Source: Nemertoderma westbladi
Taxonomy: Eukaryota > Animalia > Xenacoelomorpha
Length of the DNA: 64,000 bases
Reading direction: 5' to 3'
Assembly (NCBI GenBank): GCA_032718475.1
Contig: JAUCBJ010007509.1
Span: 6,086-70,085 of the forward strand
Below, in pieces: positions 1 through 64,000 of the stretch. Position 1 is the stretch's first letter, and the number at the start of each line of letters is the position of its first letter. The notes beneath the pieces were generated by a model that was given only the letters and a program-made list of their open reading frames with translations, was not told where the DNA came from and made no database searches. Made by a program: the position numbers and the translations under genes.

Positions 1-512
1 TTCCAACCATTGAGGCGATCGGCTGGTGATTCAGCCTTAACCTTGGTGGTTGGTTGGCTTTTCCGCCCAGTAAGCAGATTGATCGATTTCCATGCCTGGG
101 ATGATTGCCTGCTGTCGTCAGCATCATTGATGGCATCAACCTGTTGGTTTATTAGCTCCTGTAGATTAACAGAGTACTGCCTGTTCAGGGATCTAGATGC
201 AGCTTTAACTGCATTCTTGGCCGCTGTAGTCTGTTTGAGTCGGGACTCTTTCTGCGCCTTATGAAGGTCATTTCGGCACTTCTGAATTTTGTTGTCAGTC
301 CAGGGGGCCCTTTTCCTGTTTCGAGGGTATACAGGAACTGTTTCTGCAGCTGCTAACTTAACTGCTTCTGTAAAGGCAGTATAGCCCTCACAGTGATCTG
401 CCGCCTCAGAGGCAAGAGCCTCATACCTGTTGCTCAGCTGTAGTGTGAAGCTGGATCTCACACTTGGCTGTTGCAACAGAGAGGACCAGTCATGCCGTGG
501 CAAGGCAGATTT
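1..512 (-). pseudogene. RTE-clade (RTE-X-like) LINE ORF fragment, linker between endonuclease and RT
   Basis: Minus-strand translation reads LPRHDWSSLL..FTLQLSNRYEAL..APWTD..AWKSINLLTGRK..RLNGW, typical of RTE-type ORF2; runs off the window edge. Confidence 0.7.
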
Positions 513-718
513 CGTATTATAGTATTAGTGATATAATTAGTAATAAAGTGTACAGTACAACATTATCATTCACTTCACTTCACAAATTGCCGTAGTCTTC
601 CCTCTAACCTACCAGCTATAACTGACTATACTTAATATCTCTACTAAGTTTGATATACTTACTTTTTCTGAGACATTTAGTAGTGACTTAACAGACATTC
701 TGAACTTAGATACCTTAA

Positions 719-2237
719 CCCTATTAGATATGAAACCTATAAAAATGTTGTACAAATACCGGGGGGTCATGGTAACTCCTCCTTCTAAAATCAACAAATT
801 TGTTTGTACGTAGATCTCACTAGTCCGAATCCGACCGAAAAAAAACAATTTAGAAAAAAATTACTGGGGTGATTATTTTGCTACACCAAAATTACAAGTA
901 TTGAACAATTTTCATAAAATTTGAAAGTTATAATTTTCGGCTAATTGTTTTTTAATACAGGTTTTCTGGGGAGCAAAATCCATTGGAAAGTGTTTAAAAT
1001 CATCTGATTACTAAATGGTTGTTTTAGTCCTTTACTTAGGCAAAAAATGAAAAAAACAAGTAACCAGCACTTTTTAGTTTGAACACAAAATTATCAATTC
1101 GCTTATACGATGCTATAAATTCACATTTTTAGGTTTTCTGGGGCGCTGATTCTAATGGAATGCATTTCTAATTTGCTAGATCAATTCTAATTATATTTTT
1201 CGGCATAATAAGGCAAATTTTGGTGCTAGCACCAAATTTCGTAGCCATCACCAAAAAGTACATGTTTGAGATGTCCAGTGCTGTTTTTATTGATTCCTTC
1301 GGATTCAGGACCCCCATAATCCCGTATCACGCAAGAAACAAGATGATACTATCTATTGATCAATTTTCTTATTTTCTAAAATTTGGTGCTGGCACAACAA
1401 TTTTCACCCACCGGCGAAAAATACAAGTTTGAAAACTCTTATGAAATTTTTACTGATTCCATTGAATTCAGAACCCTCACAAACCCGTATAACGCAAGAA
1501 ACAAGGTGACACAATTAATTGATATATTTGATGATTTTCAAAATTTGGTGCTAGCACCACATTTTGCACCCACTTCCGAAAAACACAAGTTAGAGATGTC
1601 TAGTTCGATAATTATATTCCATTGAATTCAGAACAGCCATAAACCTCTAAAACTATTGAATTATTTAACTATTGAATGGATTTTAAAAATTTCGTGCTGG
1701 CACCAAATTTTCACACAGCACCGAAAAATACAAGTTTGATACGCTTGGTGTAACTCGTATATATTCCAACAAAACGAGAACCCCAAAAAACCCCAATTGC
1801 GTAAAAAACAAGTTTCAAACAATCAATTTACAAAATTGACATATTTCAAAATTTGGTGCTGGCACCAAAATTTGGCACCCGCCGAAAAAAACAAGTTTAA
1901 AATTTCTAAAATAATTTATTGGAATTCCACCCAATTGCTAACACCAAAAAACAGGTGTAAATCAAAAATAGAGATGTTACAAATCATATTTAATGAAATG
2001 TAATTTTCAAAAAACGTCTCAAAAAAGTGCCAAAAGCAGGGTTAAAAAATGGTGCTATAACTCGAAAACTACTCAATATTTTTGAAAACGGTTTTCACTA
2101 CCTACTAGGAAGACAATAGATTTTTAGGAAAAGATATAAAATTTCAGATTCCCTACTGCGTTTGTTTCAGAATTATAATAAAAAAACCACAGGGGGGGGG
2201 GGGGGGGGTCATGACCCGCCCCCCGCGTTTAATAGGG
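719..2237. mobile_element. Non-autonomous DNA transposon with TTAA target duplication (piggyBac-type termini)
   Basis: TTAA(715-718)|CCCTATTA ... TAATAGGG|TTAA(2238-2241); GGGGGTCATG subterminal motif at both ends; no transposase ORF inside. Confidence 0.7.
1216..1900. repeat. ~150-165-bp tandem array, each unit starting with the palindrome AAATTTGGTGCTAGCACCAAATTT
   Basis: Palindrome variants at ~1216, 1380, 1541, 1688 and 1849; the intervening sequences are homologous to each other. Confidence 0.85.
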
Positions 2238-2259
2238 TTAATCTGTCTTAAGCCAGATA

Positions 2260-4560
2260 TTGCCTGTGTCATTTTGATTTGTTATTGTCCGTATGTGTTC
2301 CCCCCACTCCAATCTATTGTCAATAAATACACCAAGTTATTTTATATGATCCGACTGTTTTATTATTGTTTTTGAATCATTTGCTAGATCGAGGCTAATT
2401 TCACCTGTTTCTGGTGTCCTAGGTGCTAATGACATAAAGTTTTTTTCAGTTTTTTGATTGTTTAAATAAAGATGCAGCGAAGAGAAAATATTTTCTAGTT
2501 TATTTATTTGTTGAGATAGTAAGTTTACAAATTCTTGTTTATTTTTATGTGCGGAGTATATTAAAGTATCATCCGCGAACTGTACCATGTTGAGATCAGT
2601 TGTAGAGACTAAAGAGTTTACATACATTCGAAATATAATTGGACCTTGTGAGTGAACCCTTGTGGAACGTGGGATTTGTTCCCATGTAGGTAGAAGTGGT
2701 CCCATTAACTTTCACCCTTTGAAATCGAGGAATGAGAAAATTACTTATCATGCTAACAACGGTGCTGTGGAAGTTCAATTCTTGTAATTTAATTAATAGT
2801 TATGGAGTGGTTCAGGGATTTAAAAGCCCTGCTGATATCTAGGGCCACTATTATTGCTACGTATTCTCCTTTATTTAGATTACCGCACCATGTTTCTGTA
2901 GCATAGATTATGGCATCCCTTGTTGGATATGATTTGCAAAATCCAAATTGTGTAGTACGTAATAGATTATATTTATTTAATTATTGTATTTTGTATTATT
3001 TGTATGTAAAATACTTTTTCGAATATTTTGTCAAAAGTGGATGTAACGGATATAGGTCTATAATTTTCGGGATCATCGATTTATCCCCTTTTGTACACAG
3101 GTGTATTTTCGGCAAATTTTAATTTATAAGGAAATACTGAGCGAGTAATAGATTGATTTATTATATGCGTGAGTGGGAATACTATTTTTGGTGAAAGTAT
3201 TTTGATTTCTTTAGGAGTATGGATGACGGGCCGGGTGATCTACTGTGATTATGTCTATATTTTTGAAACTGAAGACGACATTTTTGGTAAATCCGTATTT
3301 ACATAATTTTGAATATTGGTTGCAATATTTGTTATCCCCATAAACTTACCCATAGCCAAATATGTTTTGTTAAATAGCTTAGCAATTCCTAGTTTATCTT
3401 TGATCAAATTATTGTTTTGTTTATCCTTCAATTCAGAAATATGACAAACCTTAGCATTCATATTTAGGATGTTATTAAATATCTTCCACTTATCTCCCGG
3501 GTATTTGGTTCCTGAAAATTTATATCTAATATATTTGTTTTTTAACTGTTAGGTCATGGCGTTGAAACTGTTTCGGCTTAATTTAAATTTTGCATAATTT
3601 TCGATTGTTTTATCATTTCGCCATTCTCCAAAGTTTATTTTTTTAATATTGCATAAGTTTTGTAATTTATCATTCCACCAAAATGGCTGCAATACTCGTT
3701 TGTTTTTATTACCTGGCGAAATTAATTTCCGCCGGATCGGTGCATGTTTATTTAGGGCTTTTAAAATTTGACTCTTGAAAAATTAATATGCTTCATTGAC
3801 ATCTGTGATTTGGTAAATATTACTCCAATTAATTTTATTTAAATCAGTAAGAAATGCATTCTCGTTAAATTCAGTGAAATCGCGAAATTCCTTCCATGTT
3901 TTGGTTTTAATGTCCGTGTTGTTATTATTTATTTTGGTGCTTTTTGCAATTACGAATTCGTGGTCTGAAAAATCACAAAATGCTACCATTAAATCTGTTA
4001 TAAATCATTTTGTTGTGATAAAGATCTATTAATGAGTTATTTGTTTTTCCATATCTAGTGGGTTGTGTTTTATCTGGTATAACCAAGTTGTATAGTGCAA
4101 TTAATGTATCTAAATTGTCAGAATTGATATCGCGGTGAAGTCATCAATATTGAGGTCCTCCATGATAATTATCTTGTCCCGGTCACTGTTAATAGCGTTC
4201 TCTATTTCTTCAGTAAAATTTACAAGAAAGACTGGTGCTATTTTTTTGGAGCTATTTTTCATTTACAATCTCGACCCAGAGGGATTAATGAGGAACATTC
4301 AGGTTTGGTTTAATAACGGCCATTTGAAGCTAACATTTCATTTTGGAAGGGACATACAAAACGACTCCTCCACCCTTTCGGCGCTTGCGGTCTTGTCTGT
4401 AGATAATAGATTAGGAGATATATAAATTAAGAGTTTATTATTTCAGAACTTGACAGCTTAGAAATGCCTATTGAATTTATAAACTTTTATAGAGTGGACT
4501 TATATTTTATGCCATAAACGAGTTCGGATAGCACCTGTTTGCAATATTAGTTTTCTTGCA
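2260..4560 (-). pseudogene. Degenerate CR1/L2-group LINE ORF2 (APE endonuclease + RT)
   Basis: Fragments FSDHEFVIA (endonuclease C-terminus), FRDFTEFNENAFLTDLNKINWSNIY, RFQRVKVNG and QFADDTLIY (RT catalytic motif); many stops and frameshifts. Confidence 0.85.
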
Positions 4561-5249
4561 CATATATTAATTATTCTCTAACCGTTAGATCCATAACAAT
4601 TGATGATTGACACTTTTTTGTTTTATAGTCAGGTTTCTGTTTTATATCAGCCCAAGCAATTTTCTTCGTTACGTTGGTATTCCTAAAGTTAACAAACGAA
4701 TTATTAATTAGTAATTAAGGCGGAGGTGCTTGATTTGAAACTAAATTCACATCCCTATTTTTACATAAACTTATCTTTTTACATTTCAGATGACGTAGAA
4801 CTGAATTATATCTATAATGGGAATATTATCTCACAGAGTGGAATGGAATAGTATAACTCGTAATTATCATGGATATAATATTGTGGTTATAAATAAGTGA
4901 ACGAAGTTTCGAACGTTATTAAACGAAGTTTGAAGGATGAACAAATATACTGAATGTAATAAAATACCTTTTCTTGATACTTTTACACGAATGGCGTTTA
5001 TAATCGATAATGCCCATAAACAATATGGTGATGAAGTTTAGGAACAAACAGACAAGAACGTAGCCCTGGGTGGCCGACCATTTACCAGGTGGATGTGTAG
5101 CGAATACTCGTGAGTTAATCCGAATCATGCTGAAAGTGAAACAAAAAACAAGAAATTTATTTATAATAAAGGTAATCGAAATAGTTTGAATATAGTAAGT
5201 GTACAGTAAACTCGCAGGCAGTGAACATCGGTTTCGGATGTGGGTTCAA

Positions 5250-5570
5250 CATTTTGGTGCTAGCACGAAAACTTGCCATATTACGCCAAAATTATGCCAA
5301 TAAATACCACTTGAATTGAGCTGAGCATTTGAAAAGTACGACACTAGAATCCATTTTCCTCAGAAAACGTAAAAGGTGAAATTATAGCATATTATTTATT
5401 ATAACTCAATTCAAAATTTTTGGATCAAACTGAAAAGTGCTGGATATTTGATTTTTTCATTTTTTGCCTACATAGAGGCCTGAAAATGCCATTTATATTA
5501 CTGTAGTAAACAGATGAATTTAAAAACGTCTTCAAGGGGATTCAGCCCCCCAATAAACCAATATACATTA
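5250..5570 (-). mobile_element. Diverged inverted fragment related to the 719-2237 element
   Basis: Reverse complement resembles ~940-1240 (TTTTGGTGCTAGCAC, AAAAGTGCTGG, TTTTTTCATTTTTTGCCTA). Confidence 0.65.
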
Positions 5571-7244
5571 ACTACAGAACTAGGAGGTCTAACTCATAAC
5601 TGCCTAATTAATATTTATTAATTTGTTATTGTTGTATTGGCAACAATGATGACGTCAGTGTCTCGGAGAAGTCAGTCAGGAAACGGGATAACGACAGCCG
5701 ACACGTATGATGTACTACAGGACAGGGAGGATGGGAGGTCAACTAGTGACAGGAGTTCTGAAGGCGAGGCTTCTGTCTCAAGTGGGGAAACAGGAATGAT
5801 TATTGTCAACCCAGTGCTATGCCTGTTACTTTATGGGTTGTCGACTTGTGCTTTTGCAGTAACAACCGAAGTTTATTTAAAACGATATACCCCAGAAGAA
5901 ATACTGGAAAGCTAATTCTCTTCTTTTCAACAATATTGGGGTTTGCAGACAAATATTTGGGGAGTTACATTACAGACGGGATACAAAAGAGAGACCAACA
6001 GCGTTCACTAATCTACAAGATATATATACAAGAATCTTTCCAAATATGATAATTCAGATAAGCTGCCCACAATTGCAGTTAGATTCGTTATCATTACCGG
6101 TACTAGTTTCCAGTGATAAAGTTATGGAAACGGAATGTTACTCTCAGTTATCACTCATTACTGATAAATTAACATCACTTGAAGCCAAAAAGTCAGTCTA
6201 TGGGATAGATTTATAAAAACGGATACCTCAGAAGTATGTTGTTGGAATAGGTGACAGGGTGGTACCGGTACCAGAAGTGGAGAACCTGTAAACCTCTAAC
6301 ATTTGAGGTTACAGCCGGGAACATCATGCTTATGTACCATGAAGAAGCGGGGAAGGCGAGCTTTTGAATAAACTTTCGAGATCTAGCAAAGGCCCTACAC
6401 TCTTCTACATGGCACACTGGTGTCTGTCACAAATTCCAATTGTCAATTAATACAAATTCCAACAATGATTCTACTAGTAGTAGTAGTAGCATCACTTCCC
6501 ATCCAGATACTGCAGTATCATAATTCTACAGGTGCTGCTTGCAATGACATATTATTGGCGATATTGTGATTTTTCTTACAACTCCATTGATGTACACGAG
6601 GTCAGTAACACTGTCTTGATAACCTAGAATTAATAACAATTTGGGATATATTTCATGGATATTATATGTTTAGTTGTAACAATTTAAATAATTTTTATAC
6701 ATCGACTATCAATCATTGTTTTAGCACAGATCATTTTCGACATTGGGCGAGGTGATCGAATCTATAGCAATTGCCATGTGAAGCTGGAACATAATGAACA
6801 GCTGGTTCCATTACCAGAGTGGTTCCTTAAAGCCACTAACAATGCCTGTAAGTTGAGCAACAATACCCAGGTCGAAAATTTCGGTATATATTTGAGAAAT
6901 ATGTTTGTCCCAGTTTGACTACTCTGCTATCTTCTATGATATTTAATATTATGGACATATATTATGGACTTAAATTATATATATATTATGGACAAATAGG
7001 GTCAACTGCCATATTCTCACAATGTGTAATTCGTTTTGCATTGAAAATGAGTTATACTTTTAGACAAGCTTATAAACTAATCGATGGCGAAATTTAATTG
7101 CCGTCGCTAACTCTACTTAATAATCTTCAGAAATTATATTTTATTTATATTTCACGTCAAGCTACTAATAGTAAAAAATGTAAGCGGATTCAGTTCCGCT
7201 GCATTACCCTCATAAATGGGAAGTGGCACCTTTTTTCAGTAACA

Positions 7245-7773
7245 TGTTGGAGGTACGAGATTGGTAATAACCAATCTCGTTTCACAATCCAACATAGGGG
7301 ACAAAACAACCCCAAAGCCACACAAAGGGAGGTCAGAGGTCAAAATCACCTCGGGAGGGATGAACAACCAGCAGGGGCCAACAGGGGGGGGGGGGGGGGG
7401 GGGGCACTCCCAGAGAGAGTGGGAGGCGTGAAGTAGATTATCAGCCAATAGGGGCAGGGGAGAGCATCCACTGGATGAAAGGCCACAGCAGCGTAGGAGT
7501 GATTACATATATTGTCAAAGCATATTACCATACCGGTTCAGTTACTCAGTCATCAGTTTAGTGCAGACCGGTGATATTTTACACTGTCACCATCACCGAC
7601 ACACATACATCTACCGGTACCCATCTTATATTATCAATGGTGCTTAACTGCAATTCTTACTGTGTTATTACTGATACTGTTATCTAAAATATCAAGACAC
7701 AACATCAATCAACCCTTATTGTTTTCACTATGACGGCCTCGGCCTGGATATCAGAAATCCCTAAGGTAAAACA
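7245..7773 (+). mobile_element. Putative 5' LTR of a BEL/Pao-like retrotransposon
   Basis: Starts TGTTGG, ends GGTAAAACA, followed by PBS-like CGGTGACGCG and a gag-like ORF 90 bp later; no partner LTR seen. Confidence 0.45.
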
Positions 7774-7863
7774 CGGTGACGCGTAGTATACAAATCCGGT
7801 CGGGATCCCTTGATCCCGTCAGTGTAAAATTACCAACTACCGAACTGTGACTGTAAAATAAAG

Positions 7864-9300
7864 ATGAGCGCAGGAGGACCCCAACTATCAGAGGGAGAGA
7901 GGACACCGCCGCGGACCCCGGACGACACCAACCAAACGATCCGCGAGGCTGTGACGCGAGGGTATCGACCTGCGACGCCGGATTTGCCGATGAGGGATGA
8001 TCCGGCATCCCAAGCGGAGGGCGGCCGTCTACCACTAGGAAGGGACGAGTCGACGCACGACGGCGGTCAGAGTACCGAAGTCGCCGGCCAGCCACAGGCC
8101 GACGGACGGCCCACCGGAACAGCGACGGTGGGGCCGCCGGTACAATGCCGAACCAGGAGAGGAGGAGGAGATGTCGGCGAAGAGGACGTCAGGACCAGCA
8201 ATCGGCTTCGACTGGCCTACAATGCCACCAATAAACTATTGAAGGAGGCCAAAGAGGGAGAGAAGGTAAATGAGGGGAAGTTGAGCCAGAGACTAGGTGA
8301 GTCGAATAAACAATTCCGATATCTAGTTCGTTTCGGGCAGGGAGAATTGGCGAGTGAGAGAGTGAGGGGGGTCGCCACCGAACTATTCGAACTGTGGCGA
8401 TCCGGGGTTATGGAGCCTGAAGTGGTGTACGTAGGGCCGTATTTAGTGGATGCTAGGGGAATTAAGTTAGTGGGTTGGGCAGATCCGCACGAGGGCCAAC
8501 CCGAGTTTAACCCCGAGGATTCAGTCTTGTCGGTTAGCGAGAACCCCAGAAAGCGGGGGAAAATTAGTAGGACAGAGAGGCGACGGGAGTCCGTTGCGAC
8601 CGATAAGTCCACTACATCCTCCGCGAAAGCAAGAAGGGTGTTGGAAATAGATCTGGCGTGTCAATTAGACATGGTGGCGCTGGACCAGAAAGAACTAGAG
8701 AGGCAGTTGGATGAGGGAACTGCGCTGTTAGAGAAAGAGAGAGAGTTGGCGAGGGAGTAGCAGAGAGGGTAGCGAGAAATTGTAGAGAGCAAGAAGAGAG
8801 AGAGGCAGAGGAATGTAAGGAGCGAGAAACGAGAGTAGAGAAGGAACGTAAGGAGCGAGAAACGAGAGTAGAGAAGGAAAAGAGCGAGAAGTGAGAGAGG
8901 CAATGAGGATAGAGAGATAAATGAATGAACATAAAGAGCGGGAAGTGAGAATAGAGAGCGAGCATAGAGAGCGGGTGGCGAGAGAAACAGAGTCTGCGAA
9001 CCAGAGTTTGTGAGAGGATAGAGAGAGAGAGCGTGGGAAAGCGCATGCGGGTTGATATGCATGCCCGGTTGTGTGGGCTTATGCAATATCAGGCCAAACA
9101 GAAGCGCCGACTGGAACTGGCGCAGTTGGGATTACCTGAGAGTGAGGCTGGCTCGGTTAGTATTTACGAGGAGCCAGAGGTTATGGAAACGTTTGTAAAT
9201 ACCCCACTTACAGGGACCGGACGACAGACCCAAGACTTGGTAACTTTGTTCTCTAAGAAAAGAGCTTTCGAATGAGCCTAAAACGAACTTCGTACGACCA
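7864..9300 (+). pseudogene. Gag-like N-terminal region (E/K/R-rich coiled coil), disrupted and truncated
   Basis: 298-aa ORF with SSAKARRVLEIDL..ELERQL motif as in BEL/Pao gag; continues as a purine-rich coiled coil with stops and frameshifts; ends near the EnSpm terminus. Confidence 0.5.
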
Positions 9301-10625
9301 CTAGAACTGGAGATTATACATTTTGAAGATCTCCGATGACCAATAAGTCTATTCCGTGTAATCGCGCAAAGACCGCCCTAGTAGCACATAACGTTCACAA
9401 ACAGCTTTTGGACGTTGAGAACATGTCCACTCCATAAACGTCGCACATACTGTACCAGATTTTAACGTTCTAAATTAGTCTCCATATAATAACGCCTAAA
9501 TGGTGTTGGTGTTTCAACTGAAAAGTAACGTTCATTAATGGTATCAGTTAATTTCCCGTTCATGTTCTTGGACGTTTGAATGGCGTCCCAAGCAATAACC
9601 AGTTCAATTTGAGTTCATAAACTGATAATTAACGATTTGTAAATGGCAACAGTTTAATTTCCGTGCTATTGTGAACGTTTGAATAATGTTCAATATCCAA
9701 TACAACTTAACCAGTTCAATTTCAGTTCCGCAATTTTTCCTCACATAAATAAATGTCGTTCAAAAAATGTTCCAAAATTATGTATGGTACACGATATCAT
9801 AACCGTAGTTCAAAATCAGTTCAATTGTACGCATTTTCTGTTCAAAATGATAATGCTCTGAACGAAAAACTTTTCCACGCTTTTGTACACCATTGTAATG
9901 TTTTGGAAGTGTCTGTACATGAGTCATACTTTAGTAGTTACATCAGGCAAAAGTAGAACTGCAATTGCGTACTTAAATGTTTGTTGTACCACAGCAAAGT
10001 ATCCTAATATAACATACGCAGTTTTGTATGGGTTTAGTAACTATAATTTATCACATAGTTATTTCGATTTGGATCAAACATTTGGTACTGTAATAAATTT
10101 GAATAATACTATACGCGTATATGGTAGAAGAACGTGTACGGTTTTTTTTTAATAATTACCGGCATTATTTACTACTAAGGTACATGATATAAACTACTTT
10201 ATTAATAGTTTTCTCTAGGCCTAGATAAAAAATCAATATTTTTTGCTACTATAAATATGCGAGGCTTGGGGGGGGGGGGGGGGGGGGGGTGGAGGACGCA
10301 AATCCCATCTTATCGAAATTAATATATCTGTATAGGGCCTATCGTCTGAAGTTAAATTATCAATTACCGGTAAAGAAAATACACTTTATTCTTACCAAAA
10401 CAATAAACGAAAGTCCATAGTTAACAGTTTTATTTTTGAGAACAATAACCTTTTTTTGCATCAATTTCCCCCTAGACAATGGTTGTGTTTGATTGCATCT
10501 CGTGAGTCCCCCACCCCCTCGCCGCCCGCCCTATCTGAAAGATACAGTACCGGTAGATAACATCATCGAATACATTATGTACATTATGTATTTTAAGTGG
10601 TGTGAGGTACAGTAGGCCCAACAGA

Positions 10626-12848
10626 ATGCCGAAGTATTTATGTAATAACACAATAAGAAAGAGGGCACGGCGGAAATCTCAGGCCGTTATATCTACTATT
10701 CCTGGATGCTGCTCTTCTGCTGTTTCCTCTGAACTTCCTCAAAATCTTCCCCCAACTTTAGCTTCAGTTTCAGATACTCACTTTAAATATGGTGAAAATA
10801 ATTGTAATGCCAGTCTACCCGTTCTGGGGTCATTGGAAATGGACATTGAGTGTGATTTGCAGCAATCAGAAAATTTTGAATGCCCTGCAAATGACAATAT
10901 ATATGATAGTGATTCAATTTATTGTTCTGATTCGAGTGTTAGCAATTGTAGTGATAGTGACATCGATATATCGAATTACCAAAGTCATTATAGTGATGCA
11001 AGTGATAGAGATACATAATATATTAATGATGCTAGTGACTTTTATTCCAGACCTACAAATTTTCCAATTCAAGCAAAGCTAGCCATGTGGGCATTGTCAG
11101 GAAATGTGACACATAAAAATGTAACGAGTCTTCTAAAAATTCTTCATGGCACTATTCCAGATTTGCCTTTGGATTCTAGAACATTGCTTAAAACTCCTCG
11201 AACTAGGCATAAAACTAAGATAATTGGAAGTGGATTTTATGCGCATTATGGAATAAGAGAACATCTTTTAAAATTTTGCTCACGAGATGATATTGGTCTC
11301 ATTAAACTAGTTGTAACAACCATTATTAATGATTTAATTATTGAAATTGGTCTCGCGATAAATATTGATGGATTACCACTGTTTAGTAGCTCCAGTACCG
11401 AATTCTGGCCAATTTTAGGCACATTTTATTTTCCAGAAAAAGGGATTCGTTCCCATCCTGTAATTATTGGATTGTATTGCGGACCATGTAAGCCATCTAA
11501 CGTTGATGATTATCTAGAGGATCTTGTGAACGAATTACAAGATATGTTAACTAATAAAATTGCATTAAGAGATCAAGTACTAATTGCATTGAAGTTGCAG
11601 CGCTTTATTTGTGACTATCCAGCTCGTGTTTACATATTGAAAATAAAATCCCATGCCGGATACTTTGGTTGTGATAAATGTGAATGTAAAGGAAAGCATT
11701 ATTCCTGTGTCACATTTGATAAAATAAATGCCAAATTGCGCACCGATAAATCTTTTAGAGAAAAAGGTAACCCAAGTCATCACAATGGTGTTTCAATTTT
11801 GGAAAAGTTACCGATTAAGATGTTGGAAGATTTCCCAATAGATGCTATGCATCAGGTATTTTTAGGTACAATGAGAAAATTGTTGAGAGGTTGGTCAAGG
11901 GGAAAATCATTTATTAAGCTCAATACTGGTGATGTTGAGAAAATATCTTCTCGCTTACTGTCAATGCAAGTGCCTTTCGAATTTGCGAGAAAACCTCGTA
12001 CGTTAAAAGATATAGATAGGTGGAAAGCCTCTGAGTTCCGGCAGTTTTTGCTTTACACAGGACCTGTGGTCCTTCAGGGTGTCCTCCCACTAGCCCAGTT
12101 TAAGCATTTCCTGATGTTGCACGTGGCTATACGTATATTGAGTTTCTGGGAGGATTCTGCAGCAATTGATTATGCTGAAAAACTTTTGCGAGAATTTGTT
12201 TCATTGGTTATGACAATTTATTCTCCTTTACTCCTCTCATATAATGTTCACTCTTTAATTCATCTGGCAAATGATGTCAGGCTACATGGGAAACTTATGA
12301 ATACAAGTGCATTTATATACGAGTCGTTTTTATATCAAGTGAAGAGAACAGTTCGCTCTTATAGTAACCTTCTAGGACAGATGCATAGACGTATTCATGA
12401 GTTATCTCATTTTAATATGACACTTGGAGATCATTCGAACCCATGCAATGAAAAAGCAAATGTAATTTGCAGTAGAATCGAAATTTTGCCATCCGAATAT
12501 GCCGCGGATTTCTCAGGCTATTCTATTGCGAAGAATGATCTATTTACATTTTCAACAAAATCGCCCAACAATGTTGTATCATATGATAACAAGATTTTTA
12601 AAGTTATTCACATAGTCAAGGATAAATTAAATGCTGAAGTGTCGTTCGTGCTGCTGGAATATATCAGTGTTTCTATACTCTTTGGATACCCTTGTGCCTC
12701 AAATAGTATTGGAATTGTTAAAGTTAAGAATAATATGTTTTCAAACAATCACAAGCGTATACTTCTTAGCCAACTAACAAAGATGTTTCCTATAAAAATT
12801 CCAGACACAACTGACCTTGCCATATTTCCTCTTTTGCATGGCGATTAA
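10626..12848 (+). pseudogene. EnSpm/CACTA-type DDE transposase (~740 aa) with one in-frame stop
   Basis: ORFs 10602-11018 and 11085-12848 share a frame, separated only by TAA at 11016-11018; motifs LPLDSRTLLKTP, NIDGLPLF..FWPIL, FICDYPAR, HAGYFGCDKC, DAMHQVFLG, WKASEFRQFLLY, YNVHSLIHL. Confidence 0.9.
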
Positions 12849-13041
12849 TTAATTATTGAATAGTAAAAAAAATTGTCTAATCTAAAGTACATAACTTCAT
12901 CTACTGAAGTACGGTACGTTTGTTATACAATATTTAACTCAACTGTGTAAATTAAACTATAAAGGCAAAGCGAAAATTTAAACCGTATATAAACTGTGAA
13001 GATATTGCATCTCAACTGACGAATTATAATATTAATTAGTA

Positions 13042-13254
13042 ATGAAGACATATGTAATAGTTCATTTTATTGGAAATGACTCCGTGGACTGGGCGCCGTC
13101 GTTGTGGCTAGCAAATAAGGAACTGCCCCCTAAGGAATCTATGGTGCATATACATTGGCCTCAAAGAAATGCGGGAGGATTGAGACGAAAACTCCAAGCA
13201 GATTTGAATATTGCGACATGGCCCATGTTTGAAGTCAAATACTGAATTATACAG
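13042..13254 (+). pseudogene. N-terminal exon of an EnSpm accessory ORF2 (DUF4806-type protein)
   Basis: YVIVHF..SVDWAPSLWL..HWP..TWP resembles the N-terminus of animal EnSpm second proteins; followed by an AG|GTTGGT donor-like site. Confidence 0.55.
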
Positions 13255-13851
13255 GTTGGTATTATTAAATTATATTATTATAATAAATATTATTATTATT
13301 GTGTTAGTGACATGATATAAACTTAATTATGGGCTTTGGGGTGATACATCACGGCGTGAAATAAAGCAACAGTATTCTTTCAGTAATTGTACCATATTCT
13401 ACGGTCAAGCTGAGGTAGGCCAATCAGTACCATAAGTAGCATAAGTATAAGTATTATATTAAGCATTATAAGCATAAGTATAATACTGCTGTTCTCTCAG
13501 GCTATCAGTACCGGTTAGTATATATATAGCACTATTTTGCTGTATTGTATGTACAGATGTAGGTATAAAGCAGGTATTTCTGTATTTTAGTACCGGTACC
13601 GGCACTGGTACTGCTATAGGCCTACTGTGTAGCCTACCATTTAAATACGGTTATTTTAGGCCTACCGGTTGTGCTAATAAATTTTAAATAATTGATAGGC
13701 GAAACTGGATTGCAGGATTGTGGAAAATGTGGATATACCTTTCACATAATTTAGGCCTTACTGTATTAGTTTTATAATCAATAATGGATCATGACTACTG
13801 TCTGAGTAGTGTTACGGATAGCGGCTCCACTACTTCCAACAGCACAGAAGG

Positions 13852-14510
13852 CCCGCCTCTGTAACCTGCCCCTTTCCCTCAATTAGTTAAATGATCGTTT
13901 ATTGTTTTGGTTAGAAAATCCCGTCTCTGTAACCTGCTCCTTTCCCTCAATTAGTTAAATGATCGTTTATTGTTTTGGTTAGAAAATCCCGTCTCTGTAA
14001 CCTGCTCCTTTCCCTGATTTGGTAAAGTGACTGTTTATTGTTTTGGTTAGAAAATCCCGCCTCTGAAACCTGCTCCTTTCCCTCAATTAGTTTAAGTGAT
14101 CATTTATTGTTTTGGTTAGGAAATCCTGCCTCTGTAACCTGCTCCTTTCCCTCAATTGGTAATGTTATCGTTTATTGTTTTGTTTAGAAAATCCCGCCTC
14201 TGTAACCTGCTCCTTTCCCTCAATTGGTAATGTTATCGTGTATTGTTTTGGTTAGAAAATCCCGCCTCTGTAACCTGCTCCTTTCTCTCAATTGGTAATG
14301 TTATCGTTTATTGTTTTGGTTAGAAAATCCCGTCTCTGTAACCTGCTCCTTTCCCTCAATTAGTTAAATGATCGTTTATTGTTTTGGTTAGAAAATCCCG
14401 TCTCTGTAACCTGTTCCTTTCCCTGATTTGGTAAAGTGACTGTTTATTGTTTTGGTTAGAAAACTCGGCCTTAACCTGCTCCTTTCCATCAATTGGTAAT
14501 TGTTTTTGGC
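13852..14510. repeat. 68-bp minisatellite, ~9.5 copies
   Basis: Unit CCCGCCTCTGTAACCTGCTCCTTTCCCTCAATTAGTTAAATGATCGTTTATTGTTTTGGTTAGAAAAT starts at 13852, 13920, 13988, 14056, 14125, 14193, 14261, 14329 and 14397. Confidence 0.95.
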
Positions 14511-14710
14511 TATAAAATGAGTGTTTTGCTACATCATGTGGTAATCGATTATCGACAACAACCACAAACTATTAAATATAGAGTCTTTTTACCACAGGCG
14601 CTATATAATTATATTCCCTAAATGCCGTGGATTTTCAAAATTTTATTTTTATTCGAATTAACTTTGCTAAAAGATTACTTTGAGTCCTCATTTGAATTTG
14701 TTATATCTAT

Positions 14711-15249
14711 TGTACGATGTTTAGTCAAGTGGTTCAGTAGCTCAGTCGGTAGAGCGTTGGAAATTATATGTGTAGTAGGTATTGAGTTCGAATCCTAGTA
14801 AGTGCGAATTATTTTTTGTGCAGAATTTCAACTCATTTAAATTGACCGCTACAAATTAAATTGCATTTGTCTGTACCTAGATTAACCAATGAGACTGCAG
14901 TTATTAGATTGTAACCAATGTCGTGCAAGTTATATATTAGCTGGACCAATAGCTATCTTTAAAAACCTGTTAGAACCTATAGAACAATCGAGAATTTTCT
15001 CGATTGATTGCGGCACAAATTTGGTATAAAAGGTGCGATTTCGTTCATTAGTTATCTCTTTCTATATTCAATTACACTCCACACTCTCACTCTTCACTTA
15101 CACAATTATTCTGAGTTACCTGATATTTGTTTATTCTGTCATTAGTTTTCAGAATACATTTTGTATTATTATCTGCAATAAATTCAGAAATACCGCTACC
15201 TGCCTTTTCTTTTCACCATGATTCACTACGGTGAACACACTTAGGAACA
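14711..15249 (+). mobile_element. Putative 5' LTR of the BEL/Pao element (boundaries uncertain)
   Basis: TGTACG start; three CCAAT boxes (~14886, 14915, 14946); TATAAAA at 15025; AATAAA at 15177; GGAACA end candidates at 15249 and 15292; upstream of gag. No 3' LTR to confirm. Confidence 0.55.
14731..14817 (+). promoter_or_regulatory. tRNA-derived Pol III A/B-box element
   Basis: A-box TAGCTCAGTCGG (14738), B-box GAGTTCGAATCC (14784), T6 run at 14812; no proper anticodon or acceptor stem. Confidence 0.7.
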
Positions 15250-17342
15250 GGATGGCCGGCTAGATTTCGGGCCGCAGCAATGAACGGGAACATCAAGGGA
15301 ATGTAGACAGGAGACAACCCGCAATATCATCGTAGTTATTCGCCCATCGCCTGAAAGGTTAGACAGCGTTCGATGCCTTGCTACCCAAGCGTAAGACCAA
15401 AAGATCAAAGGTAGAAGTAGTGACACGCTGTACGCCTAAAATTACAACTAGGGACTGTACTGTCTTAATTCAGGAAAAAACCGCAGTAGACCTTCATATT
15501 CCTACGGGGGGGAGAGAGAGAGCAGGCAGAGATACTAGTACGCAGATAGGACGTAGGTACACCGGTACAAAGCATACACATTGGTAGGGTGCAGCAAACT
15601 GTACGCCTAACTCTTGCTAAGTACAGGTGCGTCTGCGACTATTTGTAGTACAACGGTGTCCATTGCATTAGAACTTGTAGGCTAGGAGGGTTGCTGTGTT
15701 TCACCTGAATTAGGATTGTACCGTTCAGGCGGTAGGGCAGTTTACGACTAGGCGCAAATAAATTGAGGCTATTAGGGATATACTAACATCTACCGTGTCC
15801 CCGCCAACGTCCTGATAGGAAGTTACCCAGCCTACCTAGGTGACTAAAATTCCAGATAAGAGCCAGGATAGCTATTAGTAACAGTACGCCTACTGTAGTA
15901 AACTAACACATTTCTTCTTAGTATTAGGGACCTGGTAAATTAAAAATTGCCGAATTCTGGGCGTAGCATTAACTTTATGCCTGAATTTGAGTCCTGGAAA
16001 TACGCAAGAGGGGAAGGAGCCTTATCATTCGTGAGTATTGGACCTACAAGTTACAAAATTAGAATATTCGTAAAATGCACACCGTACCCAGTAATTATAT
16101 ATATGAAGGAGCAAAACTGCTTTTGACTGTTCAGAATTTACACACGCGAGTTAGAAATTATTTACACCTCTAAATATATAAAATTAACTTTGTCCGTACT
16201 GCGCTTTGCCTGCTAGTTAGACATCTCCAAATCTCTGCACCTAGCTAGCGTCCCTTTCGCCCAACCATATAAATCACACCGCAGCAAAGTATACGAGCCC
16301 CTTAGTCCGTCAGTGAGTCAGCCTGATTTTAGGATTCGCTGCGCGGGATTTTGTTTTATCGAAGTTTGTCTGCTCGTAGACTGTTTTCTGCCTCACCGGT
16401 TATAAGAGATCGATACTGCAACATATTCGTTTACTTAGAGTTTACTGTTTTGGTGAGAAGGTCGGATTTATGATTTGATTCACAAACTTTACAGTAAGAT
16501 ATTGCAGGTATTGTTACTGTCTCTTCAAATAGTAGGAATATGTTTTACTGAACTACGGTTCGGTAGGACTAAAGTTATTTGAAAATTTTGTATTTTGAGG
16601 TAAAAGTTTATATTTGATTAGCTAAGTGCTAATATTTTGAAATAAAAATTTGATTTGAACCGCGTGTAAAATATTTTGGAATTGAATACCGGTGTTTAAA
16701 AGGGTTTAAATACCATATTGTACCGGTACAAAAATTTTCGTAAAAGTAAAACCTAACTCTTTTGTTTTTCAGGATTCAGAACTCATTTCTAGACTGTAAC
16801 GGGAGCAAGACCGTGTTTAGCAAGTTTGGGAGATAGATAACTCAACAACTTTGGTTGGGAAAATCGCGCTTCGTCCGCAACGCTGAAAACGGAAAGGTTC
16901 ACGTCCGGTTTGTATCTGGGAATCTGTTTTTCTGGAGAATTATTGGAGTGGGTGAGTTTGAAAGGTTGCATAAATAAGTTAGGCATTACCGTATTAGTTA
17001 AAATTATTGTGGGTTCCACTGTCTCAAGTATTTATGCATTCCGTATGATTTCTTTGTTCATTGCTGAATTAGTCCGTATTATTGTATTTAATTTACCTTT
17101 TGATAACGCATATCGTTATCCGATTTATTTGTTATAAAATTGGCCGCTAGGCTAATTTTATTATATACTTATTCCGTGACATTTATTTGCTGTAAAATTG
17201 GCCGTCTAGGCTAATTTTATCCATCTGCTATAAAATCGGCCGGTAGGCTAAATTTATATGACTGTAATTAGTACCGTTTAAATATAAATACGGTAAGTTT
17301 GATACTTTGACACTCACTTTTACTTGACTTACAACTACCGAA

Positions 17343-19036
17343 ATGAGTGACAAACAAGACTATACGAAAAATACACAAACCGACTATGACTCATGTGACG
17401 GAGATAAGTCAGAAGCGGAAGAACCACAGGGGAAGACTCGTGAGCCTACCGAACCTACACCGTGCGCGTCACCAGTACATCCAACGGAAGTACCGGATGC
17501 CGTAGTACGAGGCGACGGCAGGACTGAGGATTTCCTAACGGTCCCGCAACCTAGATACAGGGAAACGGAGATGGTAAGTTCAGTAGGAAGCCAGGAGAGC
17601 GTAGTTAGAAGCGTCGGCGGTTACATGGCGCATATTACCAGGAGTATTGGAGAAGGCCAACGCATATTAGACGAGTTAACCGCTCCGATGTCTCGGTTCG
17701 AGTTCTACACTCTACAGGTGAGAGTACAGAGTAAAGTATATAAGTCCGTAGATAACCTAATTGGTCTACAAGATCTAGCTAGACAGAGACAGGATATGGA
17801 CACTCAGCTTAGAATCCTCGAGAAACTAATGATCACTAGAGAGAAACTGATTCAGTTTAAGTCGACGATTAGGCAGATACAACAGGAACAAGCGGACCAG
17901 TTGTTAGGTGAGTCAGTTTCGGACGAATTATTGCAACCCGAGGAAGAACAGGAACTGTATAGGCTAGATAGGCAATTGAAACACCTGACGGATCACTTAC
18001 GCATGTGCGGCGAGGACGTCGGAGATTGGGAAACCGTGCCGGAGGCTACGAGGGAAACTTCACTCGCACAAATCGAACTGGCACCGGGAACACTAAATCA
18101 ATCACTGGTGAGTATTCGCAGCGAAATTGGCGAGGTGAGTATGGCTACGTCAGAAATTGCTCGACAACAGCAGCTCTACAGACAACAACAGGAGATGGAG
18201 GAACAAACTCAACTGCTAATGGCACAAGCAGCAGTACAAGAAGAGAAACTACGTGTTGCGAATGTTGCAAGAATCTCTCATCTGCAAGAACAAGCCGAGT
18301 TGGAAGCAGCCGAGATGGAAAGATTAGAGTTGGACATTGCACAACAAGCGGCAGCGGCAGCGGCCGAGTCAGAGCGACAAGCAGCAACGGCCGAGTTAGA
18401 GCGACAGAGGTTAGTATCAGAAGCGAGAGCCGAGATGAAAAAATGGCAAATAAAGGCTCAATCAGCTATACGACAAGCGGAGTTTGAGGCGCAACAACAA
18501 CAGACGGAACAACGCGAGAAGGAAGTTAAACTTCATTTCGAACTCGGGAAGAAGGCGAGAGAATTAGCCAACGCGAAGGAAGATCTGGATCTACAAGCCC
18601 GCGATCGATCGATGAGATCTCGTGACGGACATGATTTGGACCAGTTAGAGGTAAGGCACCGTCAAATTCAGGAACGAATGAAGGAAGGAAGTGTAGGGGC
18701 ACCTGGGCGAGAAAGACAACTAGTAAAGGACTTATGTCAAAGATTCCCTCGAGTAACTCCTATGTTTGCACCAGTTACGACTAAGAAACCTATTTCGATT
18801 ACTGGTAGTAGTAATATTTCTCCTATCCATGGTGCGACGGAACACAGGTTTGTTATTCCGGACAAGTTCACACCGCCAAGAGCAACGTCGTCGCCTATTC
18901 TGAAAGTCAAGGTAAGTAACCCACCGATTACAGATCGTAGTAGTTTGTTGACTGGACCTGCACTACTAACGACAAAACAGGTGAGTCCACCTTCGACACC
19001 AAAACTCGTTACACACTACACGTACCCAATGATGTT
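17343..19036 (+). pseudogene. gag: BEL/Pao gag, 5' part (interrupted by Polinton)
   Basis: Long coiled-coil ORF; removing 19037-37164 rejoins it in frame with 37165-38368 (..YPMM-F-RPIRPADS..). Confidence 0.85.
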
Positions 19037-19361
19037 AGTAGTATGGGATGCTAGCCCCTCCGCACAAAGTGGTAATGATGGGCTACGGGCCCATCATTAC
19101 CATCCATTTCTGGTACTGCAGCCAATCAGAAGCCTCCATTTCAACCTTTTGCAGTGGTCGTTATTATTTCAACCAATCAGATGTCAGCATTTCATCCATA
19201 ACCATGGTAACTTCTCAAGTTCCCGCATCTTCCGCTAGAGGCGTTATTAGTCACCCAACGCTAGTACTGCATCCAATCACCAACCTTTATTTTACAGGTG
19301 TTCGAGTGTCTACACTTAGCATCAGGTAACTTCTATTATTTTTCAAATCGCTATTTTTCAC
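19037..19361 (+). repeat. Polinton left TIR (325 bp)
   Basis: Reverse complement of 36844-37158 apart from 3 substitutions and one hairpin-forming replacement; contains three CCAATCA motifs. Confidence 0.95.
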
Positions 19362-19938
19362 CAACCATTCCATATTCATCTTCACATAGCCTAACCTCAC
19401 GATGCATGGCTAGCCCCCATCCCATCGCTACTCAATCCACAGCTGTTACCCACCCAACCACCCACCAACCAACCAATCAACAGCGATGTTTGCCTAACCC
19501 TACAGTTATTCACCTTTTCACAACGTTACCACCACTGCCACGTTACCACCACCACTGTATACTGTATATGGTGACGACGTGGCCACCAACTACACGCATC
19601 GTGCATATATTATATCGATTGCCAAATCCACGACTGCTCTCGCCAAATCAACAAACCAACTAGTATGATACATGAGATTCCGTCACGTTCTAGCTACGCG
19701 TATACGAGTATTAGTGATCATTATTACGCAATAATTTTTTTGTTTATACAGTAGTTCCCTACCAGCTAATCAACCAATCAATAAACCGAATTTAGGCTAT
19801 TTCTCAGTTTAAGACCTGTATTATTTTTGAAAATATCTTATATATATAATCTCTTGCTTTAATCGCAATTAATCATTTGTAATGGTTTTAGTTTAAAAGT
19901 TTTTACTTTGTTTGATTTACAATAAAATAAATTAAATA

Positions 19939-20385
19939 ATGTCTTCTGATTCCAATATGGTTATGCCAATGGTAAGGCATTCATTTTTTGCAGAAGATGG
20001 TCAAGCCTATATTGTTATTGATTATACAATTTACCGTCAGGGAGATGATAAATATAAAATTGAATTTTCTGAAAAAGCCAGGAAAGTTTTAAGCTCAATT
20101 GATATTGATGCTTCTGATAATAGTATTCATCTTTTAGATTACAACCTGAAAGCTGAGCATGGGGGAGGAAAATTAAGCAACATTTTACTATTATCCATGA
20201 TAGAGGGATTTATTGTTATTACACAATACAACGAAGCTGGTGAAAAGTTTGAAATATGGCTAAATCGGCATAGCCCCTACGAAATTATGTCTTTCTTTAT
20301 TGTAATGATTTCAAAAGAATCCTTTGTCGAACCTGAAGAATCAGCGGATAATGTTGAATATGTTGATAATATCATTGATTCTTGA
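19939..20385 (+). CDS. Polinton hypothetical protein (148 aa, acidic C-terminus)
   Basis: Intact ORF with TAAATAATG start, TATATATA ~95 bp upstream and CCAAT at ~19774; no recognised motif. Confidence 0.7.
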   Translation: MSSDSNMVMPMVRHSFFAEDGQAYIVIDYTIYRQGDDKYKIEFSEKARKVLSSIDIDASDNSIHLLDYNLKAEHGGGKLSNILLLSMIEGFIVITQYNEAGEKFEIWLNRHSPYEIMSFFIVMISKESFVEPEESADNVEYVDNIIDS

Positions 20386-20554
20386 CTTTTCCCTCTATAT
20401 TATAAATATTTTATGATTATATATAAAATTTTGTTGTTTTTAAATAATCGAAAATTGTAGTAGTATTTGTATATACAGTATAACAGTTTTGTTTGTTTGT
20501 TGTTGTTGTTGTGTATTGTGGTAATTATTTTCAATTTACTTTAAAATTTGGAAA

Positions 20555-21007
20555 ATGGATATTTTAAATGAAAAATGTCCAGTTTGCTATTCTAAGTTAT
20601 TGCAACAACATCGAGATTATTATAAATGTGAAAATAAACATGCAACTTGCGTACAATGTATTGTACAATATTCCAAAATGAATAATTATTGTTCTAAAAT
20701 TTGTCCTATTTGTCGCGCATCCATATCTAAGTTTAATATAAAGTTGGCAAGATACCAACCCTATTATTGGAAAGAGCTTCGCAATATAACTTATATTTCT
20801 GCGAAAAGTAATGATCCTGGAGATTTATTTACAATATTGGAGAATATTTTTTATAGAAACGTAGTACGACGCTGTTGCTACTATATTCCTTATTTTTTTA
20901 GCAGCGAACATAAAAAAATCATTAGCGCGAAATTCTCGGGAAGTGATTTCCAAACCGCCGATGTTACCTATCATTATTTCGCGTATAAAGATGCTCACCA
21001 TGCTTGA
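20555..21007 (+). CDS. RING-finger (C3HC4) protein, putative E3 ubiquitin ligase
   Basis: CPVC-x13-C-x3-H-x2-CVQC-x14-CPICR. Confidence 0.85.
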   Translation: MDILNEKCPVCYSKLLQQHRDYYKCENKHATCVQCIVQYSKMNNYCSKICPICRASISKFNIKLARYQPYYWKELRNITYISAKSNDPGDLFTILENIFYRNVVRRCCYYIPYFFSSEHKKIISAKFSGSDFQTADVTYHYFAYKDAHHA

Positions 21008-21226
21008 AATTACATCAGTCTATACTATAATTGGAAATAGCACCTTTTGCTGCAGCGAGCGTCACATACTGTAGTTGTGTCATATGTTAATTAAATATAC
21101 AGTACTCTAATATTATTGTAGTTCCAACAATTATTGTTATATACATAGTAATGGTGTTGGTTTATTGATATTGATATTGATATTATATTATATTATATTG
21201 TTGATATATCTTAATAATAATAATAA

Positions 21227-21907
21227 ATGGCTGACTTTAATTCAGGCCCATATAATTTAAACTTTCAAATGGGTACAAGTATGATAATTTCAGGGCCATC
21301 TGGTTCCGGAAAGTCAACCTTTGTGGGGAATTTAATTAAACACAAGAATGGTTGTTTCAACGAAGCCCCCTTGCGAGTATTGTATTGTTACGGGAGCAAT
21401 CCCCCGACTATTCCTGGTATTACTCACCTTTACAAAGGCTTGCCTGAAAATATAGATAGTTTAGTCAATAGTCGAGATTTATTAATTATAGATGATTTGT
21501 TAACAGAAACTGAGTCCAGTACAGCTTTAACTGTATTGTTTACTAAGGTGGCTCATCATTCCAATATATTTATTTGTTTTATAACGCAAAACATGTTTTA
21601 CGGTGGGAAGCATAACCGCACAAGATCAATTAATAGCCATACTTTAGTATTAATGAAAAATCCGAGAGACAGTCTATCGGTTTTAAATTTCGCGAAGCAG
21701 ATGTTACCAGGGCAGACCAAATTTTTAGTTGATTCCTATCAAGATGCGACAATTCAACCATTTTCACATTTCTTAATTGATTTACGACAGGAAACACCCG
21801 AACATTTAAGATTTAGATCTGATATATTTCGTAATCATAATTGTTACATTAAAAATTACACTGACTATAAACGTAGCGAAAATAATAATAATAATAATGA
21901 TAAATAA
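21227..21907 (+). CDS. A32/FtsK-type DNA packaging ATPase
   Basis: Walker A GPSGSGKS, Walker B LLIIDD, AHHSN..ITQN and KNPRD Polinton motifs. Confidence 0.95.
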   Translation: MADFNSGPYNLNFQMGTSMIISGPSGSGKSTFVGNLIKHKNGCFNEAPLRVLYCYGSNPPTIPGITHLYKGLPENIDSLVNSRDLLIIDDLLTETESSTALTVLFTKVAHHSNIFICFITQNMFYGGKHNRTRSINSHTLVLMKNPRDSLSVLNFAKQMLPGQTKFLVDSYQDATIQPFSHFLIDLRQETPEHLRFRSDIFRNHNCYIKNYTDYKRSENNNNNNDK

Positions 21908-21944
21908 TTAATATTTTGTAACAATTTTCAATAATGTTGCAACA

Positions 21945-22210
21945 ATGAAAAGACTTGTGCAGAAATATCGTAACGAACTGGAATTTCTACGCAGCGCTAC
22001 CCCTCAACAAAGAACTTATTTTATTAACCATACCGCCAGTAACGAATTAATACGGCTCATTGTAAATACTGCATTAAATGTTCTAAAAGGTAATGTACAA
22101 TTGACCCCTCATTCATTTAGAAATATTCGCCGCTATAAGAAGGTATTGAAATCACTCAACCGTAAAACAAAAAATATATCAAGTTACAGAAAAAAGTTAA
22201 GTAATCAATT
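21945..22210 (+). other. Conserved small basic Polinton protein (ALNVLKGNV motif), here fused in frame to integrase
   Basis: ATPQQR..ELIRLIVNTALNVLKGNVQLT..KKVLKSL matches a Polinton virion-module protein that is normally a separate ORF. Confidence 0.7.
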
Positions 22211-23264
22211 AAGTAAAGTTAAGTTAAGAATTTATTTAGATCCTTCATCCCCCGCGGGATTTGCAAGTGTTGCAAAATTAGCAAAAGCTGCAAACATCAA
22301 ACCGGCGCAAGCCCAGAAATGGTTGAGTGGACAAAAGACATACACCCTTCACGCTCCACGTAGACAACATTATCCAACATCTAAAATATTTACGGGAGGC
22401 ATAAAAGATATATATATGATAGATCTGGTGGATATGCAGCAATATAAGTCGCAAAATAATAATTATAACTATATATTAACGTGCATTGATGCCTTCAGTC
22501 GGCTTGCTTTTGCCTATGCTATGAAAACAAAAAAGGGTGTTGAAATTATTAGTATATTGCAAAAAATATTCCAGAAAGGAAAACCAAACAGAATCGCCAC
22601 GGATCAAGGTTCTGAGTTTCTAAATAAATCTGTAAGGAAATATTTAGATACGTTAGGTATACAGTATTACGTAATGTATTCTGTGAATAAGGCGGCTATT
22701 GTCGAGAGATTCAACAGAACCCTAAAAACAAAGATGTTCAAAATTTTCACGCAAAGGGGAAATAATATTTGGATAAAAATTTTACCTAAGCTTATCTCGG
22801 CTTATAATAGGTCGTATCATAGAACAATACAAATGACACCTATTGAAGTTAATAAATTTAATGAAACTGAATTAATGAATAGATTATATGGGAAATATAG
22901 ACAGATAAATCACAAGAAAATAAAATTTAAAGTTGGAGATACAGTACGATTATCTATTGCTCGTACTGCTTTTGCTAAAGGCTATTGAGAACAATGGACA
23001 CGTGAATTATTTATTATTCATCGGGTCAGGTTGGATAGAGTACCAGCGGTAATGTTCGATATTAAGGACAGCACCGGAGCTATAATAAAGGGCTCATTTT
23101 ATTCTCACGAACTCCAAAAGGTCCACCCGAATAGTAATATTTATCTAGCAATTGACAAAAAAAATATTGGCAAACTGAAAGAACGTGTACACAATGGGAA
23201 GAAAGAATATTTAGTCCGATTCATCGGATCCAAGAAACAGTCCTGGGTACAGCATATTCAATAA
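22211..23264 (+). pseudogene. Retroviral-like (rve/c-integrase) integrase with C-terminal chromo-like domain; one premature stop
   Basis: YLDPSSPAGF, YTLH, IDLVDM, IDAFSR, TDQGSEF, VERFNRTLK; KGY*EQWTRELF with TGA at 22986-22988; same frame continues to GSFYSHELQKV and KEYLVRFIG..SWV. Confidence 0.93.
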
Positions 23265-23513
23265 GCTTAGGTTTATACTGTATATTAATTCATTTTGGTC
23301 GCATATGACCGTAATTAATCAATAATATTAACTCGAATGATATTACTATATCTATAGTTCATCCGCTTTAAATAAAGCTAGTAAAATATTGATCCCTCGC
23401 ATATACTGTAGAAGATGCTGGCAATGAACGTGGTCACAGATGTCTATAATTTAACATTATACTGTATGTACAAAGGAGTCAAGTAGAGAGAGCGAGCTTA
23501 AATAATAATAATA

Positions 23514-24386
23514 ATGGCCACAGATACATATATCACTCTACTTTCAGATAGCTCATTGAACACTTATCCCAATAATAATCCTAGTGAGTTTACTGTTGAT
23601 TTAGCCGAAGAATTATATATTGGTCCAAACGCTAAAATTGGACTTGCCGAACTTCAATATCAAGCAACATACAGTAATATTACGCTGCAAACTCAAATCT
23701 CACTGTCAATCGGGGTAGATGCAAAAGATGCCAAATTATATAGTTTATTTCCTGGTATGCATAACTCTATTCAAGTGATTATTGATGATATAAATAAACT
23801 GTTTAATTCTGAAGCGAAATATAGAGATTTCGAATTCATTTTTAATACAAATAATTCTAGAATTAAATTTAAATTTCCTAAAAAGTTGAAAAAAATACAA
23901 TTAAGTCTACGCGGCGATTTAATACAAATTCTAGGCTTAAAACCGTTATTGGATCGGAATCATCCGGATATTCCAAATTGGGATATATACAGTACCACTA
24001 CAGTAGATGAATTAAGCAATATAGAACAGCCGATATTAATTTTAAATTATAGCGGGCCAAAAATTTCGGAAATTGGCATTTTAGATTTTCCAGCTCCCAC
24101 GAATATAACACGTAATAAAGACACTATCTTTATATACACAGATATTATTAAGAGCTCATTTGTTGGCGACGCTTTAGCTCCGCTCTTAAGAACCTGCCCT
24201 TTAACGCAATTAAATCGAAAATATATTAATCACGAATACGAGAGCATTTGCTATTTCCCATTGTTGAATAAAAAACTAAAAACAATCTTAATTACTTTAC
24301 GTGACGGCCAAGGCCAATTAATTAACTTCAGCGGAGGTCGCACTGTTATAACACTTAAGTTAATACGGGGTGGCGGCGATGGATGA
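23514..24386 (+). CDS. Minor capsid protein (penton) 1
   Basis: YITLLSDSS..YPNN..EFTVDL..IGLAEL and IYTDII..VGD..APLLR..YFPL..ITLRDGQG..F..ITLKL penton motifs. Confidence 0.9.
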   Translation: MATDTYITLLSDSSLNTYPNNNPSEFTVDLAEELYIGPNAKIGLAELQYQATYSNITLQTQISLSIGVDAKDAKLYSLFPGMHNSIQVIIDDINKLFNSEAKYRDFEFIFNTNNSRIKFKFPKKLKKIQLSLRGDLIQILGLKPLLDRNHPDIPNWDIYSTTTVDELSNIEQPILILNYSGPKISEIGILDFPAPTNITRNKDTIFIYTDIIKSSFVGDALAPLLRTCPLTQLNRKYINHEYESICYFPLLNKKLKTILITLRDGQGQLINFSGGRTVITLKLIRGGGDG

Positions 24387-25224
24387 GTTCTACGTTAGAC
24401 TACCGAGTAATTCCTGTCCAATTGATTTTCCCCGCAATAGCGCTAGTAATTATCAGATAAATTTCCACGGCGCCTTACCTATAAATCCAAACGAAAACTG
24501 GGTGGTAGGTATAAAAAGTATATTTTACTTAGCAACGTTGCCGTCCATGTATAACAATGTAGAGAATGTTATTTTATTAAAAAAAGGGAAAAAAATTTTT
24601 GAGGATACACTTCCATCTGGTTTATTCTACAGTATCAATGACATTATAGATTATTTTAACACGGGGGCGTTGAAAGATAAATTACAAATAGTTGAAAATA
24701 CTCAGCAAAATAGATTGCAATTTATTTTAGGGAAAACTGTGCGAGAGTTATTTATAGGTCAACAATTAGCCTATTATTTTGGAATTACTGAAAATAATCT
24801 CGGTGCGAATTTAAATCCAAATTTTAAAATTATTTTGAAGACGAAAAATAATATAAAGGGTTATTTAATAAAGGTTATCGGAAATGGAGAAAAGGCTTAC
24901 CAGATGGTATTTTTATGTCCTCAACCACCCAACTCTATTCCAGAACCTAAGTCGAACATGTACGTGACTACTAATATAATTGAAAATCAATATATTAACG
25001 ATTTTGGTTTAGCTTTACTTCGTCGTGTTGCGATACCTGATGATGTGAAATATGGTAGCGTAATAAATAAAGAATTTGTCAAGGATACAATTCATTATAT
25101 CCCTGTAAAAAAATCATATAAGATAACATACATTCATATTGAAATAACAGACAAAGAAGGAAAAGATTTGAATTTTGAATACGGCACAACTTCTATTACA
25201 TTACACTTTAAACGTATAAATTAA
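24379..25224 (+). CDS. Minor capsid protein (penton) 2
   Basis: FYVRLPSNS..FPRN..WVVGIKSI and MYVTTNII..LLRRV..HYIPV..IEITDKEG..F..ITLHFK; ATG overlaps the stop of penton 1. Confidence 0.88.
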   Translation: MDEFYVRLPSNSCPIDFPRNSASNYQINFHGALPINPNENWVVGIKSIFYLATLPSMYNNVENVILLKKGKKIFEDTLPSGLFYSINDIIDYFNTGALKDKLQIVENTQQNRLQFILGKTVRELFIGQQLAYYFGITENNLGANLNPNFKIILKTKNNIKGYLIKVIGNGEKAYQMVFLCPQPPNSIPEPKSNMYVTTNIIENQYINDFGLALLRRVAIPDDVKYGSVINKEFVKDTIHYIPVKKSYKITYIHIEITDKEGKDLNFEYGTTSITLHFKRIN

Positions 25225-25225
25225 A

Positions 25226-25786
25226 ATGGATTCTGATTTATTTCAAAGATACAGTAAACCTCAATATGGGGGTTCAGACTCTAATCTTGCTGTTTTTAAA
25301 GGTGGAAGAAGTACCAGAGGCTCGACGCAAGTTCCTGTTTTTCGTGGTGGTTCATATATTGACCCTTACGGTCAACAAATTGGCACATTTGGTCCAAACT
25401 TAAAACAACGTTGTTTTCAGCGTTATCGTAGAGGTATGCGGGCAAATCAACACGGAGAAGGTATATTTACAGACGCCTTATCGACATTAAAAAAAATTGG
25501 TAAGCCATTAGCTAAAAAAGTTTTACAGAAAGCTTTACCATTTACCACAAAATTTATGAGACAACACGTAATACCAAAAGGTAAGCGGGTCTTACATCAG
25601 CAGGCTAATACAGTTATTAATAAAGCATTAAATAAAATGAAACCGTCAACAAGGTCGGTTGTAGAAAAAGTTTATAGAGATTTAAAGCGACCCGCTAGAC
25701 CAATGTCTATGAACATACATCATCGACGTAGTAAAAAGAGAAATATAAAAGGCAAACTGAAACACTGCGAAAAAAGTATTTTTTAA
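25226..25786 (+). CDS. Basic virion core / membrane-penetration protein precursor with protease-site-like motifs
   Basis: QYGG, FKGG, FRGG and QHGEG motifs, then amphipathic IFTDALSTLKKIGKPLAKKVL; K/R-rich; lies between penton and MCP as in other Polintons. Confidence 0.75.
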   Translation: MDSDLFQRYSKPQYGGSDSNLAVFKGGRSTRGSTQVPVFRGGSYIDPYGQQIGTFGPNLKQRCFQRYRRGMRANQHGEGIFTDALSTLKKIGKPLAKKVLQKALPFTTKFMRQHVIPKGKRVLHQQANTVINKALNKMKPSTRSVVEKVYRDLKRPARPMSMNIHHRRSKKRNIKGKLKHCEKSIF

Positions 25787-25788
25787 TA

Positions 25789-26829
25789 ATGTCAATTATT
25801 AAGGAATTAGATTTATTTTCTACACAGCCAATACAGACTGAATTTAAAGCAAAGCAATATGAAACAATTTACCCTGTATCTAATCTCAGAAGTGAATCTA
25901 GGGAGGTCACCTTCCTTGTACCCAGATCCAATGAATTCTATACGAAACTGCAAGACGCGTTATTAATTACAAAATGTACAGTACGTTGGGATAGACGACT
26001 TGAAAACTCCCATATTTATATGCTGAATTACCCAGCTGAAACTATGTGGAGTGATATTAAAATAGACCTTAATGAGAAGCAGGTTGAAAATAGCAATAAC
26101 CATTATTTCTACAAGTCGTACTTATCCAATTTATTATTTACAACTTACGAGGATAAAAATGGGCTACTGGGTGCGGGTGGCTTTCATCAACCTTTATCTG
26201 AACACGGAAATGAAATTGATCCCGGCGCGCATCCTATTGCCGATGCCTTTAGTAAACAAATGCAATTTGTAAGTGGATTGACGATTGATTTTGATACTGA
26301 AACTAAAATAATACAACCTAGGTATGATTTAAGAATGCATTTTAGAAAAGTATCAAATTCGTTTATTTTTCAAATCACTCCAAACGCAAACGCCGTGACA
26401 AATCTTCGACTAGAATTAGATGAAATAAAAATTCTAATCCCTAGAATGGGGGTTAATCCAGTAATAGAAAGCAGTCACCTAAAAGGTTTAGAGAGCTACG
26501 ATATTGAATATCAATTTCAAAAGAAAGAGGTAACTACATTTACTATTCCAGCTCAAACCACTCAATTAATGAAAAACATTAATACATATATTAACGGTTA
26601 TGGAGGTAATAATATAGACCATGAAACCTACTTAGGTAATTGTCCCATCCTATCCTGGGACCTAACCGCCGATGGCTACGTTAGAGATCCGCAACCCTCG
26701 ATATATACTAACGGTCAATTAAAATTAAGATTTGCCGAACCGTTGGTTGAAACCATAAATGTAATCGTTTTTAATATTTATGATCAATCATTAAGTTTAA
26801 ATAGCAGGAAAGAAATACATATCGATTAA
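25789..26829 (+). CDS. Major capsid protein (double jelly-roll), apparently internally shortened
   Basis: ELDLFSTQPIQT..IYPV, HYFYKSYLSNLL, WDLTAD, LKLRFAEPL..INVIV; only 346 aa. Confidence 0.9.
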   Translation: MSIIKELDLFSTQPIQTEFKAKQYETIYPVSNLRSESREVTFLVPRSNEFYTKLQDALLITKCTVRWDRRLENSHIYMLNYPAETMWSDIKIDLNEKQVENSNNHYFYKSYLSNLLFTTYEDKNGLLGAGGFHQPLSEHGNEIDPGAHPIADAFSKQMQFVSGLTIDFDTETKIIQPRYDLRMHFRKVSNSFIFQITPNANAVTNLRLELDEIKILIPRMGVNPVIESSHLKGLESYDIEYQFQKKEVTTFTIPAQTTQLMKNINTYINGYGGNNIDHETYLGNCPILSWDLTADGYVRDPQPSIYTNGQLKLRFAEPLVETINVIVFNIYDQSLSLNSRKEIHID

Positions 26830-26831
26830 GT

Positions 26832-27284
26832 ATGTTATCTACAGAGGACCTTGATATGTTTCCAGTGGGTGGTCACTATTTGGGCGCGTTTCCAGCTAAT
26901 AAATTACCTAAATTAGATAATAATAAGCGGCAGGATTATGGCTTGATAGTAAATACTGATAGAGAGCATCTGCCCGGGATTCATTGGATCGCGATATATA
27001 TACGAGATAATGAAGCCGAAGTATTTGACTCGTTTGGACCAAAATATCCAAACAGATGCATCGAAAAATGGCTTGAGAAAATTTCCGCAAGGTGGCGTAC
27101 TACACGCAAACAATTTCAAGACCCCAGGAGGACCACATGCGGTCTATACTGTCTTTATTATTTGGTAAATCGTATTCACACAATCTATCCAATGAGAGCG
27201 TTTACAAATAATGTGGAAATCAATGAAATTATATTATATAAATGGCTTGTTAATTATTATAAATTAAACCAACAAACTTTGTAA
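26832..27284 (+). CDS. Adenain-like cysteine protease (virion maturation)
   Basis: IVNTD..PGIHWIA (His), FDSFG (Asp), FQ..TTCGLYC (Gln, Cys). Confidence 0.95.
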   Translation: MLSTEDLDMFPVGGHYLGAFPANKLPKLDNNKRQDYGLIVNTDREHLPGIHWIAIYIRDNEAEVFDSFGPKYPNRCIEKWLEKISARWRTTRKQFQDPRRTTCGLYCLYYLVNRIHTIYPMRAFTNNVEINEIILYKWLVNYYKLNQQTL

Positions 27285-27315
27285 TTAATCATTTAACTTT
27301 TGTTTATCAGATAAA

Positions 27316-27912
27316 ATGGATAATATTATTTTTGTTGATTTTCAATATTATAAGATAGACAATAAGGAGTATCCTGTAGTATTTAAAGAATTTGCTATTT
27401 TCGATTCTAATTACACCAAAACTAATGTAAAGACGTTTTTAATTAAAGGCCCGTCTAATATTAAGTTATCAGCTTTAGATGCAGCTCACGTAAACAATTT
27501 ACGGGATATGACTTCTCACTTGCCCTGGAACTACGGGGACATTTCTCAAGATGACTTTAAAAAATATATGAAGAGACATTTAAAATATAAAAAAAATATT
27601 CATGTATTTGGGTTGCTGAAACGGGCAATATTAGTTTCCCAACTCGATGTTCACGAGCCAAATTCGGTGGAGAAATTGGGAATATATAAGCAATATCACG
27701 ATTATTTAACACCTTGTCGATTTCACGACCGATTCACTACAATGGAAAGTAAATGTGCGTTCCACTTAAACATAAGGGATAACTGTCTGCGATACTGCTC
27801 AGCAAAACGTGTTGGCAGGTATGAGGCTCTACACTTTTTCATGAGAAAGCGTTTAACTGCGACTGATGATGATAAACAGAAAGAAATAACTGCGGTGGAA
27901 GATGTACTGTAG
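27316..27912 (+). CDS. DEDD/RNase H-fold 3'-5' exonuclease-like Polinton accessory protein
   Basis: FVDFQ..FKEFAI..HLPWNYGDI..IHVFG..K pattern with a Cys/His tail, as in Polinton DEDD-like ORFs; Q replaces E in motif I. Confidence 0.6.
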   Translation: MDNIIFVDFQYYKIDNKEYPVVFKEFAIFDSNYTKTNVKTFLIKGPSNIKLSALDAAHVNNLRDMTSHLPWNYGDISQDDFKKYMKRHLKYKKNIHVFGLLKRAILVSQLDVHEPNSVEKLGIYKQYHDYLTPCRFHDRFTTMESKCAFHLNIRDNCLRYCSAKRVGRYEALHFFMRKRLTATDDDKQKEITAVEDVL

Positions 27913-28262
27913 GTTTACTCTAAGCATGTAATGTGATGGGATAATATAATTTTATTTTAGTGATGATCTTGATGTTAATATAAAAAATATAATAAAATAT
28001 AATTTTTTACAACAAGTTCTCTAAAAAAGAGTCAATTGCGCTAGGTTAACTATACACATTTAACAATATGATGTAGACGTAACATGTACAGTAAGTATTC
28101 TCGATATCATTCTAATATAGATGTACTGGTATTGTGAAACAGCCTATACATCGCAAACTAATAACACATACAGTAGTTGACTAGTAATATTAGTCAGAAA
28201 ATGCAACATAATCTGTATAGGGTGTAATGATAACCTGTTGGTACCGGTACTGATAAATTATA

Positions 28263-29435
28263 GGCCTATCTACAACTGTCATCCACTTTATCAGTACCGG
28301 TAGTGTTTTACTCTTCCAACACTGTAGTTTCTGTCTAGTGGTATCGGTACAGCAGTAATCTGATGCATGCAGGGGTCTCACATATAGGGATTAGATCACC
28401 TATCCAAACAATACAGTACTGCTGTACTGTCGCTGTTCTTGATGTAACATCATAATCAGATAAAGCATACTGATTTCCTTTGATTAGCATTGTACTGCAG
28501 TACCGGTACGACAGTACCTGCAGTAACAAACTAAACCAATGTATACAATATCGTGAGCTAGTTACAATCAGATGTGTACGCAGTCAGCCACGTTGCGGGG
28601 ATGCGGTCAACCTCACAGCTAGCCTCGCAGCTCCTATCCACAACTGTCATCCACTTTATCAGTACAGCAGTAATCTGATGCAATAGCATTTGTTTTTTTT
28701 CACCTATAAGGATACTGCTGTCTACCCGAACCTTGATTAGCATAGGCCTACAGCTGTCATAACCTAGATTACATGCAGGGGTCTCACATATAGGGATTAG
28801 ATCCCCTACCTAAACAATACAGTACTGCAGTACTGTCGTTGTTCTTGATGTAACAGCATAATCAGATAGAGCATACTGATTTCCTTTGATTAGCATTGTA
28901 CTGCAGTATTAATGTAACAGTACCTGCAGTAACTGTAGTACAAACTAAACCAATGTATACAATATCGTGAGCTAGTTACAATCAGATGTGTATGCAGTCA
29001 GCCACGTTGCGGGGATGCGGTCAACCTCACAGCTCCTATCCACAACTGTCATCCACTTTATCAGTACAGCAGTAATCTGATGCAATAGCATTTGTTTTTT
29101 TTCACCTATAAGGATACTGCTGTCTACCCGAACCTTGATTAGCATAGGCCTACTGCTGTCATAACCTAGATTACATGCAGGAGTCTCACATATAGGGATT
29201 AGATCACCTACCCAAACAATACAGTACTGCAGTAGGCCTACTGTCGCTGTTCTTGATGTAACTGCGTTGTCAGATAGAGCATACTGATTTCCTTTGATTA
29301 GCATTGTACTGCAGTACGGTACCGGTACCACAGTATTAATGTAACAGCACCCGCAGTAACAAACTAAGTCATTGTATACAATATCATGAGCCGGATATAA
29401 TCAGATGTGTACACAGTCATGGGATGCGGTCAACC
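28263..29435. repeat. ~370-400-bp tandem triplication in the intergenic region between the convergent gene blocks
   Basis: ACAACTGTCATCCACTTTATCAGTAC recurs at 28272, 28640 and 29042; copies 2 and 3 are highly similar, copy 1 has indels. Confidence 0.9.
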
Positions 29436-29439
29436 ACGC

Positions 29440-29640
29440 AGTCAGAGCAGCATCGCTGCCAGCCTCGCAGCCAGCCTCGCGGCACGCAGCAGCCTCGCAG
29501 CCAGCCACCCTCGCAGCCAGCCTCGCGGCACGCAGCAGCCTCGCAGCCAGCCATGCAGCCAGCCTCATGGCGCGCAGCAGCCTCGCAGTTGATCATGCAG
29601 TCAGCCAGCCAGCTACGCAGCTAGGCACGCAGTCAGCCCG
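29440..29640. repeat. GC-rich short-unit repeat (GCAGCCAGCCTCGC variants)
   Basis: Repeated cagcctcgcagccag / ggcacgcagcagcc units within otherwise AT-rich DNA. Confidence 0.85.
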
Positions 29641-29726
29641 TGAGAGTCATACTTATTCAAACGAGGTTAGTTTTCCCTAACTACCGATAGATTGATTGAA
29701 AAATAATAATGTTTAATTTTCACCTT

Positions 29727-30272
29727 CTAATCACCAACACCTAAAGTCACAACACCAAACATTAATAAATAATTAACAAGTTTACTAAATATAGGGTAAT
29801 AAATGTGAAATTTGCTAGGTGAACACATTAAAGTACATTTACCAGTATGAAAGCAACAAATGACTACGGTATTATTTATTCTTATTTTGCAATTATTAAA
29901 AATTTCAGGTTCATATATAACTTGAAGTTGTACATTATCAAAGACAACATAAAACCCGGTATTGTTTATCAATAACCTATAGACTACAGACTTAATACTA
30001 AAAATATAAGTACATAAATTAACAGATTTTAAAATCAAATTAATACTAGTTTTATCAAATATATGCTTTTTTACTTTTTGGAAATTATACTTACTGCCTA
30101 ATAATGTAATACGACCATTTTTAAATATTAATAATGTGGCACCAAATATCTTATATATAAACTGATTTGGTTTGAGTATGTGTTTACCAGATAATTGATT
30201 TTTTAATTCTTTAAAATTAATCGCTGACACTTGCTGGCAACTTACATTCTTATTGACTATCTGATAGTTCAT
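29727..30272 (-). CDS. TATA-box-binding protein (TBP)-like protein, core domain only (181 aa)
   Basis: Two TBP repeats: YQIVNKNVSC..INFKEL..FIYK..ATLLIFKNGRITLLGSK and YEPEIFNNCKIR..VICCFHTGKCTLM, compared with the TBP consensus FKIQNIVGSC..YEPELFPGLIYR..LLIFVSGKIVLTGAK; start overlaps the end of pPolB by 23 bp. Confidence 0.85.
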   Translation of the reverse strand: MNYQIVNKNVSCQQVSAINFKELKNQLSGKHILKPNQFIYKIFGATLLIFKNGRITLLGSKYNFQKVKKHIFDKTSINLILKSVNLCTYIFSIKSVVYRLLINNTGFYVVFDNVQLQVIYEPEIFNNCKIRINNTVVICCFHTGKCTLMCSPSKFHIYYPIFSKLVNYLLMFGVVTLGVGD

Positions 30273-33200
30273 TGTTTGGTTCCCGATAAATAGGTATATT
30301 GTTTTTCTTTATCGGTTTTTTGACCTTTGTTTGATAGTGACCCCAGGGAAGCGAATGATTTTTATTAACCCAATAAAGTTTATCATCAAATGCGCTGAGA
30401 GCAAACTTATCACGTGCTACAGTGTACACTTTGTGTAATTTGCTCTGAAATTGATGTATTTCTTTTGAAATTTCTTCGTTTGAGTTATATGCTCTTACAT
30501 AATCTTCGTGGCAAATATTTTTTTCCACGACAGCTCTTGTAATACCTTTTGCTCTACGAATATTGGATTCATTGAATTCCAAAATTGAATATAATTTTGG
30601 TCTTAAAAATACTGCTTGTTTAATTTCACGTGAGGCTAGTTCGTCTTTACAGTAATAGAGTCTGGATTTATTTTTATCGCTGTAGAGAGGGTGATCCTTG
30701 GGGTAATTGGATGTATCTAAAATATTATTTTTAATTAAGGCTTTTAAGAAATTACTCTGCGATGTATTATAGTAACAACCTATTAAAGAGTCCGTATCTG
30801 ATGCTACAATTTCAATTCGACAGTTTAATTCTTTCTCAATAGGTAGCAATTTATCATAATACAGCTGATACATATCCAATTTAGCCAAGTCCAAGACAGT
30901 ACTACCTATATAGACCGGCTTATCGAGAGTTACAGAGTCTTTTACTAATAAGTGACCCGATAAGGAATCGTTATAAATCATGAAATTTTCGTGATTTATA
31001 CGTTTGACTAATTGGTCACATTTTTCTTTACTATTAGCGATACGAAAGTTGCATCGGTCCCTTATTTTTTCAATCGTTTTTCCAAATAACGAATTATTCA
31101 GAAGCTTCGCGACAGCTGTTTCAATATACGTTTTTGCTATTCTCCTTTGATTAATATTAAAATCTATATAGGGTTTAAATACAAAGTCTTGATGGAAAGA
31201 ATACAATTTATGGAGCTTAGTAACAATTAAACCTTGTTTTATATAAAATTTTAACAGTTTTAAATTTACATGATAGAATTCCTTATCGAATTGTGTCAAC
31301 ATAAGTTTTGGTGCACACATCTTATAATTGCTATTAGTGCCTCTTTGTTTACAAACATGATTATATTGTTCCCTCATATATGGTGAAAGCATTGTCTCAT
31401 TTATACTTAAATGTTCTGGAGCTAAGGGTAGTTCTAATGTACGATCGTGAATATCTTTGGGATATTTCAAATCGCAAATTAAGAAAAACCCAATATCCCC
31501 TTCAGTATCAAGATTTGATAAATATTTTATTAGTTCTTCTGGAGCAGCATTCTCTAAATATGTAACGTTGACTTGTTCAAACCCTGAAACAGGTAGCTTT
31601 TTACTTAAATTACCTGAATACAAGGAATTAAAATCTATATTGAAAATATGACACTCTTCCTTGCTTGGATCATAATTATCAGGATCTGGTATATTTGATT
31701 CTATGTAATGCTTTCGACAGAATGAAACCCCTCCTCTAATAGATGCTTCAAAATCTCTATATGTTTGGTAATCTTTTATTAATGCTAACTTACATTTATT
31801 GTATTTCAGGGCGCAATCATAAGTGAAAGCTGCGATACTGCAATAATAAACTACTTCTAATTCGTAGTTTTGTCTACATACTCTCCTAAAGTTCTCAAAT
31901 ATATCAGCGAGGAGACAAACATCGAGTTTTAAGTATGCTAAAAGATAATCCTTGAGATTCACACAGTCAAACTGACTCCATGATGCGTTGGCAAAACTAT
32001 ATTCCTCGGGAGTACAGGTATTTTGTGTTAATTTACTATAAAATTTGTCTATTGATGGTAATTTCGAATCATTGAATTTATTTAAATCTGACAGATACTC
32101 GTAGGGAAATATACCTTTTCGTTTAATTGTTGCATTATTTAAATTTGGATAAAAATGTTTCATTTGCTGTTCAGTAATTGGTAGAACTGATGTTATATCC
32201 TCGCTGTCTATATCCTTTGTTGAACAATCAACTAAAGTACTTAGGGAAAAGGATAAAAATTGATATGTGTCTAAGACACGTAGCTCGATTTTTGTTTTTT
32301 GTTCTTTCACTGGTATATGCATACTCAGTGAAATATACCTTTCAGAATTTTTAGGGATTACCTTTATATCCCAATCGGAATATTTGTTATTGCTAAACCC
32401 AACTTGCAAAAGAAAATGCAAATCGTAGAGATTGCAGTTGTGTGCAGCGAGTATATACATGTGTCGTTTCAACGATAAAGAGCGGTTACATGCGTTACAA
32501 GCGGCTGCTATATAGTTACCAGTAATATGTGAGTGATGTTTATTTTTCTCAGACTTATCCTTAAATAAAACATCTACTTCGTTAAGTATAATCTTCTCTC
32601 GCGTATGGGTTTCTGCCCACTTATATAATTGGGTGATGTCATTATATACAGAGTCTAAAAAGTCTTGAATACAGTTGTTGTCGATTGTTTTTGTAAAGGT
32701 CTTCAAATAAAATTTTGGTGGATTGATTAATTCACTACTAGGAACAATTAAATAACTTACAGCGCATGGAATATGATTCTGAATAAATTTACTGTTGGTG
32801 GCTGGCTCCAAAATAGATTCTATGTCAAAATATATTACAAACAATGCTGGTAATGTTCTGTCTAAATTTCTAAAGCTAATGTGAGTTCTTTTTTCAGACG
32901 GTAGCTTCTCAACTTGACTTTTTCCTCGATAACAAGCAAGACGGTGACGTTCTAGAACATTTCTGTAGAAATGCGACAAATACCGTTCGCAATATTTCCT
33001 ACATCTAATATGCTTACCTGTTGTATTCATCAAACGATTCAAGTTAGTTATGCAAACATAATGTGATTGTTTACTCGTATTCTTATTTTTTACAAGTAAT
33101 ATATTCAATAACTCTTTATCTGGAGTGATTTTACTAAATGGAGCCTGTCTTAATATAGATACTCGATTGTTGTCGTAGAGTAATAAATTAATTATATATG

Positions 33201-34224
33201 CTGAATTCTGTTTTTCAAAAAGTTTAATTGCAAGCTGCCATTCTGTTGGATAATCTTTGTTCCCATTGTCAAAAATAAAATGACTCATATAATTTTTGTA
33301 CTGCGAAGTACGATATTTGTTGTTCTTCACTTTGCTACTAAATTTTGTGGCTATAATTGCCCATTTAAAACAATCATTATCAGCCGTTTGTATATTTATA
33401 ACACATCGTTTACTCGATAGAGCCTTAGGTAACTCCATATAACCGTGACCTTTATATTCCAGTGACTTACACTTGGATTCAGCTACTTTAATTTCCACTC
33501 TTAATAAAGATTTAACGCGCTACCCTGAGCCACGAGTGTTAAATATGGCTATTTTTTGCATTAATTTTTCTAGTACATACTCAAACCATGTGTCAAAACT
33601 TTCATGTGAATCTACGGTATTAACTGAACCACCTGGAGAACTAAAATAGAAAGTTTCTTCTTGGTCACCCTCTGAAAAATGTGATCGATACATGAGTATA
33701 TTCACACCTAGCCAGGGTCTAAGTACATTCATTTCGCTAAGTTTTCCTAATAATAAGTTTTTGATGTGTGGTAGAATATGAACTATGGATGAATGAATAT
33801 CAGGAAAATCTTCATCATTTGGAAGATTATAAACATAGATTTCTAAACGGTTATCGTGTGCGGATCGTTCGATGCTAAAAATTGATGGACCTTGACCAGA
33901 TTTCAGTCTTTTTCTAGATGCTACAGTATTGTTTTGGTTCCGTTGTGATGGTCTAACATGATAATAACGTTGGTGGCAGTCGTGACGTAAATAATTCTCA
34001 TATAAATACTCTTTATTACAAGTAGGGCAAGTTTTTTCATACACGTAAAGCTTCATTTCTTTACATCCCGTAGTTGTTTCATGTCGTTTGCATATTTCTT
34101 CACGTGAACATTTCACATGACAATTAAAACAATTGTATTCTTCAAAATGAGATTTCACGTGTGTTAAATAATTTCGTTTAGAAATTTGAAGAGGACAAAA
34201 TGGACATTTCAATTGTTTATCCAT
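30250..34224 (-). pseudogene. Protein-primed family B DNA polymerase (group-2 type, ~1324 aa) with N-terminal C2H2 fingers; one premature stop
   Basis: ORFs 33520-34224 and 30250-33498 are in frame across GSG*RVKSLLRVEIKV (TAG at the conserved GSGW); ExoI FDIES, ExoII HN..YD, KGIFPYEY, ExoIII YLKLDV, DFNSLY, KLLNNSLFGK, DTDS; endonuclease VII-like HSHITGNY..ACNACN. Confidence 0.96.
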
Positions 34225-34778
34225 CTCTTTATTATCCTAAAAACAATTTAAAATTAATATGAATATTGTTATATATATAATCAAAAAAAATTCATAAGCT
34301 ACTCAACACAAATAAAATATAATATCTAAACTTTAATTAATTTAATATTTTCAGAATGAGCTCGATTGAATCAGTTGAGCTCTTTATATATATATATATT
34401 TCAAGTTTCTACTTATACCAACCAATCATAAATAACAGTTACATTGGAAACTAATATCATAAATGAAGTTGCTTTTACAACTGAATTCTTTATAATAAAA
34501 TCAAGTCTAAACCAAGATGTGCATAATGCGTTTTTAATTTTCATTGATAAAGTAGGTTTTACATGCTAATGTTTTATTATGGTGGTGTAAACTCATGCAT
34601 TTACATGGGAATGTTTTATACCTAATCCCATGCTCACATTAAATATAAACTATCACCAATATTTACTCAATAAAGTCACCTTTACATGCAAATACTTTAT
34701 AATAATCACGCTTTGTGATAAAAAGTTACCTTTACAAGTTAGTGTGAAACTGAAAAAAAGTCTCTAGTTAATAATAAA

Positions 34779-35822
34779 TCAATCTGATACTGTTTTTATA
34801 TGTTCCTTATTGTAATCTGCTACCTCTTCACTTGCTTTTGTAACTTTTATTTTCTTTGTAGGTATAGAATCATTGTTGGGAATGGAAGATGTTTGAGATG
34901 TAGATCTGCGCTTTCTATCACTCGAGGTCTCTTCGATGTATGTCTTTGGATTAAATGTGGATGAAACTACTTCTGGAAATGACTTATTAACCTTAAACTT
35001 CCAAGTTGGTGGATATAGAATCGCGAAACCGTCTGTTATATCAGTTGATGAAACATTTAACATCATATCGTAGAGAAACTCTATATATGGTATGTCTTTA
35101 TCGTAATGTAACTGTAAATATTTGCTTTCCTTGTCTGTAATAATTACTTTTTTTTCTTGTACATTTATTTTTACTTTAAGTCGGTCAGATAAAGCTTTAT
35201 CGTCCGTATCTAGCTCTGAAAAGACACCTTCGTTACTAATTTCATAATTCCATTCATACCACAATGAATTTACTTCCGATGCTGTTAAGTTAAACCCATT
35301 ATAATACCTAAGACCAATAGCATCAGAATATCTAGCTGAAATCTCCCATAGTCCCATATAAGTCGCTCCTTTATATTTGCTTACAAAACCAACAAAAGAT
35401 GGGTTGGTTAAATTAACAACAGAACACTGATTTATTATTTCGAGTGGTGGTGATAACAATTCTAATATTTCTGTCTTACTCTGAAGCAATAAATTAATGA
35501 GTGATTTGTTTAGAATTTGACATTTGCCTTGCTTCTGAATATATACGTTTTCAGTAATAACACAGGTGGAAATATTTAACTTTCCTCTTGCAAATTCTAT
35601 ATTAGGATAAATATTACCTCTTGAAACTGGTGATTCCTTTTGTCGGTTGATTAATATTTCTAAGACGTCTAGAAGGTAGAGTGTATCCTGGTAAGAGAAG
35701 CACGTTGTTACATTGCTATCGCTTGAGAGTAATATAAGGTACTTGCCATAAACAATACTACAGGTATATTTATTAAATGTAAATTTCCAAGTATTGCTTG
35801 AAGTTTTTTTAAATAAATCCAT
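34779..35822 (-). CDS. Polinton protein with a possible PC4/Sub1-like ssDNA-binding domain (347 aa)
   Basis: Intact ORF; FVGFVSKYKGATYMGLWEI..YNGFNLTASEVNSL resembles PC4 (VTVSEFKG..IREYY..KGISLT.EQW..L); NLS-like RKRR and KKIK in the tail. Confidence 0.55.
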   Translation of the reverse strand: MDLFKKTSSNTWKFTFNKYTCSIVYGKYLILLSSDSNVTTCFSYQDTLYLLDVLEILINRQKESPVSRGNIYPNIEFARGKLNISTCVITENVYIQKQGKCQILNKSLINLLLQSKTEILELLSPPLEIINQCSVVNLTNPSFVGFVSKYKGATYMGLWEISARYSDAIGLRYYNGFNLTASEVNSLWYEWNYEISNEGVFSELDTDDKALSDRLKVKINVQEKKVIITDKESKYLQLHYDKDIPYIEFLYDMMLNVSSTDITDGFAILYPPTWKFKVNKSFPEVVSSTFNPKTYIEETSSDRKRRSTSQTSSIPNNDSIPTKKIKVTKASEEVADYNKEHIKTVSD

Positions 35823-36261
35823 AATTAGAATGAAAACTATTTTGAAAAATAAAAACTAAATAAATGATTATTAGAATGTAAAACTTCGGTTTATATGCTT
35901 GCTTTAATAAAACAGAGTGACTTACAGTGAGGAATATAGTTGCTTCGTGTAACAGATGCAACGTGTACAGCTAAATTTATTACATTAGCGTGAGTTAGAG
36001 AGTGAAATAGCAGTAACGTGTAACAGATGCAACGTGATCAATGCTAGCCCTGTCATTCTAACTTATATTCAACTTAGTTGATCGACCAGTTACATCGATA
36101 AAAGAAATCGATTATTATTAATAGTCGAATTAATGTATTCTACGCTATAGTAATTATGTTAAGGAACTAGAAGCTATTTATAAACATCTGCTACCTGTGA
36201 TGAAGATGAAGAATTCAATGACTATGGTATAACTCAGATATTTATCGCCTTTTTCTCTCGA

Positions 36262-36335
36262 GGTTGGATGGAAGAGTGATTGGTGAGTTGTGAGGAGTTA
36301 TATCGGTCCCGGGTTCGAACCCTGTTGAATATTTT
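36262..36335 (+). promoter_or_regulatory. tRNA-like Pol III internal promoter inside the Polinton
   Basis: A-box-like GGATGGAAGAGTGA (~36266), B-box GGTTCGAACCC (36312-36322) in GGTCCCGGGTTCGAACCCTG context, TTTT at 36332. Confidence 0.5.
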
Positions 36336-36336
36336 G

Positions 36337-36964
36337 TTATCTGAAAAATTGCAAAATTAAATTTAGTTACTAGTGAAAAATAGCGATTTGAAAAATAATA
36401 GAAGTTACCTGATGCTAAGTGTAGACACCCGAACACCTGTAAAATAAAGGTTGGTGATTGGATGCAGTACTAGCGTTGGGTGACTAATAACGCTTATCTG
36501 AAAAATTGCAAAATTAAATTTAGTTACTAGTGAAAAATAGCGATTTGAAAAATAATAGAAGTTACCTGATGCTAAGTGTAGACACTCGAACACCTGTAAA
36601 ATAAAGGTTGGTGATTGGAGGCAGTACTAGCGTTGGGTGACTAATAACGCTTATCTGAAAAATTGCAAAATTAAATTTAGTTACTAGTGAAAAATAGCGA
36701 TTTGAAAAATAATAGAAGTTACCTGATGCTAAGTGTAGACACTCGAACACCTGTAAAATAAAGGTTGGTGATTGGATGCAGTACTAGCGTTGGGTGACTA
36801 ATAACGCTTATCTGAAAAATTGCAAAATTAAATTTAGTTACTAGTGAAAAATAGCGATTTGAAAAATAATAGAAGTTACCTGATGCTAAGTGTAGACACT
36901 CGAACACCTGTAAAATAAAGGTTGGTGATTGGATGCAGTACTAGCGTTGGGTGACTAATAACGC
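36337..36964. repeat. Four near-identical 157-bp tandem units overlapping the inner part of the right TIR
   Basis: Units start at 36337, 36494, 36651 and 36808; only isolated substitutions between them. Confidence 0.97.
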
Positions 36965-37158
36965 CTCTAGCGGAAGATGCGGGAACTTGAGAAGTTACCA
37001 TGGTTACGGATGAAATGCTGACATCTGATTGGTTGAAATAATAACGACCACTGCAAAAGGTTGAAATGGTGGCTTCTGATTGGCTGCAGTACCAGAAATG
37101 GATGGTAATGATGGGCTACGGGTGACTTTGTGCGGAGGGGCTAGCATCCTATACTACT
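36844..37158 (-). repeat. Polinton right TIR (315 bp)
   Basis: Ends ...GGGGCTAGCATCCTATACTACT; inverted copy of 19037-19361. Confidence 0.95.
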
Positions 37159-37164
37159 GACGTT

Positions 37165-38368
37165 TCGACCTATAAGGCCAGCTGATTCAAATGCTGTCAT
37201 TCGACCACCGGTTCAGTTTACATCGCAATCTACGACTTCGAGGAAGACTTGTGAGCCTACCGAACAACGGAGACCAGTGGATACGCGACAGTTCAACCAG
37301 TTTACATCGCAATCTACGACTTCGAGGAAGACTTGTGAGCCTACCGAACAATGGAGATCAGTGGACGATGTTCCGAAACGAAACGTTAGAATTTGTATGA
37401 CGCAACGGACGCGAGCACGTCGACCACCATATCCAGATGATAGTAGTACTTCGAGCGAATCGGATTACCCGAAACGCGAGGTATTTAGAACAGGGGCGGC
37501 CGATGAATATAAACGCGAGCGTTCAGACAACTCCTTTGTAGACAATCCTCCACAGAATACACCAACACAGAAGGCGTTACAACCAACGGACGCAATCAGT
37601 ACACAACAGTTCGCCGACATCCTGCGACCAGTTGTTAACAAGTTGGCTCAGATCGAGGAACGCTTGCAGGAAGTTCACACCAACAGTTCGAGAAATTCCG
37701 AATTCGAACACAATAGAAACCCAAAGGTTCCGCAAAGACAAATACCATCGACCAATACTTCATATCAGGGAAAAGCGCCAAGAAGGGACATCAACCAGAT
37801 TACCAACCAAGGACGCGAAACTCTGAACGTTGCCGAGGAAATAGCGAAATTCGCAGCTAGACAAGGACTACCGGTGCAACAACCACCTAAGTTTTCCGGT
37901 AGCTCAAAACACTGGCACACTTTCATAGACTATATCGAATCTCAGATCGCCGTGTGCGCCTTTACATCACGGGAGAAGTTTAATTACCTGCTTCAAACGT
38001 TGTCGGGAGAACCTAAACGTTTGGCGGAGACCTTCGTTGGTGTACCGGACGCCTTCGAACTAGCGTACGATCGTTTAACTTCGATCTACAGAGGTACAGT
38101 CAGCATGGCCAGGTCAGTGATAGAGGAACTCTGTAAGGGAGGGGCTATTACTAAACCCGTCGACTTATTGAAACTGGCTGACGAAATAAAGAACGCTATC
38201 ACTACTTTGAGATCCATTGGACAACTTGACTACGGGAATACCCCTACAGTCCTATTAAAGATCATAGGACGACTCCACCATCGACTTCGTCGGGAGTGGA
38301 GGAAGATCGAATACCAGCGGGAAGAGCGGGGTGGATTCTTAAAACTGGAAGATGTGTACAACAAGTAA
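37165..38368 (+). pseudogene. gag: BEL/Pao gag, 3' part (DUF1759-like domain), truncated
   Basis: PPKFSGSSKHWHTFIDYIES..EKFNYLLQTLSGEPKRL..AYDRLTSIY; in-frame 84-bp duplication at 37214/37298; no pol or 3' LTR follows. Confidence 0.88.
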
Positions 38369-38789
38369 ATAAAAAAAAGGGCCTGTTCTGCAAAAGCTTT
38401 AAATGTACTATATTCGCACGCACCAGCCAGTTATCAACAAGCAGAAACGTGATCGGCGCAAGTTTGTTGTGCTGCTTTCCAGTGGTTAGTTAGTATGTAT
38501 CAGCCCCAACACACTTTGCCAGTTCTTCTCCTTTGGGAACTTCACTCTACTGTCGTCCTGCTAGCTTGAGCATCCTGAGAAAACCTGCTGTATTGGGGCG
38601 AAACCTACTGATCAGCTGTCTGCAGTCAGCTGATCACTGATTACATGCATGTCTGGGTCTCCAGTCGATTTTTATTTACTTGTTGTACATACCTACCAGT
38701 ATGGTTATTTACTATTTTAGTAGCTTGACGTTTAAATATAAATAAAATATAATTATCAACTTTTCAAGCTTTCCTTACTACTGCTTAAT

Positions 38790-39221
38790 CTTCAGAAAGA
38801 TGGAGTGTGTGTGAACTGAACTGGACCTTGGAACTGACAAAATCACTTGAACAAAGAATTGAGGGGTGCTACACAAGACTACTAAGGGCAGCCCTAAACA
38901 TCAGCTGGAGACAACACATGATAAATGCCAATCTCTGTGGTACAATACCACCTGTATCAATAACCCTCCGTCAATGCAGATTGAGATTCAGTGGGCACTG
39001 CTGGAGAAGCAAAGCCGAAGTCATATCAGATCTACTTTTCTGGAAACCAACACATGGAAAGAGTACCTGTGGATGACCGACTACAACATATAGACCAGCT
39101 GGAAAGGGACACTGAACTTCAGAGAAACGAAATTGCGACAACTATGGAGAATTGGGAAGCCTGGAAGGATCTCGTTTCCACTGTTCGAAATCACTCGACC
39201 TAGTAGTAGTAAGTAGTAGTA
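38790..39221 (+). mobile_element. 5'-truncated RTE-clade LINE 3' end
   Basis: WTL..RIEGCYTRLLRAALNISW..RLRFSGHCWR..LLFWKP..IDQLERDT, followed by a (TAG)n tail. Confidence 0.85.
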
Positions 39222-39259
39222 CACATTATAAAGGCTCTTGCTAGGCTTCCATAGGATGG

Positions 39260-39530
39260 TAAAATCAACGAGAATGTTATCTTACTTGTGGATGAGATGA
39301 AGTTAGTGAAGGAAGCTTCATATAATCTGATAGATTTTGTTGGTTTGGGCAATGATGGTAACTTTTACACTATAATAGTCTGTTTTATGTTTGTTGATTT
39401 AAATAGTAATATCCTTTATTGTCTGCGCATTACCTGTTACTTCAGCTACTGCAGCTTTGATATTAAAGAGTTTCTTGGAGCAGTGGAAAATGTGACCAAT
39501 TCAAAATTATCTACTAGAATGATCTAGATA
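39260..39530 (+). pseudogene. P-element/THAP9-like transposase fragment
   Basis: VILLVDEMKL..SYN..FVGLG..VCFMFVDL..ITCYF resembles the first catalytic Asp region of P transposases. Confidence 0.55.
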
Positions 39531-40176
39531 GGATCCTATAATTCACCAGTCAACACTTCGACATTTAAGAAATTATATAAACATTATCCAGTGGAAAACC
39601 CATTGCCTACTGAGATAAATAGAGTTATCAGATAGATATAAAGGTCATAAAATTTACCTGCAGTATGATCCAGAACATTTCGTTGAAAACATTTGAAAGA
39701 GTTTAGCGATTGGAAAGTTGATAGACGAGTTCAGAGTATTGCTGCATTCAAAGAGTGACAATGTAAGGAGACTGAGAAGAAGTGAACTCAACTGACCTGA
39801 CATACAATGATATTTTTTATTTTTATTAATAATTATCAATATTTTATTATAGTGTCCATATTTTGGGCCCTTGTTAATTTTTCTAAGAGGGATTAACTTT
39901 GAGGTTCGAACAATGTTGCCTTTCTGAAAGTTCACATGCTCTCAAATATTAATTAATTAATTTTCAAACATTTTCAAATTATGAATTTATTAATTTTCAT
40001 ATTCGCTCTGCAAATTTAGTTGGGTTAATAATTTTTAGTTGGGTCGTATATATCGTATAACTAGTACCTCACACTAACTCTGCAAAATGTGCAATGTGGC
40101 TTAGACTTAAGTAGAGAAAAGGCACACAAAATATCAATATGCTCTTGATTTTTAGTACACACTTCATTTGGTGAAG

Positions 40177-40535
40177 GGGAGGCGGGGTAGCTCAGTTGGT
40201 TGAGCGCCGGGCCTGCAATCTATTGGTTGTACTACTAGGATCGGCATGCTGCATTGCAGCTGCATTTTTAAGAATGCTGTGCCGTCTTATCGACAAAATT
40301 GCACCGCCACAACTCCCTATCACCCATGACATTTGCTTGTATTGGTTGTAGGTTCAGCCCCGCCAGGGTCCACTCAGCCTTTCATCCACTGGGGTCGATA
40401 AAATGAGTACCAGTTAAATAACTGGGAGCAAATCTTGGGATAGGAGTAGCGACCACCCCTACGCTCAGGTAGCAGCTATCGAAAGAAGAGCCTTCGGGTC
40501 GCCTCCGGCTTCGGCCGACTGTTTGCTTTTTTTTT
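40177..40535 (+). mobile_element. tRNA-headed SINE with Nin/Deu-type core, interrupted by a LINE fragment
   Basis: A-box TAGCTCAGTTGG, core CACTCAGCCTTTCATCC..GGGGTCGATAAAATGAGTACCAG, T-rich end; 108-bp insert at 40232-40339. Confidence 0.75.
40232..40339 (-). mobile_element. Short RTE-like LINE 3' end with 11-bp TSD
   Basis: Flanked by TATTGGTTGTA (40221-40231 and 40340-40350); similar to 59223-59320. Confidence 0.75.
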
Positions 40536-40849
40536 CACTCGGTGAAATGTTGATTATAACTTGACAAAGACCCTATTAAAACTATTAAAATGTTGACAGA
40601 ACATAACACATTGATTTCGCAAATGAAATCAAAAATGAAAAAGACAAAAATAGATACTTTTCAACAAAAAGGTCAAAGCAAGCTTTTGCATGCTTCTTAA
40701 AATTATATAGCCGATGATAAATAAGCCAACTGTATTTCAATAATATTTCATTGAATTTGCTTTAATTTATGTACACCCAACAACTTTCATCATATCAACA
40801 CAGTCTCCACTCATGCATTGTTGGTTGGCGGTTTTGTGGGACCGAAAGG

Positions 40850-40945
40850 TGAGGGCTGGTAGTGTCTGAAAGTGGCGGGGCTGCTGGTTGCTGGTGTCTG
40901 AAAGTGGTGGGGCTGCTGGTGTCTGAAAGTGGAGGGCTGCTGGTG
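40850..40945. repeat. ~25-bp minisatellite GGTGTCTGAAAGTGGNGGGGCTGCT
   Basis: Three to four copies visible. Confidence 0.8.
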
Positions 40946-41974
40946 CCTAAATTCCATGGAGCCCGGCAGTACATAAGGATTGTTTATTTTTTAATAAAAT
41001 TTGTTATTTGGTATCTCTTCTAATAGCGTTGTTTGCGCTGCCGTTAGAGGAGTAAAAGGGGGTTGGTTGGGGCGCAGGTTCCAGCAATATTTGTTTCTGT
41101 CACAATCTCCCAAAAGCTCAAATTCCTCCGTTGCGATAAAGGTGGAGGCTGTGCCAAGGGTTGAGTGGCCAAGGGTGGTGACGGAGGGTGCTCTTCGGTT
41201 GGCACCAAGGGAGCAGAGCGGTTTGATTGTATCGCCCCATAAGATAGAATACCTCCAATAATGACTACAGTAACAGCAGATAGTAATTATTTAATAAAAA
41301 GTGTGCGAAAATTGAGTACACTACGACTTGTTTAAAACGTATGATATCAAATGATCGACAATAGACTCTTTTTAAGAGGCCATTTCAAAAAAATCTGTTA
41401 GGTTGTATAAATATAGTAGTAGTAGTCCATGCACCTACTCATAAAAAAATAACACATTCTTAAATTTTGTGTATTTATTAAATAGAGGCCTCCAGCGAAA
41501 ACCATAATTCTTAAAATATTTGATCGTCTATACCTCAGCTGTATCTCAACGAAATTCAGATATTGTTACATATTTCGAATCCTTGCCAATGTAAGCATTC
41601 TAATGATATGATAAAAATTACTACCAATGTGTAGAATTACCATGATACCGAGGTTGCGATTTCGCAAAAGGCACTATACACCATAGTGCCTTATATTATA
41701 TGGTCACTATATTGATTCAGTTGATGGACCAGTATTGTTAGTCACTTTTACTGTATATGTTAGAGCAATACAGATAGGGTTAGACTCATATCATTATTGT
41801 ATAACAGTGAGAATACAATCTGATTCCTGTATTCAAGAATATTTACTGTGCACAAGGTATTCAATGGAAATATTACATTGTTGCACGATTGGTAAAACAG
41901 TAAAATGAAATATATTAAATAAAATAGTGATTCAGAAATTCAGTATTTAAAATATATTAATAGTAACAATATTT

Positions 41975-42680
41975 TCACACACAACTATCTGAAAGAGAGT
42001 GGAATGGTGTGGTGCTGCTGCACAGTTTATGACGTAAACTGTGGTAAGTCATTCTCTTTACAACGTGGTGATTTCTCTGTCCCGGTTTTCTCCTAGTACT
42101 CCAGTGTATTGCTGGTCCTTCAGGGAATCCCTCCGCGATAAAGTTTTCCTGCCGCCGCTCAGTACGGAACGCCCTATAAGCTTCGATAACCTCCGTTTTA
42201 AAAAGACCTGGTGACTTAGAGAGGATATCGTAGGTTATTGTGCTCTCCCCGACCAGATTTAGGGCGAGTGTGTGTTGAGGATGTTGGAAGATGTAATCCC
42301 AGCATTCTTTAATAAAGGTCACCTTTACTTTCTCTCTCCTTCAGGTTTTTCAGAGTGAGAAATGGTCCTATTTCGGTCATTGCATATACCGCGGGGTTAA
42401 TCTTTATCCTGAAAATTCGCATCCCAGTTTCAACAGAAACGAGATGGAGTTTGCTTAACGAACCTATTATCATGCAACACTTTTTCTTTTTTGTTTCAAC
42501 ATTTTTACTTAATGAGTGCGCCGTTTTAATAGTTACCCCCAAACACTCATACTCATTTGTCACTGTAACTCTCTTCCCTGTGTATGTAAACACATCTGTT
42601 CGGGGGAGAGGACGGCCCTTTTGGAATTATATAATTTTTGTCTTTTTTAAATTGACCTTCGTGTCGTGTCAGTGCATATA
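41975..42680 (-). pseudogene. Degenerate non-LTR retrotransposon RT C-terminal fragment
   Basis: KVNLKKTKII..VTNEYECLGVTI..IFRIKINPAVYAM matches the post-catalytic RT region of LINEs. Confidence 0.6.
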
Positions 42681-42745
42681 GAAACCAGACGATTCTGAGA
42701 AAAAATAATTTTTGAGTTATGTATTGCATAAGAAGCGCATTTTAA

Positions 42746-42960
42746 TTACCTTTCTAAAGCACCTACCCACATGTCATTGCGACTCACAGTTCAAAAGTTA
42801 CACAATAAATAGTGAAAGTATATGAAAGGAAAATTTGAAAGGAAAAATCTTTTACCTTTCTAAAGCACCTACCCACATGTCATTGCGACTCACAGTTCAA
42901 AAGTTACACAATAAATAGTGAAAGTATATGAAAGGAAAATTTGAAAGGAAAAATCTTTTT
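42746..42960. repeat. 106-bp perfect tandem duplication
   Basis: TTACCTTTCTAAAGCACC... begins at 42746 and 42852. Confidence 0.9.
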
Positions 42961-43531
42961 ATCTGTCTGACTGTCTGTCAAATATATAACAGCATTCTAG
43001 CTAACTAAAATGTTGTAGTGGGGGTATATCTGGTCGGATATTTCATTTCCGATGTAATGTTTCATGCTTGAAGAAATCTAGACTGTATCTGGGTCTGTCT
43101 GTCTGTCGTTCTGTCTGTAGGGTCTGTCTGTCAAAAAATTAAGCTTCCCCCACAATGTAATATTAGATTTGGAAACCACTGTATTAACTCATATCTTTGT
43201 TCGTCGACAAAATTGCAATATTCAGTCAGTGTATTAGTGTAGCTTGGGAAGGGTTCGAGGCTTGGGTTCGGGCTGCAGTTTTAGATTATTTCTACACACT
43301 TGGCCAATGAAATGGCGGCAAATGGTTGCTCCTTCTGGCCAGCAGGAAGGTTCGAATATACTACTGTTGCAGATGCTATGTTTGGACAAACTACGTGAAT
43401 CCAGTAAACCTGCTTTGGAACAGGAGCCCATCGCTACTACAATACCGGGTCGAGTTGATCTTCGTTTCTCTGATGGATTATGTAGGGGTCTCATTTACGC
43501 GGCTTCTGCAGTACACTGAAAAATCGTACCA

Positions 43532-44020
43532 GGTTCTTTTTTAAAAAACCTCTGGTTTTCGAAAATAACCTCAGGTTAATTTGGTGAATTTTTGACCTGC
43601 GGTTAATTCGAGGAACCAGAGGTTTATCGATTTAAAGATAACCTGTGGTTAAATTTAATAAATTAAACCTCAGGTTGTTTTCGTATAACAACCAGTGGTT
43701 GTGCTTAAGATCAAGTGGTGTTTCAGGTTTCAAAATAAATGGTTTAACCTGCGTTTAATGTGGATAAACTGGTGTTTCAGGTTTCAAATAAATGATTTAA
43801 CCTGAATGGTTAAATGAAGTGTTGGCTTTTGGAGCAGGACGACCTCGAGCATCTAATGGAAGCAGTCGTGTGCTTCCAAATATACGATACGACAACATTG
43901 GGAATTATCTTGTGCCTACTGTAGATAAAAAGAAGCGGCGCTGTGCAGGATCTAACTGCACAACAAGGATGCATTACCATGTGCAACAAGTGCGATCTTG
44001 GTTTATGTCTCTACTGCAAA
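43532..44020 (+). mobile_element. Composite repeat copy 1: AACC/GGTT-rich CACTG-type transposon end plus piggyBac C-terminal Cys-rich fragment
   Basis: Preceded by CACTGAAAAA (43514); RYDNIGNYLV..KRRCAGSNC, then frameshifted MCNKCDLGLCLYC. Confidence 0.65.
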
Positions 44021-44369
44021 ATAATCTTATACTAAATTAGTACTCAATTATACTTAAAATTATCTTAACCAAATAATCTTATAATTTTCTATAAACCGAA
44101 TAATTTCTTGAATTATAATATATATTTTATCTTATTATATCTTATATCTATATTTCCATGCATTTTTTTAACTCTGAAAAATTTGATTAGTGAAATGTCC
44201 AAGCGTGCACTATAGTGCACAGATATTTCCAAAAACAGAAATTAGAAAAACAATTTTTTTTCAATTTACTTTGATACATTTACCTAGTTATATACCATTT
44301 TTGTTTTCTTGGCTCCTTGAAAAGTTAATTCAGGATAATTGTTTAATTATTTCGTTTCAATTTATTATA

Positions 44370-44961
44370 ATGCAACCACCACCCGTTGTCGATGGGCGCA
44401 GTCACATGGAAAGAGAGGGGGTCGATATTGTCGATGGGCGCAGCGTACCTTTAAAACCTGTAGTATATAAAAAATCTTCGGAAGTAATTATTGAAAAATT
44501 GAATGAAGTACAGGTACTTGTAAACCAAAAAGCGATTCTAAGCATGTTGGCTGCAACGAAAAGGAACGAATCGAATTGTGGAGAACTGAATCGAATTACT
44601 TTTAACCTGCCTCTCCGCTCTCTTTCAGACATGGATGCCCTGGAATCTCTATTATTAAATGACGATAACGTCCGAAACATTTGTTAAACAGTTATCCGCT
44701 ATAGGTGGCCGAAATGTAGGGGATACTGTTCGTGCAGTATTGCGAGTCATTTTCGCGGATGGTTGTGCAGTAAACCTAAACTGGTGTGGGACAGGCGGTA
44801 AACGAGGTATGAAAGATACCATCCTGGTAAAACTAATTACTGAATCTGTAGTCGGATCATTGTATTATACTACTGAATATGGTTATTGTGGTATACACCG
44901 GGATATCAAGGAATGGATGAAGCATGCTAAGGATAGAATAAAACAAACAATAGCAAAATAA
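44370..44961 (+). pseudogene. DUF4806-like C-terminal domain of an EnSpm accessory protein (frameshifted)
   Basis: LPLRSLSDMDALESLL / LSAIGG..TVRAVLRVIF..LNWCGTGGKR..IKEWMKHAKDR. Confidence 0.7.
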
Positions 44962-45409
44962 CAGCAATAAACATTTAATTTAGTAAAATTAATAATTAAT
45001 TAATCTTTACTAATTTTATTTGTGCTATGAGTCATTATACAATTGATCGTTACATTGTCATATATATATCAAGATATTGTTTACACCTTTACTAATTGGA
45101 AGCTATTTTATTCATTTTACTTACCGACCCAGAAACTAAATCTTGAATGGGTTTGGCGGATGCAATAAGGGCTAATACTTATTTTACGTATCACTTTTTT
45201 GGAAGAATTTTGACTCCCCCCCCCCCCCCCCTCTCTTGTCACAAAGTGTTATGATAGCTCGGACGTAAAAATTGAGTAATTGAAAGTTAATGGCATTTCA
45301 TGGTCAAAAAATATCCTCATGTTTTCTTAGGTTCAATCCTTCCCTCATGTGACATGATTGAATCGCAATTTGCAGTATTGTGGTATGGTTATAGTATAGA
45401 TTTATAGAA

Positions 45410-45694
45410 AAGGACGTGTAAATGACGTGTTGGAATAAATGTAGAATACGTCTACAAGACGTCTAGCGACGTCTTGAGGACATCAGAAGGACGTGTTAGG
45501 GACGTCAATCCACTCCTTTTCGAGACGTCATTTGGACGTCAATCCACTCCTTTTCGAGACGTCATTTAAAAGACGTCTTTATGATGTGTTGAACACTAGC
45601 AAAATGACGTCTTGGTGGACGTCATTAATAAAGACGTCATCGTCCAAATATGGCGGCATATTGACTTCAATATGACGTACTAGTGTGCATAGGG
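45410..45694. mobile_element. EnSpm-type right end with GACGTC subterminal array
   Basis: More than 10 GACGT(C) motifs ending in GTACTAGTGTGCATAGGG; includes a 34-bp tandem duplication at ~45500-45567. Confidence 0.7.
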
Positions 45695-45695
45695 T

Positions 45696-46160
45696 GGTTC
45701 TTTTTTAAAAAACCTCTGGTTTTCGAAAATAACCTCAGGTTAATTTAGTTTTTTGACCTGCGGTTAATTCGATGAACCAGAGGTTTATCGATTTAAAGAT
45801 AACCTGTGGTTAAATTTAATAAATTAAACCTCAGGTTGTTTTCGTATAACAAACCAGTGGTTGTGCTTAAGATCAAGTGGTGTTTCAGGTTTCAAAATAA
45901 ATGGTTTAACCTGCGTTTAATGTGGATAAACTGGTGTTTCAGGTTTCAAATAAATGATTTAACCTGAATGGTTAAATGAAGTGTTGGCTTTAGGAGCAGG
46001 TCGACCTCGAGCATCTAATGGAAGCAGTCGTGTGCTTCCAAATATACGATACGACAACATTGGGAATGATCTTGTGCCTACTGTAGATAAAAAGAAGCGG
46101 CGATGTGCAGGATCTAACTGCACAACAAGGATGCAATACCATGTGCAACAAGTGGGATCG
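45696..46160 (+). repeat. Composite repeat copy 2 (direct repeat of 43532-44000)
   Basis: Nearly identical ~465-bp copy including the piggyBac fragment. Confidence 0.9.
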
Positions 46161-48479
46161 TTTTGGGCCAAAGAGACACAAAATATAACCCTAATTCTTG
46201 GGCTAACTTTTTCGACTAAATCTGTATTCAGCCCTGTATCCAGGGTTATTCAGGGTGAAATTATAAGAAAAAACGTTATAAGAAATCGTATGTGTGTTAT
46301 AGTTATAGCTCAGATGAAATGAATAAAATAAATTTTAAAATAGAACAGTAAAACAACATTACTTACCTTAGAAATGCCATGATGCTTAGACTGGCTCTGG
46401 CATTGGTATGGGTAATGTCAAGCCAGAAAGTAAGACAACCAGTAGAGACAGTAACCATTGCAGGGAAGTGAGTATAAATGATATAGTTGAGGCTTTGTCT
46501 TTCAAAGAACATGGTCATCTTTAGCATAGTTTCTACATCACCTATTTTAATCATGGTACATATATAGATAAATAGATAAATGTAAAATTATACTTTTAGT
46601 AAGTTATGTGTAATTAGGGAGCATTATTAACATATAGCGCTATAAGCTTGCTGAATAAAATTATATTTCCTAATTAAATTCATAGAGGAATTTAATTAGA
46701 TAAAATGAAAACTAAATGAATATTGTTTATGAAAGATAAATAAAATATATAATTAAATAAAATTTAATTTTTAATAATTATAATAATTTAAATTTAATAA
46801 TAAAATTTGCTTCGCATTCTTGCAGCCATAGAAATATTGTTAATTTCACTAGAAACACTAAAACTGCCACAATTTTGGGCGAAATTTATCGAGAGTTTGT
46901 TTTTATGAATTAGCATCCTCAGCTCCCATAACTTATCGGTTACAATATAAATATTTCTCCTCACAATTTTTTATATTAACTATTTAATAATTTTTAAATG
47001 GGTTCAGTATTTAACTATTTTAAAAATATATAGTGAAAATCATCAATTGGTTAAAATAAAAAAAATTATAAAATACTGGAGGAGTTGAATTTGAAAATGG
47101 GAAATGGCGTCAGGAATCCGACAGGAAATAATTGTCTTCAAAGTCTAAAGCTTCCTTCCAGCTCAAAACTATGTCTGGGATCTGGTAGATGAATAATGTC
47201 TGCCACAATGGAAGCACACTGCCGAGCTAACATTTTCATAACAGGGGTTTTACATAAATATGTTTATCCATTTTGGGTCAAACGTGACCCAAATGGTTGA
47301 ACACGGGAGGGAATTGTTTAGTGACAAATAACACAAATTCAATGAGAAGTGATATAATGTGAAAATAGAGCATTCACTCTTATGTGCAAAGTCATAGAAT
47401 GGCTATGAATGGTAGAATGGGTCTTCCATACATACTATTTAGAAGTTACATATGACTGAAAAATGTAAGTTTTAAATTTTTAAAACTAAATAGATTAAAT
47501 TTAAAAAAATAGAGTAAAAATACAAAAATAAATTAAGTAAATAAAAATCAAATTTAAAAGTTAAATATAGTAATTCAAATTTCAAATATGGTAAATAATA
47601 TAAGTATATATAATGCGATTAAGTGTAAGTGTTAACCTTTTTCACCAATAATTTGCTCGGATGTGAGTTTGGATTTTGTAAACGAGAAATCATTAATGAT
47701 ATTAACTTTGAGCATCGTTGTAAAGTTGTTATTTTTCTCCCAATTTGGAATTATTTCCACACCTCTTATAACTGCATAGAGTAATAGTATATTATATCTG
47801 TAATGTAGTGTGGTTGACCTTTATATATTTATTTTGTTAAAAGTTATATAACCATATTTAATGCATTGTAGTGAATACTAAACCAATTTACTTAATAAAC
47901 TACTACTACAAGGTTGTGTGAGTTCAGATAATTATACATACTGTAGTTGTCGCAATTTCGTTTCACTTAAGTCCAGTATCCCTTTCAAGTTACCATGTCA
48001 AACCCAGTCTATGTTGGAGATGCCTACTTTGAGTTGGTGGCAAGAAAAGTAGTTCCCTTGCGATAATTTTGCGTTCACTCGCAATAATTTAGCGTTCCCT
48101 CACGATAATTTCGCGTTTCCTCGCGATAATTTCGTGTTCCCTCACGATAATTTCGCGTTCCCTCGTGATAATTTCGTGTTCCCTCGCGATAATTTCGCGT
48201 TCACTCGCGAAATATTTTGCATTCCCTCACGATAATTTTGCGTTTCCTCGTGATAATTTCGCGTTCCCTCGCGAAATATTTCAGAACTGAGCGGTGATCT
48301 TTCTAGCTAATCAGACAAACCAGTAGGCCTATAGTATAGGTGATGGTACACAAAACAATAGGCTATACTGGTAGTGATAGCAGATGTCGGAACAGGAGAC
48401 CAATGGGAATATCATGATTGAGAATTATATCGAACTTGGTTTTACTTATTTGCAAGTTTGCAATATTTAGAGTTCTAAC

Positions 48480-49148
48480 TAAGTTAATTGCTGGCTATTT
48501 TTTGGAGGCTATTATGTCATTAAAGGGGTGTTCTAGAATTGTACGAGGTGATATGGGAACCGAAAATGCACGAGTCACAATGATACAGTGATACTTGAGA
48601 AGAAATGGTACAGATACTTTACAACCAATATGTTACATAAATGGCGCGAGTACAGCTAACCAGCGCATTGAATCGTTTTGGGTGATGCTAAGACGTGGCT
48701 GCACTGAATATTGGATTGCGTTTTTTCACAACCTGCAGGATACAGGATAGTTCAACAGCAGTTATCTACACAAAAGTGTGGTGCAATTTTGTTTTACCTG
48801 TCTAATTCAAACTGAACTCGATAGGTTTGCTAAAGCTTGGCATTGGCACTTGATAAGACCGTCATCTAACCCAAATGTGCCCTCTGGTAGACTGGATGTG
48901 ATGTATGAGGCGCCACAATTATGAGCTACCAAGCAGAGCCAGTTCACAGCAGAAGAAAGGTTCAACATTCGACAGAGGAAGTGATATTCCGGACAACATC
49001 AGACTATTGTGATAATGATATTTACAATCGTTGCATTGATATTTTGGCTGAAAACGATTTTCAGCTACCAAATTCCCCTTCCAGTGCTCAGAATTTGTAT
49101 ACTTTTTTAGTCACCAGCATTGAGGAAGCAATTGGTGGTAGTGAGTGA
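48480..49148 (+). pseudogene. IS3EU-like integrase-core transposase fragment
   Basis: VRGDMGTEN..GASTANQRIESFW..LRR..QFCF..IQTELD..WHWHLIRPS..PSGR, with stops. Confidence 0.8.
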
Positions 49149-49372
49149 CTGAACACTGAACTAACTGATTGTTTTGTTAAGTAACACTTGTACTGAGTAA
49201 CATGTCCATGGGGGCATGGTTTTGTTAAGTAACACGTGTAATGAGTAACACATCCATGGGAGCATGAAGTGAGCAAAGCCTTAGCATTTGCGCTCGTTCG
49301 TTTTTTACTAAAATTCAGATTCTTATAAATAATCTTTTGGCAGACTACATGCGTACCAAGTTTGGTTGAATT

Positions 49373-49687
49373 TCATAAAAGAATAATATTCCTGTATATA
49401 TTTCCTGTAGGCATATGGGTATCGGAACTTTCTGGTTTATTTGATCCATGGACTTGGACTCTACTAAATGTGATTGCGCTTAAATGGTCAACATATGCAG
49501 GAAGATATGATGATAGTGATATGTAATAATATATAATGATATGATGAGTAATATCATCCATCAATATAATTATTGAACAATCTATCTTAGCTGCCTCCAT
49601 TTTAGCTAAACTAGTCCCTGAAACTCCACGCGTTTTGAGTAATTCGTACAACCCCTTTGTCCTGGGACAATTATCCATAAAATCCAT
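49373..49687 (-). pseudogene. N-terminus of the convergent second ORF of the IS3EU-like element
   Basis: LYELLKTRGVS..MEAAKID..ILMDD..LSSYLPAY.D, a SAM-like N-terminus seen in such accessory proteins. Confidence 0.5.
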
Positions 49688-50219
49688 AGTCCACTAGTCC
49701 GAAAATAGGCCTACTACTACAGTCAGGAGTCAGACAGTACTACCGATACACGATACACGTATACCTTACAGCAGTGTAAGTACAGCCTTACCATATCTGT
49801 CTGCCCATCAGTGTATGAAGATCTGCAGGCTACAGTGCTGAGGTACTGTACCAGTACCTATTTAGCATGGATTTAGCATGAGGGAACGCGACATATTTCG
49901 CGAGGGAACATGAAATTATCATGAGGGAATGCGAAATATTTCGCGAGGGAACACAAAATTATCACGAGGGAACGCGAAATATTACGCGACGGAATGCAAA
50001 ATATTTGGCGAGGGATCGCGAAATATATCGTGTTCGAATGCGAAATGATCGCGAGGGAACGTTAAATTATATATTTCTTCAGGGAAAGCAAAGTATATCG
50101 CGTTCGAACGCGAAATTATTGCGAGGCAACATGAAATTATCGTGAGGGAACACGAAATATTTTGTGAGGGAACGCAAAATATATATTTTTCCTCTCATAT
50201 TAGGGGGTCCGTAGAGACC

Positions 50220-53200
50220 TGATATAGAGGTACAAAAACACTACTGCTGTATTGTCCTTATTATTATCTGTTATATTTTGATTATTAGTTTTCCTTGATG
50301 TACTGCCGTGCCTTTCTGTTACTGTCTTATTGTTCTCCTTTTGTATTAGTTTTCCTTGATGTACGGCCATGCCTTTCTGTTACTGTCTTTCTGGTCTCCT
50401 TTTGTATTTGATATATTTGTGTATCTGTCATTCTATTTATGGTTCTGAGATTATACACAACACCCCATCACACAATGACTCCTTAACAGTGGTGACCCAG
50501 ACTCAGCACTCCAGCCTTGTGAAATACAATACAGCAATATGCCAACCCAGTCTACAGTACTGGTTACACTAGAGGACTTACCCTGATCATCCGTACACTC
50601 TACCTACGCCAGCACACAGTACATACCGATACAATCATGCCTGAAAGCGATGATGATGCTAGAGCTGCAGGTTAACTATCGCCCAAGTTTCCATAAAGCC
50701 ACCCGTGTTTTATTGATCCAATCCCTGTGTTTGGTTCCAGTTGATGGAATCTCATTTCATATTGGCAGGAATTACAAATGTACAAAATTTCACCACATGA
50801 TGGCCAATCTACCGGAGGATGTTACTCTCAATATAGCCTCCGACATCAACAAATATGGGGACATCAAAGATGTAATCTTACAACTTTCCCAAAAGACCAA
50901 TACCGAGTTATTAGAAGAAGCCCTCGGACAAGTATTGCTTGATGGAGAGAGAGTGTCATCTCACAAAAGCGGATGATGACATCATGCGCCATAAACTCGC
51001 TCTAGTCTAGTTCGCTCTAGTTGCACACCAACAACTTCCACAAGAGGAATTTGCTGTGCTCGCAGACACTATTTTACAGTTCAGCCAAGCATCTGAACAA
51101 CCTTGTTCAATAGTCTCTAAGATCTCAACTAAACCGGATGCCGACTGTGACTAGAATCTATAAACTGCGGCAGTTCCGGCTATTCCAACAGCCCGCGTAA
51201 ACGGAACAACTGCAATGGAGTTGACCATCGTCAATCTAATCCCTCATCGTTCCCCGGGGGTGCCTTGTTCCCATTTTTAGAAGGTCAAAAACCAAAAATA
51301 TGTTGCTACCATGTCTACTACAGGGGCCGTGCTAGGCCTGTAAACCTTGGTCACGCCCTCCGTCACATTCTCAATCCCGATCGACCTCCCCTAGTCGATC
51401 GGAAAACTAACAACCCTCAGTACAGCAGCTGCATGTACTGAGGGTGCTGCCATTTTTCCAGACAACTGCAGCCATCTCAATCTTGACGACTAATGAACGC
51501 AAACTCACCTTTCTAATAGACACTGGCTCACATGTTTCTCTCCTACAGCCATCCTCTGAAGGACTATTGTTGGGAACCCACACCCATCTGCCTACACAAT
51601 GCGTCAGGCTCTCCTATCACCATCCATGGTAAAATACACTTACATATCTCGTTTCTTCGGCAAAATCTCCCATTCATCTTCTATATCACTGATGTTTGAG
51701 ACAACATTCTTGAATTCGACTATCTTTATCAAAATGAGATGTTGTTGGATTGTAAAACCCACGAGATTATAGATAAGAAAACGAATCTATACTCATCAGT
51801 GGTTGAACCCAAAAACACACGGAGTTTCTCCGTCTCTAAAGTTGAGATCAGCCACCCAGATTCTCAACTAAAACAACTCTTTAAAGAATTCTCCCCCTAT
51901 TTGATCCTGACAATGTGTCTTGTTCCGGTTTTGTTCCTGATACTGCACACCGGATCATTACTGGAGATCACCAATCTGTATTCTGTAAACCTCGCCAACT
52001 CACAGGAACTAAACTCAAAGTTGCTAAACAAGTATTTGAAGACATGCTACAAAAAGGATTAATACAACCATCCAGCAGTCCCTGGGCATCTCCGCTCCAC
52101 ATGGTCCCTAAAAAGCGATCCGTGGATCAGTGGCGACCTTGTGGAGACTATCGCGCTTTAAAGCTGGCCACTCAACCAGATCGCTATCCGATCCCACATA
52201 TTAACCACTTCAACACTCAACTCAAAGACTCAACCATATTCAGCTCAATCGATCTTGTCCATGCGTACAACCAAAGAAGCGTCTCCCCAGAAGTCTACAA
52301 GAAGATACCTAAAACTGCTGTGACAACTCCTTTTGGTCTGTACAAATATTTGAGTCTTCAGTCTTTCCAACAAACCATGCACAAAGTTTTCCATGATATT
52401 CCATTCGTCTTTATTTACTTAGATGACATTTTGGTACATAGGAAAGATCAAGAAACTCATTATAAACATCTATGCGTGGTTTTCGAACGACTCCATAAAT
52501 ACAACCTAAAGATAAATTTTGATAATGTAAATGGCTCCATGACTCCATGGTGTTTCTAGGATTTAATCTCTCCACCACAGGCATCTCGCGTCCAGTCGAG
52601 CATGTTGCCACGTTGACCGATCTCCCAGAACTCAACAGTTATGCAGAGCTGCGAAGAACAATCGGTATGTTTACTTTTTACCGATGATTCATTCCCCATT
52701 TCAGCTCCATCATAGAGCCTCTTCAAACACTGCTTAATAAAACCCAACCAACCAAGAGACACTCCCCTCACCAAAAGTTTATACAGGAAGAGTGGACTCC
52801 CGAACATTCTTTATAATTTACTGACCTGAAGTCAGCATTATCAAATGCTATACTGCTCCATCACCTACCAATTGATGATTCTCCATTGACCCTCACAACT
52901 GATGCATCTAAGATAGCTATTGGTGGGGCACTTCACAATACAATATTGACAGAAGAATCAATTCCTAGGTTTTTACTCGCGTCGACTCACCATGATTCTC
53001 AGTGGTCCACATTCGATAGAGAATTACAGCATACCAATCGACTATTTATTTCCATGAAACCCTTGAAGGCCAAACAGTTACATTGTTCACAGATCATAAG
53101 CCTCTAGTATCCGCTTTTAACAAAATGAACAGCGTTTCTCAGAGACAAAACTGCCAACTCTCATTCCTCACCGAATATATCGACCACATGGAGTATATAT

Positions 53201-53460
53201 CTAGTGATACCAATTTAGTTGCAGATACTTTATCTCGGCAAGTTAGTTCTACTCATATTGAAACTTTTGGATTGGATGATATTGCCCAAGCTCAATCACA
53301 AAATCCGGATTTAATTCCTCCAGACTGTTCCTTGAAAACTGTAACATTTAACACAGCAAATGGACGAGATCTCATCTGCAATACTTCCACAATCCACGCG
53401 ACCAATCATCCCGTCCAGCTTACAGAAAATAATCTCCGATGAGTTACATGGTCTCAATTT
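50220..53460 (+). mobile_element. Degenerate Ty3/Gypsy LTR retrotransposon (5' LTR, gag, PR, RT, RNase H; truncated at integrase)
   Basis: LTR end TTAACA (50488), PBS TGGTGACCCAG (50490), [49 protein letters not shown]; many frameshifts; LTR start is approximate. Confidence 0.9.
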
Positions 53461-54429
53461 AAGAAAGTACTCTAGGGTTTCTCTATATAATATTATTAAA
53501 AACACAATTAACCCCGGATGTGGGTGTTTACAATTATTATTATTAAAAATGCAATATTAACTATTAATATTTATGACAACGATTTTAACATGTTAAATTA
53601 TTCATACACATCACATATACACAAGCATAAATTCACACATAGAATATATTTCAATAAATCACTGATCTGGGCTAATCTGTGAGGTCTTTTTTGCTTGTAC
53701 TTTTCACCTATTTATCTTCTCTATTGAAATGTTAACAATAATATATATATGTTAATATTTAGTTGTAAAAACTCGTGTTTAATGTTTATTACAAGTTTCT
53801 TAATAAATTGTGATATATATTACACCAAGGTATTCATTCGAATGTGGAATCTTGAGTTCATATCTACTCACAATCATTTGCGTAAATGGCAAACAATACC
53901 ATGGTGCAGTTCATGACATCATGTGGAAAAAAAGATACATCATTGTTGCAAAGCATTGTTCTCTTCTGCCTGGAACAAACACAATTTTAAATATTGTTTA
54001 GCTATATAAATAATAGTAATTGTTTTAAACCTCTGGGACTAAAAATAATTATGTCAGGTTCAATGATCATGATCATTCTTGACATATCTTAAATGCTCTC
54101 ATTAAACAACTCGTTAAAAATATGGTACACACTTTTAAACAGGATACTACTGTAAAATATCATAGTTTTTAATTACGTTTGGCATGCTTTAACAAGGCCT
54201 GTTGGTAATATGGTAGCTGTTAAGATATCCTTTTCACCAGATATGTGTAATGCCCCACGCAAATGTTCCATAACAACCAACCATAAATATGATATATCAT
54301 CTTCACTTGATACCAAGAATGGTGCAGTCAGTGTACCAATCTACAACAACATAAATTGTAAATGTCAAGATGAGCGCAGTCAAAATAACATTCTACAACA
54401 TAAGATATGTAATCAGGTGACCTCCGGGT

Positions 54430-57400
54430 AGAAAGTCTGATGCTCTAACAATTTCGATAGCCGCTCCAGTAAAAGGTAGACCTGGAAATACTACCTGATA
54501 AATACTACCCTTCCCAACTCATTCATTCAATGTGGACTCTGCCTCCGAATGTAGCGTCCCTGCCTGGAATGACCTCCAGGCTCGCTAACCTTCTCCCACA
54601 GCAAATATCACTGATAGGTTCAGATTTCCCATCCTTAATCCAAGTTTCTTGAGTGCCTTTACCGAGTCGATTCCTATGGTTCCATGGTACATCAGCACGC
54701 ATGCAGAAACAGTAACCAGGGTGGAGTCATTGTCAAAACATTTCCTGCACCAATCGCTGCTAGGATGTCATTCTACAGTATGTTTATTGCTAGGATGTGA
54801 TTATTCTGCTGGATGTTTTATCATTGTAGGATATTAGTTGTACTGGTCTCGTGATAGATTCAGTGATTATTATTAATTCCTACGGTGCTGACTTAAATAT
54901 ATATCGCAGTATATTGCACTATATTGCAGTACCATTCATCAGTCAGGACACCCTGCCTGTACTACTGTATACATTATTCCAGTATGTCTGTATGTCGCTC
55001 ATACTCTCAATATATACTGCTGTATAATATATGATAGTTGGATTCTTAAATACAACCTTAACAGTCGCGAATGGCCACAACCCTGGACCATCACCACTGA
55101 ACATCTAGGTTTGTTGACCTCATCATCTTTATACATTACTATATCCGGGGATCAGTTTCCCTCTGGAATTGAAATCAGAGGTCTATGAAGTACGTTTTGT
55201 CCTCTGTACTTCAACTGATCTGCTAAGAGTTTTTGGAAATGCTCATGGTGCCTGTTTCATTCCAGCTGGGTCTTTGGGCATATTGGAAGTATATGGCCAA
55301 GGGTTTATATTTTGCAGCATGTATAGCATGCTCGTGATACCTGGTTCCTCACCTCGCCTCTAGTATTCCTCGCCTTGTTATATAAGAGGTTTCCTTGAAG
55401 GTGAATCATCCCTATCCACTCCCTGGCTGGGATCCACGTAGGGGGTTCAGGCAAACCATTTCTGTGTTTCAGGACTGCCAGCTGCATCCTTGAGTCCTGA
55501 TCCATCCTTATTGCTATACAGCCTGGACTGCCATACCTATAGTATCACTCTCTTGTTCTCTCATGGTGCGTTGTCGATAAGTAATCACTCGCTAGCTTTC
55601 AAAAGCGTTTAAGATTGGCTCTCATCTTTGGACTCCACAACTCTTCCCAGTCTCTGAGTCATTAACAGCAGGATCTGTATAACTAGGGCTGGAATATCCA
55701 GTCACCCATCCTTGGAGTGAGCATGGAAATAAGTGAGGGGGTATCTCGTGGCATTTTCAGCCCCTTCCTCACCACAGCCCTTATTTTTCAGTCAACTCAT
55801 TTTAGTAGTTTCTTAGTTGGGCATCCTATAACATTTGGTAGTAGATTACAGGGATGACATTTACCTTTATGATGGACAACCTGTGTTGTGGCTTCAAAGG
55901 TGCCTTTGTTATGTTTCTGAGGATGGTTATATGTCTGTTTTCAATATCCACCTTTGCTTCTTCTGCTCCTATCAGTGTAGCAAGGTATCTTTGGGTGTCG
56001 TCAAGCCGCATCGCTGGTATCAGTTCCCTGTTCGCAACAAGAAATGGGTTTGGGTTCACATTCCACTTCTTGGTTATTTAAGCTCGCTGACTTTCCCTTC
56101 AGACTGTACCTGATGGACAATCCTGCCTTTTTTTAAGGCTGCCTCTATGCTCGCAAGGTTGGTGCAACATCCCTCAGGCGTAGATGCTACTAGAGCAATG
56201 TCATCTGCAAACGCTACATGGTTTATAGTAATGTCCCACTTCTCATCAGTGAATCTTAGGCGATAGCCAATGCCATCTTCGAGGTGGGACAGACCCCAAT
56301 CCATTATCATTAGGAAGAACCCACTCGATAGAGGGTCTCCCTCTTTTTTGCACCATGTCTGATTACTAGGGGCTGGCTCAGCTCATTAAGGACTCTCAGC
56401 CGTGTTGTAGATTCGGTATATAGGTACCTCATATATCTAATGAAGCAATGGGAGATACCCAGCCGGGCTGCAGCTAGCAGCAGCAAGTCATAGGAGATGC
56501 TGTCAAATGCCTCAGAAACAACAATGATAGCAAGGCATATGTGAGATGGTGCTGATGTGCCTGTTCATAATGCTGTGTAGTAACCCAATATTATCTCAGC
56601 ATCCATCACCCGTAAGGAACCCTTTCTGCCATTTACCAATGGATAAACCTGCTTCCATTTCCTTGCCAACATTCTAGTAGTCTGATGACCATAGAACTGA
56701 TGGTTATCAGTCTATGTTCCTCTGGCCATGTTGGATTTTCTATCTTTGGGATTAGGATAGTTACACCTAGTCTAAGCCTTCAAGGTTGGTATCCCACAAA
56801 TTACCATGCCTTAAAGTGACCTGCTAAGAGGTCTATAGGGGTCTTTCAGAGGTCTGGACCATGCCAGGACTGGATTCCATCATCCTCATCATCTCTGTGC
56901 GAAGGTCTTTCGGATCAAAGGAATGGATGAGTTCCCAACACATTTTGTTAACCTGTTTCAGTGTCCTTTTATCTGATGCACTTTGCATTCCAAATTTAGC
57001 AGCCCAGAAGGGTATAACTTTATCCAGTGGCATTCGTTGCCTTTAATTCCACTATGTATCTTTGAGGACTGACTCGATACAAAACACTTTTGGTTTCTCT
57101 TCATTAGGGATTGTACTCTCAGATAATAATACCTCTTCTTAATAAATTCCTCAAAAGAGCTTTCGATGCAGTCTTTTGTCTCTTGGCTGAGATTCCCATG
57201 GTTCTGTATAACATTCCATACCATCACATGATCTCTCATAAGGGAACTTTGGAAGGAGGTTTTATGCGACTCGAACCAGTCCTCGTTGGCCTGATGATCA
57301 ATATCAGATTCATCTGATCCCCGGTTTGCAGTGTCCTTGAATAACTGGGTGGATACATGATCGAGCTTCACAGTTGGCTTTTGTGTAGAGACCAATGTCT

Positions 57401-57480
57401 CCTCACCATTGACTGATGTCATTTTCATGGGTGCCTAACTCTTAGTCAGGGTATTATTATCAGGTGTCCAAAATACATCG
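54430..57480 (-). pseudogene. Degenerate R2/NeSL-like (restriction-like endonuclease) non-LTR retrotransposon
   Basis: AFADDIALVA, KAPLKPQHRL, FHAHSKDG, CYTCCKI*TLGHILPICP..RHH zinc knuckle, C-terminal KALKKLG..AWRSF; interrupted around 54750-55170. Confidence 0.8.
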
Positions 57481-59088
57481 CTTTCATTTGTCCCTTTAGG
57501 TATGGTAGGGCTGATGAAGGTCTCTTCAATATATATATACCAATGTATCACTGTTGATATATATATACTATTTTTCACTTATGGAACAAATAATTATTTC
57601 ATCAAGCAAAATAAAGCCAAACAAAGTCAACCAAAACAATCTGTCCTGACTTCCTAAACAACGAAAATGAGTGCAAGTGGCCCTAAACACTCGGTCTGTT
57701 CACTAATCGCTGAGAATGTGGGCAGTTCACTAGGCAATCGAATATTTGTTCGGAGAATATTTTATTATTTCGACTCCTAAATAGTACAATGTGGCTGTAA
57801 TTGCGGTTGGATTATGACATTAGATTTACTGAATGTAGTACCCAACATTAAGACAACCGCTTAAGGTAGAATTATCAGTTTAATTTATTATCTAAATGTA
57901 AATAACTAAACTATTCACCGCTATGCAGCCTAATATTTTATTTATTTTACTTGCCTAATTTGCATGGACCTATGCTAATTTTAATTATACAGATTTGGAC
58001 GCAAACTACTGTACCTAATTTATTTTGTATACCAGAATTATAACGCTAACTATAGTTATGTTACTGGGTTACAATAGAGTTAGCCTAAATTACTGTATTA
58101 ATTTGCTCTAATTTAAATTAAAATAAATGTTTATTAGAAATAGAAAACAGTCAAGAAATATTATTTTAGCGCCTATCTACTAACTGACTAACAGCACAAC
58201 GAATAAAGCACTACCATACTGCATTAGCATTAGCTTTAGCATTAGCGTGAATTACTTAAGCCACCTATGATCTCTCCGAAAACCGCTAAAGAAGGGACAT
58301 AATCCAGATTGCCTCCCCCTTACTGCCTTGGGCTAACAGGCCTAGCACTCCAATCATTTCAAGCCACCCGCCGCCTAGTCTTTCCCTTGCTTACTAGCCT
58401 TGCCAGGCATTTAGTTCCCCGTTGCTACCTCCTTCCGTCGCCTTCCCGGTAGTGCGCCCATGTACTCCTATAGCCCAACATAATCGCATAATCAATTCAA
58501 ACAGAGTGACAGTAGTATAGCATACAAGCACCAATCAAGAAATAATTACATTATTAGCAGTTTGTATTCGAATTAATCAATAGTCAGACACATGCAATCA
58601 AGAAATCAGCAACAGTATAACAGTAATCATTTAACAAATTCAGATTTTTAACAAAATCACATAGGCGAAACCTAACAATTCCGGCACCAGTAAGACTAGG
58701 GTAAGACCAGGAAAATTAAAGATGGTGGCCAACAATGATGTAATTCTATTAATACAGTAGCACAAATCATGATATCTCAGCTGACTTTTTGTCCAATCAG
58801 AAAGCCAAAAAGCACCAACTTAATTTCATATAAATTTAAAATATATTACAATACAAATTAAGCAAATTATTGATTGATAAAGAAATACAAGCGAATTTAG
58901 CACAATTAAGGAAGGTATAGATTTAGTAGGTACTGTATAACGGCAAATATGTATAAACTAGTATTTATAGGTTTTGTTACCGGTATAATTGTGATAGGTA
59001 AATTACACAGGGTTATAAGATATGTCAATCTAAAGAACAATTATAAGATTGAATTGGGAATATATATGATAGGTTAATCCCAGGAAAG

Positions 59089-59216
59089 ATAGATTAGTAG
59101 ATTGACTGCACCTATCATAATGTATGTTTATGTTGTATATTTGTTAGTATAATTATACTATTCAATCTACAACATAAACAGATATGATGATAGGTGCAGT
59201 CAATCTACTAATCTAT
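59089..59216. repeat. 128-bp near-perfect inverted repeat (hairpin)
   Basis: ATAGATTAGTAGATTGACTGCACCTATCAT pairs with 59187-59216; inner arms pair imperfectly; centre is the palindrome TAGTATAATTATACTA. Confidence 0.9.
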
Positions 59217-59222
59217 AACATA

Positions 59223-59554
59223 CTACTAGGTTCGGCATGTTGCATTGCAGCTACATTTTTAAAAAAATGCTGTGCTGGCTTGTACCAACACCATTCCCTA
59301 TATTCATGGCATTTGCTAGATCATCTTCATCTTCAAGGTCAGTGTCCTTTAAGATGCGTCTCAAGAAAGGCTGTCCACCATGCTTATTCAATTCACTCAA
59401 TGAGGATGCCAAAGTACAAGATTATGCACTGGCTGGTCCTTACGGCGAAAGAAATGTCCTGCAAAGTGGAGTCGGCTTTGTTGTAGTGTCAAGCTTACGG
59501 TAACCAATGAGACTCCTCCAATGTTATATCTTGTCTGGTTGGATCTACTTCATT
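59223..59554 (-). mobile_element. 5'-truncated RTE-like LINE with 26-bp TSD
   Basis: CAGTCAATCTACTAAT(C/A)TATAACATA at 59197-59222 and 59555-59580; LVLWHP-type C-terminal coding remnant; TAG tail. Confidence 0.75.
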
Positions 59555-62171
59555 CAGTCAATCTACTAATATATAACATAGGTGTGGATAATTGCAGAAA
59601 AACTGCTTATCTAGAACAAAACTGGGTATAGAAATAATGATTCCACCGGCATACTTACATATCGTTCGTCAGTCCATGTGGTGTAAAACATAAATTCAAT
59701 ATTAATATCAGAAGAACGATCTATTTTTTTTGGCGACATTTTGTTGACTTTAACTTTGACGGAAACATGCACTGTTAAAGAAAACAAGGAACTAATTAAT
59801 TATTTAAGAACTATTTTAAACTATTATTGCGATTTATGATAATGTTATTGCGTTATATTGCGATATATTCTTAGGAGCGATAAAAGTAATAAAAAACAAG
59901 CGCGAAATCGTGCGAAGGTCCGCATCTACTAATGCATAAACTGTCTCCTTGAATAGCTTACTTCCAATCTTACAACAAAAAACATTCACCGGAATAAGGG
60001 ATTGAAATTGGTACCTAGAGATTACAAGTCCCCCCCCCCCCTCCCCCCCCCCCCCCCATTTACTGGGGCTGTATCAATCCTTAATACCAAAACCTAACGA
60101 GAAATTAACAACACCAACAACATCAACGGAGTGAATACTAGAGGTCTCGCTACTTGGACCTAAAAATGGAGATGACAATGTATATCTATATTATATTAAA
60201 AGGAATCCTTACTTACATTTTCCCTCAGATATAGGAGGTTCCTTCTTCTTGTATCCTATGAGCTCCAGTGCATCTTCAAATGCACTCGTTTTTGTCCTAT
60301 TGAAAAATATCTTACTGTAGAAAGCTTTTACATTAAATAGTAGTGACAGCGCTCAATAATGGTTAGTCATAGTGTTTTGGACTTTGGCTATACCACTATC
60401 AATGTGCTTTCAAATGTGACACAAAATCAAAGATTGTCAATGCAAAGTATACATTGCAATATGTACTGATTATTAACTAACTGTAATATTAAACCCATAT
60501 TTTTAATATATATTTTTTTATATTTTTTTAATATTACCTATATTTTTTATTTTTTTAAATAATTGATCTAGATAATTAAGTATGAACATTATTAACAAAG
60601 GTTTCATCGGAGGCTCTGCCTTTATCTCACCACCTTGAGATCATCCAGCAAAAGGAACTGCCATGTGCTCTGTCAAACGACAGCACATGGGTTCCACCAT
60701 AAACTCATGTGCACTAGGCTGGGTTGAAAAAACCGAAATTTCGAATTTGACTTTTTCTGTATGAAAAAAACTGGCACATAGTTCCCAATAAAACACACAA
60801 AAAATATCTTTAAGTAATATTGATGTTTGACCCCCCCACCGGCCAGTTAAAGTTTTTGGTTTTTTCAAACTTTTGAAATTTTTGATCTCGAAACAAAACT
60901 CACTGGTGTTAATATTTAATTGTTTTCTTATGGTTAATATGCTTCGCAGAACATTATGTTTTCAGATGTAAACGAGTAAGTATTTTACCTAAAAACATCA
61001 TCTGACATCCCCACAATGATGCTGAAAAATGAAATATTCTTGAAAAAAATTCAAGGTAAATAATAAGACTGGTATATGTAAACCACTTCACATCAAAATT
61101 CCCAAATAAAAAATTAGAGCTATATGGCAGTTCAGCAGAGAGTAGAGTAGTTAAGCTAAGACTACAAGTTACTGTATCTGCACACATAAATGTATGCTAG
61201 AACTATTAGTCACCGGTAAACACCACTGGTGTGGAAACCAATTTGAACTGAGTTCAGCATAGAGTAGTAGCCCAGTAGGGTACCGTAGTTAAGCTAAGTC
61301 TACAAGTTACCATACTGTATCTGGAAATACAGTAGACGTATGCAAGAAATAATAGGCGCCAGTAGAGATCGGTAAATTGCGCTACTGCTGTACAGCAATA
61401 ATATTAAATACAGCAGTATTGTAGTTAGGCAAATCGCGTACCGGTGTCACAAGGAAATCAGCCCCCCCTAGAATATGCCCCCCGGGGCATTATTTCCTAG
61501 GATATTATGTCCCCCCGGGCAATTTTTCCTAGGAAATTTAGCCCGGGGGGGCATTTTCTCCTTAGGAAATAATGCCTCCCCTCAGGAAAATTAGCCCCCC
61601 CTCAAACTGTCAAAAGTCTGAAAACTGGTACGATACCGGTCTGCTGGTAGCCACTTTTAATCTACCAACTGCAGAACTTGTAATAGTTGGAAGAATAGTA
61701 CGGTACTGGTCTGCCAGTAGGTAAGCAGGTAAGGCAGTAAGGGATGTAGAACAGCATACTGAAGTATCTAAGTCAGTAGGCTACTGTAGTAAGTACGGTA
61801 CTGGTATAACAGCAGTGCGGGTGTGAGTTATAGTTCATATCCGTACCGTTGGTATTTTCGTATTGCAAAAATAAGACTATAAGTATGAAATACGCTATGT
61901 TATTGAGATATTGTTTATTGTTTTGGTTAGAAAAGCCCACCACTGTAACCTGATCCTTTCCGTTAATTAAGTAATGGAGATTAGTTTATTGTTTTGGTTA
62001 GAAAACACCACCACTGTAACACCACCGGTACTAACTGCAGAACTGTAACTGTACTATATGAAGTTTCATAGTTGGAGTTTATAGTTCAGACCATATCACC
62101 ATATCGAGTTATAGGCCTACTGGTACAGTCTCACAGTGTTAGGACTACCCAGCTACCTACTCAAACTAGAC

Positions 62172-63638
62172 ATGGGTGAGTCTGAATGCGCCGATTACAA
62201 TGCTATATTCCGTTACTTATCGAACGGTACTTATAACGACGGAACTTCAAAGGAAAATAAACGGGAGATTCGTCGGAAAGCCACAAGGTTTTATCTGAAA
62301 GATTCTCAACTGTTCTACAACCTCAGTAAAAAGTCAAAGGAAGGAAAGGAAAACGACGGTGTTGAAGCCAGAAAGCCCAGACGTTGGGTTGCCTCTTCTT
62401 CCGATCAACTGAAGATAATCGGAGCCTGCCATTCAGATGCTATCGCTGCCCATCTCGGGCGGGACAAGACCCTGGAAAAAATCTGTACGAGATATTTCTG
62501 GTATTCATTGTCTCGGGACGTAGGAGAATTTGTGAAGCACTGCGAAATATGCCAACGTTCATCAAAGTTGATTTCTAAAACCGGATTAGAGCTCCAGTCC
62601 ATTGAAATCCACGGTACAGTTTGGAGTCGCATCGGTATCGATTTAGTCGGCCCACTTACGGTTACTTCAAAGGGGAACAAGTATATTATTACATGTACCG
62701 ACTATTTTTCGAAGTGGCCTGAAGCTAAAGCTATACCCAGCAAAGATGCTTACCTTGTTGCCGAGTTTCTATATGAGCTGTTAACCCGATACGGAGTTGC
62801 TGAGATAGTTATGTCGGACCAAGGTCGTGAATTTGTCGCAAACGTCAACGATGCGTTGTTTTCATTTACAGGGACAGACCATCGTGTTTCCTCCGCCTAC
62901 CATCCTCAAACGAACGGCCTCGATGAGCGTTTTAATAAAACGCTCAAGACAGCTCTGGTTAAGTTTGTCAACGATAACCAGAACGACTGGGACATCTACA
63001 TCAATGCTGTCCTTTTTGGATATCGGACAAGTGTTAACGCATCCACACGTTTTAGTCCTTTTGAGTTGATGTTTGGGCGCAAACCGATACTACCTATTGA
63101 ATTGACTTTTAATCCCAGACCCAATTCCACTGGTCACGTTGACCATGCTGATCATGATTACGTAATGTCAGAGAAAGGTACTAATCTCGAAGAGGCGGAA
63201 GTAGAGGAGGCTGTTCAAAGGATGAAATCTACTCGCGCTGCAATCACTTCTGCAGCGCTATCGAATATTGGCAAAGCGCAGGAACGACAACAGAAGGCGT
63301 ATAATAGTCGACGGAATGCCACAAGTTATAAAATTGATGACAACGTTTTGTTGCGAAATTCCCGTAATGATCAGCGCAAGGGTGGTAAGTTGCAACCTTC
63401 TTGGTTGGGTCCATATTCAATTTCAGCTATACTGTCAAAGGGTGTCTATAAGCTGAAGAACAGCCTTGGAATAGAATTAAAAAGTACAGCTAATGGTAGT
63501 AAACTGAAAAAATTCCATTCATTGGAAGATTTTCAAGTGAACCTAACCAAGAAGGGTAAGAAAACCCGAAAGATAAATCACCAGTCTCCCTCCGACGACG
63601 TGGACGCATTGTCTATATTACAAAACTTGATTTGCTAA
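62172..63638 (+). CDS. Ginger1 transposase (Gypsy-like integrase)
   Basis: YPYY-like N-terminus (YNAIFRYLSNGTY), H2C2 (CH..HLGRDKT..CEICQ), GIDLVGP, SDQGREF, GLDERFN, WLGPY; uninterrupted frame. Confidence 0.93.
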   Translation: MGESECADYNAIFRYLSNGTYNDGTSKENKREIRRKATRFYLKDSQLFYNLSKKSKEGKENDGVEARKPRRWVASSSDQLKIIGACHSDAIAAHLGRDKTLEKICTRYFWYSLSRDVGEFVKHCEICQRSSKLISKTGLELQSIEIHGTVWSRIGIDLVGPLTVTSKGNKYIITCTDYFSKWPEAKAIPSKDAYLVAEFLYELLTRYGVAEIVMSDQGREFVANVNDALFSFTGTDHRVSSAYHPQTNGLDERFNKTLKTALVKFVNDNQNDWDIYINAVLFGYRTSVNASTRFSPFELMFGRKPILPIELTFNPRPNSTGHVDHADHDYVMSEKGTNLEEAEVEEAVQRMKSTRAAITSAALSNIGKAQERQQKAYNSRRNATSYKIDDNVLLRNSRNDQRKGGKLQPSWLGPYSISAILSKGVYKLKNSLGIELKSTANGSKLKKFHSLEDFQVNLTKKGKKTRKINHQSPSDDVDALSILQNLIC

Positions 63639-63855
63639 TTCAATTATTAAAGATTTAATTTGGTTGGCCATTCAGCCATTTACTATCATTAATATATGAT
63701 GTTGATAATAAAGAGTCAGACAGTCTTCAGTAAAATACAAAATATTACAAAACTTGATTTGCTAATTCAATTATTAAAGATTTAATTTGGTTGGCCATTC
63801 AGCCATTTACTATCATTAATATATGATGTTGATAAAGAGTCAGACAGTCTTCAGT
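63615..63855. repeat. ~115-bp direct duplication (period 127 bp) at the Ginger 3' end
   Basis: ATATTACAAAACTTGATTTGC... at 63615 and 63742. Confidence 0.9.
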
Positions 63856-64000
63856 TAAATAGTATAATTCAGGGGGGGCATAATTTCCTAAGGGGGGGCA
63901 TTTTTTCCTAGGGAAATTTGCCCGGGGGGGCATTTTTTCCTAGGAAAATATGCCCCCCCGGGCACATTTCCCGGGGGGGCATATTTTTCTGTTACACCGG

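Follow-up and report, generated by a model that had tools for sequence, protein, structure and literature searches.

A Polinton in the window (by which we mean the whole stretch of 64,000 nucleotides that was analysed) encodes a homologue of the TATA-binding protein (TBP), a 181-amino-acid (aa) open reading frame (ORF) that we assign to a family of TBPs carried by one clade of Polintons, as delimited by their protein-primed DNA polymerase B (pPolB). Homologue searches, trees and residue comparisons show that this family is conserved, with substitution rates that indicate purifying selection in the relatives, and inheritance within one Polinton clade is the best explanation of its distribution. 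In two lineages of relatives, here called groups A and B, lineage-specific sequence boxes were shown to stand before virion-class genes and not before the TBP gene. With a little more belief than doubt, we propose that the Polinton TBP acts as a viral late-promoter factor, which would read an element-specific TATA-like box and bring the host's TFIIB and RNA polymerase II to the genes for virion proteins, packaging and integrase.

The Polinton spans 18.1 kb (19037-37158), begins with AGTAGT and ends with ACTACT, has terminal inverted repeat (TIR) arms of 273 nt at 99% identity, and is flanked by GATGTT and GACGTT, a 6-nt target duplication matching at five of six positions. The TBP ORF lies inside these TIRs, where a sequence-only reading of the window had placed it. 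The features of the element are as follows.

19037-19361, plus strand: left TIR, starting with AGTAGT and preceded by GATGTT at 19031-19036
21227-21907, plus strand: packaging ATPase (A32/FtsK-like), with weak Pfam P-loop and Pox_A32 matches and 38-42% identity to the relatives' ATPases
21945-23264, plus strand: retroviral-type integrase (Pfam rve, E 3e-12), with an in-frame stop in this copy at 22986-22988
23514-25224, plus strand: two ORFs, putative minor capsid (penton-type) proteins, resembling ORFs that relatives have in the corresponding block and without a Pfam match
25226-25786, plus strand: basic protein, probably of the virion core judging from position and composition
25789-26829, plus strand: putative double jelly-roll major capsid protein, aligned to seven homologues at the same position in relatives (one with a weak Capsid_N match, E 0.007) and missing about 72 internal residues in this copy
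26832-27284, plus strand: adenain-type cysteine protease (Pfam Peptidase_C5, E 4e-5, above the cut-off)
29727-30272, minus strand: Polinton TBP, 181 aa with two TBP lobes (Pfam PF00352), an intact single uninterrupted ORF
30250-34224, minus strand: pPolB, as ORFs 33520-34224 and 30250-33438, split by an in-frame stop at 33520-33522
34350-34400, minus strand: TATA-like run 31-41 nt before a TCATT Inr-like site, 133 nt upstream of the pPolB start
34779-35822, minus strand: 347-aa ORF at the head of the polymerase arm
36844-37158, minus strand: right TIR, ending with ACTACT and followed by GACGTT (five of six positions shared with the left target duplication)

The plus-strand arm carries the ATPase, the integrase, the two probable minor capsid genes, the basic protein, the capsid protein and the protease, and the minus-strand arm carries the 347-aa ORF, pPolB and the TBP. 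As regards membership of the Polintons, pPolB and a retroviral-type integrase are both present, each interrupted in the window copy; pPolB has 389 homologues at E<=1e-10, the best of them 31-41% identical, and its named relatives come from oyster, tick, flatworm, sponge and clam, a spread that makes an invertebrate host likely. The copy is decayed, with one in-frame stop each in the integrase and pPolB and about 72 residues lost from the capsid protein, and these lesions look private to it. The TBP region is covered by contigs of four sequencing runs at a depth similar to that of pPolB. In one of these data sets (run X3), near-identical contigs reach depths of 5,288-6,495 vs 7-35 for diverged contigs, which suggests a high-copy family, depth not being the same as copy number. 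Contigs about 95-99% identical to parts of the element are also found at low depth in another run (X5, organism B), and reflect a close relative, horizontal transfer or contamination. Family searches with the 347-aa ORF gave no family, and a PC4-like reading of it and of two small ORFs that precede the TBP in group B, suggested by a motif, found no support in searches.

Several further observations concern the element and its surroundings. Three extra tandem 157-nt copies of an inner TIR segment lie at the right end (36373-36807, in the region 36373-36964) and none on the left, a RING-finger ORF with weak Pfam matches occupies 20555-21007 in the left arm, and the two arms converge at 28000-29700 on GC-richer tandem repeats, where the contigs of sister copies have many deletions. 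The Polinton is inserted in the gag region of an LTR retrotransposon (DUF1759; window positions 17343-19238 and 37159-38368), which we take to be of the Bel/Pao type, and a 631-aa ORF of this region on the left flank runs on into the left TIR. Elsewhere in the window are a CACTA-type transposase fragment (11085-12848) and a Gypsy-type integrase ORF (62172-63638).

The ORF matched the Pfam TBP model (PF00352) with E 5.7e-9 and 36.1 bits, above the cut-off of 22.9, in two stretches, and the motifs ATLLIFKNGRITLLGSK and YEPEIF...CCFHTGK were located at residues 45-61 and 120-145, so that the intact, intronless ORF with both TBP repeats described in the sequence-only reading stands. A profile of six viral or archaeal-like TBPs, gathered by motif with the window protein left out, recovered the window protein at E 4e-10 among 5,866 frames. 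As a single query, the protein found no TBP at E<=1 in the PDB, none among 41 word-sharing candidates from a set of 5.8 billion sequences, none among 1.84 billion representatives, and no relative among viral and metagenome contigs; it is therefore very diverged. The profile of the whole family matches 35 PDB TBP sequences (best E 1e-29). In the Atlas the window protein falls with TBP clusters at 0.95, a recognition flagged as below the Atlas threshold and used as a lead only. An AlphaFold model computed with the TBP-profile alignment reached a modest mean pLDDT of 55, with a poor C-lobe. Among 48,161 chains the three best matches of its N-lobe were the TBPs of yeast, human and Sulfolobus (Z 11.1, 9.7 and 9.5), with an rmsd of 1.8 over 86 residues to yeast TBP (7o4i_O), and many viral TBP/TFIID entries of BFVD matched the model as well, all of these being matches of a model that is not independent of the TBP alignment. 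A single-sequence model (pLDDT 41.9) gave nothing in Foldseek at E<=0.001. A TBP saddle was thus recovered for the N-lobe of the alignment-based model, with the C-lobe left at low confidence. An insertion of about 10 residues suggested by the first alignment disappeared on realignment. An ATTAAA 9 nt past the TBP stop codon is a possible poly(A) signal.

Relatives were collected by a pPolB alignment search, from which the best 80 of 103 confirmed metagenome loci were taken together with 7 viral loci, giving 87 in all. A TBP was found in 15 of these loci, always above the Pfam cut-off (E 5e-11 to 1e-23), and the TBP-bearing relatives have capsid, protease, ATPase and integrase genes wherever the contig is long enough. 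The pPolB tree comprised 79 rows (the window and 78 loci, nine loci with a short match having been dropped, the TBP-bearing L097 among them); all 15 rows with a TBP fell within one 54-row clade (SH-aLRT 100) and none among the 25 rows outside it. On contigs longer than 10 kb, a TBP was present in 7/7 loci inside the clade and 0/9 outside, counts that are not independent since the loci are related by descent, and the TBP-negative rows inside the clade were all fragments of less than 8.4 kb. Grouping of the loci is much the same in the TBP tree as in that of pPolB. TBP dN/dS was 0.08-0.23 in the eight unsaturated of nine pairs, which share members and five of which have a partly overlapping ORF; the corresponding range for pPolB was 0.065-0.13. 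In the window's own family, two TBP-ORF variants are listed among the sister copies, both synonymous. The window protein is 18-23% identical to 10 cellular TBPs, a divergence that, together with 15 Polinton homologues under purifying selection, agrees with the earlier judgement that the gene is no recent host retrocopy. In a 44-row TBP tree, the Polinton-context proteins including that of the window fell on one side (95/83; 99/94 with one giant-virus TBP). The branch of the window protein is 2.55 long, its identity to other Polinton TBPs is 16-25%, and a placement with eukaryote-like TBPs was not rejected by an AU test (p 0.144); residues shared with the family and the polymerase of the element are therefore further grounds for its membership, the polymerase likewise being a long branch inside the TBP-bearing clade. 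The tree thus groups the protein with Polinton TBPs, and the AU test leaves a eukaryote-like placement.

The family extends beyond these loci. Searched against a large database, its profile returned 107 proteins, some of them cellular TBPs and the others additional short TBPs of the Polinton type. Among entries P0121-P0215 are dozens more short metagenomic TBPs with Pro for Phe, many auto-annotated as TFIID TBP and listed unattached to a genomic context; for one of them (P0126) the longest contig, of 32,480 nt, is the same as that of a pPolB (P0033). Scans of viral contigs with the family alignment gave no Polinton-type TBP and one giant-virus-like TBP already known in the set, and the same scan of genome contigs gave a single 3.3-kb contig with a Polinton-type TBP (L156, JAJRUL010000009.1). 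The records of this TBP and of a pPolB (P0026) are labelled as bacterial MAGs and are probably misbinned contigs of eukaryotic viruses. Group-A elements (L074, L076, L099, L101, L113, L136) carry a parvovirus-type phospholipase A2 gene, usually near upstream of the TBP and usually behind YATAAAC, and L076 has a KilA-N gene too. In nine of the 15 relatives (L089, L097, L098, L100, L102, L105, L106, L109, L139) there is a conserved ORF, some 190-250 aa long and read in a different frame, whose overlap with the TBP start measures 200-440 nt; a family search gave no family for it, and it is a probable paralogue of the preceding 120-aa ORF (hhalign 77.5%).

Residues of the DNA face and stirrup were compared between 38 family members and 10 cellular TBPs. 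The window protein keeps N7, F50, E121, E123, F125 and F141 and has P35 at the first intercalating Phe. Three of the four intercalating Phe (F50, F125, F141) and the acidic YEPE stirrup (E121, E123) are accordingly retained, as the sequence-only reading had it, and with three Phe kept and the first replaced by Pro the protein is a non-canonical TBP homologue. Across the family, the first intercalating Phe is Pro in 35/38 members and Phe in 10/10 cellular TBPs, and at the C-lobe Asn position 35/38 members have Ser or Thr and 10/10 cellular TBPs have Asn. The second stirrup Glu is found in 38/38 and an acidic residue at the first stirrup position in 32/38, the N-lobe Asn in 37/38, and the three remaining Phe in 37, 38 and 38 of 38; taken together, the three Phe, N7 and both GK turns are kept at 36-38/38. 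The C-lobe position of the window protein is S95 in the alignment used, with N85 as an alternative register, and the protein probably shares the Ser-for-Asn change of the family. Two otherwise conserved residues are missing from the window protein, the Pro that follows the stirrup Phe and the Gly in the last strand. The net charge of the N-lobe helix is zero or negative in 25/38 family members vs +3 to +6 in cells, and +5 in the window protein. According to the available text of Ravarani 2020 (PMC7221094), Mot1 and other regulators dock on the basic patch of TBP, and the two C-lobe stirrup glutamates (C.L3.2 and C.L3.4) are TFIIB contacts; in the window protein the latter are present as E121 and E123.

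These residues also bear on the idea that the TBP of the window lineage is a drifting relic, or a separate old capture of a host TBP, functionally unrelated to the other Polinton TBPs. The very long branch, the AU result, the loss of the two otherwise conserved residues, the decay of the copy elsewhere and the want of a sharp box in the window element would all fit such an origin. It is nevertheless highly improbable in our judgement, as the protein shares the Pro-for-Phe change of the family and probably its Ser-for-Asn change, groups with Polinton TBPs at 95/83, comes with a pPolB on a long branch of the TBP clade, and has its ORF region covered in four runs at a depth like that of pPolB.

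The TBP gene starts (ATG at 30270-30272) within the terminal part of the pPolB ORF at 30250-33438, so that the two overlap by 23 nt, an arrangement already seen in the sequence-only reading. The coupling to the polymerase gene that had been read from it is not conserved: in 0/15 relatives do the two genes abut, 1-9 ORFs and 0.4-9.0 kb lying between them, which rules out conserved translational coupling. The TBP is downstream of pPolB and on its strand in 14/15 relatives and within 1.5 kb of it in 12/15, counts inflated by the retrieval of loci through pPolB on short contigs; in one relative it lies on the opposite strand, past the capsid gene. Proximity to the polymerase, together with a position directly upstream of the packaging ATPase in 3/15 relatives, would suit a TBP fold co-opted for DNA bending or genome handling in replication or packaging and not for transcription. 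We regard this as very unlikely, given the inflation of the linkage counts, the invariance of the TFIIB-contacting Glu and the presence of boxes before genes.

Promoter boxes were counted on the sense strand 15-130 nt before the ATG of curated genes; the words were first seen by reading upstream regions and then tested, and the counts include homologous gene positions in close relatives. YATAAAC precedes 22/43 genes in group A (antisense 0; shuffle mean 1.4) and 0/44 in group B, and TTAAGC precedes 22/44 genes in group B (antisense 1; shuffle mean 1.8) and 1/43 in group A, the CDS-tile backgrounds being 10/283 for YATAAAC in group A and 5/233 for TTAAGC in group B. In an unbiased scan of 6-mers, ATAAAC ranks first in L074 and L113 and second, tied at 7/12, in L076, and TTAAGC ranks first in L102, L098 and L100. 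Held-out relatives of group A had YATAAAC in 3/14 windows against a background of 0.016. None of five out-of-clade sets had a Bonferroni-significant 6-mer, and no significant box was found in the TBP-bearing L089 (12 genes) and L136 (0/5) or in group D (10 genes). The two box lineages represent 2-3 independent origins only. By gene class, partly inferred from position, boxes precede 30/42 virion-class genes and 1/15 TBP or pPolB genes (TBP 0/11). The usual distance from a box to the ATG is 30-100 nt; of the 44 boxes, 26 are intergenic, 11 fall within the coding sequence of the gene before, and in 7 the TAA is the stop codon of that gene. Poly(A) signals are disfavoured as an explanation because 11/44 boxes lie in coding sequence, and AATAAA is not enriched.

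A decoy or repressor that sequesters host TFIIB by means of the ExE stirrup, or occupies host TATA sequences to damp host transcription, with the boxes read by host TBP or some other factor, would account for a second stirrup Glu that never varies (38/38) beside an altered loop for reading DNA in the N-lobe. Group A also shows upstream enrichment of canonical TATAWAWR (10/43 vs 7/283). A pure decoy would have no need of the three intercalating Phe, N7 and the GK turns, kept at 36-38/38, and it leaves unexplained why the boxes differ by TBP lineage, spare the TBP gene and were not seen in the out-of-clade sets. We consider it unlikely.

The boxes could also be promoters for a helper-virus polymerase, or sites of another element factor such as a C2H2 zinc-finger ORF, with the TBP serving that system or uncoupled from it. 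Virophages have promoters for the polymerase of their helper virus, and the core of baculovirus-type late promoters is TAAG, which TTAAGC contains. Group-A elements do encode a C2H2 protein, and Inr sites 28-35 nt downstream of the boxes show no clear enrichment (TCA in 7/23 and 3/23 contexts for the A and B boxes, vs 0-7 in other bins). Other TAAG words are, however, not enriched in group B (TTAAG[AGT] 3/44, [AG]TAAGC 2/44), so that the group-B signal is stricter than DTAAG, and generic TAAG or TAAAT viral motifs were far weaker than the exact boxes. With boxes mostly 30-100 nt before the ATG and not at it, and with TATA and Inr pairs at Pol II spacing in the window, this account appears distinctly unlikely.

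In the window element, TATAA is enriched weakly: it precedes 10/13 genes, with 7 on the antisense strand, p 0.05 against shuffles and p 0.009 against CDS tiles (coding background 31/82). It also precedes non-virion genes, and YATAA is a weak candidate for the target box of this element. YATAA stands 28-35 nt before 4/9 upstream sites of TCAKT, which we take to be the Inr consensus, vs 10/107 element-wide, and the four genes concerned are all non-virion: pPolB, the 347-aa ORF and two other non-virion ORFs. The TATA-like run at 34350-34400 is a candidate host-type early promoter of the pPolB-TBP unit, and upstream of the 347-aa ORF a TATAAA is followed at 30 nt by a TCATT Inr-like site. The earlier suggestion that the TBP may redirect host polymerase to the virion block is indirectly supported by the boxes before virion-class genes in relatives; none is clear in the window element itself.

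Under the late-promoter reading, pPolB and the TBP would be expressed first, from host-type TATA and Inr promoters. The viral TBP, with its altered DNA face (first Phe to Pro, C-lobe Asn mostly to Ser or Thr), would then read a box such as YATAAAC or TTAAGC, and its ExE stirrup would dock host TFIIB, which is proposed because no TFIIB-like gene was detected in the elements: neither TFIIB nor VLTF3 matched among the ORFs scanned, a subset of ORFs and loci in which remote homologues could be missed. Host Pol II would next transcribe the virion, packaging and integrase genes, an early-to-late switch made by one protein of 160-200 aa. A more specific version, which we put forward tentatively and at somewhat less than an even chance, is that this is a private minimal switch of one old Polinton branch, in which a stripped TBP works with host TFIIB and the box (YATAAAC or TTAAGC) co-evolves with the TBP (for example with C-lobe Asn vs Ser/Thr).

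Comparison with known systems places the protein apart from each of them. KSHV ORF24, one of the TBP mimics of beta- and gammaherpesviruses, is, in the available text of PMC12529657, a TBP mimic that reads TATTWAA late promoters with host Pol II, the early genes having host-type promoters; the Polinton TBP would share with such herpesvirus mimics a nuclear DNA virus-type element, a TBP-like protein of its own, host Pol II and a dedicated late box, the last seen in two relative lineages and weak in the window element. ORF24 is described there as multidomain, binding Pol II directly and requiring five further viral activators, whereas the Polinton TBP is a bare predicted saddle of 160-200 aa that keeps the TFIIB stirrup and for which no partner activators were identified. 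The window protein, a bare 181-aa core, has neither the Pol II-binding N-terminal domain nor the vTA partner complex; it is therefore not a member of the herpesvirus-type mimics, which it would at best resemble in its way of working. Nucleocytoviricota and other viral TBPs, as far as the available text of PMC7221094 describes them, keep core DNA binding and have lost the basic N-lobe helix, as have most Polinton members; they are generally diverged at the TFIIB contacts and paired with a TFIIB of their own, whereas Polinton TBPs keep the glutamates and the ORFs scanned in their elements gave no TFIIB or RNA polymerase gene. The same available text has no occurrence of polinton or Maverick. With cellular TBPs (PF00352; yeast 7o4i_O, human 5fur_A) the Polinton TBP profile has the two lobes, and probably the saddle fold, in common; the differences are the 18-23% identity, the missing N-terminal extension, the Pro at the first Phe and the C-lobe Asn replaced in 35/38.

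A search of the literature on Polintons with TBP, TATA or promoter, which left subscription literature and Repbase mostly outside, found one relevant report, Starrett et al. 2021 (PMC8502044; preprint 10.1101/697771). In the available text, a TBP label appears in the Fig. 5 legend for MELD viruses with adintovirus-like PolB, so that, as in the window, a TBP-like gene is annotated in at least one polinton-like element; the label belongs to a section on non-animal datasets and stands in the legend only. Neither an analysis of a TBP family, of its selection or of its residues nor a promoter box is given in that text, and the readable supplement text has no TBP label for the animal adintovirus maps. 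In the portions available of other sources, PMC10675990 places TBPs in mirusvirus-like elements and not in Polintons, PMC10748475 has neither 'transcription factor' nor 'promoter', 10.64898/2026.06.19.733378 neither 'TATA' nor 'TFII', and PMC11296320 no 'promoter', and the term matches in PMC12220804 and PMC13037468 are an author's name. Apart from the label in Starrett 2021, the search found nothing more on a TBP in Polintons.

The late-promoter reading bears on how Polinton capsid genes are switched on and on how far Polintons are autonomous as viruses. If the more specific version, with a private and co-evolving box, holds, these elements would have an early/late viral programme independent of helper viruses, and their TBPs would form a natural collection of variants in which DNA specificity has been re-written. 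If the late-promoter reading is right, no smaller system of viral late transcription would be known, and the TBP mimics of herpesviruses would be a case of convergence with it. It would further mean that TBP, among the most conserved of DNA-binding proteins, can be re-targeted to other boxes with its TFIIB contact kept.
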